Below, in pieces: positions 1 to 64,000 of a stretch of DNA of 64,000 nt. Positions within the stretch are counted from its first letter, which is position 1. The number at the start of each line of letters is the position of its first letter. The DNA is from Octopus sinensis (taxonomy: Eukaryota). The stretch covers positions 66,650,001 to 66,714,000 of the forward strand of contig NC_043010.1 in the NCBI RefSeq assembly GCF_006345805.1. The letters run 5' to 3'. The notes under the pieces were generated by a model. The model was not told where the DNA came from. It searched no databases and saw nothing but the letters and a program-made list of their open reading frames with translations. The position numbers and the translations under genes were made by a program.

Positions 1-262
1 GTGGCCGTTGCCAGCGCTGCCTCAACTGGCCTCCGTGCCAGTGGCATGTAAAAAGCACCAACTGATCGTGGCCGTTGCCAGCCTCGCCTGGCACGTAAAA
101 AGCACCCACTACACTCTCAGAGTGGTTATGAAGGGCATCCAGCTGTAGAAACACTGCCAGATCAGACTGGCCTGGTGCAGCCTCCTGGCCTCCCAGACCC
201 CAGTTGAACCGTCCAACCTATGCTAGCATGGAAAGCAGACGTTAAACGATGATGATGATGAT
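1..262 (+). mobile_element. 3-prime part of an abundant SINE/RTE-tail repeat ending in (GAT)n; other copies at about 7745-7950(-), 10735-11105, 14480-14705, 16630-17022, 17202-17540(-), 19310-19730(-), 43290-43480, 43760-43950, 63085-63245
   Basis: Shared motif gtggccgttgccagc...aaaagcacccactacactc...ccaacccatgctagcatggaaagcggacgttaaacgatgatgat in about 10 copies. Confidence 0.85.
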
Positions 263-527
263 GTGCTGGTGAATTTTGAAAAGAATGTAAGTGTACCTCA
301 AGTGGAAAAAGGTTGTGGGGCACTGCTAATGCCACAGCTATGTATCTACTGTTACATCTATAAATTATATAATTATATGTCATATTGAGAAACTCATCCT
401 ATTCTATAGCTATAAAACCATGCTAAAAATATATGCCAACACCTGTTATTTCTCCATAACACATGCACACACACAAACACACACACATTCTTGTTGTCTC
501 AAAATACTTTGATCTTTCTTATTTCAG

Positions 528-690
528 CTGAGCAATTTCCCACAGCACAACATTAACGAACTACCACCATGGGAGACACTGTTTGAAGCCTCCAATTATT
601 GTTGCCTCTTCAACTCTGACCTGCAACTCAGCCATATAAAGTTTCTGCCTGGGAACAGTAAAATAGATAATACACTGGCAAACACAGAAG
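528..690 (+). CDS. SLF2: SLF2 exon ([55 protein letters not shown])
   Basis: Acceptor ttcttatttcag, donor G|gtgagg, open frame, phase 1 matches the next exon. Confidence 0.75.
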
Positions 691-3600
691 GTGAGGGGAC
701 GGGGTTTCACATTAATGGTTTGCTGTATTTTTGTGGTGTGGTATGTGTGTTCTTGTGTGTGAGGTGAAGAGGTCTTTAAGCTAGTGTTATGTTCCTAAAA
801 CTAGCTTAATGATAACTAAGTTATTTTACTAAATTCTTTGTTATATTTAAAGTAATTGAAAGAAACACAGAGCATCTCAACAGAAATATGGTAATGAAAG
901 GGTTAAAATATATAAAAGAGAAACAATTCTTAACCCTTTCGATACCAACCCGGCTGAAACCAACTCTGGCTCTGTGTACAAATGTCTTGTTTTCATAAGT
1001 TTTGAATTAAAATCTTCCACCAAACCTTAGTCACAGTTTATGTCCCTAACACTAGCTGAATGATAACCAAGTTATTTTACTAAATTCTGTGTTATATTTA
1101 AAATTAATTGAAAGAAACTCAGAGCATCTCAAAAGAAATATGGTAACAAAAGGGTTAAAAAGATATGTACTGGAGTCGATTTGTTCAACTGAAAAATTTG
1201 TCAAGGTGGTACCACAGTCTTATGACTGAAACAAGGAATGGGTAAAGATGTTAGTAAGAGTGAGAGAGGTAATAGCAGGAAGGTGGTTCTGGGTGAATGA
1301 GTGAGTGGCTGAGTTCGCTCACTTGCTCTTTCTTTCTTTCCTTCCTTCTTTCTCTCCTTTCTTTCTTTCTTTCTTTCCTTCTTTGTTTCCTTCTTTCTTT
1401 CTTTCCTTCTTTCTTTCTTTGCTTCTTTCTTTCCTTCATTCCTTCTTTCTTTCATTTCTTCTTTCCTTCTTTCTTTCTTTCCTTCATTCCTTCTTTCATT
1501 CATTCCTTCTTTCCTTCTTTCTTTCCTTCCTTCTTTCTTTCTTTCCTTCTTTCTTTCTTCTTTCTTTCTTTCTTCTTTCCTTCCTTCCTTCTTTCTTTCT
1601 TTCCTTCTTTCTTTCCTTCTTTCTGTCCTTCTTTCCTTCCTTCTTTCTTTCTTTCCTTCTTTCTTTCCTTCCTTCTTTCCTTCCTTCTTTCTTTCTTTCT
1701 TTCTATGTCTGTCCTCAAATGAATAGTTTTGTTCATTCTTTGACATACTCTTCACTTAATTCATTGAAATCTTCTCAGGTACTGAGCAGCTGGAATTCAT
1801 CTTGAAGTCTGATATCCTGCGCATTGTGTGGTATGCCGTGTCCAACAAAAATTTGGTCCTTCGATGGCTGTTCTTCTTAAGTAGGTACCCACTGAATTCT
1901 ATTTTACTTCCTTTTCGTATTATTTTTTTTTTAATCCTAGATTACCTCATATATGGGTGGGGGTGGGGTGCTGAAAAGTTCCTGGCTTTGGGTAAAAGAA
2001 AATACAGGAGGGATCAGTGAATTATTTTATCCTACATATTCCCCTCTCTGATTCACATGCTTTGTTTTGTTTTTTTTCCTTTTTTTATTTGTTTCAGTCA
2101 TTGCACTATGGCCATGCTGGGGTACCGCCTTGAAGGGTTTCCATTGAATGACTTGACCCCAGTAGTTATTTTTTAAGCGTGTTATTTATTCTGTCAGCCT
2201 TTATTGCCGAACTGCCAGCTTATGGGAACATAACTAGTTACCAAGTACTGATAGGGAACAAACACAAAGGAGCACGTTTGCACACACACACACATAAGTT
2301 TCTGTCTACAAAAACCACTCAAGGCTTTGATTGACCGAGGACTGTAACAGAAGACACTTATCCGAGGTGCCATGTGGTGGGACTGAACCCAGAACCATGT
2401 GGCTAGGAAGCAAACTTCTTATTTCTTTACTGCCCACAAGGGGTTACACATAGAGGGGACAAGCAAGGACAGACAAACGGATTAAGTCGATTATATCGAC
2501 CCCAGTGCATAACTGATACTTATTTAATCAACCCCGAAAGGATGAAAGGCAAAGTCGACCTCGGCGGAATTTGAACTCAGAACGTAGCAGTAGATAAAAT
2601 ACCTATTTCTTTACTACCCACAAGGGGCTAAAGACAGAGGGGACGAACAAGGACAGACAAACGGATTGAGTCGATTACATCGCCCCCAGTGCGCAACTGG
2701 TACTTAATTTATCGACCCCGAAAGGATGAAAGGCAAAGTCAACCTTGGTGGAATTTGAACTCAGAATTTAGCAGTAGACGAAATACCGCTAAGCATTCTG
2801 CCCGGCGTGCTAACGTTTCTGCCAGCTCGCCGCCTTATGCACACTATATAATAGGCTGTGCAGTCATGTAATCATAACCGTACGAACGAATTCAATGCAA
2901 AAACAAATTGGTCGATTCCCTTAAATACGAAAAAATTCACATTACAGAAGGAATTCCTGGATTCAAGTAGAAGGGACCAAATGTAGAATCTCAGCAAAAT
3001 ATTAATATTCTTTTCTCCTCTAGGCACAAGGATCAAAAGTTTTGGGGAGGCGGGCAGTCGATTAGATCGACCCAGGACGCAACTGGTACTTAATTTAACG
3101 ATCCCCGAAAGGATGAAAGGCAAAGTCGAGCTCGGCGGAATTTGAACTCGGAACGTAACGGTAGATAAAATACCTATTTCTTTACTACCCACAAGGGGCT
3201 AAAGACAGAGGGGACGAACAAGGACAGACAAACGGATTGAGTCGATTACATCGCCCCCAGTGCGCAACTGGTACTTAATTTATCGACCCCGAAAGGATGA
3301 AAGGCAAAGTCAACCACGGCGGAATTTGAACTCGGAACATAGCGGTAGACGTAATACTGGTAAGCATTTCGCCCAGCATGCTAACGTTTCTGCCAGCTCA
3401 CCGCCTTCTTGCCACACAGCTGCATCTACACCAATTTTGAGATTTTAAAAGGCTGTCGTGTAAATTGTAGAATTAATGAGTTACATGTAGTTTTCAGATG
3501 AGAGATGAAACGAAGAAAACAAGTTTGATATTGGTTAATAAAATCAGCTTATCAAGGGGACTGACCCAATTCAGGAGTTTGGGAGCCTTTGTATGTTGGG

Positions 3601-6115
3601 AAATTCACTTAGATAAAACGGGTCCTTGGAAATGAAAAGGCTGGGAACAACTAGGCTAGATTATAGATGGAACCATGACTGGACAAATAACAAAAGACAG
3701 GGAAAGTGGTTGGGTCAGATCTTAGTACATATCAGCCCTCAAAAAGATGGAGACAAGTGGTAATGTCTGGTGGTGTTGAAAAGCAGTTAGTAGTGATAAT
3801 GGGTATGATCAAAAGCAGTCAAGCCATGACTATCCCATCTTAGTTTTCAGGAATAGCGTACTCTTGACTGTATTAGCTAAAGTATCCCTTTTTGTAGGAT
3901 GGCAGGGTGTACTTTGATGTAAATTTGGCTGTTATTTCTTGCTCGCCAATTGACCACATAGAAGCTTCCATGTCATGGTGTTTTATTTTTTTGTTTTTGT
4001 GTTTTTTTTTATGCTGATGGTTAGTGATGTATAAATGTATATATTTATACATTTATACACGCTCACTCTCACTCGTTCTCATCATAGCTGCCTCCAGGCT
4101 CTTAATTCCATCTCTTATTTGTAGTGTCTATTCACAATGACATCTCGGTGAGTGAAGCATGTTATCAGATCATACTGAATGCAATCCAGCTACAACTCTC
4201 ATCTTCCCGGACGAAAAACACGTGGGCACCAGACATTGCAGATATATTGCGCATATTCATAAACTATGGTGAGTAGCACATTATTTTTCTTCTTTTTTTC
4301 AAAAACTTTTTTCCTTTGTCAGAAAGGCATGTTGTTATTTAGTTCCTGGCTTATTCTTATCAGGTATTCCAGACATGGCCTTTCCACCTTTTAATGGTCG
4401 TGTTGGATTACATTATGTAATGTGTTTTTTTTTCTTTTGTATTTAAGATATTGTGTTTTGAGGCTGCTATATTTAAGATGATATTGTGTTTTGAGGTTGC
4501 TATGACTGCTATTTCTAGCAGATCTTGTGACTCATGAAAAGGCCTGTTGTTTAACTATCAGTCTAGTCTGATTGAGCAGAATTATGATGAAAGACATTAT
4601 TCCATCTATGTATTTTGTCTCAGTTGTTAGACTGCAGCTATGCTGGGGCTCTGCTTTGAAGAATTTAGTCAACCAAATTTGCCCCAGTGCTTACTTATTT
4701 TAAGCCTGGTGCTATTGACTCTCTTTTTGCCATATCGCTAAACTACTGAGACATAAACAAACCAACATCAGTTGTCAAGCAGTGGCATTGAGACAAAGAC
4801 ACACACACATGGCTTAGTGGTTAGAGCAGTGGACTCGCAGTCGAGGCATCGCAAGTTCAAATCTCAGACCAGGCAATGTGTGTGTTTATGAGCAAAACAC
4901 CTAAAATCCATGTGGATCCAATAGAAAGTAATGGCAAACTTCTGCTGACTCTTTCGCCACAACTTTCTCTCACTCTTTCCTCCTGCATCTAGTAGCTCAC
5001 CTGCAACAGACCAGCGTCCCATCCAGGTGGAGAACCTATACACCAATGAAACCAGGAAACTGGCCCCTATGAGCCAGCCCTGGCTTGAGAATGAATAAAC
5101 AGCAACAACAATGCACGCACGTAGACACACACATACATATATAAATATATATACACAATGAGCTTTTTTTTTAGTTTCTGTCTACCAAATCCACTCACAA
5201 GGCTATTGTAGAAGACATTTGTCTGCCCAAGGCTATTGTAGAAGATATTTGTCCAAGGAGTCCTGCAGTAGGACTGAACCCAGAACCATGTGGTTGGGAA
5301 GCAAACTTCTCACCACACAGCCATGCTTGTGTAACCCTTCCAATCTTTTCCCTAAGTGCAGAGGACATGGGACCTCGTTACCCATCACGTCCTTTTCTCA
5401 GATGAGACAGTGGCAGATTTGGCTGCTATTTCTAGCATGTTGAGATTCCTCTTTGTAATAAATGGGGTGTTTGTGTATGCATATAAAATAGTGTTTAAAA
5501 TTATTTTATGACTGAGAGGGCATCAGTAATGTACCTTTTGAAGTGGAGGCTTGACTGGGCCTGAATGATCACTCACGGTACCTAGGATAGCAGGTACTGT
5601 TGTTAAGCTGGTTGATGGGGTAAGTAACATTAACCAGCGTAAAGCCAGTAGATTGATGGAAATATTAGAGAGTTGGGCAAATAAGTAGCAAACAGAAGCA
5701 CTGCAATTGATGCAATCAATTAAAACCGTGAGGGCAATGCTCCAGCTTGGCCACAATCCAGTGACTCTAACCAGTAAAAGAATATATTGACTGAGCAGGT
5801 GTGTGTATGAATGTGTCGATATGTGGTTATTGAAAACTAGCTGGCCCTGTGTCAGCTAATTGTAGTATTTTATATAGAGATAAGGTACAAAATAAATCAC
5901 ACATACAAACATTCACATACTTCTCTTGTACACGCACACATACACACATATGCTCACACAGAATTGAAACACTGATTTTTCATTTCACCCCTTCCTTTTT
6001 CTCGTTACTATTACTTTTTCTCACTCCTTCTCAGTCAGGGCTACTACTCTCACTACTTCTCCTTCACTGAATTACTATTTTCTTTTCCCCTCCTCATTCA
6101 ACATGATTCTGGAAA

Positions 6116-6183
<68 letters not shown>

Positions 6184-6238
6184 TATATATATGTATGTAT
6201 GTGTGTATATATATGTATATATTCATATATATATGTAT

Positions 6239-6301
<63 letters not shown>

Positions 6302-6370
6302 AAGAGGGAATATTATTCCAAACTTACAGGGAAAAATTCAATTTAAAAATACTAAATCAAATTGCCCAAA

Positions 6371-6421
<51 letters not shown>

Positions 6422-9400
6422 TATATATATACACACACACATACACACACACAAATATTTAAACACACTATGCTTATTATCATATTAGGAGATGAGCATC
6501 ATTCATTTCCAATATTCTGCAGAAACATGTCTTGCCATGGGGAAATATCACCTTGCTGGGAAACAGGTGAGGGTTGGCAACAGAAAGGGCATCCAGCTGC
6601 AAAAAATCTGCCTCAATAAATTCCATCTGACCCATACAAGTATTGTAAAGTTGACATTGAAATGATGATTGTGTATGGGTGTGTTTTTTTGTGCTCGTAG
6701 TGATGGAAGGGACGTGTGTGAGTACATTGAATGAATATTCATTGACTCTTCTTCTTCTTACGGATCTTTATCTACTTGTTCTAGGTGCTCCAGTACATGA
6801 CCTTGTGCCCAACCAAGCGTTTCTTCGTTCCCTACCACTTGGGTAAGTAATTCCGTCTCTACTAGAATCTTCGGATCTTTACCTTTTGACATACAGATTT
6901 TTAAAATAATTTTTTGTAACTAAACACTTTCAAACTTCGGACACTGGTTAAAAGTGTCATATAAAACATCTTTTACTCTTAGCGTTTTTGAGAAAAAATT
7001 ATATTTAGGAAGTTATTTCATGTTAAAGTTGTTGTATTTCGGTAATTTCAACCAATCAACGACGTGTATTCAGCTGAATAAAATTACTGCTGTTGTGTGT
7101 CAACAAGAACTTCCGGCAGTGTATTTTTCGTTTGTCACTGTTATTTATGACAACCCTAACCCTAAAATCCTAACCCTAAAACCCTAACCCTAAAACCATA
7201 ACCCTAGAACCCTAACCCTAAAACCTTAAAGCTAAAACCAGTACAAACGCACGAACGATGTCGTAAATAACAATGAAAAATTAAATATACTCTGTCAATA
7301 GTTGTTGACAAACAACGGCAGTAATTTTATTCAGCTGAGTACACATCATTGATTGGTTGAAATTACTGAAATATGACAACTTTAATGTGAAATAACTTTG
7401 TAAATATAAGCTTTTCTCAAAAATGCTAAGATTAAAAGATGTTTTGAATGACACATTCTACTAGTGTCTGAAGTTTGAAAGTGTTTAGTTACAAAAAATA
7501 ATTTTTAAAATCTGTAGGTCAAAAGGTAAAGATCCAATGTCGTGCCATGTTGTAAAAATTGCTTAATTATAAACATTTATCTAAAATGGTGAAGGCCATG
7601 ATTTATCTCCCGCTGGCAGTGTAAACGAGAGTGTTTCTATGCACCAGTAAACTATCGCAGTATCATGTGTTCTAACACAACATCCACTTTTAAGCAGGGA
7701 TAAATATTATCTTTTGTTATTAATACTACTTCTGTCGCTAATAATTCATCGTCATCATTGTTTAACGTCCGTTTTCAATGCTGGTATGGGTTGGACGGTT
7801 TGATTGTGGTCTGGAAAGCCAGCGTCTGCACCAGGCTCCAGTCTGATCTGGCAATGTTTCTATAGCTGGATGCCCTTCCTAATGGCAACCACTCCAAGAG
7901 TGTAGTGGGTGCTTTTGGTGTTGTTGGCGTGAGGAAGGGTATCTAGCTGTACAAACATTGCCTGCTTTGTGTGTATGTGTGTGTACACTTGTCTTGAGTA
8001 TCTCCATCATACAAGTGATGTTATTTGTTTCCAATCTTCTTATTAGACGGTACAAACAAAGGGATTAAGTTGATTACATTGACCTCAGTGTGTAACTGAT
8101 ACTTAATTTATCGACCTCGAGAGGATGAAAGGAAAAGTCGACCTCGGCAGAATTTGAACTCAGAACATAATGGCAGACGAAATACCGCTAAGCATTTCGT
8201 AACGTTTCTGCCAGCTCATTGCCTATTTTGTTTCCAATCTTCTATGGGAAGCATATCTGACCCTGGTGAAATATTACCTTGCTCGGAAACAGGTGAGGGT
8301 TGGTGACAGGTAGGGCATCCAGCCGTGGAAAAATCTGCTCCAACAAATTCCATCTGAACTATACAAACATAGGAAAATGAACATTAAGTGATGATGATGA
8401 TGGTACTCGTACACCCTTTTCACCCAGTGGGTAAAGTACAGCTTAGTCTCTGACCATATAACACATTGTCCTAGTTTGGTTTACATATTACAGATGAATA
8501 ACAATGAAGATCTGACATAATCTGACCTTACTTGTTTTATAAATCAACCCTTTAGTGTTTAAACCGGCTATATCTGGCCCAAATATTCTCTCTCTCTCTC
8601 TTTCGGAGAGGCACAAGCACCTACACGTACATATACACACACGGCAGTAACTTCTACCTACCGAATTCAATCACAAAGCTCCGGTCAGCTCGGGGCTATA
8701 GTGAAAGACACCTACCCAAAGTGCCACGCAGTGGGACTGAACCCGAAACCATGTAGCCAGGAAGCAAGCTCCCTAACCACACAGCCATGCCCGCGCATAT
8801 TCAAACTGGCTAGATCTGGCCTCTCACACCTAACCTACATTGACATTCTAAAAATAAACACTCACATCATTGAAACCTCAAAGCTATAACATAATGCATG
8901 ATTAATTCAAAACAATTTGAGTGAGAATGTATTACATTTAACAGAGTAATCTGAACACTAAAGGGTTAAGGCTGTATTTCTCCTCCTCCTCAGGGCTCTG
9001 CAAAAACCCATCAACACAAATTGTAAGCAAACGAAGCAAGACAAATCAAGCACCACAGCATCATCTCCCAGCAATGATGATTCTGTGCAGCTTAAGGTTT
9101 CACAAGATTCTGCATCGGCCCCGAAACTCAGGAAATCTGATAAAGCACAGTTTAACAGCACCGGTTTGGTTTACGTCCTTTCCGTGTTAAGCTTCGTCCT
9201 TGACTCAAGGTGAGTGAGTACTAATCACAGTATTTGTTGTTGCTAATATAAATTATAATTCCATGACAATCGCTCTGTGTAACTGACCAATCAGAACACA
9301 GTTGATGGTAATCTTCTTAACCTGAGAAACATTTGTTTGATATTTTTTTAATAAATGTGCAGTAATAGTCATTAACCAGCTAAGATTTGATTAATCATGT

Positions 9401-9544
9401 GACAAGTTTTCCTTACCAACCAATCAGATCACAGCATTTCATTTTCTCCTTGTCTCCAGTAATATTTACATTCCTCAACTCCTCATCTGTTAACAGCAGT
9501 GACCTGCTTTCTGTTTTGCTTCACCATAACTAAATATAAGAACA

Positions 9545-9594
<50 letters not shown>

Positions 9595-10287
9595 GTGTAC
9601 TGTTCCTTGAAAAGTACTCCATCTGGTGAGAGATAAATATTATTTAATAAACACAATATGTGTATGTATGTGCTACCATTAGTTTCATGTGCTGGAAGCA
9701 TGCCAGACAGTGTTTTTAACACATCTGGTGTCCTAGCACAATCGTCAGATGCAGACATTTTAAAAACAGTTTGGCATGCACTCATGAAACTAATAGTATC
9801 ACATAAATACATATATTGTATTTATTAAATAATATATATATATATATTATTGTCAGTTTGTCACACTTTGACTCGATTTGAATTCACACCTTATATTTCG
9901 TTTCTCATGAGAATGTGAAAGGTGAGGATGGTTCATAGCAAAATAATAATCTGCTAAAATGATTCTGGTACCCTCCTTCGGAAGTATCATCTCACCTTGT
10001 ATGGTCTGCACATTATTTTTGATGCTACAGATATTTTGGAACCATGATTAGAAATGTTGTTGGGTTTCTTTTTTTTTTTTCTATCCTATTTATCTTCTAA
10101 TCTAATCTTTTCTTTCATTTCACAGACCAAATTATACAACAGACCAGCTCTCTGCCTTGTTTTTAATGTTGTGCAAAGTCCGGTTGGATATTCATATTGC
10201 TACGTAAGTGACAATGTTCTTTCTCTCTTTCTTTGTTGTTTAGTTCCTCCCCCTCCTCCATTCTACTCCCCTCATCAAATCAGTCTG

Positions 10288-10375
<88 letters not shown>

Positions 10376-13300
10376 CTTTTCATTTACAAAGGGATCCACT
10401 GGTCAAGAATTTGCAAGCTGTTCTCTCAAGAATCATCCAGAAATTTTCAGCTGAAGAATGGCCACAAACGGTAAGTGTGTATATATGTTTATGCATACAA
10501 TTATTTAATTGCTTATAATGCATGTGACAACACTGTTTTCCTCTTTTCTTCTGTCTTAGTGACAAGGGTCCTGAATCTTCAGATTCTTCACTCTACACAG
10601 CAATTGTGATTTTTACCAAAGTTTCCTATAATCTCTCCTGTCAAATATTTCTCCAGTTCTACAAGATGGCTGCTTACGATGGAGTCAGTAGGGTGGTGGT
10701 ATGTCTGTGTGTATGTGTGTATATATATATATACATAAAAAGCACCATCTGTTCGTGGCCGTTGCCAGCGCCGCCCCGACTGGCCTCCGTGCCGGTGGCA
10801 CGTAGAAGCACCCTCCGTTCGTGTCCGTTGCCAGCCACGCCTGGCCTCTGTGCCGGTGGCATGTAAAAGCACCATCCGTTCGTGGCTGTTTGCCAGCACC
10901 ATCTGGCGCCTGTGCGGGTGGCACGTAAAAAGCACCCACTACACTCGCGGAGTGGTTGGCGTTAGGAAGGGCATCCAGCCGTAGAAACACTGCCAGATCA
11001 GACTGGGCCTGATGCAGCCTTCTGGCTTCACAGACCCCAGTTGAACCGTCCAACCCATGCTAGCATGGAAAACGGACGCTAAATGATGATGATAATGATG
11101 ATGATATGTGTGTGTGTGTGTGTTAGTGCCTCCTTGACATTGTGTGACAGTTGTAAAACGATTGTCCTTGTCCAACAAGCAGTGTCATTCCTTTTCAGTA
11201 TCTCAATATCTATGAGAATGTATCTGGCCAGAGGGAAATATTACCTTGCTTGGAAACAGGTGAAAGTTGTCAAGAGAAACTCCATCTGACCGGTATTATC
11301 ACTGATTCCGTAAAGGGGTCAATGGTATATGGAGTTTACCAACAACCCCTATTCTACAAAGTGGTAGGGATGTGGAGGGTAGTCTTGTAGTTAGTTGTTG
11401 CTGTTGTTGTAATCTCAGAGATGAAGCCCTGCTATTGTTTATGATATTTTCCAGGCCATCAATCTGTCCATTGACCTGACCACATTGACCAGGGACCCCC
11501 ATAACATGCTCTTCCTCACACAGACCTTACCACACTGTCAACAGAGTGTTGAACTCAGGCAGAGACTGGCCACACTACAGCTGTATGTGATCACTGAACA
11601 GGATATATCCACTGTCAGCAAAGAAGATGTTAATGTGAGCATTCTATTATTTTATAAACTATTATTTTATCAATGAGAGAGAGAGTGTGTGTGAGGTGAT
11701 TGTGTGCACTATATCTGTGAGTCAATAAATGTTGCTTTGAACTGGTGTAATTCTAGACAAGATGAAGAACCATTTGTGTTTATATGAAGTGTGTCTGACT
11801 GGTTAAAAAGTGTACTCCCCAACCACACAGCTTCAGGTTCAGTCCCTATTTCTTTACTACCCATGAGGGGCTAAACACAGAGGGGACAAACAAGGACAGA
11901 CAAACGGATTAAGTCGATTATATCGACCCCTGTGCGTAACTGGTACTTACTTAATCGACCCCGAAAGGATGAAAGGCAAAGTCGACCTCGGCGGAATTTG
12001 GACTCAGAATGTAGCGGCAGACGAAATACCTATTTCTTTACTACCCACAAGGAGTTAAACACAGAGAGGACAAATGGATTAAGTCGATTATATTGTCCCC
12101 AGTGCGTAACTGGTACTTATTTAATCGACCCCCGAAAGGATGAAAGGCAAAGTCGACCTCGGCGGAATTTGAACTCAGAACGTAGCGGCAGACGAAATAC
12201 CGCTAAGCATTTCGCCTGGGGCGCTAACGTTTCTGCCGGCTGACCACTTCAGGTTCAGTCCCATTCTGTGTCACCTTGGGCAAGTGTCTTCAACTATACC
12301 TAAAACCTTGTGAATCGATTTCATAGACAGATGCTGAAAGAAGCATGTGTGTGTGTGCTTGTGTCTCCTTGTCTTGACATCACATGGTTGTTGTAAATGA
12401 ATGTCACTGTCATACAAGCTGTGTCATTCATGACCAGTATTCTGCAAAAAAAAAAAAAAATTCTGTTGGCCATGAGGAAATATAAACTTGCTTGGAAACA
12501 GCTGAGTATTGGAGATAAGGGTGTTTGGCTGTAGAAAATCTGCGTCAGTCAACTCTCTACAACCTAGGCAAGTGTGGAAAAGTGGATTTAAAAAAAAAAA
12601 AGAACCAATCTGCTTTGTATGCATATTTTCTACACTTGATGTATGTACACATGCTTGCACATGTGCACACTCATGCACATTCGCACAGATACACACTGGC
12701 TAGGCTTAGCTTAGTTTGAGGCCTTCAGCTTGCAGTGGAGTCACAGAGACATTCATGACATACTGTATGCCAGATTTTTTTTTTGTGCATCTGTTGCAGT
12801 CAAATGCCACAGCTTGAGGTCTCCACTTGTGATCTGCCTGTTTATTCCTTAATATTGTCTAACCACCTTTGCCTTTGTTCAGCTTGCCTCCTCTTTCCCC
12901 CACCCTCCTCATTTTCTTGAAGCAAAGCTTTTTTTGCAAGACTGCTGGATCATGTTACACAGCCACTTCTTCCATCTTCTGATTTGTGATATGTTGTTTG
13001 GTGGTGATTGCCCAGAGAATGTGTTGTGCGATTTGTAATGTGTTGTTGAGTGGTTGATTGTGTAAATATTTGTTGTTGTTTTTGTATTAATTTCATCATA
13101 CCATTTCTATAATTCCCACAGATTTCTCAATTATTTTGTCTGTTTCCTCACCTGAAATCATTTGCCCAGCAAAAGCTCAGCACCCTCTCTGTAAGCGTCG
13201 ACTTACTCAGTATTGCAGTTGGTGGAAGCTCCTTTCAGAAATCTGACCGGGTAAGCTTATCCTTCATTTATTCTCGTCCTTAGCTGGCAGATTGACAGGA

Positions 13301-16300
13301 TAAGTTTTGAGTTCAAATCCTGTTGAAGTCAACTTTGTTTTTTTATCCTGGGGTCAATAAAATAAAGTACAAATCCAGTCCTACAGTTGATTTACTTTTC
13401 CTACAAAGTATCTGAGATGTGAATGAAATTGTGATTAAAGACCAAGACATCTATTCTTTCTCTGCTTTTTGTCGTTGACCTGAGGCTATGCTGAAGCATT
13501 AGTAGTGGCTGTGTGGTAAGTAGCTTGCTTACCAGCCACATGGTTCTGGGGTCATTCCCACTGCGTGGCACCTTGGGCAAGTGTCTTCTGCTATAGCCTC
13601 GGGCTGACCAAAGCCTTGTGAGTGGATTTGGTAGAGTGAAACTGAAAGAAGCCCGTCGTATATATGTATATATATATGTGTGTGTGTGTGTATGTTTGTG
13701 TGTCTGTGTTTACCCCCCTGCAACATCGTTTGACAACCAATGCTGGTGTGTTTATGTCCCCGTAACTTAGCGGTTCGGCAAAAGAGACTGATAGAATAAG
13801 TACTAGGCTTACAAAGAGTAAGTCCTGGGGTTGATTTGCTCGACTAAAGGTGGTGCTCCTGCATGGCCACAGTCAAATGACTGAAACGAGTAAAAGACTA
13901 CCAATAAGGGGCTTTCATCTGTCAAGTTTAACCATGCTGCTTCTCATACACAGGCTTAGGCAAGTCTTTTTGTTTTTTGTTAGGGAGACTAGCAGTTACC
14001 TATGCATGCTGGCCTTCCTTCTATATGCCCATGATGTTTATCAGAGGGGAAGGTCATCAACATGTGCACTGTTTGTTGCTGGATAAGGAGAACAGTTTCC
14101 AATGCATGTTGTAAAGTATATGGCATATATATTAATCAAAGGACATACTAAGTATGACTACCTGCTGGAAATAACAGTCAAAACTCTTACTTAAATCACC
14201 AAAATACACTGATAATGAATAACTACAGGAATCAACCGTCCAAAGACAAACGGGCTAAGACATTCTTTCAGCATAATTCAAGTATTTGGACTCATGTCGA
14301 CCGGTTTCTGGACTGGCATTATAGCCTCACCTTCCTCAGCATGCATTACCATGATGGAGTGCGCCAACCCGTTACATTGAAGTTTGCGCTGCAACTGATT
14401 CGTTTTGACAGCCACCAGTGTGAGAATAATTTCAATACGGAACATATAATTCACGAGAAAATATTTGTGAAGATATCGGCACATAAAAAGCACCATCCGA
14501 TCGTGGCCATTTGCCAGCGCCGTCTGGCACGTAAAAAGCACCCACTACACTCACGGAGTGGTTGGCGTTAGGAAGGGCATCTAGCCGTAGAAACATTGCC
14601 AGATCAGACTGGGCCTGGTGCAGCCTTCTGGCTTCCCAGACCCCTGTTGAACCGTCCAACCCATGCTAGCATGGAAAGCGGACGCTAAATGATGATGATC
14701 ATCATCATCATTGACTCTATTATTATTATTATTATTACACTAGATAATAATAGAGTCAATGATTTATTTGGAAGTATTTTCTCCATATTATATATGTATA
14801 TATATATGCAAAGTTTAGCTTAGTTACACTATGTTTGTGATGTATTTCAACTGCTAAAAGGCAAATTTATTGTAGTTACCATAGAGAAAATATTTCTCTT
14901 ATGGTAAAAAGGTGTGACAGCACCCTATTTGTTCAGTGTTGCCATCTCTCAGGAATCCCAGACATCAATGTTTCAAGCTAGTTGGCTTTTATCAATGGGA
15001 GATACTTATGAGAGGCAACTCTGAACAAATTTTACAGAAGGTGTAGCTTTATATAAAATGCAGTCAACAACATTGACTGCTTTGCATTGGTAGATTGCCT
15101 GATCATGGAAAATAACAAAATATTAACGCCAACACACACACTTCTCTGCTCTGAGATTAGTGCATTAACCTGTTGATTGTGTTTCTGTCCTCCTTCTGCA
15201 CAATCTTTCTTAGAAGCTCAAGAGTCATGAGTCAAGCTTAAACACAAGACTGAAAATAACCCCAAGTATTTCCTGTAATAATATTTGAATGATACTTACT
15301 TCCATCTCTCTCTCTCTTTTTCTTTCATGCGTTTCCATCATCAGGAAAACTTGCAGCAGGTTATGCACGAGGTGATGCAGTTATCTGAATGTCTTCGAGA
15401 CAATGGAAGAACTGTTGCCTGCTCTGTGGTATGTTGTTACAATTCTCATTTGCTCTTCTATTTTTCTCTTGCGTGTTCGTTACTATCATTGTCATCCTCT
15501 GCCTCTTTGTTAATTAATTGCAGCTTGTTAAAAAAAAATAACCATAGGCATAGTTGGACTGTGTGGTAAGAAATTTGGTTCCCAACCACATGTTTCAGGG
15601 TTCAGTCCCACTGCATGGCACCTTGGGCAAGTGTCTTTTAACATAGCCTCAAACTGACTAAAGCCTTGTGAGTGGATTTGGTAGACAGAAACTGAAAGAA
15701 GCCTGCCTTATATATATATATATAAATAAATGCGCCCTTAAGGCCTAGACAGGCTCATGGGCCCGGTTTCCTGGTTTCTATGGCGTATGTGTTCCCCAGC
15801 TGGACGGGACGCCAGTCCATCGCAGCGTTACTCATTTTTGCCAGCTGATTGGACTGGAGCAACGTAAAATGAAGTGTTTTGCTCAAGAACACAACGCGTC
15901 GCCCCATCCAGGAATCGAAACCACAATTTATGATCATGTTGCAAACACCCTAACCACTAAGCCATGCGCTTCCACATATATATATGCACACTTTTGTGTC
16001 TTTGTGTCTGTCCTTCCATCAACGCTTGACAACTGGTGTTGGTTTGTTTATATCCTTGTAACTTCTGGTAAATGGAAACTGATAGAAGTGCCAGACTTTA
16101 AAAAAAAAAGTACTGGGGTCGATTTGTTCAGCAAAAAATTCTTAATTTGTCTTCTTTCCTTTTGTTTGGTTGACTTCAACATTATTCAAAACTGTTTACC
16201 TCTTCGCAATACAAGTATAGTGTTGATGATTTAAAGCTGTTGTATCTTGCCCCAACTGTGCTGCACAGTTTACTATTCCAGGTGCAGTTGTGGCTGTGTG

Positions 16301-18489
16301 GTTAAGAAGTCTGCTTCGTAACAATGTGGTTTTGAGTTCAGTGCCATTGCACTGCACCTTGCGCAGGTGTCTTCTGCTATAACCTTAGACCAACCAAAGC
16401 CTTGTGAATGGATTTGGTGAAAAGAAACTGCAAGAAGCCAATTGCACAGATATCTGTGTGTGTATGTATGTATGAGGGAATGAGTGCAAAATGTAGACTA
16501 CATAGGTGGAATAAGTTTTAACAAATGTGCTGTGCATGAGAAGACCCGGCAGGACAAGTGAGACCATAACCCGTGGCCTCTACATGGGATGTAGCCAGTC
16601 CACTTATGCATACCTTTCCTTCTTGGGACACAAAACTCTACTTGTGAAGACCTGTTGAGGCAAGTGAAAATCAAAAAATCGAAATTGCAGCTGTGATACC
16701 AGTGCCGGTGGTACGTAAGAGAACCATCCGAATGTGGCCGTTGCCAGCACCGCCCCGATTGGCCTCGTGCCGGTGGCACGTAAAATGCACCAATCCGACC
16801 ATGGCCGTTGCCAGCCTCGCCTGGCACATGTGCAGGTGGCACGTAAAAAGCACCCACTACACTCACGGAGTGGTTGGCATTAGGCAGGGCATCCAGCCGT
16901 AGAAACATTGCCAGATCAGACTGGGCCAGGTGCAGCCTTCTGGCTTCCAAGACCCCAGTTGCACCGTCCAACCCATGCTAGCATGGAAAGCGGACGCTAA
17001 ACGATGATGATGATGATGATGATTAGTTTAATCCTTTAGCATTTAAACCTGCAATATCCGGCCCAATATTTTCCACCTGTTTTATGTTCAAACTGGTCAA
17101 GTTTGGCATCTACAGTGTTGCTTCAAAACCTCAAAGCTACGAAATAATGTATGATTAATTAAAAACAGTGTGGATAAATAAGCATTACATTTGACAGAGT
17201 TATCATCATCATCATCATCGTTTAACGTCTGTTCTCCATGCTAGCATGGGTTGGACGGTTCGACCGGGGATCTGGGAAGCCAGAAGGCTGCACCAGGCTC
17301 CAGTCTTATCTGGCAATGTTTCTACAGCTGGATGCCCTTCCTAACGCCAACCACTCCGTGAGTGTAGTGGGTGCTTTTTACGTGCCACCTGCACAGGTGC
17401 CAGGCGAGGCTGGCAACGGCCATGGTTGGATTGGTGCATTTTACGTGCCACTGGCACGGAAGCCCGTCGAGGCGGCACTGGCATCGGCCACAAGTCGGAT
17501 AGTGCTTTTTACGTACCACCAGTCCAGGGGTCCTGGCATCTGCCAGGTGCCACTGAATGCTAAAGGGGTGATGCTTAAAATGAAGGCACAAAGAGTTTTG
17601 ATGTCTTGCACGTGTGTGTGAGTGTCGTCTAGACATTCATGTGACGGTTGTCAATGATGGTGATGGTCAGCATTCTTATTGTGCAAGGTTGTTCATTCCC
17701 AGTTTTTCGTGAAAACATTGTCTAGCTATGGAGAAATATTATTTTGCTTCGAAACAGGCGAGGGTTGGTAACAGGAAGGGCATTTGAAAAATGTAGGGAA
17801 AACTTGACTCGACAAGCTTTGTCTGACCCCATGCAAGCATAGGAAAGTGGATGTTAAACGATGATTTTCCTCTTGATGTTCCAGGTGAAAAACAAGCTGG
17901 TGATTCTCAGCAACCGATGGAAGATATTCTTGGAAACAATTGGATTAACTCAGGTAAACATCAGTAACTGTTCACCCCCCTCCCCCCACACACACCTCCC
18001 ACATACCCCACCTCTCCCACATCCCCACATCCCCACCTCTCCCACATCCCCACCTCTCCCACCTCCCCCACCTCTCCCAGTTAACACTCTCAGAGTGCAA
18101 GAGGTCATTTCTATTGCTTTCATTACAACCATGACCACCACTATTATTACTACTACTACTACTGCTACCACTAACACTACAATTACTATTGCTACCATTT
18201 GCTTCACCGCCACTGCCACCATGCTACTACAACTATCCCACACCACCAACACCGATTACAGTTTCTCTGCTATTCATCATTATTTTTCTCTCTCTCTCTC
18301 TCTCTCTTTCTATTCTAGAAAAATCTATTTGCATGGACCCGCATAGACCGGCCCCAGGAATCCATTGAAACGGCAGCAGAGGAGATGGCAATTTGTGAAG
18401 AGATTGTATTATCCGACTCTGACAGCACCGTCTGCAGTGATTCCGGTTCACTCTCAGACTGCAGTATATTCAGCCTGCCAGAGATCTAG
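528..18489 (+). CDS. SLF2: SLF2/FAM178-family gene (SMC5-SMC6 complex localization factor 2), 3-prime 12 coding exons; 5-prime part lies upstream of the window
   Basis: Exons 528-690, 1779-1880, 4125-4268, 6785-6842, 8994-9209, 10126-10203, 10392-10470, 11455-11634, 13122-13250, 15345-15428, 17885-17953, 18319-18489 all have AG/GT ends and matching phases, giving 1473 nt (490 aa + stop). Peptides are colinear with the human SLF2 C-terminal domain as I recall it: WLFFLMSIHND~[27 protein letters not shown]~[24 protein letters not shown]~HPHNLLWL, ELRQRL~QLRQCL, LRDNGR~IREDAR, VKNKL..RW~VKDLV..KW. Confidence 0.9.
930..1158. mobile_element. piggyBac-like MITE (TTAA flanks, CCCTTT...AAAGGG termini); copies at 776-906 (partial), 26098-26327, 62481-62710, 62727-62790 (partial)
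   Basis: TTAA-ccctttcg...caaaaggg-TTAA; about 225-bp body repeated at both ends of the window. Confidence 0.75.
1325..1702. repeat. (CTTT/CCTT)n compound tetranucleotide microsatellite
   Basis: Directly visible; source of the spurious F/S/L and K/E/R ORFs. Confidence 0.97.
1779..1880 (+). CDS. SLF2: SLF2 exon ([33 protein letters not shown])
   Basis: Acceptor cttctcag, donor A|gtaggt, 102 nt, WLF motif. Confidence 0.88.
2420..2840 (-). mobile_element. tRNA-derived SINE (head ggcggcgagctggcag..., B-box gagttcaaattcc, core cctttcggggtcgataaattaagtaccag), dimeric copy; many more copies, e.g. 3030-3410, 8045-8225, 11848-12240, 23960-24130, 28115-28331, 46000-46310, 48344-48557, 50395-50625, 54510-54900, 55850-56020, 61320-62200
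   Basis: Near-identical 200-250 bp units. Clear target-site duplications for some: taaggagcattgttttta at 28097 and 28332; agcctcttataccta at 48329 and 48558; ttcaggttcagtccc flanking the 11.85-12.24 kb insertion. Confidence 0.88.
4125..4268 (+). CDS. SLF2: SLF2 exon ([49 protein letters not shown])
   Basis: Acceptor tctcttatttgtag, donor G|gtgagt, 144 nt, W-x-P...N-x-G motif. Confidence 0.9.
6112..6435. repeat. (TA)n-dominated microsatellite blocks
   Basis: Directly visible. Confidence 0.95.
6785..6842 (+). CDS. SLF2: SLF2 exon ([20 protein letters not shown])
   Basis: Acceptor cttgttctag, donor GG|gtaagt, phase 1 to 2 fits both neighbours. Confidence 0.85.
6873..7535. mobile_element. Foldback/MITE-like element with ~270-bp terminal inverted arms and a central degenerate (CCCTAA)n tract
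   Basis: Starts ggatctttaccttttgac and ends gtcaaaaggtaaagatcc. Arms pair over their length; telomere-like tract at about 7150-7235; no clear TSD. Confidence 0.8.
8994..9209 (+). CDS. SLF2: SLF2 exon ([12 protein letters not shown]...[23 protein letters not shown])
   Basis: Acceptor ttctcctcctcctcag, donor AG|gtgagt, 216 nt open. Confidence 0.88.
10126..10203 (+). CDS. SLF2: SLF2 exon ([26 protein letters not shown])
   Basis: Acceptor tttcatttcacag, donor AC|gtaagt, 78 nt. Confidence 0.9.
10392..10470 (+). CDS. SLF2: SLF2 exon ([26 protein letters not shown])
   Basis: Acceptor ttttcatttacaaag (AAG), donor gtaagt, phase 2 to 0. Confidence 0.88.
11455..11634 (+). CDS. SLF2: SLF2 exon ([60 protein letters not shown])
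   Basis: Acceptor atattttccag, donor gtgagc, 180 nt, PHN-L motif. Confidence 0.92.
13122..13250 (+). CDS. SLF2: SLF2 exon ([43 protein letters not shown])
   Basis: Acceptor aattcccacag, donor gtaagc, 129 nt. Confidence 0.88.
13500..13890 (+). mobile_element. Second tRNA-derived SINE family (gtggctgtgtggtaag..., ggttcagtcccactgcgtggc...gaaactgaaagaagcc...(TA/TG)n...gcggtgctccagcatggccgcagtcaaatgactgaaac); full copies also at 42580-42995, 47330-47715, 50820-51200(-)
   Basis: A-box/B-box-like head, conserved body, many partial copies across the window. Confidence 0.85.
15345..15428 (+). CDS. SLF2: SLF2 exon ([28 protein letters not shown])
   Basis: Acceptor tttccatcatcag, donor gtatgt, 84 nt. 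Confidence 0.9.
17885..17953 (+). CDS. SLF2: SLF2 exon ([23 protein letters not shown])
   Basis: Acceptor cttgatgttccag, donor CAG|gtaaac, 69 nt. Confidence 0.9.
18319..18489 (+). CDS. SLF2: SLF2 terminal coding exon ([56 protein letters not shown])
   Basis: Acceptor ctttctattctag, phase 0, stop TAG at 18487-18489; KNLFAW corresponds to the conserved QLxxFW-like end of the domain. Confidence 0.82.
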   Translation, partial: KNLFAWTRIDRPQESIETAAEEMAICEEIVLSDSDSTVCSDSGSLSDCSIFSLPEI

Positions 18490-18963
18490 GGTTCGACCGA
18501 ACTTTTTGTTTGTGTTTTGTTTAGTTTCTTGTTATATTTTGTGTCTATTTATTAGTTTTACCCCCCACCCACCCCCACCCTTTATGTATTTTTTTTACAT
18601 TTGTACCTATTTATTTAATTCTTTGTAATATTTTATTTATCTTTCTATATTTTTTTTTGTTTTATATTTTTCTATACTTTACTATTTCACTTTGTATATT
18701 TATTTAGTTTTTTTTTAAAATGTTTAATTTAATCTGTATATATATATATGTATATATATATATATGTATTATTGCTCATTGTTTCATTGGTTGTTTTATG
18801 CATTTGCTGCTGACATAACAACTCACATGACCTCCACTGTTGTCTTAGCTTTGTCTCCAATGAGGAATGAGGAGGAAAAAAGCAAAGGAAAGGACATATT
18901 CCATTTGTTTGCCCTTCTGATAACATTCCAATGTTAACAAAGCTGTTAAATGGACTCCTCTAT

Positions 18964-19295
18964 CAGTCTCTGACATTACCGTTCACAGTCTGTGACATTA
19001 CTGTTCACTATCTCTAACATTACTGTTCACTGTCTCTGACATTACTGTTCACAGTCTCTGACATTACCGTTCACAGTCTCTGACATTACTGTTCACTATC
19101 TCTAACATTACCATTCACTATCTCTAACATTACTGTTCACAGTCTCTGACATTATCGTTCTCAGTCTCTGACATTACCGTTCACAGTCTCTGACATTACC
19201 GTTCACAGTCTCTGACAATACCGTTCACAGTCTCTGACATTATCGGTTACAGTCTCTGACATTACCATTCACTGTCTCTGACATTACTGTTCACA
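18964..19295. repeat. 22-bp minisatellite (cagtctctgacattaccgttca), about 15 copies, downstream of the SLF2 stop
   Basis: Successive units start at 18964, 18986, etc. Confidence 0.92.
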
Positions 19296-20270
19296 GAAGT
19301 GATGTTTATCATCATCATCATCGTTTAACGTCCGTTTTCCATGCAACATGGGTTGGATGGTTCGACTGGGGTCTGGGAAGCCAGAAGGCTCCACCAGGTC
19401 AAGTCTGATCTGATCTGACAGTGTTTCTACAGCTGGATGCCCTTCCTAACGCCAACCACTCTGTGAGTGTAGTGGATGCTTTTTACGTGCCACTGGCATG
19501 GACACCAGCCAAGGCAGCGCTGGCATCGGCTAAGTTCAGATGGTGCTTTTTACGTGCCACCGGCACAGGTATCACAACTACAACTTCCCTTTGATTTTTG
19601 TTTTGATTTTGATGTACTTGACTCAGTAGGTCTCCTCAAGCACAGACCCTATTGAGTGAAAGTACATCAACATCAAAATCAAAAATCAAATGGAAATTGT
19701 AGTTGCGATACCCGTGCCGGTGGCATGTTTACTGAATAGAAATCAAACTTCTGTGCTTAGACACTTCACAAATACACGGTTTCGGGGCTTAATCCTACTG
19801 CATGGTACCTTGGACAAGTGACTTCTACAATAATTTCAGATCAACCAAAGCTTTGTGAGTGAAATTTGGTCGGCAGGAACTGTGGAGAATTCCATTGGTG
19901 GGATTGTAGCTCTTGTCTTTGGGTAGTAGACTTAATCTACTCCAAATGACCCTTGGTTGCCTTTTGCAGAGTCCACCTCCCTGTTGCAAATATTCAAGCT
20001 AGGTCTCCTGTCCAAGGATGTTGTTTTTCCCACACGTTTTGGAGATTCTGTAAAGGATCATGAATTTTGCTCTTTTTCATCTGAATAAGGCATTAAAAAA
20101 TGTAATGGAACCCTTTGGTACCTTTTGCTTACTAATTCAGCCACTGTAAGTTTGATGTGATTGTAAATTTCATATATATATATACACACACACACACACG
20201 TATACATGCAAACACATACAGACTGGCATCTCCCTATTCATTTGCATGTTATCTTATGCATATATTCATG

Positions 20271-20606
20271 TACCGTAAATTCCGGACAACAGAGCGCACC
20301 TGATTAAAAGCCGCATGCTCTAATTTTATAAAGAAAATTTTGTACTTGTACATGCCACACTGGATTTTAAGCCGCAGGTGTCCAACGTTGTAATATGAGA
20401 TATTTACACAGAAAGATATTACACGTGAGGATTTTTTAACTTTTATTTAATCCGTATGTAACAAACACATATTGCAAATGCTTTTTTTTTCGAACAGTGC
20501 CTGTAACACGGCTACCTTTAAATATATGTGCGTATCAGTCACACACAAATTACGTTGCGTATGTTTTTTTACTGAACAGTGCACAAACAACATTCCTCTT
20601 GATGAC

Positions 20607-20642
<36 letters not shown>

Positions 20643-22218
20643 ACTGCAGCCTACCAGGTCAAAAGTCATTGATCGCCTTCTTCATCTTCTTCCTGTGCAC
20701 TGAAACCATCAAAGTCCTCTTGTACAGTGTCCGAATTGATCTCATCACTCAGGATCTCATCACTCAGTTCAGCCTCTTCGTTGTCGCTCTCACCTGAGCG
20801 TACCCGGTCATCTTCATCACGCAGCAGTCCAGCTTCTTGAAACCCGTTGGTGATGGTGAATGTTTTGACACGGCTCCATGCATTTAAGATCCACTGGCAG
20901 GCTTGTGTGAAAGATGCTCTTTGCATGCAACCTGTTTTGGTGAAGGATTTCTCGCCGCTCGTCATCCAGTCCTCCCACTCATGGCGCAGTGCCACTTTAA
21001 ATGCCTGGTTCATGCTGATGTCCAGTGGCTGCAAATAATTAGTGGTGCCACCCAGGAATCACAGCTGGAATTGAGTTTGTACTCTTGTTGGCAGCTTTCA
21101 CTGAATCTGTTAGATGGGCCTTCATGCTGTCCATAACGAGCAATGCTTTTTTTTGTGCGAAAAAATCCCCCAGGTCGCTTGACGTAGCACTCTATGAGCC
21201 AGTCCTTCATTAGGCTCTCCATCATCCAACCTTTCTTATTGACTTTCACCATGATTTCTTTTGGGAATTTTTCCTTTGGCATTGTCAACCGCTTAAAAAT
21301 CACCATCGGTTGGAAGCTTTAATCCGGATGCTGTGCAGTTCAGAACACAGGTAAAATGCGTTCTCTCATGGCCACTTGTTTTCAGTGTGATGGACGAGTC
21401 ACCTTTTTTATTAACAGTCCGAGTGAGAGGCAGGTCAAACGTCAAAGGTACTTCATCCATATTCATGATATTTTCTGACCCGATGGAATTCTCCGCTATC
21501 TTTCTTTGAGTGAATGTGCGAAAGTTGACAAGTTTTTCCCCATAGTCGGGAGGGAGCTGCTGACACAAAGTCGTGCGTGCCCTGAAGGACAGGCCTTTTC
21601 TTCTCATAAATCTAAAACACCACGATGGCCCACCTCTAAAATCTTCGATTTTCGTTTCGGTGGCGATTGTTTTAGCCTTCAGTCTGATCTGCACGGTGGC
21701 AACACCACAGCTGCTTGCTCTCCCATGTGTTAACCCAGTCTTCAAGAAAGTTTTCAAGTTCGGGCCATCTGCAATGGTTACCTCTGAAAGCTTTCGTCAT
21801 CTTTTTGCACTGACTCAGTTCTTCCTGCTGGCATCTCCACGTCTCACCATCGATTCATTTGTGCCAAGTTTACGTGCAGCAGCTCAATTTCCTTCTTCAA
21901 CCGCCAGATTGATCGCCTTCAGCTTAAAAGCTGCATCACATGCTTTTCTTCATCCTGTTTTCCATGCTGATGAAGGGGAGTACAAATGACAGCTTTACAA
22001 TACCGGTAATTGAATGGTGAAAGTGCTCTTGATTTATCACACAATTTCATTGGACCTCTGTGACACCTACTCATCAATTTGATTGGTCTACTGTTGCGAG
22101 GCAAAATGTTTTCCACGGCACGACAAAGAAAAAAAATGCATTAGCCACACCATAGTATTGGCTGCAATGTTCAAAGTGTGGGGAAATGGTAGCGGCTTAT
22201 AGCCTGGAATTTACGGTA
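20271..22218 (-). mobile_element. Near full-length pogo/Tigger-type DNA transposon with frameshifted transposase (Brinker-like DBD, CENP-B HTH, DDE_1)
   Basis: TA-CCGTAAATTCC...GGAATTTACGG-TA termini. Minus-strand pieces: DAAFKLKAI.LA, VQIRLKAKTIA...GGPSWCFRFMRR, NMDEVPLTFD, KVNKKGWM, QPLDIS.N.AFK. Confidence 0.93.
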
Positions 22219-22511
22219 TTAACATACTGGTTGGGCCAAAAGTCACGCACCAAATTCAGTATATATATTGTACTGAATAATGATAATGTAAAATGTTTTG
22301 GTGCATGACTTTTGGCCCATACTCTCTATGCGCGCGCACGCACGCACACACACACACATACACACATTGATGTGTTCTCTTATATACATATATATATTCC
22401 GATATTAATATATACATTCATATGTATCTATATTCATACATTCATATTTACCTTCACCCATGCTGCTAAAATTTTCTATTTTTTTAAATTCTAAATTCTG
22501 ACTTTGTAAAC

Positions 22512-22545
<34 letters not shown>

Positions 22546-22559
22546 AGAGATTATGGTTG

Positions 22560-23950
22560 CTCAACCTGCTGCATTTCCCTGCAATCACATTCTACTGTCT
22601 TGGAAAAACAAAAATAGGAAAGAACACATTGAATAAAGTTATTTGAATGAATGGGATGGTCACAGCTGGAGAGCCTTTGATATGTCTCTTTCATCAGTCG
22701 CACTTGGGGTTAAGCAGCATTGTCATCATTGTTATCCTTGCATTGACATTACGTACCAGATATCAATAGAATCGTTAGCATACCTGGCGAAAATGCCTAT
22801 TGGCATTTCATCTGTCTTTATGTTTCCAAGTTCAAATTCTGCCGAGGTCAGCTTTGCCTTTCATCCTTTCAGGGTTGATAAAAAAAAAAAATACCTGTTG
22901 CCCTTCTGGCAAAATTTGAAACCATTATTATTACATGGATATCCCTTCTTGGTTGAGACCGTTACTGGTGGTGATAGCAGAGAGATATCTGTTGTGCATC
23001 CAGAATTCGCATCTTTGAGTGGTTTGTATTGCGCCTCTTTACCTTGAATTTCCAGAGATTTCAACACTGCATTCATCTTGATGCTATCAGGAGCCTTTTC
23101 ATAGTCAACTGAATGATACACAGAAGAAGCTTGTATTTATTCATTCATTCATTCATTCGTTCTATAAGCCCTGTTATAGTGAATATATAGTGAAGGCACG
23201 TGGCTCAGTGGTTAGAGCGTCGAGCTTACGATCGTGAGGTTGTGAGCTCGAATCCCGGACCGGGCTGCGTGTTGTGTTCTTGAGCAAGACACTTTATTTC
23301 ATGTTGCTCCAGTTCACTCAGCTGTAGAAATGAGTTGCGACGTCACAGGTGCCAAGCTGTATCGGCCCCTTTGCCTTTCCCTTGGACAACACTGGTGGCG
23401 TGGAGAGGGGAGGCCGGTATGCATAGGCGACTGCTGGTCTTCCATAAAACAACCTTGCCCAGACTTGTGCCTTAGAAGGTAAATCTCTAGGTGCAAACCC
23501 ATGGTCAGTGTCTGACCGAAGGGGGTCACCACCAGTGAATATATGATCTATCATACTATAGTTCTTAAGGAAACCTGCTTGATCTATTGGTTGTTGATTG
23601 TTGAGGTGTTTTTATAGCCTGGTGACTGTGATCTCTGTAAACAGTATCCCTTCTAAATCTAAATGGGATAATTTATTTTGCTTCTAAATTCAAAGCACCT
23701 ATTATGTATTGGCCCTAAACTTCAGCTGTCTGCTATTTGTATTGGCAAGCATGGTCTTTTATTTGGTAAGATCAGATGTGTTCAGGTTGAACTGGTAAAA
23801 GTTCTGTAAGATGGACCTGAATATGGTAACTGCAGGATAATGGTCTTTGTTTTTATCTCAAGTGATTTGCCTTTGGGCAAGTCCTGTTCATTTGAAGCTT
23901 CTTCAGCATTCTCAACACAATTTGTGCTGTCCTCTTCATTGAGTGGTATA
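22560..23950 (-). mobile_element. Degraded RTE-clade LINE reverse-transcriptase fragment, interrupted by a SINE at about 23190-23535
   Basis: Minus-strand peptides QQPIDQAGFLKNYSMIDHI and VDYEKAPDSIK..AVLKSLEIQG...KKG match RTE RT subdomains. Confidence 0.8.
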
Positions 23951-24431
23951 ACTTCCTCTAAGGCGGCGAGCTGACAGAATTGTTAGCACGCCAGGCGAAA
24001 TGCTTAGCGGTATTTCATCTGCCGCTACGTTCTGAGTTCAAATTTCACCGGGGTCGACTTTGCCTTTCATCCTTTCGGGGTCGATTAAGTAAGTACCAGT
24101 TACACACTGGGGTCGATATAATCGACTTAATCTTAGTGGTTGGAGCAGCAGATTTGTGGTTGAGGGATCACGGGTTCAAGTCTTAGAGTGGGTGATGTGT
24201 GTGTTTATCAAAAAAACACTTAAGCTCCATGCGGCTCTGGCAGAAGGTAATGGCAAACTTCTGCTGACCCTTTCACCACAACTTTCTCTCACTCTTTCCT
24301 CCTGCATCTAGCAGCTCACCTGTGATGGACTGGCATTCCGTCCAGGTGGGGAACCTGTATGCCAATGAAACCGGGAAACCGTCCCTTATGAGCCAGCCGT
24401 GGCTCAAGAAGGAACACACAACAACAACAAT

Positions 24432-25030
24432 CCTACTCATATCAGAGCTTGAGGGGCAGATGAGGTGAACAGAAGGGTTTGCAACAAAATTTTCGTTATG
24501 GTCCTTTAACCCTTTAGTGTTCGCATTATTCTGCCAAAGTTAATCCTTTTTTATCCACATTGTTTTGAACTAATCCTGCATTATCTTGTAGCTTTGAGAT
24601 TTTGATGAGGTTGCTGTTAATTTTTAAAACGATATTGTAGGGTTGGTGTGAGAGACCAGATCTGGCCAGTTTGAACATAAAACAAGCAGAATACTTTTGG
24701 CCGGATATGGCCGGTTTAAATGCTAAAGGGTTAAGTTGATATGGGTTGGTCGAGGTATGAAAGGTTCAGTTCTATCTTCGGAGTCAAGTTTAAAGTCAAG
24801 GCAGAGTTCGGTACAATACGGTAGTCCTTGTGCAGTTACCTCAGTGTCAATTCCCAGTATGTGTCCAGCGGTACATTATATCGGTTGCCAATCTTGTCTG
24901 CATGGACGAGGATTCCTGGATATTTTAAAAGTTTACTGATTAGGTCGCTGATTTTTGTCAGGTGAAGCTCAAGAGCTTTTTTCAGGGTGTTCATAAATTT
25001 ATATTTACAATTTGAAGAATTCATTTTCAT
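24432..25030 (-). mobile_element. Penelope-like element N-terminal/pre-RT fragment, split by a TTAA MITE at 24506-24734
   Basis: ILVHADKIGNRYNV and, after removing the MITE, DRTE...HINLKDHNENFVANPSVHLICPSSSDMSR, matching the PLE motifs ADKT.N.Y and ITLKDHK.NF..NP.CRLINP.KSE. Confidence 0.72.
24506..24734. mobile_element. Second piggyBac-like MITE family (TTAA-cccttta...taaaggg-TTAA); related pieces at about 8820-8970, 17030-17200, 48260-48670
   Basis: TTAA duplication; excision restores the PLE reading frame. Confidence 0.78.
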
Positions 25031-25454
25031 TAAAAGTCAGAGATAATAATAAACACCGTTTAAAGAGAAACAAAAGTGATTTAAATATTAAAACTCTAAT
25101 AATATTTATTTAACATGTTAAGAAGTTAATCGATTGATGCAATAAATTGTGGAAGTGGTAAAGATAATTTATAAATGCCCTTATATATACTACCTTAATA
25201 CCTACCCTAAAGAAGGGGGGAATTAAATTTGAGCAGAAATTCTTGTTTTACTCCTTAATTGAATATTCAACTGGCATAAGCCATGTTAACAATGATTAAA
25301 ATATTTAAAATAACTTCAAATATTTTTAATGTGATCATGTTTTTTTTGTATATCAGCATTGCATGATGAGGTTAAAAAAAGAAAAAGCAAGAAGCTATAT
25401 GAGAAAATATTATTCAATTCTATATGTCTGAGATGAGGAATTTTTATATTATGT

Positions 25455-25725
25455 ATCAATCGGAGTGATGTCCTTGTCTTGATTGTTGTTTTTTCACTGT
25501 TTCGGTTGTGTGCATGCCAGCTTATTTTCCAGGAGTCTAGTGATTTCACCTTAGTGCTTTACCTGGGATTGAACTTAAACTCTTTAGGTGACTGCACTGC
25601 ATTAAGCAGAGAAAGGCACTAAAGTGAATCACAAAACACCTAAAGGCATACACCACCAAAACTTAATGAAAGCAACAATCAAGATGAAAACACTAGTCTC
25701 ATACATAATATAAAATCTTATTCAT
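25455..25725. mobile_element. Old, diverged copy of the palindromic element at 46497-46956
   Basis: gtccttgtcttgattgttgtt...gtttcggttg...ccagc...caggagtc aligns with the left arm of the young copy; residual inverted arms. Confidence 0.55.
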
Positions 25726-25799
25726 TTAAGAATATTCTAATTCAACATGTTTATCTTCAGGTTTTCTGTATATACAGCATTCCCTGCAAAGCATTTTCC

Positions 25800-27275
25800 G
25801 TTTTTCTTTTATTTCATTTATCTGTTTCAGCCCAAAGGCTGTGGCCCTGTTAGGGCACTGTCAGTATTACCGCCATTCTTTTGTGATTGGCTTTTGATGA
25901 AGAAGGGAGTTCAATATTTCTTCCTCCTTTTGAGTTTGATCTCCTTTGTGTCAGAGCAGGAGATCAAGTTATTTCTTGAAAACATCTACCCCATACCCAT
26001 GTAATTTTTCTCAGATGTTTTGGCAAGTTATTAAATAGCCATGGGTCTGTAGCAATATTGTTTTCTTCATTGCTATCTTCACTGTTTGAGAAAAATATTA
26101 ACCCTTTCATTACTCTATTTATTTTGAGATGTTCTGTGTTTCTTTCAATTAATCTTAAATATAACAAAGTATTTAGTAAAATAACTTAGTTATCATTAAG
26201 CTAGTGTTAGGAACATAAATTGTGACTAAGGTTTGGTGAAAGATTTTAATTCAAAACTTATGAAAACAAGACATTTGTACTACAGAGCCAAGGCCGGTTT
26301 TGGCCAGGTTGGTAACGAAAGGGTTAAGAATGATCTCATTTGAGATTACAAAGATCTTTGGCTAGTTTAACCGTGTTGTGTCCACTATTTTGATTGGTTA
26401 GCATCTAAGCACGGTCTGTCTCTATACTTACTTCGCGCCAGTGGTATTGTTAGGAATTAGAACTGCTGTTAAAGAAAATATACAATACTCTCCTGCTGAA
26501 CTTTTGTACAGAACAACATTAACTTTACCTGGTCAAATGTTCAAAGAAACCAATTCTTTTAATGGAGGTGCTAATGATTATGTAACTCGTCTTAGGAGAT
26601 TTCTTACGGATATTCCTTCTTTTACAAGAAAATTGCAAAATGTTAAAAGTTTTGTTCCTTCTGATGTAAATTCTTGGACACATGTATTTGTACGTAACGA
26701 TGCTGCTGATAATTCACTGAAAAATAAATGCACCGGACCTTTTAAAGTCTTGTCAGTTAGAGACAAAACTATGACTTTGGAGATGAATGGTAAAAAAGAA
26801 ATTGTCAGTGTCGACAGAGTAAAAAAAGCTTATTTCGACCAACATTCATGTCATGAAAATGAAGATATGAGCAATACATATCAACATAACTTGAAACAAA
26901 GTGATATTCAAAGAAACAAATCCAATGTTAATGGAGAAACAAAGTCAATTTTGAAATTACCTACAGATGCGAAAAAGACTAGAAGTGGCAGAATTGTACA
27001 TTTTCCAAAAAAAACTTTCTCAGTTTGTTTGAGGATTTTCAAAAATTTTTGTTTATATTCCTGGATTAAGTCCTTGAATCCCAAGCTATTGCAGTGCATG
27101 GTCCTCATGCTAAAAGAGATGGCTGGGGCCCTTGGAACAGTGCAGTGACATCCAGTTCAGGAGCTGGTGTAGCTCTCAACGCCAATTTGGTGCCAACCCC
27201 TCAAGGATCTTCCACGTATATATCACTGTATATCTCTCCCAGTGGCTCAGCAGTTCTATTGATGAAATTTTTATA
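25800..27275 (-). mobile_element. CR1-like LINE ORF2 C-terminus and 3-prime end, split by a Gypsy fragment and a MITE
   Basis: IYTWKILEGLAPN...CTVP...CNSLGF at 27275-27040 continues as PWLFNNLPKHLR..GVDVFK at 26060-25960, followed by an A-rich tail near 25800. Confidence 0.7.
26380..27020 (+). mobile_element. Ty3/Gypsy integrase C-terminal fragment
   Basis: VLLGIRTAVKE..YSPAELLY...LPG, THVFVRND, GPFKVL, VSVDRVK, TRSGRIVHFP. Confidence 0.88.
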
Positions 27276-27279
27276 GTGT

Positions 27280-27800
27280 AGCATTACTGAACTGCCTCAA
27301 GCTCTGCTATTAATTTGACACTGGGGTGACTACAGTTCAAAGCTGTAGTCCATGCAGTTAAGAACAAATGTCCTCCATAGAACCGGCATAGTTTCCTGGT
27401 CTCTTGTTCAGAAAATTCTTGGGACTCATCCAGCCATCTGCCTACTGCTGTCTGCACAGTGTCTGCGCAGTGTTTCCTCTTTGGAGCAGTATGTGTACAA
27501 TAACATATTTCCAAGTTGAGGGCATCTTGTTTTGTGACCTGATCTTGCTTCTGATGGAACTTTCTCCTCGGGGAGAAATGAGTACTGCTCACATGAGACT
27601 TGAGATGAGCAAATCTACAGCCTGTTCCAATGTCTCCATGCCTTTAAGTGCCCTTCGCCTATATCTTACAGACTTTTTGGGTTTTCTCTGTTTTCAGAAC
27701 CTTTGTTTTTGCACTCACATTGGACCTATGGCCATCCTCAGCTTGCTTGTGTCTTCATCATCTTTTGTTTCTTTCTGATAGACCTTTACTTTGCTGCTGC
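27280..27800 (-). mobile_element. Degraded LINE ORF1-like fragment with CCCH-type zinc-finger remnants
   Basis: VCKI.AKGT.RHG..GTGCRFAH and LCRFY.G...NCSHP; several stops. Confidence 0.5.
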
Positions 27801-28584
27801 TGTTTTCTTTGAGCTTACCATTTTCTTGAGTGGCGATGTCTGTTTTGTTGTTTCTCTCTCTCTCCAATCACCCTGACTCTTCTCCATTGAATTGGAAGTG
27901 TGTCAATGGTTTCCTTTTTGGCTTTGAGTGATTTATCCTCCTCTTCGAATATTTTCTTTAAATAACTCAATGTGCAGTTTAATCAAACATGTGAATGAAT
28001 GAATTCGTTCTTTTTCCTTTTGATTTGAGCCATGATTCAGTGAAAACCAAATCTCTTCTGGGTCCCAATAATTTGAGTGTTTGGTGGTTTTCTATGTAAG
28101 GAGCATTGTTTTTAAGGGCGGCGAGCTGGCAGAATCGTTAGCACGCCGGGCGAAATGCGTAGCCGTATTTCGTCTGCCGTTACATTCTGAGTTCAAATTC
28201 CGCCGAGGTTGACTTTGCCTTTCATCCTTTCGGGGTCGATAAATTAAGTACCAGTTACGCACTGGGGGTCGATGTAATTGACTTAATCCATTTGTCTGTC
28301 CTTGTTTAGCCCCTTGTGGGTAGTAAAGAAATAAGGAGCATTGTTTTTATTTCCTCAAACTGCCAGTTATTTGGTATTTTTTAATGGTAATGTTGTCTTT
28401 GGTGTTGTTGGCTTTGCTGAGGCCTATGTTGTTTAGATAAGCAGGAAGAAGTAGAGATAGATATGTAGAGAGGCGGGGGTGAAGATCGTCAAGAAAAGCA
28501 GAGACAGAGAAACGTAAATGAAGGTGAAACATAATTGAAGACTGAGAGAGGTGAATGGGGATAAGAGGGAGGGAGGGATGTAGA

Positions 28585-29300
28585 GGTAGTCAGGAAAAGC
28601 TTGTGTGCCAAACACTAAAATTCTCTCCGGATTATCTTCACCACTATTGTATAATAAAAACTTCTCGTCATTTTCAAGAAATCTATATTCTTTTTCCGGT
28701 TGAGGTTGGCTTTTCTTTCACCTCCAACCTCTAATATTGTGGAACAAATGCGATGATGTCAGCATCAGTGACAATGTGTTATCATCTAAACTAGATGAAA
28801 TTTCTGCTCTTAATGTCTGCGCAGAAGTTTGTGAATTAGTGGCTAGTGATTTCAGTTGCGTTTTTGCTTTGTAAACTTTTGGTTTTGAAGGCTGAGAAGG
28901 ATGGCAATGCTCGTCGAATGTTTTACATTTAGATAAATTATCATTTTCCAGCACGGTAGGCACTCTTTACATTCTCTACTTTCACATTTCCAATATGTTT
29001 TTTTCACCCCGTTTTCTGTCTAATCTATAAGCAAAGTTAAGATCATCAACTAATTTCACCCCGCCTCTGCTAAGTTCCCATATTATCAAATGAATAAAGA
29101 AATTACTTTGCCTCTTATTATTAGTTTCTTTAATAATATGATAGGTCGGTTGAAACACTTATATACCAAGGCAGCAATTCATCTTTTTTTTTCCAGTGAA
29201 ATTGTCTTATGGCAAAATTTCCTATGTGGTGAATTTTCTTACAGCTAAAAATCTTGAGGTGAATTTTCCTGTGGCAAACTTTCCAGATATCGTAAAAAAA
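28585..29300 (-). mobile_element. MULE (Mutator-like) transposase N-terminal fragment with FLYWCH-type finger and subterminal repeats
   Basis: GVKLVDDLNFAYRLDRKRG.KTYWKCESREC...EHCHP and FLLYNSGEDNPERILVFGT; repeated ggcaaa/aattttcct motifs at 29190-29300. Confidence 0.75.
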
Positions 29301-30959
29301 AGAGGGGAAGATGAGGAGATAAGCATGAATATAAAGATACAACTCAGAGACAGGGATAAAAAATTTAATCTAAGATCAGATACATGATAATAAAAATTTA
29401 TCTGAGTGTATCACGAAACGCAGAAAAAATAGAGAACTATCAACTTTTGTTTCTCTTACCTTGGGACTGGCCATCCACCCTTGGATGTATACTTGCCCAG
29501 CTTCAATGATATTTACCTGTGTAATGTGTTATTGAAAAAACTTCAGATTCCAGAAATTCTTTTTTTTTTTGGTATTTGAACAATCTACAAAATTATATCG
29601 GCTCGTAGAAGTTAGAATCTTACAACCATAATTTCTCAAAGAAAAGTACCGTCAGCATAAATGACAATTCATATTTACTCAACTACATGGTTAGCAAACC
29701 TTTTGACATTGGAAAACTCATTACATCTGCGCTATGGTTCATCGAATTAGAATATTTTTTAAAAATTATGATATATTGGTAGTAATATGTTTAAACCCAG
29801 ACCTGGCGTTGTGAGTGTTTATTGAGCGAAAACACCTAAAACTCCACGAGGCTCCGGCAGGGGGTGGTGGCGATCCCTGCTGTACTCTTTCGTCACAACT
29901 TTCTCTCACTCTTTCTTCTGTTGGCCTGCTCGCTTAGCCAACGGGGTGGCGTCATTTCAAGGCTAAAACAATGTGAAGCGTATTGTGACCAGCGATGTGT
30001 AACAACATCTGATAGCCTGGTCGGTCACGGTGATCACGGTGATATTTAAACCAGAAACTACTTAGATTTCAGTTCAACTCAGTCTAATTGGAACTTTTGT
30101 AAATTTGCCAGGAGCTTCAACTCACACATATTAACAAGCCAGCACCATCTTTATTTATTTTTTGCTGTTATGCTTAGTGCAGGAGGCACAATGGCCCAGT
30201 GGTTAGGGTGGCGGACTCGCGGTCAGAGGATCGCGGTTTCGATACCCAGACCGGGTGTTGTGTGTGTTTATTGAGCGAAAACACCTAAAAGCTCCATGAG
30301 GCTCTGGCAGGGGGTGGTGGCGACCCTTGTACTCTTTCGCCACAACTTTCTCTCATTCTCTCTTCCTGTTTCTTGAGTAATGCTGCAATGGACTGGCGTC
30401 CCGTCCAACTGGGGGGGAACACATACGCCACAGAAACCGGGCCCATGAGTCTGGCTAAGCTTGAAAAGGGCGACGTTTATTGTATGCTTAGTGTACTTGA
30501 CTCTTCTGCTCAGGGCTTACCTTCACACAACCGACATAGTAACCAATCTTCTTTCACCAATTCTTCATCATCGTCATATTGATGTCCACTTTTCTAGCCT
30601 TGCATCAGTCAGACAGATTTTGTTGAGGCAGATTTTCTAGGGCCAGCTGCCCTTCATGTTGCCAACCTTATCTGTTTTCAAGTAAGGTAATATTTCCCCC
30701 TTACCAGACATGTCTTCATAGAAGACTGGAAACGAGCAACCTCACTTGTGTTGATAATTATTTACAACCACCATGTAACGTCTAGACAGGAGTATACACA
30801 CAAAAACTACAAGCTTCTTTCAGTTTCCATCTATCAAATCTACTCAAGTTTTGATTGGCCTGGAGCTGTAGTGGAAGACATTTGCCCAAGGTACCATGCC
30901 ATGGAACTGAACCTGGGACCACGTAGTTGGGAAGCAACTACGTAGCCAATCTTTTCTCT

Positions 30960-31300
30960 GTTGTCGTCTACAGCTATCTGAGTGTACATATTTCTGATCA
31001 GCCAGAGAACTTGAAGTTCCTCCCAAAAGTAAGAAGCTCTTGAAGCATTTATTTATTACTTCCATTCAGCCTCATCGCGATCTTCTAAAACCACGCATTT
31101 CACCATCCACCAGAAACCTAGTTTAGATGACCTGCTTGTGATTTTTACTTGGATCATTCTCCGTCCCAGGTAAATTGGTATTAATGTGAAATCTTTTGGG
31201 GTTTTTTATGAGACGGTGGAGTGCTTTTGTGCAGGGTTTCCCAAGTAGAAAAATAACTAATATACTCAAAGTTGTGGTCATGACCCACAAAACCAATATC
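30960..31300 (-). mobile_element. LINE ORF1-like fragment (copy a)
   Basis: DFTLIPIYLGRRMIQVKI, homologous to the other ORF1-like copies; stops present. Confidence 0.55.
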
Positions 31301-31439
31301 AGTCCATATATTCTTTAAGCAAAGTTCAGCTTGGTGGAATGCATATCAATTCCAATACACAAGTTTTGGGCCAACAAAACATGAACAATTTTATCTGATT
31401 ATTATCTTCTCATTGATTCCTTGACACTGTTGTATGGCA

Positions 31440-31810
31440 CAGTTGTTGCTAAGATTTCTATGAATTCATTTATCGTCAACAATAGAATCGTATTCAGTGA
31501 CATGTTTGTTGTTTCCAAAGCAACTACATGTGGCACTCATGCTGTTATGAATTCTTCCCTAGTCAACAATAACAGAAGTGTCTTTGGTGTTTTTGGACAT
31601 TGTTTCTATAGCTTGTACATCTGATACAAATGTTGCCGTGATTTTTGTGAATTTTATTTTAGATTCAGCAATGGTAGAATTGTTTAGAATGTCTTGGTAA
31701 TAGATTCCTCCACACATCTGATGCAGATTTTTGCCGTGATTCTGAAAATTTTCCCATCATTAACAATAATAAAATTTTATTTAGTCTCATGGTTGTTGAT
31801 TTCCTGACAC
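31440..31810. repeat. About 4 strongly diverged ~100-bp units related to the 102-bp array
   Basis: tttctatgaattc...aatagaatcgtatt..gt...gttgtttcc and gttgccgtgatt words recur at about 100-bp spacing. Confidence 0.6.
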
Positions 31811-32090
31811 GTGCCATTGACATTCAAAATGACCAGCCTACCATCTGGATCTAGGAATGTTGCTCTTACTTTGAGGTCCAGACTCTTCTGAAAAAGCACC
31901 TTGGTACCACCTCTGCCCATTCTCGGCAGACAGAAAAATAAATGTCGAATTTTCCACCAAACATGTGCTGGAGGGCCTGCAGGTTGTGGAGTCTGGTCTC
32001 ACTGATGGCTATGATATGCACATTCTGTGACTTGATGTTATTTAATAGGTATCCTTGTTTCCAAGGTGACTCCAAGCCATGCACATTTAT
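31810..32090 (-). mobile_element. APE endonuclease N-terminal fragment of an L1/Tx1-like LINE ORF2
   Basis: HGLESPWKQG...HIIAISETRL...DPDGRLVILNV. Confidence 0.75.
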
Positions 32091-32239
32091 ACAACCGATT
32101 CTGAGTATGTTCCTATCGAAAGTTGTGATTTACACATGAAAGGAAACGAGAGAGAGAGAGAGTCACTTACTGTTCGAAAGTTGCTTACTCTTCACCTCAG
32201 TGTTCTCTCAAAAGGTTTTTGTATAGTTTTTTTGAAAAG

Positions 32240-32870
32240 TATTATTGAAATCTCCCTACTGTATCTGGGTAGAAAGATTTCAGTGCGTTTTGTGTTACAT
32301 ATATGATTTTTATGTGTTGTGGTGGTGTTGTACAAAGGCAGCAACATGGCATTCTGCCTTCAACGGCCACTTGTACGGTTGTGCCATCTGGAAGTTGAAT
32401 CAGATCGGGGAGACTTTCTATTGTTTCCAGATTGGCTTGAATTAATAAATCCAACTCTTGTCCAATCCTATTTTTCTGTCCCAGGACGGCAATTTCTAGG
32501 ATGTTGATTTGATCTCCAAAATCATAACACATGGCTGACACCAGCCATCTTATTTCTATTTCAGGAGGCATGTCTTTAATTTTTACCTTTGTCACCCAAG
32601 AACCAAAGTAAGTGGGAATCATTATAAATTCCCCACATTCCAGGGTTCATCTGGCATCTTCCTTTGTATGTTCTTCCATATCAAACCATATCTCGATGGT
32701 GGCAAATCTTTTGCCTCTTCTAATGTATGTTTTAATAGCCCATATGGGCTGTAGACATTTCTCAACTGTTTCTTGAGTGGCCTGTTCTAATCTTTTATTT
32801 TTTGTGTTCAGGGTTTTGTAAATAATGGGTTTTTTAGGAAATGTCTTGCAAAATGCTTTCTGGCGGGTGT
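32240..32870 (-). mobile_element. LINE ORF1-like fragment (copy b)
   Basis: RFATIEIWF...MIPTYFGSWVTKVKIKDMPPEI...VQVAVEGRMPCC.LC, an RRM-like ORF1 followed by VEGR.P.C, directly upstream of the APE fragment. Confidence 0.65.
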
Positions 32871-32939
32871 TCCTATGATAGAAGCAACAAAGATAGAATT
32901 GTATTTGGTGTCTTATCTCCTGTTTCCATAACTTGTACA

Positions 32940-35630
32940 TTTGCTACAGATGTTGCCATGATTTCTATGAATTCTATCATAGAATGAACAGCAATAATGG
33001 AATCGTATTTAGTATCTTGGTTGTTGGTTTCGGCAGGGGCAAATGCTGCAAATGTTATGCTGGTTTCTATGAATTCTATCATAGAATGAACAGCAATAAT
33101 GGAATCGTATTTAGTATCTTGGTTGTTGGTTCTAGCAGGTGCAAATGCTGCAAATGTTATGCTGGTTTCTATGAATTCTATCATAGAATGAACAGCAATA
33201 ATGGAATCGTATTTAGTATCTTGGTTGTTGGTTCCAGCAGTTGCAAATGCTGCAAATGTTATGCTGGTTTCTATGAATTCTATCATAGAATGAACAGCAA
33301 TAATGGAATCGTATTTAGTATCTTGGTTGTTGGTTCCAGCAGTTGCAAATGCTGCAAATGTTATGCTGGTTTCTATGAATTCTATCATAGAATGAACAGC
33401 AATAATGGAATCGTATTTAGTATCTTGGTTGTTGGTTTATATCAGGTGCAAATGCTGCAAATGTTATGCTGGTTTCTATGAATTCTATCATAGAATGAAC
33501 AGCAATAATGGAATCGTATTTAGTATCTTGGTTGTTGGTTCCAGCAGTTGCAAATGCTGCAAATGTTATGCTGGTTTCTATGAATTCTATCATAGAATGA
33601 ACAGCAATAATGGAATCGTATTTAGTATCTTGGTTGTTGGTTTATAGCAGGTGCAAATGCTGCAAATGTTATGCTGGTTTCTATGAATTCTATCATAGAA
33701 TGAACAGCAATAATGGAATCGTATTTAGTATCTTGGTTGTTGGTTCCAGCAGTTGCAAATGCTGCAAATGTTATGCTGGTTTCTATGAATTCTATCATAG
33801 AATGAACAGCAATAATGGAATCGTATTTAGTATCTTGGTTGTTGGTTCTAGCAGGTGCAAATGCTGCAAATGTTATGCTGGTTTCTATGAATTCTATCAT
33901 AGAATGAACAGCAATAATGGAATCGTATTTAGTATCTTGGTTGTTGGTTCCAGCAGTTGCAAATGCTGCAAATGTTATGCTGGTTTCTATGAATTCTCTC
34001 ATAGAATGAACAGCAATAATGGAATCATATTTAGTATCTTGGTTGTTGGTTCCAGCAGTTGCAAATGCTGCAAATGTTATGCTGGTTTCTATGAATTCTA
34101 TCATAGAATGAACAGCAATAATGGAATCGTATTTAGTATCTTGGTTGTTGGTTCCAGCAGTTGCAAATGCTGCAAATGTTATGCTGGTTTCTATGAATTC
34201 TATCATAGAATGAACAGCAATAATGGAATCGTATTTAGTATCTTGGTTGTTGGTTCCAGCAGTTGCAAATGCTGCAAATGTTATGCTGGTTTCTATGAAT
34301 TCTATCATAGAATGAACAGCAATAATGGAATCGTATTTAGTATCTTGGTTGTTGGTTCCAGCAGTTGCAAATGCTGCAAATGTTATGCTGGTTTCTATGA
34401 ATTCTATCATAGAATGAACAGCAATAATGGAATCGTATTTAGTATCTTGGTTGTTGGTTCCAGCAGTTGCAAATGCTGCAAATGTTATGCTGGTTTCTAT
34501 GAATTCTATCATAGAATGAACAGCAATAATGGAATCGTATTTAGTATCTTGGTTGTTGGTTCCAGCAGTTGCAAATGCTGCAAATGTTATGCTGGTTTCT
34601 ATGAATTCTCTCATAGAATGAACAGCAATAATGGAATCGTATTTAGTATCTTGGTTGTTGTTCCAGCAGTCGCAAATGCTGCAAATGTTATGCTGGTTTC
34701 TATGAATTCTATCATAGAATGAACAGCAATAATGGAATCATATTTAGTATCTTGGTTGTTGGTTTATAGCAGGTGCAAATGCTGCAAATGTTATGCTGGT
34801 TTCTATGAATTCTATCATAGAATGAACAGCAATAATGGAATCATATTTAGTATCTTGGTTGTTGGTTCCAGCAGTTGCAAATGCTGCAAATGTTATGCTG
34901 GTTTCTATGAATTCTATCATAGAATGAACAGCAATAATGGAATCGTATTTAGTATCTTGGTTGTTGGTTCCAGCAGTTGCAAATGCTGCAAATGTTATGC
35001 TGGTTTCTATGAATTCTCTCATAGAATGAACAGCAATAATGGAATCGTATTTAGTATCTTGGTTGTTGGTTCCAGCAGTTGCAAATGCTGCAAATGTTAT
35101 GCTGGTTTCTATGAATTCTATCATAGAATGAACAGCAATAATGGAATCATATTTAGTATCTTGGTTGTTGGTTTATAGCAGGTGCAAATGCTGCAAATGT
35201 TATGCTGGTTTCTATGAATTCTATCATAGAATGAACAGCAATAATGGAATCATATTTAGTATCTTGGTTGTTGGTTCCAGCAGTTGCAAATGCTGCAAAT
35301 GTTATGCTGGTTTCTATGAATTCTATCATAGAATGAACAGCAATAATGGAATCGTATTTAGTATCTTGGTTGTTGGTTCCAGCAGTTGCAAATGCTGCAA
35401 ATGTTATGCTGGTTTCTATGAATTCTCTCATAGAATGAACAGCAATAATGGAATCGTATTTAGTATCTTGGTTGTTGGTTCCAGCAGTCGCAAATGCTAC
35501 AAATGTTATGCTGGTTTCTATGAATTCTATCATAGAATGAACAGCAATAATGGAATCGTATTTAGTATCTTGGTTGTTGGTTCTAGCAAGTGCAAATGCT
35601 GCAAATGTTATGCTGGTTTCTATGAATTTT
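32940..35630. repeat. 102-bp tandem array, about 26 near-identical copies
   Basis: Unit tatgaattctatcatagaatgaacagcaataatggaatcgtatttagtatcttggttgttggttccagcagttgcaaatgctgcaaatgttatgctggtttc; occasional 103-bp variants. Confidence 0.97.
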
Positions 35631-36130
35631 ATTGGTATTGCTTTTACCCTTACTTTGAAAGTCTTTCTTCCAAAGTATATGGGCAGACGCACTACTTCCT
35701 CTGTCTTCACTGCTACACTCTCCAGCCTCTTTGCCACCTCTACTGTCCTAAATTGGGTGACCATTGTCCCATATCTCCTTCCTTTAGTTATATATGTTAT
35801 TTCCATTGACTGTTCCCTTAGCGCCTTTTCCATTTCAGCTTCCACCTGCTTTGCTTTTTTTCCTTGTAACAAGAACACCTTATAGGCGATCGTTTTTCTC
35901 TCCACAATTCTTTTGGCGGGGTGACAACCTCATGTCGCCACTCACCTTCTGTACCATCTTTCATACTCCTTCTGACCACCCAAGTCCAACTCTTTTCACT
36001 TTATCTCCATGGCCTCAGCAAAACTCCTTGTCTTCTCCAACACTCCGTCCATCTTTATGACTGCCCTAACCAGCTCCTCCTCAGCTGAAGACAACTCAGA
36101 CACGCTAAGGTCTGAATACATTTTCTAAGC
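35630..36130 (-). mobile_element. LINE ORF1-like fragment (copy c), running in frame into the 102-bp array
   Basis: RRYGTMVTQFRTVEVAKRL...LPIYFGRKTFKVRVKAIP. Confidence 0.6.
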
Positions 36131-36269
36131 AGCATGAAAAACCATCCTACTCTCAACAAATTCACACAACTACTGGACAATGCATGCATGGAAGGAAGCT
36201 TCCTGTCATGCTCAAGGGCATTGGTGGAAGGTTTTTTGCAGAAGGTCGAGGCAGGAGACCTTTAGTTTT

Positions 36270-37800
36270 AGTCATGGTGGTGTGTGCAGGTACATTAGAG
36301 CGTACTTCCTTTCATGCAGGCAAGGAATAAACACCTCACTCCTGCTATTCAGGTAAACATTCGGGTATTGGGTACCTTTTAAAAGTGCTCTCTTCTCAGC
36401 CAGGCATAATCTACATTTCCTGCTTCCATTTTATACTGTACTCTGTAGCACTTTCAAAATTCAGATGTGCTTGGCTGGGGTTGTGGCATTACGTCTCTCT
36501 GCGATGTTCAATGAGGACTTGTGATTATTAAAGTGGGTTCTGAAGGGACCTTCATTTGCCCCAACATACTCCTGCACGCTCAGTTGTCCATTGGGTCCTG
36601 TTGCTGTTACTTCTGCCTTGTAAACAACTGTTTTTGTATTGCAGTGGCTGTTTAGTGGACAAGTTGTGTTACCCCTGTATAAGCGTCCTTCCTCAGCCCC
36701 AGGTCTTAAATCTTTTTTACACTGGGTGCACAGCTAAAGGATAATCTCAGGGTATGTCTATTAAATATTTTGCTGAATCTGTTGGTACAAGGGAAGTATC
36801 TATCAAATTAAGGAAGATCTTACCTATTCTGGTCTTAATGTTTAAAGAGAATGGTGGTGTGAACCATAGTACTTTCTGGTGGTGCTTTCTCTTAGGGGTG
36901 CAAGGGTCTGGCATGTAACTAATATTTTGCTTGAAACTGCTGACAGCCAGAGCCCAGTTGTAGTATGGGGCAGCAGCATCAAAGATCTCTTTGCTTGAAG
37001 ACAAGCTAGAGATTCTCCTGCTGATGCCCTTAACTAGGTTCCTAAACACTATGGCTGAATGGCAGGAACCTGTGTTAATGTAAGACAACTCATTTGGTTT
37101 CCTAAACGGCCTATAGGTACCTGATTCCGGGTCTTGGGTCACATTAAGGAAATCCACCATTTTCAGGATGGTCTCTATAGTGACCTTCAGTCCGAGGGAG
37201 TTCATGGTGCCTGTGAAGTCCTTTTTGAGCCCATCTAGCGTGTGGCCATTACCCCCTCTTGATATTGTCAGCATGTCATCCCTGCACAGGCCAAAGCTAG
37301 TTGAAGGGAATTTCTTTTTTAGTATATCTATGATGAAGAGACCAACATGGTCACATACGTCCGCAATGTCAAAAGCACCCATTGCCACATTGAAGGAATG
37401 CTCTGGGTCAATGCATTTGGTCCAAGCAGACCCCTTACTGAAGAGTAGGGTTCTTCTGGTGTGCATAATAGTGCATATGTCCTCGTCGCTGACATCAGTA
37501 TGGGCCCTATTGAAGTTGAGTGCCTTTAACAGAAGCTCCCTTAATATAAATGGTTAGAAGTTCACCATATCAAATTGGGCAAACCTAGCTCTACCCTTCC
37601 TACTATTGGTCTTAAACCATGTAAGGACTTTGTTGATGTTGTGCCACAGGGCGAGGTCAGAGACGTTTCTAACGCCTTAGCTGATCTTCCGGATGGAGCA
37701 TTTGCTCACCTGATCGATCCCAGGCTTTGCCGGGTTTCTCGACCTGTGTTCTTTTTATGTCTTTACTTCGCTCTAACACAAACCAACAGGCCAAAAATAG
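36270..37800 (-). mobile_element. Penelope-like retroelement (RT + C-terminal GIY-YIG endonuclease), degraded; motifs resemble the Hydra clade
   Basis: QFDMVNF, F.VAMGAFD.ADVCDHVGL, GLCRDDML, VDFL.VT, YRPFRKPN, WFTPPFS.NIKT, KIFNRHTLRLSFSC, CPLNSHC..VVYKA, YVGANEGPF..HF.NH, CRLCLAEK, LNSRSE..CLH. Confidence 0.9.
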
Positions 37801-37828
37801 TGGTGTATACAGTTTCTTAAAATGAAAG

Positions 37829-40800
37829 TTTCCAACTCAAGGATTTCGTCAAAAACCCATGAAACAGAAATGTTCGTTGATGGAATCGAAATATTGAAGG
37901 AAACAGTTCTGAAACTATTTTCACAGAGTTAATTCAAAACTATGCCCAAAACCCACAAGTTTTAGGCATATTTTCAGAATAAGCACATCATCATAACACT
38001 TTTTCAATAATTTCCTTGGCCCCTCTTCAGCCAAGTAGATTGGTATGAGAATCAGTTTGTCACTCCTTAAGGCTATTATAAGGTGCTTCCTGACTTCCTC
38101 CTCAGTCAGAAATCTCACGTTTGCCATATTGAATCATTTTCCTCTGGTAACACATGTTTTGGTATATGAGATTGGCACTGGGCACTTTTCAGTTTAGCTC
38201 TGTATCACTCGTTCCACTTTTCAAGTTCTTAATATTGCCATGTAAAGGCACTGACAGTTAAGTGGCTGTACAATGTTATCACTACTTGAGGGGCCTGCCT
38301 TCCTCTACCCATGGTGTAGGGATATTACTAAAATTTTCTTGGTATTAGGTTCACAGCTGAATTAGATTTGTAAGATATGTCTTGTGAAAATTTTCCCATA
38401 TCTATGGTCATGCGTAAAATGTTTATCTACTAATCTAAGAAAAACTCTGCTATGAAGGTCTTTATATAAAGTGATAAGGTGGAGGCAAACCAGAGGAATT
38501 TGCGGCAGTACTTTGCTTTCTAGGTGTTACGGCCAGGCATGTAGTATTGCAAACCCGAAACCCATTGGCCACAAAACTTCTTTACAGGAAAGAGTTGCTG
38601 TGTTAAACATGTTCAGACTGGAGGATGGACTTGAGATCCTGCTTCTGCTACCTTTTATGATTTTTCTAAAACTCTCTAGATAGGTAGTAGAAATGTTTGT
38701 TGGTGTGCAACAGCTTTTTGTTTGGTTTGTGGTAGGGCCTGTATGAAACAAATGTCATATCTTAGAAATTAACTATGGATAAGTTAGTTTCCATAGTATC
38801 CATGAGCCTTAGGGAGTTAAGGATCTAGATCAGGTCTTACTTGAGCCTGTCAGAGATTGGTTAAAGCATCACCTCTATAAAGGGAATTTCTAATCTAGGG
38901 TGTCTAGTATAAGGAATCCTATAAGATTACATGCTGTCAAAAGCCCACATTACCATATCAAAGGTGCCTTCTAAGTCTGTTTGTTTGACCCAGGCCAAAC
39001 AGTTATTGAAAAGTAGGATTTTCTGGCATGCATTTAGCATATTTACATTCCTATTACTAATGCCAGTAGATCCTTAAGCAAAAATGGGTCATCTGTGTAA
39101 CAACCCTCTCAGTATAAATACATGTAAAGTTCACTATGCGGAATTGGGTGAACCTTGTTCTGACTCTGCCCTGGTTTGACTTAAACCATGAGGTTACCTC
39201 AATTATGTTGTGATGAAAGGAGAGATTTGCAGTCTTATGGTATCGTTATTCTATGCAGTTGCGCACCAGACCAATCTCCAGTTTGGCCAAGTCAACGAAG
39301 AGACAGTGTTGAAAGCAAGGTTTTTCAAGCCATGAATGAAACCTCGTGAACCAGCAAGCCCTCACACACATAAACAAACAGGGGTCAACAAAAATAGGTA
39401 TACAGTTGCTTAAAATAAGTATTATATTCTTTTCTCGTTTCTCTCTAAACTGCAATAATTTGTAAGACTGAAATAAGTGTGGGATGCATTTATTGAAGTT
39501 TCCAACTCAAGGATTTCATCAAAAACCCATGAAACGGAAATGTTCGTTGATGGAATCGAAATATTGAAGGAAACAGTTCTTAAACTATTTTCACAGAGTT
39601 AATTCAAAACTCTGCCCAAAACCCACAAGTTTTAGGCATATTTTCAGAATAAGCACATCATCATAACACTTTTTCAATAATTTCCTTGGCCCCTCTTCAG
39701 CCAAGTAGATTGGTATAAGAATCAGTTTGTCACTCCTTAAGGCTGTTATAAAGCACTTCCTGACTTCCTCCTTAGTCAGGAATGTCACATTTATTGTATT
39801 AAATCATTTTCCTCTAGTAACACATGTTTTGGTATATGAGATTGGCACTGGGCACTTTTCAGTTTAGCTCTGTAGCACTTGTTCCACTTTTCAAGTTCTT
39901 AATATTGCCATGTAAAGGCACTGACAGTTAAGTGGCTGTACAATGTTATCACTACTTGAGGGGCCTGCCTTCCTCTACCCATGGTGTAGGGATATTACTA
40001 AAATTTTCTTGGTATTAGGTTCACAGCTGAATTAGATTTGTAAGATATGTCTTGTGAAAATTTTCCCATATCTATGGTCATGAGTAAAATGTTTATCTAC
40101 TAATCTAAGAAAAACTCTGCTATGAAGGTCTTTATATAAAGTGATAAGGTGGAGGCAAACCAGAGGAATTTGCGGCAGTACTTTGCTTTCTAGGTGTTAC
40201 GGCCAGGCATGTAGTATTGTAAACCCGAAACTCATTGGCCACAAAACTTCATTACAGGAAAGGGTTGCTGTGTTAAACATGTTCAGACTGGAATTGGGAT
40301 CCTCCTTCTGCTACCTTTTATGATTTTTCTAAAACTCTCTAGATAGGTAGTAGAGATGTTTGTTGGTGTGCAACAGCTTTTTGTTTGGTTTGTGGTAGGG
40401 CCTGTATGAAACAAATGTCATATCTTAGAAATTAACTATGGATAAGTTAGTTTCTATAGTATCCATGAGCCTTAGGGAGTTAAGGATCTAGATCAGGTCT
40501 TACTTGAGCCTGTCAGAGATTGGCTAAAGCATCACCTCTATAAAGGCCAAAGAGGTTGAAGGGAATTTCTAATCTAGGGTGTCTAGTATAAGGAATCCTA
40601 TAAGATTACATGCTGTCAAAAGCCCACATTACCATATCAAAGGTGCCTTCTAAGTCTGTTTGTGTGACCCAGGCCAAACAGTTATTGAAAAGTAGGATTT
40701 TCTGGCATGCATTTAGCATATTTACATTCCTATTACTAATGCCAGTAGATCCTTAAGCAAAAATGGGTCATCTGTGTAACAACCCTCTCAGTATAAATAC

Positions 40801-41890
40801 ATGTAAAGTTCACTATACGGAATTGGGTGAACCTTGTTCTGACTCTGCCCTGGTTTGACTTAAACCATGAGGTTACCTCAATTATGTTGTGATGAAAGGA
40901 GAGATTTTGCAGTCTTATGGTATCGTTATTCTATGCAGTTGCGCACCAGACCAATCTCCAGTTTGGCCAAGTCAACGAAGAGACAGTGTTGAAAGCAAGG
41001 TTTTTCAAGCCATGAATGAAACCTCGTGAACCAGCAAGTCCTCACACACATAAACAAACAGGGGTCAACAAAAATAGGTATACAGTTGCTTAAAATAAGT
41101 ATTATATTCTTTTCTCGTTTCTCTCTAAACTGCAATAATTTGTAAGACTGAAACAAGTGTGGAATACATTTATTGAAGTCTCCAACTCAAGGATTTCGTC
41201 AAAAACCTATGAAACAGAAATGTTCCTTGATGGAATCAAAATATTGAAGGAAACAGTTCTATTTTCACAGAGTTTAATCAAAACTCTGCCCAAAACCCAC
41301 AAGTTTTAGGCATATTTTCAGAATAAGCACATCATCATAACACTTTTTCAATAATTTCCTTGGCTCCTCTTCAGCCAAGTAGATTGGTATGAGAATCAGT
41401 TTGTCACTCCTTAAGGCTGTTATAAAGCACTTCCTGACTTCCTCCTTAGTCAGGAATGTCACATTTATCATATTGAATCATTTTCCTCTAGTAGCACATG
41501 TTTTGGTATATGAGATTGGCACTGGGCACTCTTCACTAAAATGAGTCTAATATACTTTTTTATTTCTTTACATTTCTCTAAACCACAATAATTTGTAAGA
41601 CTGAAACAAGTGTGGAATTCATTTATTTAAGTCCCCTCCTACTCACAGATTTGAGACAAAGTTTTTCAAGCCACACACACAAACAGGGGTCAACAATAAT
41701 AGGTATACAGTTGCTTAAAATGAGTATTATATTCTTTTCTTGTTTCTCTCTGAACTGCAATGATTTGTAAGACAGAAACAAGTGTGGAATTCATTTATTG
41801 AAGTCTCCAACTCAAGGATTTCGTCAAAAACCCTTGGAATCAAAACATTGAAGGAAACACTTTCTTAAACTATTTTCACAGAGTTAATTC
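37829..41890 (-). repeat. ~1.68-kb tandem unit (starts at about 37829, 39498, 41178; shorter remnant at 41803); each unit = degraded PLE RT/EN + ORF1-like fragment + terminal-repeat-like segment
   Basis: Boundary word gtttccaactcaaggatttc(g/a)tcaaaaacc recurs. Minus strand of the unit gives KILLFNNCLAWVKQ..GTFDMVMWAFD, SYRPYHKPN, LVDKHF...GKIFTRH..FSCEPN and LILIPIYLAEE. Confidence 0.88.
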
Positions 41891-44033
41891 AGTTATAGCT
41901 GTTGGTTTATGAAAGTTGCTTTGAGAAAGATGTTAAAATTAAATTAAATTAAATTCTTGAGTAAAATGAAGCGCAATGCCCACTCAACCCCCAAAAATTC
42001 AAGTGGTGGTATTTATACATGATTTTTAACAGTTTTTCCTCTATTTTTGGAAAACAAAAAGTTCATATTTTCAACATCATTTTTTTTTTTTTTCAATACC
42101 ATTCATATCTCTATTTTTTCTTAACTCCTCATATTCCGTTACGTGCGGCGGTGCATCACGCAACCATATCCCATCAGTCATACTTACCAATCCACCGTAT
42201 GTATCTATAAATCCTTCATGCCTTTCTTCATTCACTAGAATTCCTCTCTATCATTTTCGTCAAATTTTTCTCTGGGTCGCTTCACCCTCACCAGTTCTTT
42301 CCACTTCGATACTTTTCTCTTGCATTGACAAATGTTGGCTCTGTTTGTTTTTCTGCATCTATTTCTCTTGATGATCCTGTGTAGTGTGTCGTTTATGGTA
42401 TGTATTCTTCCGTGCACCAGTCAATGAATGTTTTCTTGGCCCCTTTTTCACTGCTGAGTAGCAGTTGTCTTGGTTATATTCTTTATTTGGCACACGGGCC
42501 ATGACACAGAGGGGGACGGCACAAGGACAGACAGAACACCACAGTGGGGACAAAAAACATAAAACGAATGAATGAGGCGCAGGAGTGGCTGGGTTGTAAG
42601 TAGCTTGCTTACGAACCACATGGTTCCGGGTTCAGTCCCACTGCGTGGCATCTTGGGCAAGTGTCTTCTACTATAGCCCCGGGCCGACCAAAGCCTTGTG
42701 AGTGGATCTGGTAGACGGAAACTGAAAGAAGCCTGTCGTATATATGTATATATATATGTGTGTGTGTATGTGTGTGTTTGTGTGTCTGTGTTTGTCCCCC
42801 CAACATCGCTTGACAACCGATGCTGGTGTGTTTACGTCCCCGTAACTTAGCGGTTCCGCAAAAAGAGACCGATAAAATGAGTTCTAGGCTTACAAAGAAT
42901 AAGTCCTGGTGTCGATTTGATCGACTAAAGGCGGTGCTTCAGCATGGCCACAGTCACATGCCTGAAACAAGTAAAAGAGTAAAGAGTAAAAGAGATGGAT
43001 AATAATTAAATGAGGATGTAATAGCTACTTGAACCCCTCTCTCAAGCAGTACCATTTAACTGTTTAAATACAAAGTTTTCATATAATTTCTTTTCTTTTT
43101 TTTTTTTTTCCTTTTAGTGTCATATGTGTAGTCTTCAAAAATTTTAAAAGCTTACTCACACTTTACCATTTTATATATGGCAACAAGTCGTCGTAATTTT
43201 ATTTCTTTACTGCCCACAAGGGGCTACACACAGAGGGAACAACGGATTAGGTCGATTATATCGACCCCAGTGTGTAACTGGTACTTATTTAGTGGCACGT
43301 AAAAGCACCCACTACACTCTCGGAGTGGTTGGCATTAGTAAGGACATCCAGCTGTAGAAACTCTGCCAGATCAAGATTGAAGCCTGGTGCAGCCATCTGG
43401 TTTGCCAGCCCTCTGTCAATCGTCCAACCCATGCTAGCAGGGAAAGCGGACGTTAAACAACAATGATGATGATGATGATGAGTGTGTCTGTCCAATTACC
43501 AAATGGTAATTCTTTAGTTGTGTTCCATGCAACTAATGTGAGATTGCAGCCATGGCCAATGCCAGTGTTGCATGTCCGGCCCATTATAAAGTACCCTTGA
43601 TGCATCAGGTGATATATTCTTGAGAAGACCTATTGAATCAAGTAAAACCAAAATCTTAGCTGTGGCCAGTGCTCCTTGACTGGCTCCCATGCTGATGGCA
43701 TGTAAAAAGCAACATCCAAGTGTAGTCAATGCTAGGTCTGCCTGAGTGGCTTCCATGCCGGTGGCACGTAAAAATCACACACTATACTCTCAGAGTGGTT
43801 GGCGTTAGGAAGGGCATCCAGCTGTAGGAACCTTGCAAGATCAGATTGGAGCCTGGTGCAGCTGCTGGGTTTCCAGACCTCGGTCAAACCATCTGATCCA
43901 TGCCAGCATGGAAAACGGATGTTAAGCGATGATGATGATGATGATGATCTGTAGAGATAACCTTAATAAGTGATGTAAAAAGTACACTGCTAATGCAGTA
44001 GAACATGGTATTGACTTATAAAAATGTTTAATA

Positions 44034-44603
44034 TATTGGGTCGTCCGGAAAGTTTCTGCCGATTTTTAAAGGAAAGAAAAAGGTCAATAAATACCTGCCA
44101 TTACATTTTTAATCAACCAAATATAAACCATTTTGTTGCACAATGCGTCTCTATCTTTCCTTTAACTTGAAAATACCCTCTTCCCAGAATTGTGGCAGTT
44201 TCATGGTAAATAATTCATCAAGGTATCTTTTTACGTCATCCAAGGAATTGAAATTTTTACCATTAAGACTATTCTGCAGAGACCTAAATAAGTGGAAATC
44301 TGAAGGAGCAATATCTGGTGAATATGGAGGGTGGGGTAACACATCATAGCCGAGCTGCAGCACTTTTTGTCTGGTTCCCAAAGCATCAAGTGCTGAAAAT
44401 GAACTTTCTCATCTTCCATTTTAAAGGGTTACAGAATTAACACAGTTTATAGGAAGATAAATCTTCTTCCACAAAAAGACAGCTTAAACTGTGCTCTAAA
44501 TGGAGGTGTAGTCAAATCCTATTTCATGGACTCAACCATGTTCTAAAATAAGTCGAAATGTAAGCTACTATAAATCGGCACAAACTTTCCGGACAACCCA
44601 ATA
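44034..44603 (-). mobile_element. Internally deleted mariner element
   Basis: ~30-bp TIRs TA-TTGGGT(C/T)GTCCGGAAAGTTT(C/G)TGCCGATTT. N-terminal MEDEKVHFQHLMLW is joined to C-terminal DVLPHPPYSPDIAPSDFHLFRSL...KLKER. Confidence 0.92.
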
Positions 44604-44613
44604 CTTTATACTA

Positions 44614-44844
44614 TACAAGGTGCAGCAGAAGTAATGTCCTTTTTGCATTTAATAACTTTTATAGTATAAAAATTTTTAACAATTTTTTATTAAACACAAA
44701 TTTATTGCATTACTTACAGAAACGAATAATAAACTAATGAAAAAATCTCTGAAGTTTTAGGAAATTTATTAAGTATTTCTCTTACAACGTGATTCAAATA
44801 CAGGATTCAAATAGAAAGGGCCATCATTTCTGCTCCACCTTGTA
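44614..44844. mobile_element. Tc1/mariner-type MITE
   Basis: TA-CAAGGTGCAGCAGAAGTAATG ... catcatttctgctccaccttg-TA. Confidence 0.78.
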
Positions 44845-46496
44845 TTATGGGTTGCATAACAAAATACCATGTACCTTACAAGTCGTTAGTATTATGGGAT
44901 GTATCCTACTTGATCAGTATGTAAATACAGTGATTTAAAAAACAAAATCTAATTATTGTTACCCTGTTGGCATTTATTATGGAAAAATTAAAAATGTTAC
45001 AATTGCTATTATTATTATTGTTGTTGTTGTTTATTTGTTTGTCTCGGTTTTAAAATTTCTTTTTTTGTGTTTTGTTTTATGTTAGTGTTGCAGAAAAGTT
45101 TTTCTCTAGACAACTTTTGGTTCCACGAAACTAAGCCATTTTTTTTTGTTTTTATTTTTTATTAAAGTGTTTTTATTTAGATTAAAACCTTCTCTCATAA
45201 TCTTTTGTGTAAAGAACCATTCATGTTAAGTTCTGTTACAAACCATTAACTTTATTATTATTAAGGTAGCATTCTAGTGCAATCATTAGCATGCCAAGTC
45301 AGGTCTGTTGTACGCAGCATCGGATCCTACTATTGGTAAACTGTAAACCAGTACAACCTGTGTCAGTGGGGTAGAAAGGGCTCCTTAGCCGCAGTGAAGG
45401 CAATCTATCTAGGGAGATAACCTTACAAAAAAATCACTCGGTCCGTAGCTTAGAAATACTGGGTTGACGTCCAGCGGGAACAGCTTTGTTTCATGGAGGA
45501 GGAAAGATCTTCTTTAGTACTTGGTTGTACAATGCTTTCCAATGTGTGTAGTAGTGGCGCGCGCACACATTATTAGCCATTTGAAAAGACTATAAGTCTC
45601 GACCACGGTCGAATAATGATGATGATGATAGCATGCCAGGTAAAATGTTTAGTTGAGCACTGGAGTCAATGCAATTGACTTACCTCCTCCACCTAACTTG
45701 CTGGCCTTGTGCAAAAACTTGAAACCAGTATTAACTCTGCCTTAGTGAAGGCAGAAGTATTTTTTTCGATTTTTACTGAATTTTTCTTCCTCCACCCCCA
45801 CCCCTCCCTACCCTCACCTCTTTTCAAATTTTGAATTTCAAATTTCCTTTTGGAATCTGTTCACATTTTTTTATCTCTAAATTTCATTCACAGTAAACTT
45901 CTTAGTTCTTTCCAATTTAAAGTTTAATAATAATAAGAACCCTTTCTACTAAAGGCACAAGTCCTGAAATTTGAGGGAGGGGGCAAGTTGATTACATCAA
46001 CCCCAGTACTCAACTGATATTCATTTTACTGACCCCAAAAGGATAAAAGGTAAAGCCGACCTTGGTGGAATTTGAACTCAGAACATATGGTTGGGCGAAA
46101 TACTACCCACAAGGGGTTGAACACAGAGAGGACAAACAAGGACAGACAAACGGATTAAGTCGATTGTATCGACCCCAGTGCATAACTGGTACTTAACTTA
46201 ATCGACCCCGAAAAGATGAAAGGCAAAGTCAACCTCAGTGGAATTTGAACTCGGAACGAAATACCACTAAGCATTTTGTCCAGCATGCTAACGATTCTGC
46301 CTGCTCACTGCCTTAATAATAATCCTTTCTACTGTAGGCACAGGGCCTGAAAATTTGAGGGAAGGGAACAGTCAATTACATCAACGTCAGTATTTCACTG
46401 GTACTTAATTTATCGACCCTGAAAGGATGGAAAAGGCAAAGTCAATCTTGGTGGAATAATAATAATAATATTGCAGTTCTATGAGGAATTATGTAC

Positions 46497-46956
46497 CTTA
46501 TTTACAATTGATAGATATTTGTCCTCATCTTGTTTGTTGTTAATACAACGTTTCAGCTGATTTACCCTCCAGCCTTCATCAGGTGTCTTGGGGAAATTTC
46601 AAACGTGGGTTCTCATTCCTAAGGTATTTTTGATGTTATCATTATTATTATTATTCAGGCCACTGCCTGGGATCGAACTTGGAATCTTGGGGTTAGCAGC
46701 CTGCGCTCTTAACCACTACGCCCATGGGCATATGGCGAAGTGATTAAGAGCATGGGCTACTAACCCCAAGATTCCGAGTTCAATTCTAGGCAGTGACCTG
46801 AATAATAATAATAATAATATTGAAAAATACTTTAGGAATGGGAACCCAGGTTCGAAATTTCCCCAAAACACCTGATGAAGGCTGGAGGGTGTATCAGCCA
46901 AAATGCTGTGTTAACAACAAATAAGATGAGGACAAATATCCATCAATTGTAAATAA
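46497..46956. mobile_element. 460-bp palindromic element: head-to-head tRNA-like (A/B-box) heads, each followed by (AAT)n and a minimal hammerhead-like motif
   Basis: The arms are reverse complements. Head ggcg(t/a)agtg(g/a)ttaagagc...agttc(g/a)at; hammerhead-like cores CTGATGA at 46872-46878 (+) and 46576-46582 (-). Confidence 0.8.
46543..46588 (-). ncRNA. Putative minimal type I hammerhead ribozyme
   Basis: acac-CTGATGA-a-ggctg[gagggtaaat]cagct-GAAAC-GT-T; the right-arm copy keeps helix I (acac/gtgt) but has GAAA changed to AAAA. Confidence 0.55.
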
Positions 46957-47943
46957 TATATAATAATATTGATTTCAAATTTTGGTGCAAGGGCAGCAGT
47001 TTTGGGGCAGGAGACGAGTCGATTGCATTGACCCTGGTGCTTGACTGGTACTTAATTTATCAACCCCAAAAAGATGAAAGGCATAGTTGACCTCAGTGGA
47101 ATTTGAACTCAGAACGTAGCGATGGGTGATGTACTGCTAAGCATTTCATCACATTGCGCTAACGATTCTGCCAGCTCACCGCCTTATATGATATTAATGA
47201 TAAAAATTTCTTTTATTAGCCATAGGGACATAGATGAGGGGGACATCACAAGGACAGACAACAATTTATGGGGATTTACATAAAGCATGGGCAGGAAGAA
47301 ATGGAAAAGATGGTTGAAATGCAATATAGCTTGCCTACCAACCACATGGTTCTGGGTTCAGTCCCACTGCGTGGCATCTTGGGCAAGTGTCTTCTGCTAT
47401 AGCCTCGGGCCAACCAATGCCTTGTGAGTGGATTTGGTAGACGGAAACTGAAAGAAGCCTGTCGTATATATGTATATATATGTATGTATGTGTATGTATA
47501 TGTTTGTGTGTCTGTGTTTGTCTCTCTAGCATTGCTTGACAACCGATGCTGGTGTGTTTACGTCCCCGTCACTTAGCGGCTTGGCAAAAGAGACCAATAG
47601 AATAAGTACTGGGCTTACAAAGAATAAGTCCCGGGGTCGATTTGCTCGACTAAAGGCGGTGCTCCAGCAAGGCCGCAGTCAAATGACTGAAACAAGTAAA
47701 AGAGTAAAAGAGTAGACAAAGTATGTGATAACATGAATGATGCAGTCCACCTGGTACAGGAGAAACTTAAACTAGGACCAATCAAGGAACCCCGCAGATC
47801 TTGGACTGATTCATAGTTGCTGTTCACTGAGTTCATGACCACCCCTCCTGAAGCTAATGGAGTGGATGAATTATGAGTTCAATTCAACAAGTAAAACATA
47901 TTGGAGTACTGTTGCCCATGGTTGTAGACCAGTGATGCTACTA

Positions 47944-47991
<48 letters not shown>

Positions 47992-50900
47992 CATCATAAA
48001 AAGCATCCACAAGAAGGCCTTAATGATTTTTTTTTCCATCAATAGGCTTCAACTGTTGCCTCAACAAATGTGCTGTTTCAATTCTCTGCATCGTTAGCAT
48101 CTATCTGCACCACTAAGGGTCTCTTTTGAGCTAACTTAACTGCATACCTACCTCCATCCATTCAGTCTACCAAACACACCTGTTTCACACTTGCTGTCTC
48201 TCGCATCCCACATCCTATCTGTCTCACCTGTCTGGGAAAACCAACAGAGGCCCTGTAGCCCTTAAACATTTAAACTGGCCATATCTGGCCCAAGTAGCTA
48301 CTTGTTTAAGTTCAAACCAGTCAGATCCAGCCTCTTATACCTATTTCTTTACTACCCACAAGGGGCTAAACACAGAGGGGACAAACAAGGACAGACAAAT
48401 GGATTAAGTCGATTATATCGACCCCAGTGCGTAACTGGTACTTATTTAATCGACCCCGAAAGGATGAAAGGCAAAGTCGACCTCGACGGAATTTGAACTC
48501 AGAACGTAGCGGCATTTCGCCTGGCATGCTAATGTTTTTGCTAGCTCGCTGCCTTTGAGCCTCTTATACCTACCCTACAATGTCATTCTAAAAATAAACA
48601 ATCACATCTTTGAAGTCCCAAAGCTATGAGATATTGCATTATTTTTAACAGAATATCCTGAATGCTAAAGGGTTTAAACCTCAAAATCTTAAAAGTTTGA
48701 AATCTGAATAAATCCTCTACCATGGATTCTGATTCTGTTGTTAAGATTTCTTTATTGGGGATATGTTATGGAAGAGAAACTTGTCAGATTTTAGATTTGA
48801 TTTCATTTTATGAACAGTTCTTCTTCTTTAATCCTTTTGATACCAGCCTGCCTGAAATCGCCTCTGGTTCTATGGTACCATTTGCCTGTTTTGAAATAAT
48901 CAAGAGTGAACGCATGTGGCTTAGTGGTTAGGGGTTTTGGTTCATGACCATAAAATCACGAGTTCAATTTTCGGCGCTGCATTGTGTCCTTGAACAAGAC
49001 ACTTTAATATCATGTCGTTCCAGTCCACTCAGCTACCAAAAATGTGGAGTACTTGTATTTCAGAGTAATCAGGCTATAGTAGAAGATACTTGCCCAAAGT
49101 GCCATGCAGTGGGACTGAACCTTGAACCATGTGGTTGGTAAGCAAGCTACTTACCACACAGCCACTCCTGTGCCTATATTTATTTCTTTATTGCCCACAG
49201 GGGGCTAAACATAGAGGGGACAAACAAGGACTGACAAAGAGATTAAGTCAGTTACATCAAACCCAGTGCGTAACTGGTACTTATTTAATCAACCCCAAAA
49301 GGATGAAAGGCAAAGTCCACTTTGGCGGAATTTGAACTCGGAACATAGTGGCAGACAAAATACTGCTAAGCATTTTGCCCAGTGTGCTAACAATTCTGCC
49401 AGCTCGTTGCCCTGTTTACATATTAAGCCAAAGTTTAACTGATAAAGCACTCAATACATATAGGGCAGGATGTTTATTTAGTCAAGGAAAGTGATGTCGA
49501 TGACTTTGAAGTTTCACTGGTCTTCAGCCTCATCAAACTAATGTATATGTATGTATTTGTTCTACATTTACCTCCCCCACCATCCCTATCATCTGTTACT
49601 TTCCCCTCACACTGTTACAAAACAACCCACACTTTACTTCCCTCCTCTGATCCTCTGTCTGTACCCTCTCTTATGCTCACTTTTTGCTACCTTGAGAATT
49701 TGCTCTGGCACCCCCGTCCCTACTATCTTCTTCCCAGCTACTCCCACTCACCCTCATGTAATGTGGAGTAACCATGTGTCTCTATATCTGTATCGATACA
49801 TTTGTGCTTGTATCATATTTGAACCTTTTAACACCAGACATGTATTCATACATACACCTGTACACACATGTACATACCCCCACATATATACATATATCAA
49901 AAAGATGTGTTATAACACTATTCCACTTATACAAAAACAGCCATACCAACAATCCAACATAACCCCATCATCAGCTGCCCAACAGATATCATTATGGTTT
50001 TGACACTTGGGGAGTACCATTCAATCCGGTGGTGTCAACAACACTAGAAGAAGTGTTGTTTGGGAACAAACATACTATATATTTGTGTGTATGTGATGGT
50101 TTTTGATTAGCAGCGTTGATTTTTACAATCCTGTAAGTAATATTAATAGTATTTTGTAAGCTATCACTGTGCAATGACTAAAGAACATAGTCTAATAATG
50201 GGGCATATAAGCCCTCGATGGGAAAAAGTAGGTTTTCCTGTATGTGCGTACAAGGATGGATTAAGCAGAGCATGAGCATACATGAGGAGGGAAAGGGTCA
50301 CTGAAGAGCTCACGGACGTGTGACGAAAGATTTTCGGACAATGGACATGAGTTAAAATGAGAGCAGTAATAAATGAGTGAAGGACAAATATATATGTTTC
50401 TTTATTACCCACAAGGGGCTAAACATAGAGGGGACAAACAAGGACAGACAAACGGATTAAGACGATTACATCGACCTCAGTGCTTAACTGGTACTTAATT
50501 TATCGACCCCGAAAGGATCAAAGGCAAAGTCGACCTCGGCGAATTTGAACCCAGAACGTAGCGGCAGACGAAATACGGCTATGCATTTCGCCCGGCGTGC
50601 TAACGGTTCTGCCAGCTCGCCGCCTTTTTTTATATATTTGAAGGACAAATATATAGTGTATGTGTTTATTTGGCAAAAAAAAAAGAAGAAAAGAATGACC
50701 ATGCCAAAATATAACAATATGTTTCAGTACACGGTTTCACAATAGGAATCGTGCAACACAAATTCAAGAACATGTATACATGCACACACGCACACACACA
50801 TATATATATATATACTCTCTCTCTCTTTTACTTGTTTCAGTCATTTGACTGCGGCCATGCTGGAGCACCGCCTTTAGTGGAGCAAATCGACTCCAGGACT

Positions 50901-51307
50901 TATTCTTTGTAAGCCCAGTACTTATTCTATCGGTCAATTTTGCCGAACCGCTAAGTGACGGGGACGTAAACGCACCAGCATCGGTTGTCAAGCAACGCTA
51001 GGGGGACCAACACAGACACACAAACACACACACATATATATATATACATATATACGACAGGCTTCTTTCAGTTTCCGTCTACCAAATCCACTCACAAGGC
51101 ATTGGTCGGCCCGGGGCTATAGCAGAAGACACTTGCCCAAGATACCACGCAGTGGGACTGAACCTGGAACCATGTGGTTGGTTAGTAAGCTACTTACCAC
51201 ACAACCATATATATAAAGGGAAAGTTTACGAAAATAAACAAAAGACGAAGGCAGGTGGAGTACAAACAAACAAATGTATTAGTATAGCACTCAGGAATAG
51301 AAAATGT

Positions 51308-51343
51308 CTTTTACGTTTCGAGCCTACGCTCTTCGACAGAAAG
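51308..51343 (-). ncRNA. Degenerate minimal hammerhead motif in a PLE-terminal-repeat-like sequence
   Basis: cttt-CTGTCGA-a-gagc[gtag]gctc-GAAAC-GTA-aaag; helices I and II intact, core A6 changed to U. Confidence 0.5.
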
Positions 51344-51574
51344 GGACACAGAAAAAACAAGGAGAGAAAAAAATGCGTGTAGTAGCTAACGATCTATATA
51401 TGTATATCATCATCATCATCATCGTTTAACGCCCCCCCCCCTTCCATGCTGGCATGGGTTGGACAGTTTGACAGGAGATAGATAGGCAGATAGATATATT
51501 TTGATATCTACTAGTTTCAGTTATTGGTCTGTGGTCATGCTGGAGCACCACATTCAACAGTTAAATTGAAAACG

Positions 51575-51621
<47 letters not shown>

Positions 51622-51749
51622 ATATCACTGTGACCAACCAGGCTATCAGATGTTGTTACACATCGCTGGTCACAATGCGCTTCGCATTGTTTTAGCCTTC
51701 AAATGACGCCACCCCGCTGGCTAAGCGAGCAGGCCAGTATATATATATA

Positions 51750-51915
51750 CTTTATTTAAAGCAGCAGAAAATTCAACAAAACCTGTTACTCTGCGTTTCA
51801 CGTTGCCGTTCATCGGACAGTTTTTGCTAGAATTCTACCAAAAACTGCCCGATGAACGGCAACTTGAAACTCAGAGTAACAGGTTTTGTTGAATTTTCTG
51901 CTGCTTTAAATAAAG
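51750..51915. mobile_element. 166-bp palindrome with a hammerhead-like motif on each arm
   Basis: Near-perfect inverted arms around gctagaattctacc; consensus ctgt-CCGATGA-acg[gcaa]cgt-GAAA-ctc[a]gag-TA-acag. Confidence 0.7.
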
Positions 51916-51986
51916 CATATTACTCTACCACTGGTATTTGAGTACTCTTTTTTCCACCTTGTTTCACATTTATGTGTTTACTCCGG

Positions 51987-52016
<30 letters not shown>

Positions 52017-52018
<2 letters not shown>

Positions 52019-52140
52019 CAAGATAAGAAAATGGAGAAATACATCTAAATCAAATATCAATTACCAGATAATACTCAATCACATACTTTATTAAACCACC
52101 ACATAAGATTAGATGTATTTCTCCATTTTCTTATCTTGTA
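52017..52140. repeat. 32-bp inverted repeat with ~60-bp spacer
   Basis: tacaagataagaaaatggagaaatacatctaa ... ttagatgtatttctccattttcttatcttgta. Confidence 0.85.
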
Positions 52141-52314
52141 TTAGTAATTTGTGGTAAATCATTTTACCTTTGCCCATATAATACAGTAAATGAATTGATT
52201 GCATCGCAATCCTTAACATTTATGTATTAACTTTGATGGGTACTTCACTAGCAGTATATTGGATATATGTTATCCCATGGAGGGTTGCATTTACAACCCC
52301 TATCTCAATTTATA

Positions 52315-52827
52315 TCTATATATATAAAACTGTAGTTGTGTGAGTGTCTGTCTCCTTCGATTTAGATTCCTAACTACTCCCACATTTTGCGGTGCAGTTT
52401 AACCAAATTCGGGTATCTTACAGTCGTGATTCATATCGAGCCCGTCTGAGTATTAGCGCGCATCTACGATGAGTCTACGATTTTAAAAATAATTTAACAT
52501 CATTTTTTATTCCATCTTAATGCATAATTTTTCGTGTGTCGATGGCGGCGGAGTTGGCGTCTATGGTCACACCTGCACCTGTTTGCTTCTCCCCCTTCTT
52601 CCCTCCCTCGTGAAGCTGTGGGGAAGGGAGTGTAAGGAAATCAACGTCGTAAAGCGTTGTCAAGGAGACCAGCGTTCTTTTAGAACAACGACTTCATGGC
52701 TTGAAGACACCAAAACAGAAATGGCTAAGAAAGCCCGAATTGGCATCTATAAGGGAAGTAACTCTCTAAAAATGCTTATATAGTTATTTCCCTTACAAAC
52801 CCGAGCAACGCCGGGCGATACTGCTAG
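52315..52827 (+). mobile_element. Non-autonomous Helitron (513 bp)
   Basis: A|TCTATATATATAAAA start, subterminal hairpin cccgagcaacgccggg, CTAG|T end, no TSD. Confidence 0.85.
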
Positions 52828-53459
52828 TATATATATATATATATATATGAATATATAAATTATGTGTGTATGTATTTGTTCACACACAGACATAACTTGT
52901 TAAAACAAAAAAAACAGCAATTTCAAATGCAGGCTTTTCACACGCAATACGAACGATGTCGATATAATAATACGGTTCTTATTTGTGCCAGACATTTGAA
53001 CGCATGGAGACAAACTGGTAAATTCACCGGTTGTAACATCTCGAATTACCGCCAACGTTGCTGGTTGTCTGATCACAGCAAAAAAAAAAAAAGCTCAGTC
53101 GGAGTCCAACAACCAAAACAAATGCTTTCCATCTCTGCTGCCTGCCGTTCTGCAGCAGATGCAACGACTTGATGTGGCACAGAGAGAGAGAGAGGACGGG
53201 CGGATGGCGTGTCTATCCCAGCTAAGCTGATCTTGCGCCCTGTAGAATAATAATAATAATAATAATAATCAATTCTTTTTTATTGGCCACAAGGGCTGAC
53301 ACGCATGATTACATAAAGGGACAAGACAGGACGAAAGGTTACAAAGGGTTTTGCCGTTTTTTTTTAAAAACATCGAGTAAAAATCTTTATAACAACTTAT
53401 AAAATTCAACAATGAAAAACTCCCATATTATCATCCTCCTCAACCGAACAACTTTTGAT

Positions 53460-53762
53460 GGTAAGATTTATATATATATATATATACATATATATTATGT
53501 GTGCGTATATGTATTTGTATGTGTGTGTGTGTGTGTGTTTGTATATATATAAATTTTTGTTTGGTGTTTGTGTTGTGTGTATAGTGTCTGTATGTATGTA
53601 TATATGTGTGTGTGATTATGCTTGTATATAAATATATGTATGTCTGTATATATTTATACGTGTGTGTATATATATATAAATTTTTGTTTGGTGTTTGTGT
53701 GTATAGTGTCTGTTTTGATATATGTGTTTATGCTTATATATAAATATATGTCTGTATGTGTG

Positions 53763-53795
<33 letters not shown>

Positions 53796-53826
53796 ATATA
53801 TATATGTGTGTATATATATATATATA

Positions 53827-53873
<47 letters not shown>

Positions 53874-53977
53874 TATATATATGTGTGTGTGTGTCAATGT
53901 ATATATTTATATACGTAAGTAGTTTAAAAGCCCATAAGTCAGGGAAAAGATGCACCCGTATATCTGTCAATAAAGTG

Positions 53978-54010
<33 letters not shown>
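53460..54010. repeat. Compound (TA)n/(TG)n microsatellite field
   Basis: Directly visible. Confidence 0.95.
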
Positions 54011-54012
<2 letters not shown>

Positions 54013-54417
54013 CGACACTTCGGATAATATGTGTGTTGAATATCAAAAGAGAAATATCTTTATTTATCTGTCAGTCTATCTGTCTGTCTATCTCCGTTTG
54101 TTAGTATATATCTACCAGTCTATTTTTTCTTTCTGTCTGTCTTTCTTACTGTTGTCTTTTCTTTCTTTATATATTTATCACTTCTTATTTAAGTCCATCT
54201 TCTTTTCTTTTCCTCCTGTCTTTCTCTCTCTTTTCTTTTGAATATTTCTTTTCTTTCTGTTTGTCTTCGTTTTCTGTCTATTCTGGTTAGGATTATCATC
54301 GTATCGTGGCGGGTTTTGATCTCAGTTTGCGAGCGTCGAAAAAAACAAAACAAAACTATTTACAAACAAATATTAAAGACACACATACACACACGACTTG
54401 ACAATCAACATATATCA

Positions 54418-54448
<31 letters not shown>

Positions 54449-57400
54449 CACACACATACACACACTGTCTTTTTATTCCAGCTTAGCGATTTCTCTAAAT
54501 ACACAGCAAATATTTATTTCTTTACTGCCCACAGGGGTTCTAGACATTGAGGGGACAAACAAGGACCGACAAATCCCAGTGTGAAACTTGTACCTTATTT
54601 ATCGACCCCGAAAGGATGAAAGGCAAAGTCGACCTCGGCGGAATTTGAACTCTGAACGTAACGACAGACGAAATACCTATTTCTTTATTACCCACAAGGG
54701 GCTAAACACAGAGGGGACAAACAAGGACAGACATGGGTATTAAGTCGATTACATCGACCCCAGTGCGTAACTGGTACTTAATTTATCGACCCCGAAAGGA
54801 TGAAAGGCAAAGTCGACCTCGGCGGAATTTGAACTCTGAACGTAACGACAGACGATTATACCGCTAAGCATTTCGCCCAGCGCGCTAACGTTTCTGACTT
54901 GTTTGCGGTAATTATACACTAACTATAAAACAGCAGAAATACTTTAATTGTTTATGGTTAATTATTTTTGTTCTTTAACTTCAAGTGATCGCTGATCAGG
55001 CAGCTCTATATTCATAGACATTTCAACCGTGACCATCCAATCTTTATTATTATTATTATTATTAATTTTTTAATTGTTATAAAGTTTTTACTCGGATTTT
55101 TCAAAAACGGACAAAACCCTTTGTAACCTTTCGTCCTGTTTTGTCCCTTTATGTAATCATGTATGTCAGCCCTTGTGGCCAATAAAAAGAATAAATTATT
55201 ATTATTATTATTAATTTGCAGACGAATGTCGTTTACTTTAAGAGGGTTAGGTGCAATTTTAGGGGTATTTGGTTGCTTTTTCTAGCAGAGCAAGGAAGCG
55301 ACCACGGTAGAGATAGATTTTTTTAATTGGTTCGTTCATTCGAAGTAAATAAACATATCTTGTTCTGTTCGTTCGTCAGCATCACTCGAACTCCCGCCTT
55401 TAAAAGGCCCGTTTGTTGTTTTATGTTACCGCTTTTAGATCGATCGTAGTGTCTGAATCAAAAGCAATCAAGGCCAGACCAGGTTTGTTGTTGTTTGTGT
55501 TTTCGTCCTTCCATATTTCAATTGATCTCTCTCTCTCTCTCTCTTAACGATTGTTAACAGATTCCTCGTCACTTAGATGACATGAAGCCAGCACGGACTT
55601 AAATCTAAATAATAACATTTATGTTTCGAAACTGGGAACTTTATAGTGTTCACTCTCTCTCTCTCTACACACACACATATACGAATGTAGCGCCGTCTTT
55701 GCAACCACATAGCCGCCCCCTTGGGTAATCATTGCACTGGGCCCTGCAGCAAGCTACAGCATATATAGATCAAAACTGGACCCCCCCCCCCCCCCCCCGG
55801 GCAACTGCACATACACACACAAACACACAACTATAATTTGCATTTTGCATTTCGTCTGCCGTTACGTTCTGAGTTCAAATTCCGCCGAGGTCGACTTTGC
55901 CTTTCATCCTTTCGGGGTTGATAAAATTAAGTACCAGTTACGCACTGGGGTCGATGTAATCGACTTAATCCGTTTGTTTGTCCCCTCTGTGTTTAGCCCC
56001 TTGTGGGTAGTAAAGAAATATATAATTTGCATTTTGTTTCCTAACAAGTTTTTCAGGGACAAACAAGAAGAAAGAAAGAAACAAAAAACGTATGTTCGAT
56101 TCGAAACTGGAAAACTTTTTATAAAAATAATCTCGACTCTCCAAATGGTCTTTATATAGTATTATGATAACTATTTATTTATTTAACAATATAAGGAATG
56201 GCCATAATAGGACATTCGACTCACTAGAAAGAGCAGCCAAACTCAAACCGCTAAATAGTTGTAATTCTGAAATTGAAAGAGAAATAAAAACGTTTACCCC
56301 TTTCATCTCTGGACTATGCATAGTTTCGGCAAACTTTGGTAAACAAATTAATTAAATTAAATTAAATTTATTTACAACTGGCGTGCCTCGTCAGCAGAGG
56401 AGCCTATTTATTTATATATATATCAATGTGTGACAGAGAGAAAGAATGTATGTGTGGGCGCGCACATTTATCCCCGTGTATATAACAGTGTGTCTGTATT
56501 CTGTTTATACTATTCTTTACTTGCTAGCACACGTACATATATATATACATGCATACATGCACGCAACTACGTGTGTATAGTTGCTAAGTTCTGTGTGTTT
56601 TGTATCCATGTGTGTGTGTGATGTGGTTTGTTTGCTAGCTTTGCACAAAACTATGGCAAGCTGTTATCACAGCTTCTTGTAAGTGCGTGTGTTGTGTTGC
56701 ATTTGCGCGCTTATATAAGCGTATCGAGTCACACACCAAGGCAACTCGTAGTGACACATACAACACACACACACACACACACACACAGAGTCAGATAATA
56801 CGGAAAACAAAAGGCAAACTGCTCGTATGGTCCACATTACACACACCACAGACACTTGATGACACATACAAACAAAAATGCATATTTCACAAACACCCAC
56901 CACCCTACCACCAGACGCACGCACATGCATACAGATAAACATACACACAGGCTTTTGCTATCCGAAATGAATATAAGCATACACACGCGGGTTGTCGCTC
57001 GACCTGCGAAAAATAGCAGCCAAATTTCCCTAAAATAATCTCATATAGGGGAAGGACACATTGCGTAATATACCCTTTCTGGAATATCTTGCAAAAAAAA
57101 AGCCAAAACGGTATGGTCACTTCTGGCATGCATTTGATCCTAGTTCTGGTCGATCTGGGTCGACTTAGGGCTAAATAAAATCTAGCATACGCATACTCGA
57201 CTTGCTAGGAATAGCAGCCAGATCTTTCTTAGATCGAACCCTTTGTTTTTTTAATAAGAGAAGGACACAGTGTGTACTTATACTCCTACGTATCTCGAAA
57301 AAAATGACAATATGGTCACGGCTGTCATAGCTTTGATCCTACTTCTGCTCGAAGTGGGTCGACCGCGGGTTAAATAAAATCGAGCACACACACACACACT

Positions 57401-57957
57401 GACTGTGGCTTGCGTATGCTTACAATAACAAAGCATGAACAACACACAGTCACACAATGCAGGCATATTCACCGAGAGAGAGAGAGAAATGACACACGGG
57501 TACATGTACTGGAGAATAAACAGTGCATGTGTACGCATAAGTCCACAGACAAAATGACACACACACTAATAACGAAATCCATTCACAACATATATATGTG
57601 TATATATATATATATATATAGTACAAAGTAAGATAGGGGTTATGGGGGTAACCCACTATGGGATATCAGTTATCCAATATACTGCTGGTGAAGCACCCAA
57701 ATATTATAAATACATAAATGCTTATAATCGCAATGCAATTAAACCGATGCTGGTGTGTTTACGTTCCCGTCACCTAGCTGTTCGGCAAGAGTCAGCGATA
57801 GAATAAGTACCTAGGCTTACAGAGAATAAGTCCTGGAGGTTCGATTTCCTCGACTAAAGGCGGTGCTCAAGCATGGCCACAGTCAAATGACTGAAACACG
57901 TAAAAGAATTATATATATATATATACATGCGTGTGTGTCTATATATATGTATGTATG

Positions 57958-57999
<42 letters not shown>

Positions 58000-59099
58000 G
58001 ACATATGTATGTATATATGTGTACATATTTATATGTCTGTGTGTGTGGAGGGGAATGTTGTTTTGATTGTGGCTGAGGGCATCTTTTGGTCGGCTTTACT
58101 CAGAGTTTCGTATGGATCACATAGCAAACTCGAGAAACAGTTTACAGATTACTTTTTCTTCCCTCCACCACCAACACCACCACCACCTCCGACATCCCTC
58201 CCCAGTAAATTCAAGTACATGACACACACATACGCACACACGCACACATACACGTACACGCACGCACACACACACACATACGCACGCACGCACCAGGTGT
58301 TTTGCAAGAACACATCTTGTTTTTATTCTGCCTGTTGTTTGCTACGTTGCAAACATCACCTCCACCCGCACCCCCATCGCCAGTTCCTCCCATTATGTCT
58401 CTCTCTCTCTCTCTCTTCCTTCCTTTCTTCTTCTCTCTGTCTCTCTCTCTCTCAGTCGTTTTTGTCTCCTTCCATCCTTGGTGTTGTTGCCTGACGGTGA
58501 AAGAAGAAGAAGAAAGAAACCGTCGAAATTTGTTACGTTAATAGTAATTTGCTCGTTTATTGGAGACGTGTGTGTGTGTGAGAGAGAAAGAGAGAGATTT
58601 TATAGGAGAGAGAATGTGTGTGAGAGAGAGAGATTATATAGGAGAGACAGAGAGAGAGAATGTGTGTGAGAGACAGAGAGTGAGTTGACAAGTCTTGTTC
58701 ACATTCTCTCTCTCTCTCTCTCACTGTCTTTCTCTCTATATATCGCACTCGCCTTCTGTTACTTGGGACCGATATGTCCGCAGTTCGAATCGTGGTGTAT
58801 CGCCCCTGTTTTTTTTCTGTTGCCGTTATTTTGTTTTGTTTTGTTTATTTTCTATATAATTTCTTTGTTTTTGCAAAGCGCCAAATGAAGAAACGGCGAT
58901 GACGAAGAAGAGAGAGAGAGAGAGAGAGAGAAAGAAAGAAAGAAAAAAAGGAGGGGGGGCAAAGGATTGGGGGGGGAAGTAATAAGTGGATGGAAGCCAA
59001 TGACTATTGAAGGAGTGACGGAGGGGAGGAGAAAGAGAGAGAGGGAAAGAATGTTAGTGTTGGGTGGGTAAACAGACGAGCGGAGGCTTCTTTCCTCCA

Positions 59100-59352
59100 C
59101 CTCCAACGCCACCACCACCACCACCACCACCACTACGGTTTCATCTCTTACTCCTCCTCCCTCCTGTTGTCGTTGCTGCTGTCACGACTGCAGCTGCTGC
59201 CCCAAACTTCGTGTTATTTCTGTTGCTGCTGCTGCTGTTCAAGAACTGTTGTTATTGTTAGAGGCGGCGGCGGTGGTGGTGGTGGCGGCGGCGGTGGTGG
59301 TGGTGGTGGCGGCGGCGGTGTTGCCACAGCTGCTGTTCAGCAACAACAATAA

Positions 59353-59384
<32 letters not shown>

Positions 59385-60060
59385 ACATCTGCTGGTTGTT
59401 TTTGCAGACTTCACTGCTGTTGTTGTCGCTGTTGCTGTCACTATTCCCGCTGCAGCAACAGCAGCAGCAGCTGCTGCTGTTACTGTTGTTGTTGTTGTTG
59501 TTGTTGCAGTTGTTGTTTTCTGCTGCTTAAACTGCAGTTGCTGCTGCTGTTATAACTACTACAACTGCCGCTGCAGTTAATACTACCACCACCACCACCA
59601 CCACTACTACTACCACTACTATTGTTACTACGATTACCACTACTAGTGATGTTGTTGTTGTTGCTCTTATACTACTCTGCTGCACACCACAGAACTGCTG
59701 GCGGTGCTGCGGTTGCTGCTGTTGCCACTCTGCTGCACCTATAGCTGCTGCCGCTGCTGCTGCTGCCGCTGTTGTTATTGTTGTCTTCGGTTACTACAAC
59801 AACAACAACAACAGCAACAACTACCGCCACTACTAATATCTACTGCAACCACTACCATGCTATTACCGTTACAGTTCATGCTGTTGTTATTCCTATCACG
59901 ACGACGACGACCACCTCCACCACCACCATCGCCATTTCTGCAGTTGCTGTTGTCAGCACCATCACCACCACCACCACCACCACCACCACCGCCGTCACCA
60001 TTGCTGCTGATGTTGCTCTAATTTATTTTGCTAAGATGTTGTTATTCTGTTGTTGTGTGA
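59100..60060. repeat. Patchwork of trinucleotide repeats (CAC, GGC/GGT, CAG/CAA, GTT, CTA, GCT)
   Basis: Directly visible; no continuous reading frame found on either strand. Confidence 0.92.
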
Positions 60061-60100
60061 AGACAGTTAAAAACTCTGAGCGAAGGGACAAACCCCTTGC

Positions 60101-60168
60101 CTAGATTACACGTATCTTCATCTTCTTCGCTTCAATGTTGACTTCTTTTTCTGTCCAAATGTGGTTTC
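60101..60168 (-). CDS. Candidate terminal coding exon of an unidentified minus-strand gene (x-NHIWTEKEVNIEAKKMKIRVI*)
   Basis: Acceptor gtttaatgtcacttcttttag, complex non-repetitive peptide ending in TAG, immediately followed by the low-complexity block (possible 3-prime UTR). No partner exon found. Confidence 0.3.
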
Positions 60169-63100
60169 CTAAAAGAAGTGACATTAAACTGTGCAGTAGT
60201 TTACAAAATGTAGACAGATAAAACTCATAGCAAACGGATCATCTCTCTCTGCTTTTAGAGACTGTCTTTTACGTCCTACAGGAATATATATCATGGCATG
60301 AGGTAGGTTTAGTTTTTGTCATTCTGTTTTGTTCCATTTCTTATTGTGTCTGATAAGAAAGGACATTGTCCACACGCTCCTTGCCCACCACACACATACA
60401 TATCATAAACACATAACTGAAGGGTGGGGGGGTTTTGAGAGGTGGGGGTTTCATATGCGTTGATTTTATTTCCTGTCAACTGTGGATGGTGGACAACAAG
60501 TGGATTTAAAACCTTCCTTCACTGTAAACTCCCACTGATTTCTCTGAAGGAATTTGGCCTACAAGGGCATTGCATTTTGTGGGGTAGTTACTTTGAATTA
60601 CTCAATGCAGCAGCAGAGTGCGCCACCACCACCCCACACACACACACACATACCCCTGCCACAGCTCTTGTCTTTAGAAAGCAGGCCTCATGGTAAGGCA
60701 TATGTGTTTTGAATTTAAATTTGAAATCTCAAGATAGCATGCTTGCCATTGTAGTTAGGATGACCCTCTCCTGTTTCTATGCACCGTTGTGTTTCCTGTG
60801 AGCAGATGTGTTTTTGTGGAGGGGGTCAGAAGTGGTGGACACTGCTAATATGACAGCAATACTTGTTTGTGTTAGTGGCATGGTGTCAAAACAGGGCGAA
60901 ACACACACAAACACACACACATTCATATACACATGCATTTATACATGCGTGCGTATGTGAGTGTAAATGGATGTCACCATTGAACGTGTGGTGTCCTTTT
61001 CCTGTTCTCTGTGAAAATATGTCCAGTCATGAAGAAATATTAGCTAGCTGGAAAACAAGTAAGGGTTGGTGTCAGGAAGAGCACCAAACGATACAAAATC
61101 TGCTTTTGTGAATTCTGTCTGGTTTATGCTACCATAGAAAAGTGGGTGTTAAAAATGATATTGATGAAACGAGTTACAGCTGAAACAGTGATCAAAGGAT
61201 TCAGAAGTTTGGTGTTGTGACGCATGAGTGATTAAACTAAATGTATGTTTCTAAGTCTTTGATGATGGATTTTAAGGGTCATAATTGCACTCTGGTTTTA
61301 GGGTCTTAATATTACTATTTCGTCTGTCATTACGTTCTGAGTTCAAATTCTGCTGAGGTCAGCTTTGCCTTTCATCCTTTCGGGGTCGATAAATTAAGTA
61401 ACAGTTGCGTACTGGGGTCGATCTAATCAACTGGCACCTCCTCAAAAATTTTGAGCCTTGTGCGCAGAGTAGAAATGGATATTACTCTCTCAGGGTTAGA
61501 CCCCTGGATGCCTTGGGTAGTCTAGGGCAGTGAGTTGGTAGAAACTAAAAATATGTTGCTAAGTCTTTGATAATTTTTAGGGGTCATGATTGAGCTCTAG
61601 CTTTTGGGTCTTAATATTAATCTCTTTTAAGGCGGCGAGCTGGCAGAAACGTTAGCACATCGGGTGAAATGCTTAGTGGTATTTTGTCTGTCTTTACATT
61701 CTGAGTTCAAATTCCGCCGAGGTTGACTTTGTCTTTCATCCTTTCGGGGTCGATAAATTAAGTACCAGTTACGCACTGGGGTCAATGCAATCGACTTAAT
61801 CCGTTTGTCCTTGTTTGTCCCCTCTGTGTTTAGCCCCTTGTGGGTAGTAAAGAAATAGGTATTTCATCTGTCTTTATGTTCTGAGTTCAAATTCCACCGA
61901 GGTCGACTTTGACTTTCATCCTTTAGTGGGGTCGATAAATTAAGTACCAGTTGCATACTGAGGTCGATCTAATCGACTAGCCCCCTCCCCCCAAATTTCG
62001 GGCCTTGTGCCTAGAATAGAAAATAATATTAATCTCTTGAGGTGGCGAGCTGCCAGAATCATTAGCATGCTAGGCAAAATACTTAGCAGCACTTTGTCTG
62101 TCTTTGCAGTCTGAGTTCAAATTCTTCCCAAATCGACTTTGCCTTTCATCCTTTCAGAGTGAATAAAATACATTCCACTTGAGCAATGTAATCGACTTAC
62201 CCCCTCCCCTGAAATTGCTGGTTTTGTGCCAAAACTTGAAACCAATATCAATCCCTTGAGGTAGGACAGCCTGGCTGTCTCAGGGGATTTAAGGCAGTGT
62301 AATAGCAAATCTGTTAACACATTCTTCTGGATGCTTTGCAGTAATTTTCTTCTGGCTTTTTGTATTCTGTATTTAAATCTTGCCATGGCCACCTAGGGTT
62401 GTAGAATTAATCATCATCCTGTTTAACACCACTCTCTGGTTCCTTGAGTAACATCAGTGAACCTGACTTTGTTGTTATCATTAACCCTTTCATTACCAAC
62501 CCGACTGAAACTACCTCTGGCTCTGTAGTACAAATGTCTTGTTTTCATAAGTTTTGAATTAAAATCTTTCACCAAACCTTAATCACAATTTATGTTCCTA
62601 ACACTAGCTGAATGATAACTAAGTTATTTTACTACATTCTTTGTTATATTTAAAATTAATTAAAAGAAACACAGAGCATCTCAAAATAAATACAGTAACA
62701 AAAGGCTTAAAATAGAGAAACAATTCTTAACCCTTTTGATACCAACCCAGCTGAAACTGTCTCTGGTTCTGTAGTACAAATGTCTTGTCTTCTTCACCGA
62801 CTGGATGCCAGTTAGATGATTGAGTTAGAATTGTGGTCATGGAATGTGGTGAACGAGAATTTGGAGCTGAAGATCATTAGGTCGAAGATTTATGCTTATT
62901 CTTTTTACTTATTGCACTGCCTTAAAGGGTTTTAGTCAAACAAATTGACCCCAGGACTTATTCGTTGTAAGCCTAGTACTTATTCTATCAGTCTCTTTTG
63001 CCAAACTGCTAAGTTACATGGATGTAAACACACCAACATTGATTGTCAGATGATGGTGAGGAGACACACATACATATATATTACAGTCTCAGAGTGGTTG

Positions 63101-64000
63101 GCGCTAGGAAGGGCATCAAGCTGTAAAAACTCTGCCAGATCAGATAGGAGTTTCGTGCAGCCATCTGGTTCGCCAGTCCTCAGTCAAATCATCCAACCCA
63201 TGCTAGCATGGAAAGCAGACATTAAACGATGATGATGATGATGATGATATATATATATATATATATATATATACGATGGGCTTCTTTCAGTTTCTATCTA
63301 CCAAATACACTCACAAGATTTTGGTTGGCCTGAGGCTGTAGTAGAAGACACTTGCCCGAGGTGCCATGCAGAGGGCTGAATCCAGAACCATATCGTTAGG
63401 AAGAAAGCTTCTTATCACACAGCCACTCCTCAAATACTAGGGTTGATTTTCTAAACTAAAAGCCCTTCAGAGCAATACCCCAGCATGGACATAGTCCAAT
63501 GATTGAAACAAGTAAAAGACTAAAAAGGTTGTCATTTTGATTTGGCCTAATCAGAGCTATTGTAGTTCCGTTATAGGCCCCTCTCTACAAGGTCCCTTAC
63601 ACATTCAACTACAGCGTAAATAAATTAGTATTAGGCCCCTAGACCTGTGAAGTACCTAGTGTATCTATGCTTTAAGACAGTGCTGGTCATAACAAATTGG
63701 CATATTATCCTTCTGATCCTAACCCTATCTTAAAGATCAATGATTTATATCCTATCAGTAGAGCTATCTTAAAATGTAATTTTATTTTGAATGGTCCAGT
63801 CTACTTGGCTGTAAAGAGATACTCAGGTGAAGTACAGTTCGTAGCTGTTAGCGCACCAATTACCACATAACTAACAAGTATCTTTTATTAGCTGGCAATG
63901 CTGAGTTTAACCATTTTGATGCCAATCTGCTTGAAACCACCTCTAGTTCTCAGACACAAACTTTTTGTATTTAAGTAACCTAAATTCAAATCTTCCTCCA

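What the first reader, a model, noticed from the sequence alone, without database searches (positions are those of the whole stretch)
18397..18423. SLF2 carries a DAXX-like SUMO-interacting motif in a C-terminal extension
Seen: the terminal exon extends about 50 aa beyond the conserved final Trp of the SLF2 domain and contains EEIVLSDSD followed by a Ser/Asp-rich tract. Known: the C-terminal SIM of DAXX is EEIIVLSDSD (hydrophobic core plus CK2-phosphorylatable S-D-S-D). Human SLF2 ends shortly after the domain and relies on the SIM-containing partner SIMC1 to reach SUMO-rich PML/viral sites. Inference: this lineage may have built SUMO targeting of SMC5/6 directly into SLF2.
Basis: partly seen in the sequence, partly recalled or inferred. 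Interest (0 to 1): 0.7.

Follow-up and report, generated by a model that had tools for sequence, protein, structure and literature searches.

The report
Conserved SUMO-motif-like tail on octopus SLF2
The last exon of the octopus SLF2 gene (a loader subunit of the SMC5/6 genome-maintenance complex) encodes a disordered, strongly conserved tail with a DAXX-like SUMO-binding-type motif, but the tail is an old feature of molluscs and their relatives, not an octopus invention, and SUMO binding is untested.

Summary
Window 18397-18423 (+) encodes EEIVLSDSD in the terminal exon (18319-18489) of Octopus sinensis SLF2. The window matches that genome at 100%, and all 12 exons in it match RefSeq XP_029644598 exactly.

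The gene is a true SLF2/Nse6-like gene: Pfam CANIN 112 bits, profile against human SLF2 E=6.5e-32, and Foldseek's only significant hit is 7T5P chain B.

The motif is retained in O. vulgaris, O. bimaculoides (EEIILSDSD) and Argonauta hians. Against Argonauta its nine codons carry 4 synonymous and 0 nonsynonymous changes. The last 30 residues are as constrained as the folded domain (pN 0.063 against 0.086), whereas the preceding 26 are relaxed (pN 0.30). AlphaFold2 predicts the whole tail to be disordered.

The interpretation needs correcting on two points:
- **The "extension" is not specific to this lineage.** All but one of the other lophotrochozoan SLF2 orthologues found have a 35-203-residue, mostly acidic tail. 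Thirteen of 19 end in LP[DE][LIV] at the C-terminus, as Octopus does (SLPEI).
- **The aliphatic core has three residues (IVL), not four.** It fails the canonical SIM consensus.

SUMO binding and the presence of SIMC1 could not be tested. A phospho-BRCT docking role is a credible rival.

The parts
528..15428 (+). Upstream SLF2 coding exons in the window (CANIN domain). Amino-acid-level matches at 528-692, 1781-1879, 4127-4270, 6787-6843, 8995-9210, 10127-10204, 10393-10470, 11455-11634, 13122-13250 and 15345-15428. Boundaries are good to about 2 nt. Residues 1-114 lie upstream of the window.
   Evidence: Exact peptide matches to O. sinensis XP_029644598/P0020. Pfam CANIN 112.1 bits, E=4.3e-32. 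AF2 model pTM 0.75, and Foldseek's only significant hit is 7t5p_B human SLF2, E=1.6e-11.
17885..17953 (+). Penultimate exon, [23 protein letters not shown], the last helix of the domain. ttccag acceptor, GTAAAC donor at 17954.
   Evidence: The orthologous exon in Argonauta is L001 13252-13320. 91% amino-acid identity, pN 0.038.
18319..18489 (+). Terminal coding exon: a 56-residue disordered tail plus the stop codon at 18487-18489.
   Evidence: Residues 433-490 of the 490-residue model have pLDDT below 50 and no secondary structure. The terminal exon is identical in the O. vulgaris genome.
18319..18396 (+). Weakly constrained proximal linker, [26 protein letters not shown]. It includes the 'final Trp' codon at 18334-18336 and a remnant (PQxxIET) of the PQ...IETVQASQSD element seen in other molluscs.
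   Evidence: 46% amino-acid identity and pN 0.30 against Argonauta, where the Trp itself is replaced (LFSST). Tails compared.
18397..18423 (+). The SIM-like element EEIVLSDSD: a three-residue aliphatic core, IVL, between EE and S-D-S-D. S-D-S-D fits the CK2 pattern S-x-x-D.
   Evidence: Present as EEIILSDSD in O. bimaculoides and EEIVLSDSD in Argonauta and O. vulgaris. 4 synonymous and 0 nonsynonymous differences. Fails the strict SIM regexes but passes hhh+acidic. CK2-like sites.
18424..18474 (+). Ser/Asp/Cys-rich spacer, [17 protein letters not shown], with further S-D and S-x-x-D sites. Its two Cys (plus the Cys at 18394-18396 just before the motif) are conserved in Argonauta.
   Evidence: It lies within the last 30 codons, which have pN 0.063 and 87% identity to Argonauta.
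18475..18486 (+). Terminal LPEI-COOH: the octopod form of the conserved [S/D/E]-L-P-[E/D]-[L/I]-COOH motif of lophotrochozoan SLF2.
   Evidence: LP[DE][LIV] occurs 13 times in 23,347 residues of 19 orthologues, and all 13 are within the last 12 residues.

Best explanation
Window 18319-18489 is the terminal coding exon of Octopus sinensis SLF2, the Nse6-like subunit that with an Nse5-like partner recruits SMC5/6. SHOWN: it encodes an intrinsically disordered tail. The last 30 residues of that tail are a selectively maintained composite of short linear motifs: C-E-E-I-[V/I]-L-S-D-S-D-S, then a Ser/Asp/Cys-rich spacer, then S-L-P-E-I-COOH. This tail is the short octopod version of an ancestral lophotrochozoan SLF2 tail built as a hydrophobic patch, an acidic or Ser-rich run and LP[DE][LI]-COOH. 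Human SLF2 lacks it. INFERRED (most likely mechanism): the tail is a recruitment handle. The EEI[V/I]L-SDSD element acts as a phospho-enhanced SIM of the DAXX type. The IVL strand would pair with the SUMO beta2 groove, and the flanking Glu, Asp and CK2-phosphorylated Ser residues would contact SUMO's basic rim. This would concentrate SLF2-SMC5/6 on SUMOylated chromatin or nuclear-body proteins. The terminal LPEI-COOH would engage a second, unidentified partner, giving bivalent and therefore selective targeting. Because the core has three rather than four aliphatic residues, binding is expected to be weak on its own and to depend on phosphorylation.
For: Gene identity: Pfam CANIN 112 bits; lophotrochozoan profile against human SLF2 E=6.5e-32; Foldseek's only significant hit is 7t5p_B, TM 0.65/0.76. 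Splicing and annotation: exact match to RefSeq P0020, with the same exon structure in Argonauta. Disorder: pLDDT below 50 across the whole terminal exon. Selection: last 30 codons pN 0.063 at pS 0.80, against pN 0.30 for the first 26 codons and 0.086 for the domain; the motif shows 4 synonymous and 0 nonsynonymous changes. Motif resemblance: DAXX SIM2 is IIVLSDSD. Its two Ser residues are CK2 sites that strengthen SUMO binding, and the motif alone is sufficient to send GFP to PML bodies (PMC8616421, PMC7708061). The pattern is rare in shuffles of the tail. Pathway logic: SMC5/6 recruitment through SIMs on its Nse5/6-like module is established for human SIMC1-SLF2 (PMC9708086). Canonical SIMs occur at matching positions in other mollusc SLF2 tails: Gigantopelta IIMLSDD at -20, Mytilus IIPISDS at -25, Haliotis ESEVRVL at -34.
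Against: The octopod core fails the hXhh/hhXh consensus and the SIMa, SIMb and SIMr patterns; single core mutations can greatly weaken real SIMs (PMC8616421). Many orthologues (scallops, oysters, Pinctada, Nucella, Solemya, Lingula) keep the acidic run and LPEL but have no canonical SIM, so the conserved function of the tail need not be SUMO binding. The conserved block is 30 residues long with three conserved Cys, more than a SIM needs. No binding, phosphorylation or localisation data exist. Multimer modelling with SUMO was not possible with these tools. Only octopods were sampled among cephalopods.
Confidence: 0.42

Rival explanations
1. The tail is a phosphorylation-dependent docking site for a BRCT (or similar phospho-reader) scaffold, not for SUMO. 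CK2-type or DNA-damage-kinase phosphoserines in S-D-S-D and S-L-S-D-C-S would serve as the first anchor. I-F and the terminal L-P-E-I-COOH would supply the hydrophobic second anchor. The tail would then tether SLF2-SMC5/6 to a multi-BRCT protein: an SLF1-like partner, or PTIP-, Brc1- or TopBP1-like proteins.
For: There are precedents in the same pathway. Yeast Nse6 binds the tetra-BRCT of Rtt107/Brc1, which recruits Smc5/6 to lesions (PMC10598736 discussion and PMC8651625). Human SLF1 tandem BRCT binds RAD18 S-pS442-S-pS444-D-I446-I447..L450, with the hydrophobic anchor at +4. In the octopus tail, Ser at -10 has I at +4 and F at +5, and Ser at -4 has the terminal Ile at +4. In the other orthologues that carry the motif, the residue just before L-P is almost always Ser, Asp or Glu. 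Tandem BRCTs commonly read C-terminal pS-x-x-hydrophobic-COOH, as in gamma-H2A. This rival accounts for the element that is conserved across phyla (acidic run plus LPEL), which the SIM model does not.
Against: The match is to a loose pattern and was found after the fact. The spacing is +4, not the usual +3. Acidic residues replace Ser in most species, whereas tandem-BRCT pockets generally prefer true phosphate. No BRCT partner sequence could be examined. This rival does not explain the specific E-E-I-[VI]-L run.
Confidence: 0.25
2. The tail works within the complex. It would be an acidic, possibly DNA-mimicking or autoinhibitory tail whose hydrophobic patch and LPEL terminus fold back on the SLF2-Nse5-like dimer or dock on SMC5/6 (for example SMC6 or a basic DNA-binding surface), regulating loading rather than targeting.
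For: Tails in other species are dominated by poly-Asp/Glu runs. Nse5/6 is known to inhibit the ATPase and modulate DNA binding (PMC13167486). The C-terminal end of SLF2 together with the N-terminus of SIMC1 forms the conserved patch that controls SMC5/6 localisation (PMC9708086).
Against: AF2 with the orthologue alignment gives no docking of the tail on the domain; pLDDT is below 50 throughout. However, the partner subunits were absent from that prediction. Human SLF2 functions without any tail.
Confidence: 0.18
3. One reading: cephalopods newly added a C-terminal extension carrying a SIM to SLF2, replacing a lost SIMC1.
For: The exact EEI[VI]LSDSD form has so far been seen only in octopods. 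Octopod SLF2 is unusually short at 604 residues and lacks the long N-terminal disordered region of other molluscs.
Against: The tail and its terminal LPEL motif are shared with gastropods, bivalves, a brachiopod and a nemertean. SIM-like patches are present in several of those tails. Loss of SIMC1 was not tested.
Confidence: 0.08
4. The resemblance is a chance result of the tail's composition, or the exon is an annotation artefact, and there is no function.
For: Acidic, Ser-rich tails readily yield SIM-like strings: a strict canonical SIM appears in 12% of shuffles of this tail. One O. vulgaris gene model ends differently, EEIVKKLID*.
Against: There are 0 nonsynonymous against 4 synonymous changes in the motif, and pN is 0.063 over the last 30 codons at saturated pS. 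The exon structure is conserved. The ORF is identical in the O. vulgaris genome. The alternative acceptor is absent from the window, which has CAT rather than CAG.
Confidence: 0.03

Closest known systems
DAXX C-terminal SIM2 (IIVLSDSD, residues 733-740), a CK2-regulated phospho-SIM
   Same: An aliphatic run immediately followed by S-D-S-D and preceded by acidic residues, in a disordered C-terminal region. The S-x-x-D CK2 consensus is present. Eight of the nine octopus residues align with EE-IIVL-SDSD if one aliphatic residue is deleted.
   Different: The core has three aliphatic residues (IVL or IIL) instead of four. It lies 28 residues from the C-terminus rather than at it. It is embedded in a longer conserved block with three Cys and a terminal LPEI. 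There is no homology to DAXX, so the resemblance is convergent. SUMO binding has not been shown.
Human SIMC1 N-terminal tandem SIMs in the SIMC1-SLF2 (Nse5/6-like) complex
   Same: The same pathway and logic: a SUMO-reading short motif in a disordered region of the Nse5/6-like module that localises SMC5/6 (PMC9708086, PMC12656486).
   Different: In humans the SIMs are tandem, N-terminal and on the Nse5-like subunit. Here there is a single SIM-like element, C-terminal and on the Nse6-like subunit. Human SLF2 has no C-terminal tail.
Human SLF2 / yeast Nse6 / plant SNI1 (CANIN-domain family)
   Same: The CANIN alpha-solenoid domain. Pfam, profile and fold matches are all strong.
   Different: Octopod SLF2 is short (604 residues), lacks the long N-terminal disordered region, and carries the 50-residue tail after the Trp, which human SLF2 lacks.
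BRCT-scaffold docking motifs of the SMC5/6 recruitment pathway: the Nse6 motif bound by Rtt107 tetra-BRCT, and RAD18 pS442/pS444-D-I-I bound by SLF1 tandem BRCT
   Same: Ser/Asp-rich disordered segments followed by hydrophobic anchors. One of them is carried by an Nse6-family protein. The +4 hydrophobic spacing resembles RAD18-SLF1.
   Different: The similarity is at the pattern level only. The yeast Nse6 motif is N-terminal and phosphorylation-independent. No partner was identified here.

Membership tests
SLF2 / Nse6-like (CANIN domain, PF14816) | Match to the Pfam CANIN model above its gathering score | tested here: met
   112.1 bits against a cut-off of 25, E=4.3e-32, profile positions 76-357 of 370. 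My first, incomplete exon model scored only 24.4 bits.
SLF2 / Nse6-like (CANIN domain, PF14816) | Sequence-profile similarity to experimentally characterised human SLF2 | tested here: met
   A profile of 14 lophotrochozoan sequences, including the window's, against the PDB: 7t5p_B E=6.5e-32; the next hit is E=0.14.
SLF2 / Nse6-like (CANIN domain, PF14816) | Alpha-solenoid fold superposable on SLF2 in the SIMC1-SLF2 cryo-EM structure | tested here: met
   AF2 pTM 0.75. Foldseek hit 7t5p_B E=1.6e-11, TM 0.65/0.76, the only hit with E<=0.001.
SLF2 / Nse6-like (CANIN domain, PF14816) | Forms a dimer with an Nse5-like partner and binds SMC6 | not testable with these tools
   No multimer prediction was available and no cephalopod SLF1 or SIMC1 sequence could be obtained.
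Canonical SUMO-interacting motif (SIM) | Four-residue core matching hXhh or hhXh (h = I/V/L) | tested here: not met
   EIVL is XhhH-type and IVLS is hhhX. There is no match to hXhh, hhXh, SIMa, SIMb or SIMr in any of the three octopod tails scanned; only 'hhh + acidic' matches. Consensus taken from PMC8616421.
Canonical SUMO-interacting motif (SIM) | Acidic or phosphorylatable residues flanking the core | tested here: met
   EE lies upstream and S-D-S-D-S downstream. S-D-S-D fits the CK2 pattern S-x-x-D.
Canonical SUMO-interacting motif (SIM) | Located in an accessible, disordered segment | tested here: met
   pLDDT below 50 and coil for residues 433-490 of the model, which is the whole terminal exon.
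Canonical SUMO-interacting motif (SIM) | Conserved relative to the surrounding disordered sequence | tested here: met
   Motif: 0 nonsynonymous and 4 synonymous changes. Last 30 codons pN 0.063, against 0.30 for the preceding 26 codons.
Canonical SUMO-interacting motif (SIM) | Direct SUMO binding that is lost when the core is mutated | not testable with these tools
   This needs a pull-down, ITC or NMR, or at least multimer modelling with octopus SUMO.
DAXX-type phospho-SIM | Aliphatic core directly followed by S-D-S-D with CK2-consensus serines | tested here: met
   IVL-SDSD; CK2-like S-x-x-D at tail position 26. DAXX sequence taken from PMC7708061 and PMC8616421.
DAXX-type phospho-SIM | Motif forms the extreme C-terminus of the protein | tested here: not met
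   The core starts 28 residues from the end, and 21 residues follow S-D-S-D.
Tandem-BRCT phosphopeptide ligand | Ser/Thr anchor with a hydrophobic residue at +3 (+4 for SLF1-RAD18), often at a free C-terminus | tested here: inconclusive
   Ser at -10 has I at +4 and F at +5. Ser at -4 has the terminal Ile at +4. The residue before L-P is Ser, Asp or Glu in nearly all orthologues that carry the motif. The pattern is loose and no partner was tested.

The most novel reading that the evidence does not exclude
Lophotrochozoan SLF2 (Nse6-like) proteins carry an ancestral C-terminal recruitment module that I did not find described in the few papers consulted: an aliphatic, SIM-like patch, an acidic or phosphorylatable run, and an invariant [S/D/E]-L-P-[E/D]-[L/I]-COOH terminus. 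Human SLF2 has lost it. If so, the SUMO-reading or phospho-reading function that targets SMC5/6 has moved between the Nse6-like and Nse5-like (SIMC1/SLF1) subunits during animal evolution. Octopods would have the most compact, DAXX-like version.
Probability: 0.3. Interest if true: 0.65.

Novelty: new variant of a known kind. Interest (0 to 1): 0.45.

Why it matters
How SMC5/6 is sent to particular substrates (DNA lesions, viral or extrachromosomal DNA, SUMO-rich bodies) is an active question. The readers known so far sit on the Nse5-like subunits: SIMs on SIMC1, and BRCT and ankyrin domains on SLF1. In yeast an external BRCT scaffold binds Nse6.

A conserved tail on the Nse6-like subunit of molluscs and their relatives, carrying a SIM-like element and a very specific C-terminal LPEL motif, would be a third arrangement. 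It would show that the targeting module can be redistributed between subunits.

It also supplies a short, defined peptide of 30 residues that can be tested directly for SUMO or BRCT binding. As it stands this is a comparative-sequence result without biochemistry. It is of moderate interest to SMC5/6 and SUMO specialists and limited interest beyond them.

Tried and rejected
- **The search for homologous proteins.** A query with the spliced last two exons and one with a 14-sequence profile returned nothing. They missed even the species' own RefSeq protein, so that index was unusable for this eukaryotic family.
- **Pfam and PDB on exon guesses.** Scans of hand-picked exon guesses and of raw three-frame translations of 3.6-9 kb gave no hits. 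SLF2 exons are too short and too divergent to detect one at a time.
- **My first hand-built gene model (292 residues).** It missed the exon at 10127-10204 and the 5' part of the exon at 13122-13250, and it scored just under the Pfam cut-off. It was corrected using P0020.
- **PDB search with the tail alone.** Zero hits, so the DAXX sequence was taken from the literature instead.
- **O. bimaculoides locus.** Not on record.
- **O. vulgaris alternative 3' end (EEIVKKLID*).** I considered whether it undermines the exon and rejected this for the window, because the acceptor AG is absent here.
- **Zinc binding by the three conserved Cys.** Rejected as a primary reading: there are only three ligands, with irregular spacing.
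- **FHA-type pThr docking.** Rejected because the only Thr in the block is not conserved in Argonauta.
- **LIR, CtBP (PxDLS) and PDZ class III motifs for the terminus.** None fits.


Full report
**What is at the coordinates.** Window 18397-18423 on the + strand reads GAA GAG ATT GTA TTA TCC GAC TCT GAC, which is EEIVLSDSD. It lies in frame inside a stop-free segment, 18319-18489, encoding [56 protein letters not shown]. The segment begins right after an AG at 18317-18318 that follows a long (CT)n/pyrimidine tract. The upstream segment 17885-17953 ([23 protein letters not shown]) runs from a ttccag acceptor to a GTAAAC donor. Both junctions are phase 0. Exactly 50 residues follow the Trp codon at 18334-18336.

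**Identity of the gene and source.** Short exon pieces gave no database signal. A phase-consistent hand-built model of 292 residues gave Pfam CANIN just under threshold, with human SLF2 (7T5P chain B) as the only PDB hit.
- An exhaustive phmmer search with that model returned 19 proteins. The best are Octopus bimaculoides SLF2 (XP_014776237; same 90% cluster as O. sinensis XP_029644598 and O. vulgaris CAI9733256) and Argonauta hians SLF2-like.
- All twelve exons in the window match O. sinensis P0020 residues 115-604 exactly.
- Window 1-18989 is 100% identical to O. sinensis chromosome CM016872.1.
- The window-encoded 490 residues score 112 bits on Pfam CANIN against a cut-off of 25.
- A 14-sequence lophotrochozoan profile hits human SLF2 at E=6.5e-32.
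- An AlphaFold2 model built with an 18-sequence alignment has pTM 0.75. Its only significant Foldseek match is 7t5p_B, E=1.6e-11, TM 0.65/0.76.

The gene is SLF2, and membership of the family is met on three independent tests.

**Is the exon real and the motif conserved?** The RefSeq O. sinensis and O. bimaculoides models both use the 17953^18319 junction. The Argonauta hians locus (L001) has the same intron position and a terminal exon of the same length. The O. vulgaris genome (L002) encodes an identical terminal-exon ORF.

The motif reads EEIVLSDSD in O. sinensis, O. vulgaris and Argonauta, and EEIILSDSD in O. bimaculoides. Nei-Gojobori counts against Argonauta:

| Region | Codons | pS | pN | Amino-acid identity |
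|---|---|---|---|---|
| Domain exons | 360 | 0.63 | 0.086 | - |
| Terminal exon, first 26 codons | 26 | - | 0.30 | 46% |
| Terminal exon, last 30 codons | 30 | 0.80 | 0.063 | 87% |
| The motif | 9 | - | 0 (4 synonymous, 0 nonsynonymous differences) | 100% |

- In the first 26 codons even the "final Trp" is replaced in Argonauta.
- The C-terminal 30-mer is therefore as constrained as the folded domain, while the linker before it is not.
- In shuffles of the 50-residue tail, an EE-hhh-SDSD-like pattern appears in 0.01% and hhh+[DES]4 in 1.5%.
- AlphaFold2 gives pLDDT below 50 and no secondary structure for the whole terminal exon, which suits a short linear motif.
- I could not consult RNA-seq junction reads for Octopus. 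For other molluscs, proteins of 764 and 1432 residues sit on 2.9-kb and 5.4-kb Logan contigs. Those contigs must be transcript assemblies, so the tails are present in mRNA there.

**The "extension" is not specific to cephalopods.** All but one of the other orthologues recovered have a C-terminal tail of 35-203 residues after the ...KQ[KR]SLF.W position, in most cases acidic and Ser-rich. They are Haliotis, Patella, Gigantopelta, Nucella, Pinctada, Mytilus, Saccostrea, Ylistrum, Argopecten, Solemya, Lingula, Lineus, Tubulanus and two transcript-derived sequences. The exception is the Lamellibrachia model, which stops 18 residues after the Trp.
- LP[DE][LIV] occurs 13 times in the 23,347 residues of the 19 sequences, and all 13 are within the last 12 residues. 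Examples are DDDSLPEL*, DEDDDLPEL*, DDDDELPEL*, SDDSLPEL*, DEDILPDI*, EDDLPDLLDHS*, EESLPELDIV* and QLPDVDVSAD*.
- Octopus FSLPEI* is that same motif. The octopod tail is a compact version of an ancestral lophotrochozoan tail.
- Human SLF2 ends 5-6 residues after the equivalent of ...LFAW. With no sequences from other phyla I cannot date the origin.

**Is it a SIM?** Reviews define the SIM core as four residues, hXhh or hhXh, flanked by acidic or phosphorylatable residues. The DAXX SIM is IIVLSDSD. Its two serines are CK2 targets that strengthen binding, and the motif is sufficient for PML-body localisation (PMC8616421, PMC7708061).
- The octopod element shares the SDSD flank, the upstream EE and the disordered setting.
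- Its aliphatic core is only IVL or IIL. It fails hXhh, hhXh, SIMa, SIMb and SIMr in the three octopod tails scanned.
- It lies 28 residues from the terminus, not at it.
- Canonical SIMs do occur at comparable positions in some other tails: Gigantopelta IIMLSDD at -20, Mytilus IIPISDS at -25, Haliotis ESEVRVL at -34.
- Scallops, oysters, Pinctada, Nucella, Solemya and Lingula have only a short hydrophobic patch (MEV, MDF, F) or none before the acidic run and LPEL.

What is shared across phyla is therefore a hydrophobic patch, an acidic or Ser-rich run and LPEL-COOH. The DAXX-like spelling is the octopod variant.

**Mechanism.** I favour, at about 0.4, a bivalent recruitment tail. The EEI[VI]L-SDSD strand would act as a weak, phosphorylation-enhanced SIM, and LPEI-COOH would bind a second partner. 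This matches the established logic that the Nse5/6-like module targets SMC5/6 through SIMs on human SIMC1 (PMC9708086).

The main rival, at about 0.25, is phospho-dependent BRCT docking.
- Yeast Nse6 binds the Rtt107/Brc1 tetra-BRCT.
- Human SLF1 tandem BRCT reads RAD18 S-pS-S-pS-D-I-I with the hydrophobic anchor at +4 (PMC10598736, PMC11551741, PMC8651625).
- The octopus tail ...[13 protein letters not shown] has Ser residues with hydrophobic residues at +4 twice, and the residue before L-P is Ser, Asp or Glu in nearly all orthologues that carry the motif.
- This rival accounts for the part conserved across phyla better than the SIM model does.

A role within the complex, as a regulatory or DNA-mimicking tail, gets about 0.18. 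AF2 shows no fold-back onto the domain, but the partner subunits were absent from that prediction. Chance or artefact is effectively excluded by the selection data.

**Limits.**
- There are no binding data and no multimer modelling.
- Only octopods were sampled among cephalopods. The 50%-identity representative library may hide squid sequences, and the one exhaustive search was already spent.
- The presence or absence of SIMC1 and SLF1 in cephalopods was not testable.
- The few papers I searched or read mention no SIM or C-terminal motif on SLF2, but that survey was not exhaustive.

**Verdict.** This is a new variant of a known kind: a SIM-like, phosphorylatable linear motif on the Nse6-like rather than the Nse5-like subunit, embedded in an ancestral tail whose LPEL terminus I did not find described in those papers. 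Interest is moderate, at 0.45.

Noticed in passing
window 18475-18486; P0001-P0020 C-termini: The SLF2 C-terminal motif [S/D/E]-L-P-[E/D]-[L/I]-COOH. LP[DE][LIV] occurs 13 times in 23,347 residues of 19 lophotrochozoan orthologues, and always within the last 12 residues. None of the papers consulted mentions it, and no known linear-motif class I tried fits it.
   Followed up: partly
window 18405/18406 and 25114-25137; L002 ~29142 and ~35917-35940: The O. vulgaris annotated model CAI9733256 (P0021) leaves the terminal exon inside the motif, after EEI at a GTATTA donor. It joins a 3' exon about 6.7 kb downstream that encodes VKKLID*. The acceptor is CAG in O. vulgaris but CAT in this O. sinensis window, so the isoform cannot form here by canonical splicing. 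If it is real in O. vulgaris, it would yield an SLF2 lacking both motifs.
   Followed up: partly
window 18346-18375 against other molluscs: Bivalve and gastropod SLF2 tails begin with a conserved PQ..(I/V)ETVQASQ(S/T)D element containing an S-Q site (the ATM/ATR-type consensus). In Octopus only PQESIET remains and the S-Q is lost (IETAAEEM).
   Followed up: no
L001 8290-9405 (Argonauta), equivalent to window 8995-9210: Argonauta SLF2 carries an insertion of about 300 residues of H/K/S/D-rich tandem repeats (HHKKDSSSSP-like and QHKDSTNS-like) inside the disordered loop exon of the CANIN domain. In the O. sinensis AF2 model that loop has pLDDT below 50.
   Followed up: no
P0020 (residues 1-114 lie upstream of the window): Octopus SLF2 is only 604 residues long and Argonauta's 909, of which about 300 are a repeat insertion. 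Full-length models from other molluscs mostly range from about 870 to over 3000 residues, and human SLF2 is 1173. The long N-terminal disordered region is missing in the octopods.
   Followed up: no
window 18898-19360: A 22-bp minisatellite of about 20 copies begins roughly 400 bp downstream of the SLF2 stop codon, presumably in the 3' UTR. There is no AATAAA within 1.6 kb of the stop; ATTAAA occurs at 20092 and 20303.
   Followed up: no
window 32962-35632: A 102-bp satellite with 26 copies and 97% matches. It creates long spurious ORFs on both strands.
   Followed up: partly
window 37826-41830: A tandem duplication with a period of about 1.67 kb, in two to three copies at up to 99% identity.
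   Followed up: no
window 21293-21757 (-): An ORF with a Tc5 transposase DNA-binding HTH domain (PF03221, E=8.8e-7): a pogo/Tc5-type transposon remnant downstream of SLF2.
   Followed up: partly
window 2338-3392, 8068-8206, 11765-12221, 45986-50546, 54559-54895 and elsewhere: Dispersed SINE-like repeat families (about 140-300 nt, 60-90% identity) are present in SLF2 introns and throughout the window. (TA)n, (CA)n and (CT)n microsatellites are frequent. There are no tRNA genes and no Rfam hits in the window.
   Followed up: no
window 17861-18346 (+): A 161-residue ORF reads through the last intron (a low-complexity Pro/Thr-rich translation). It is non-coding: the sequence is not conserved with Argonauta beyond the pyrimidine tract, and the annotated proteins splice it out.
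   Followed up: partly
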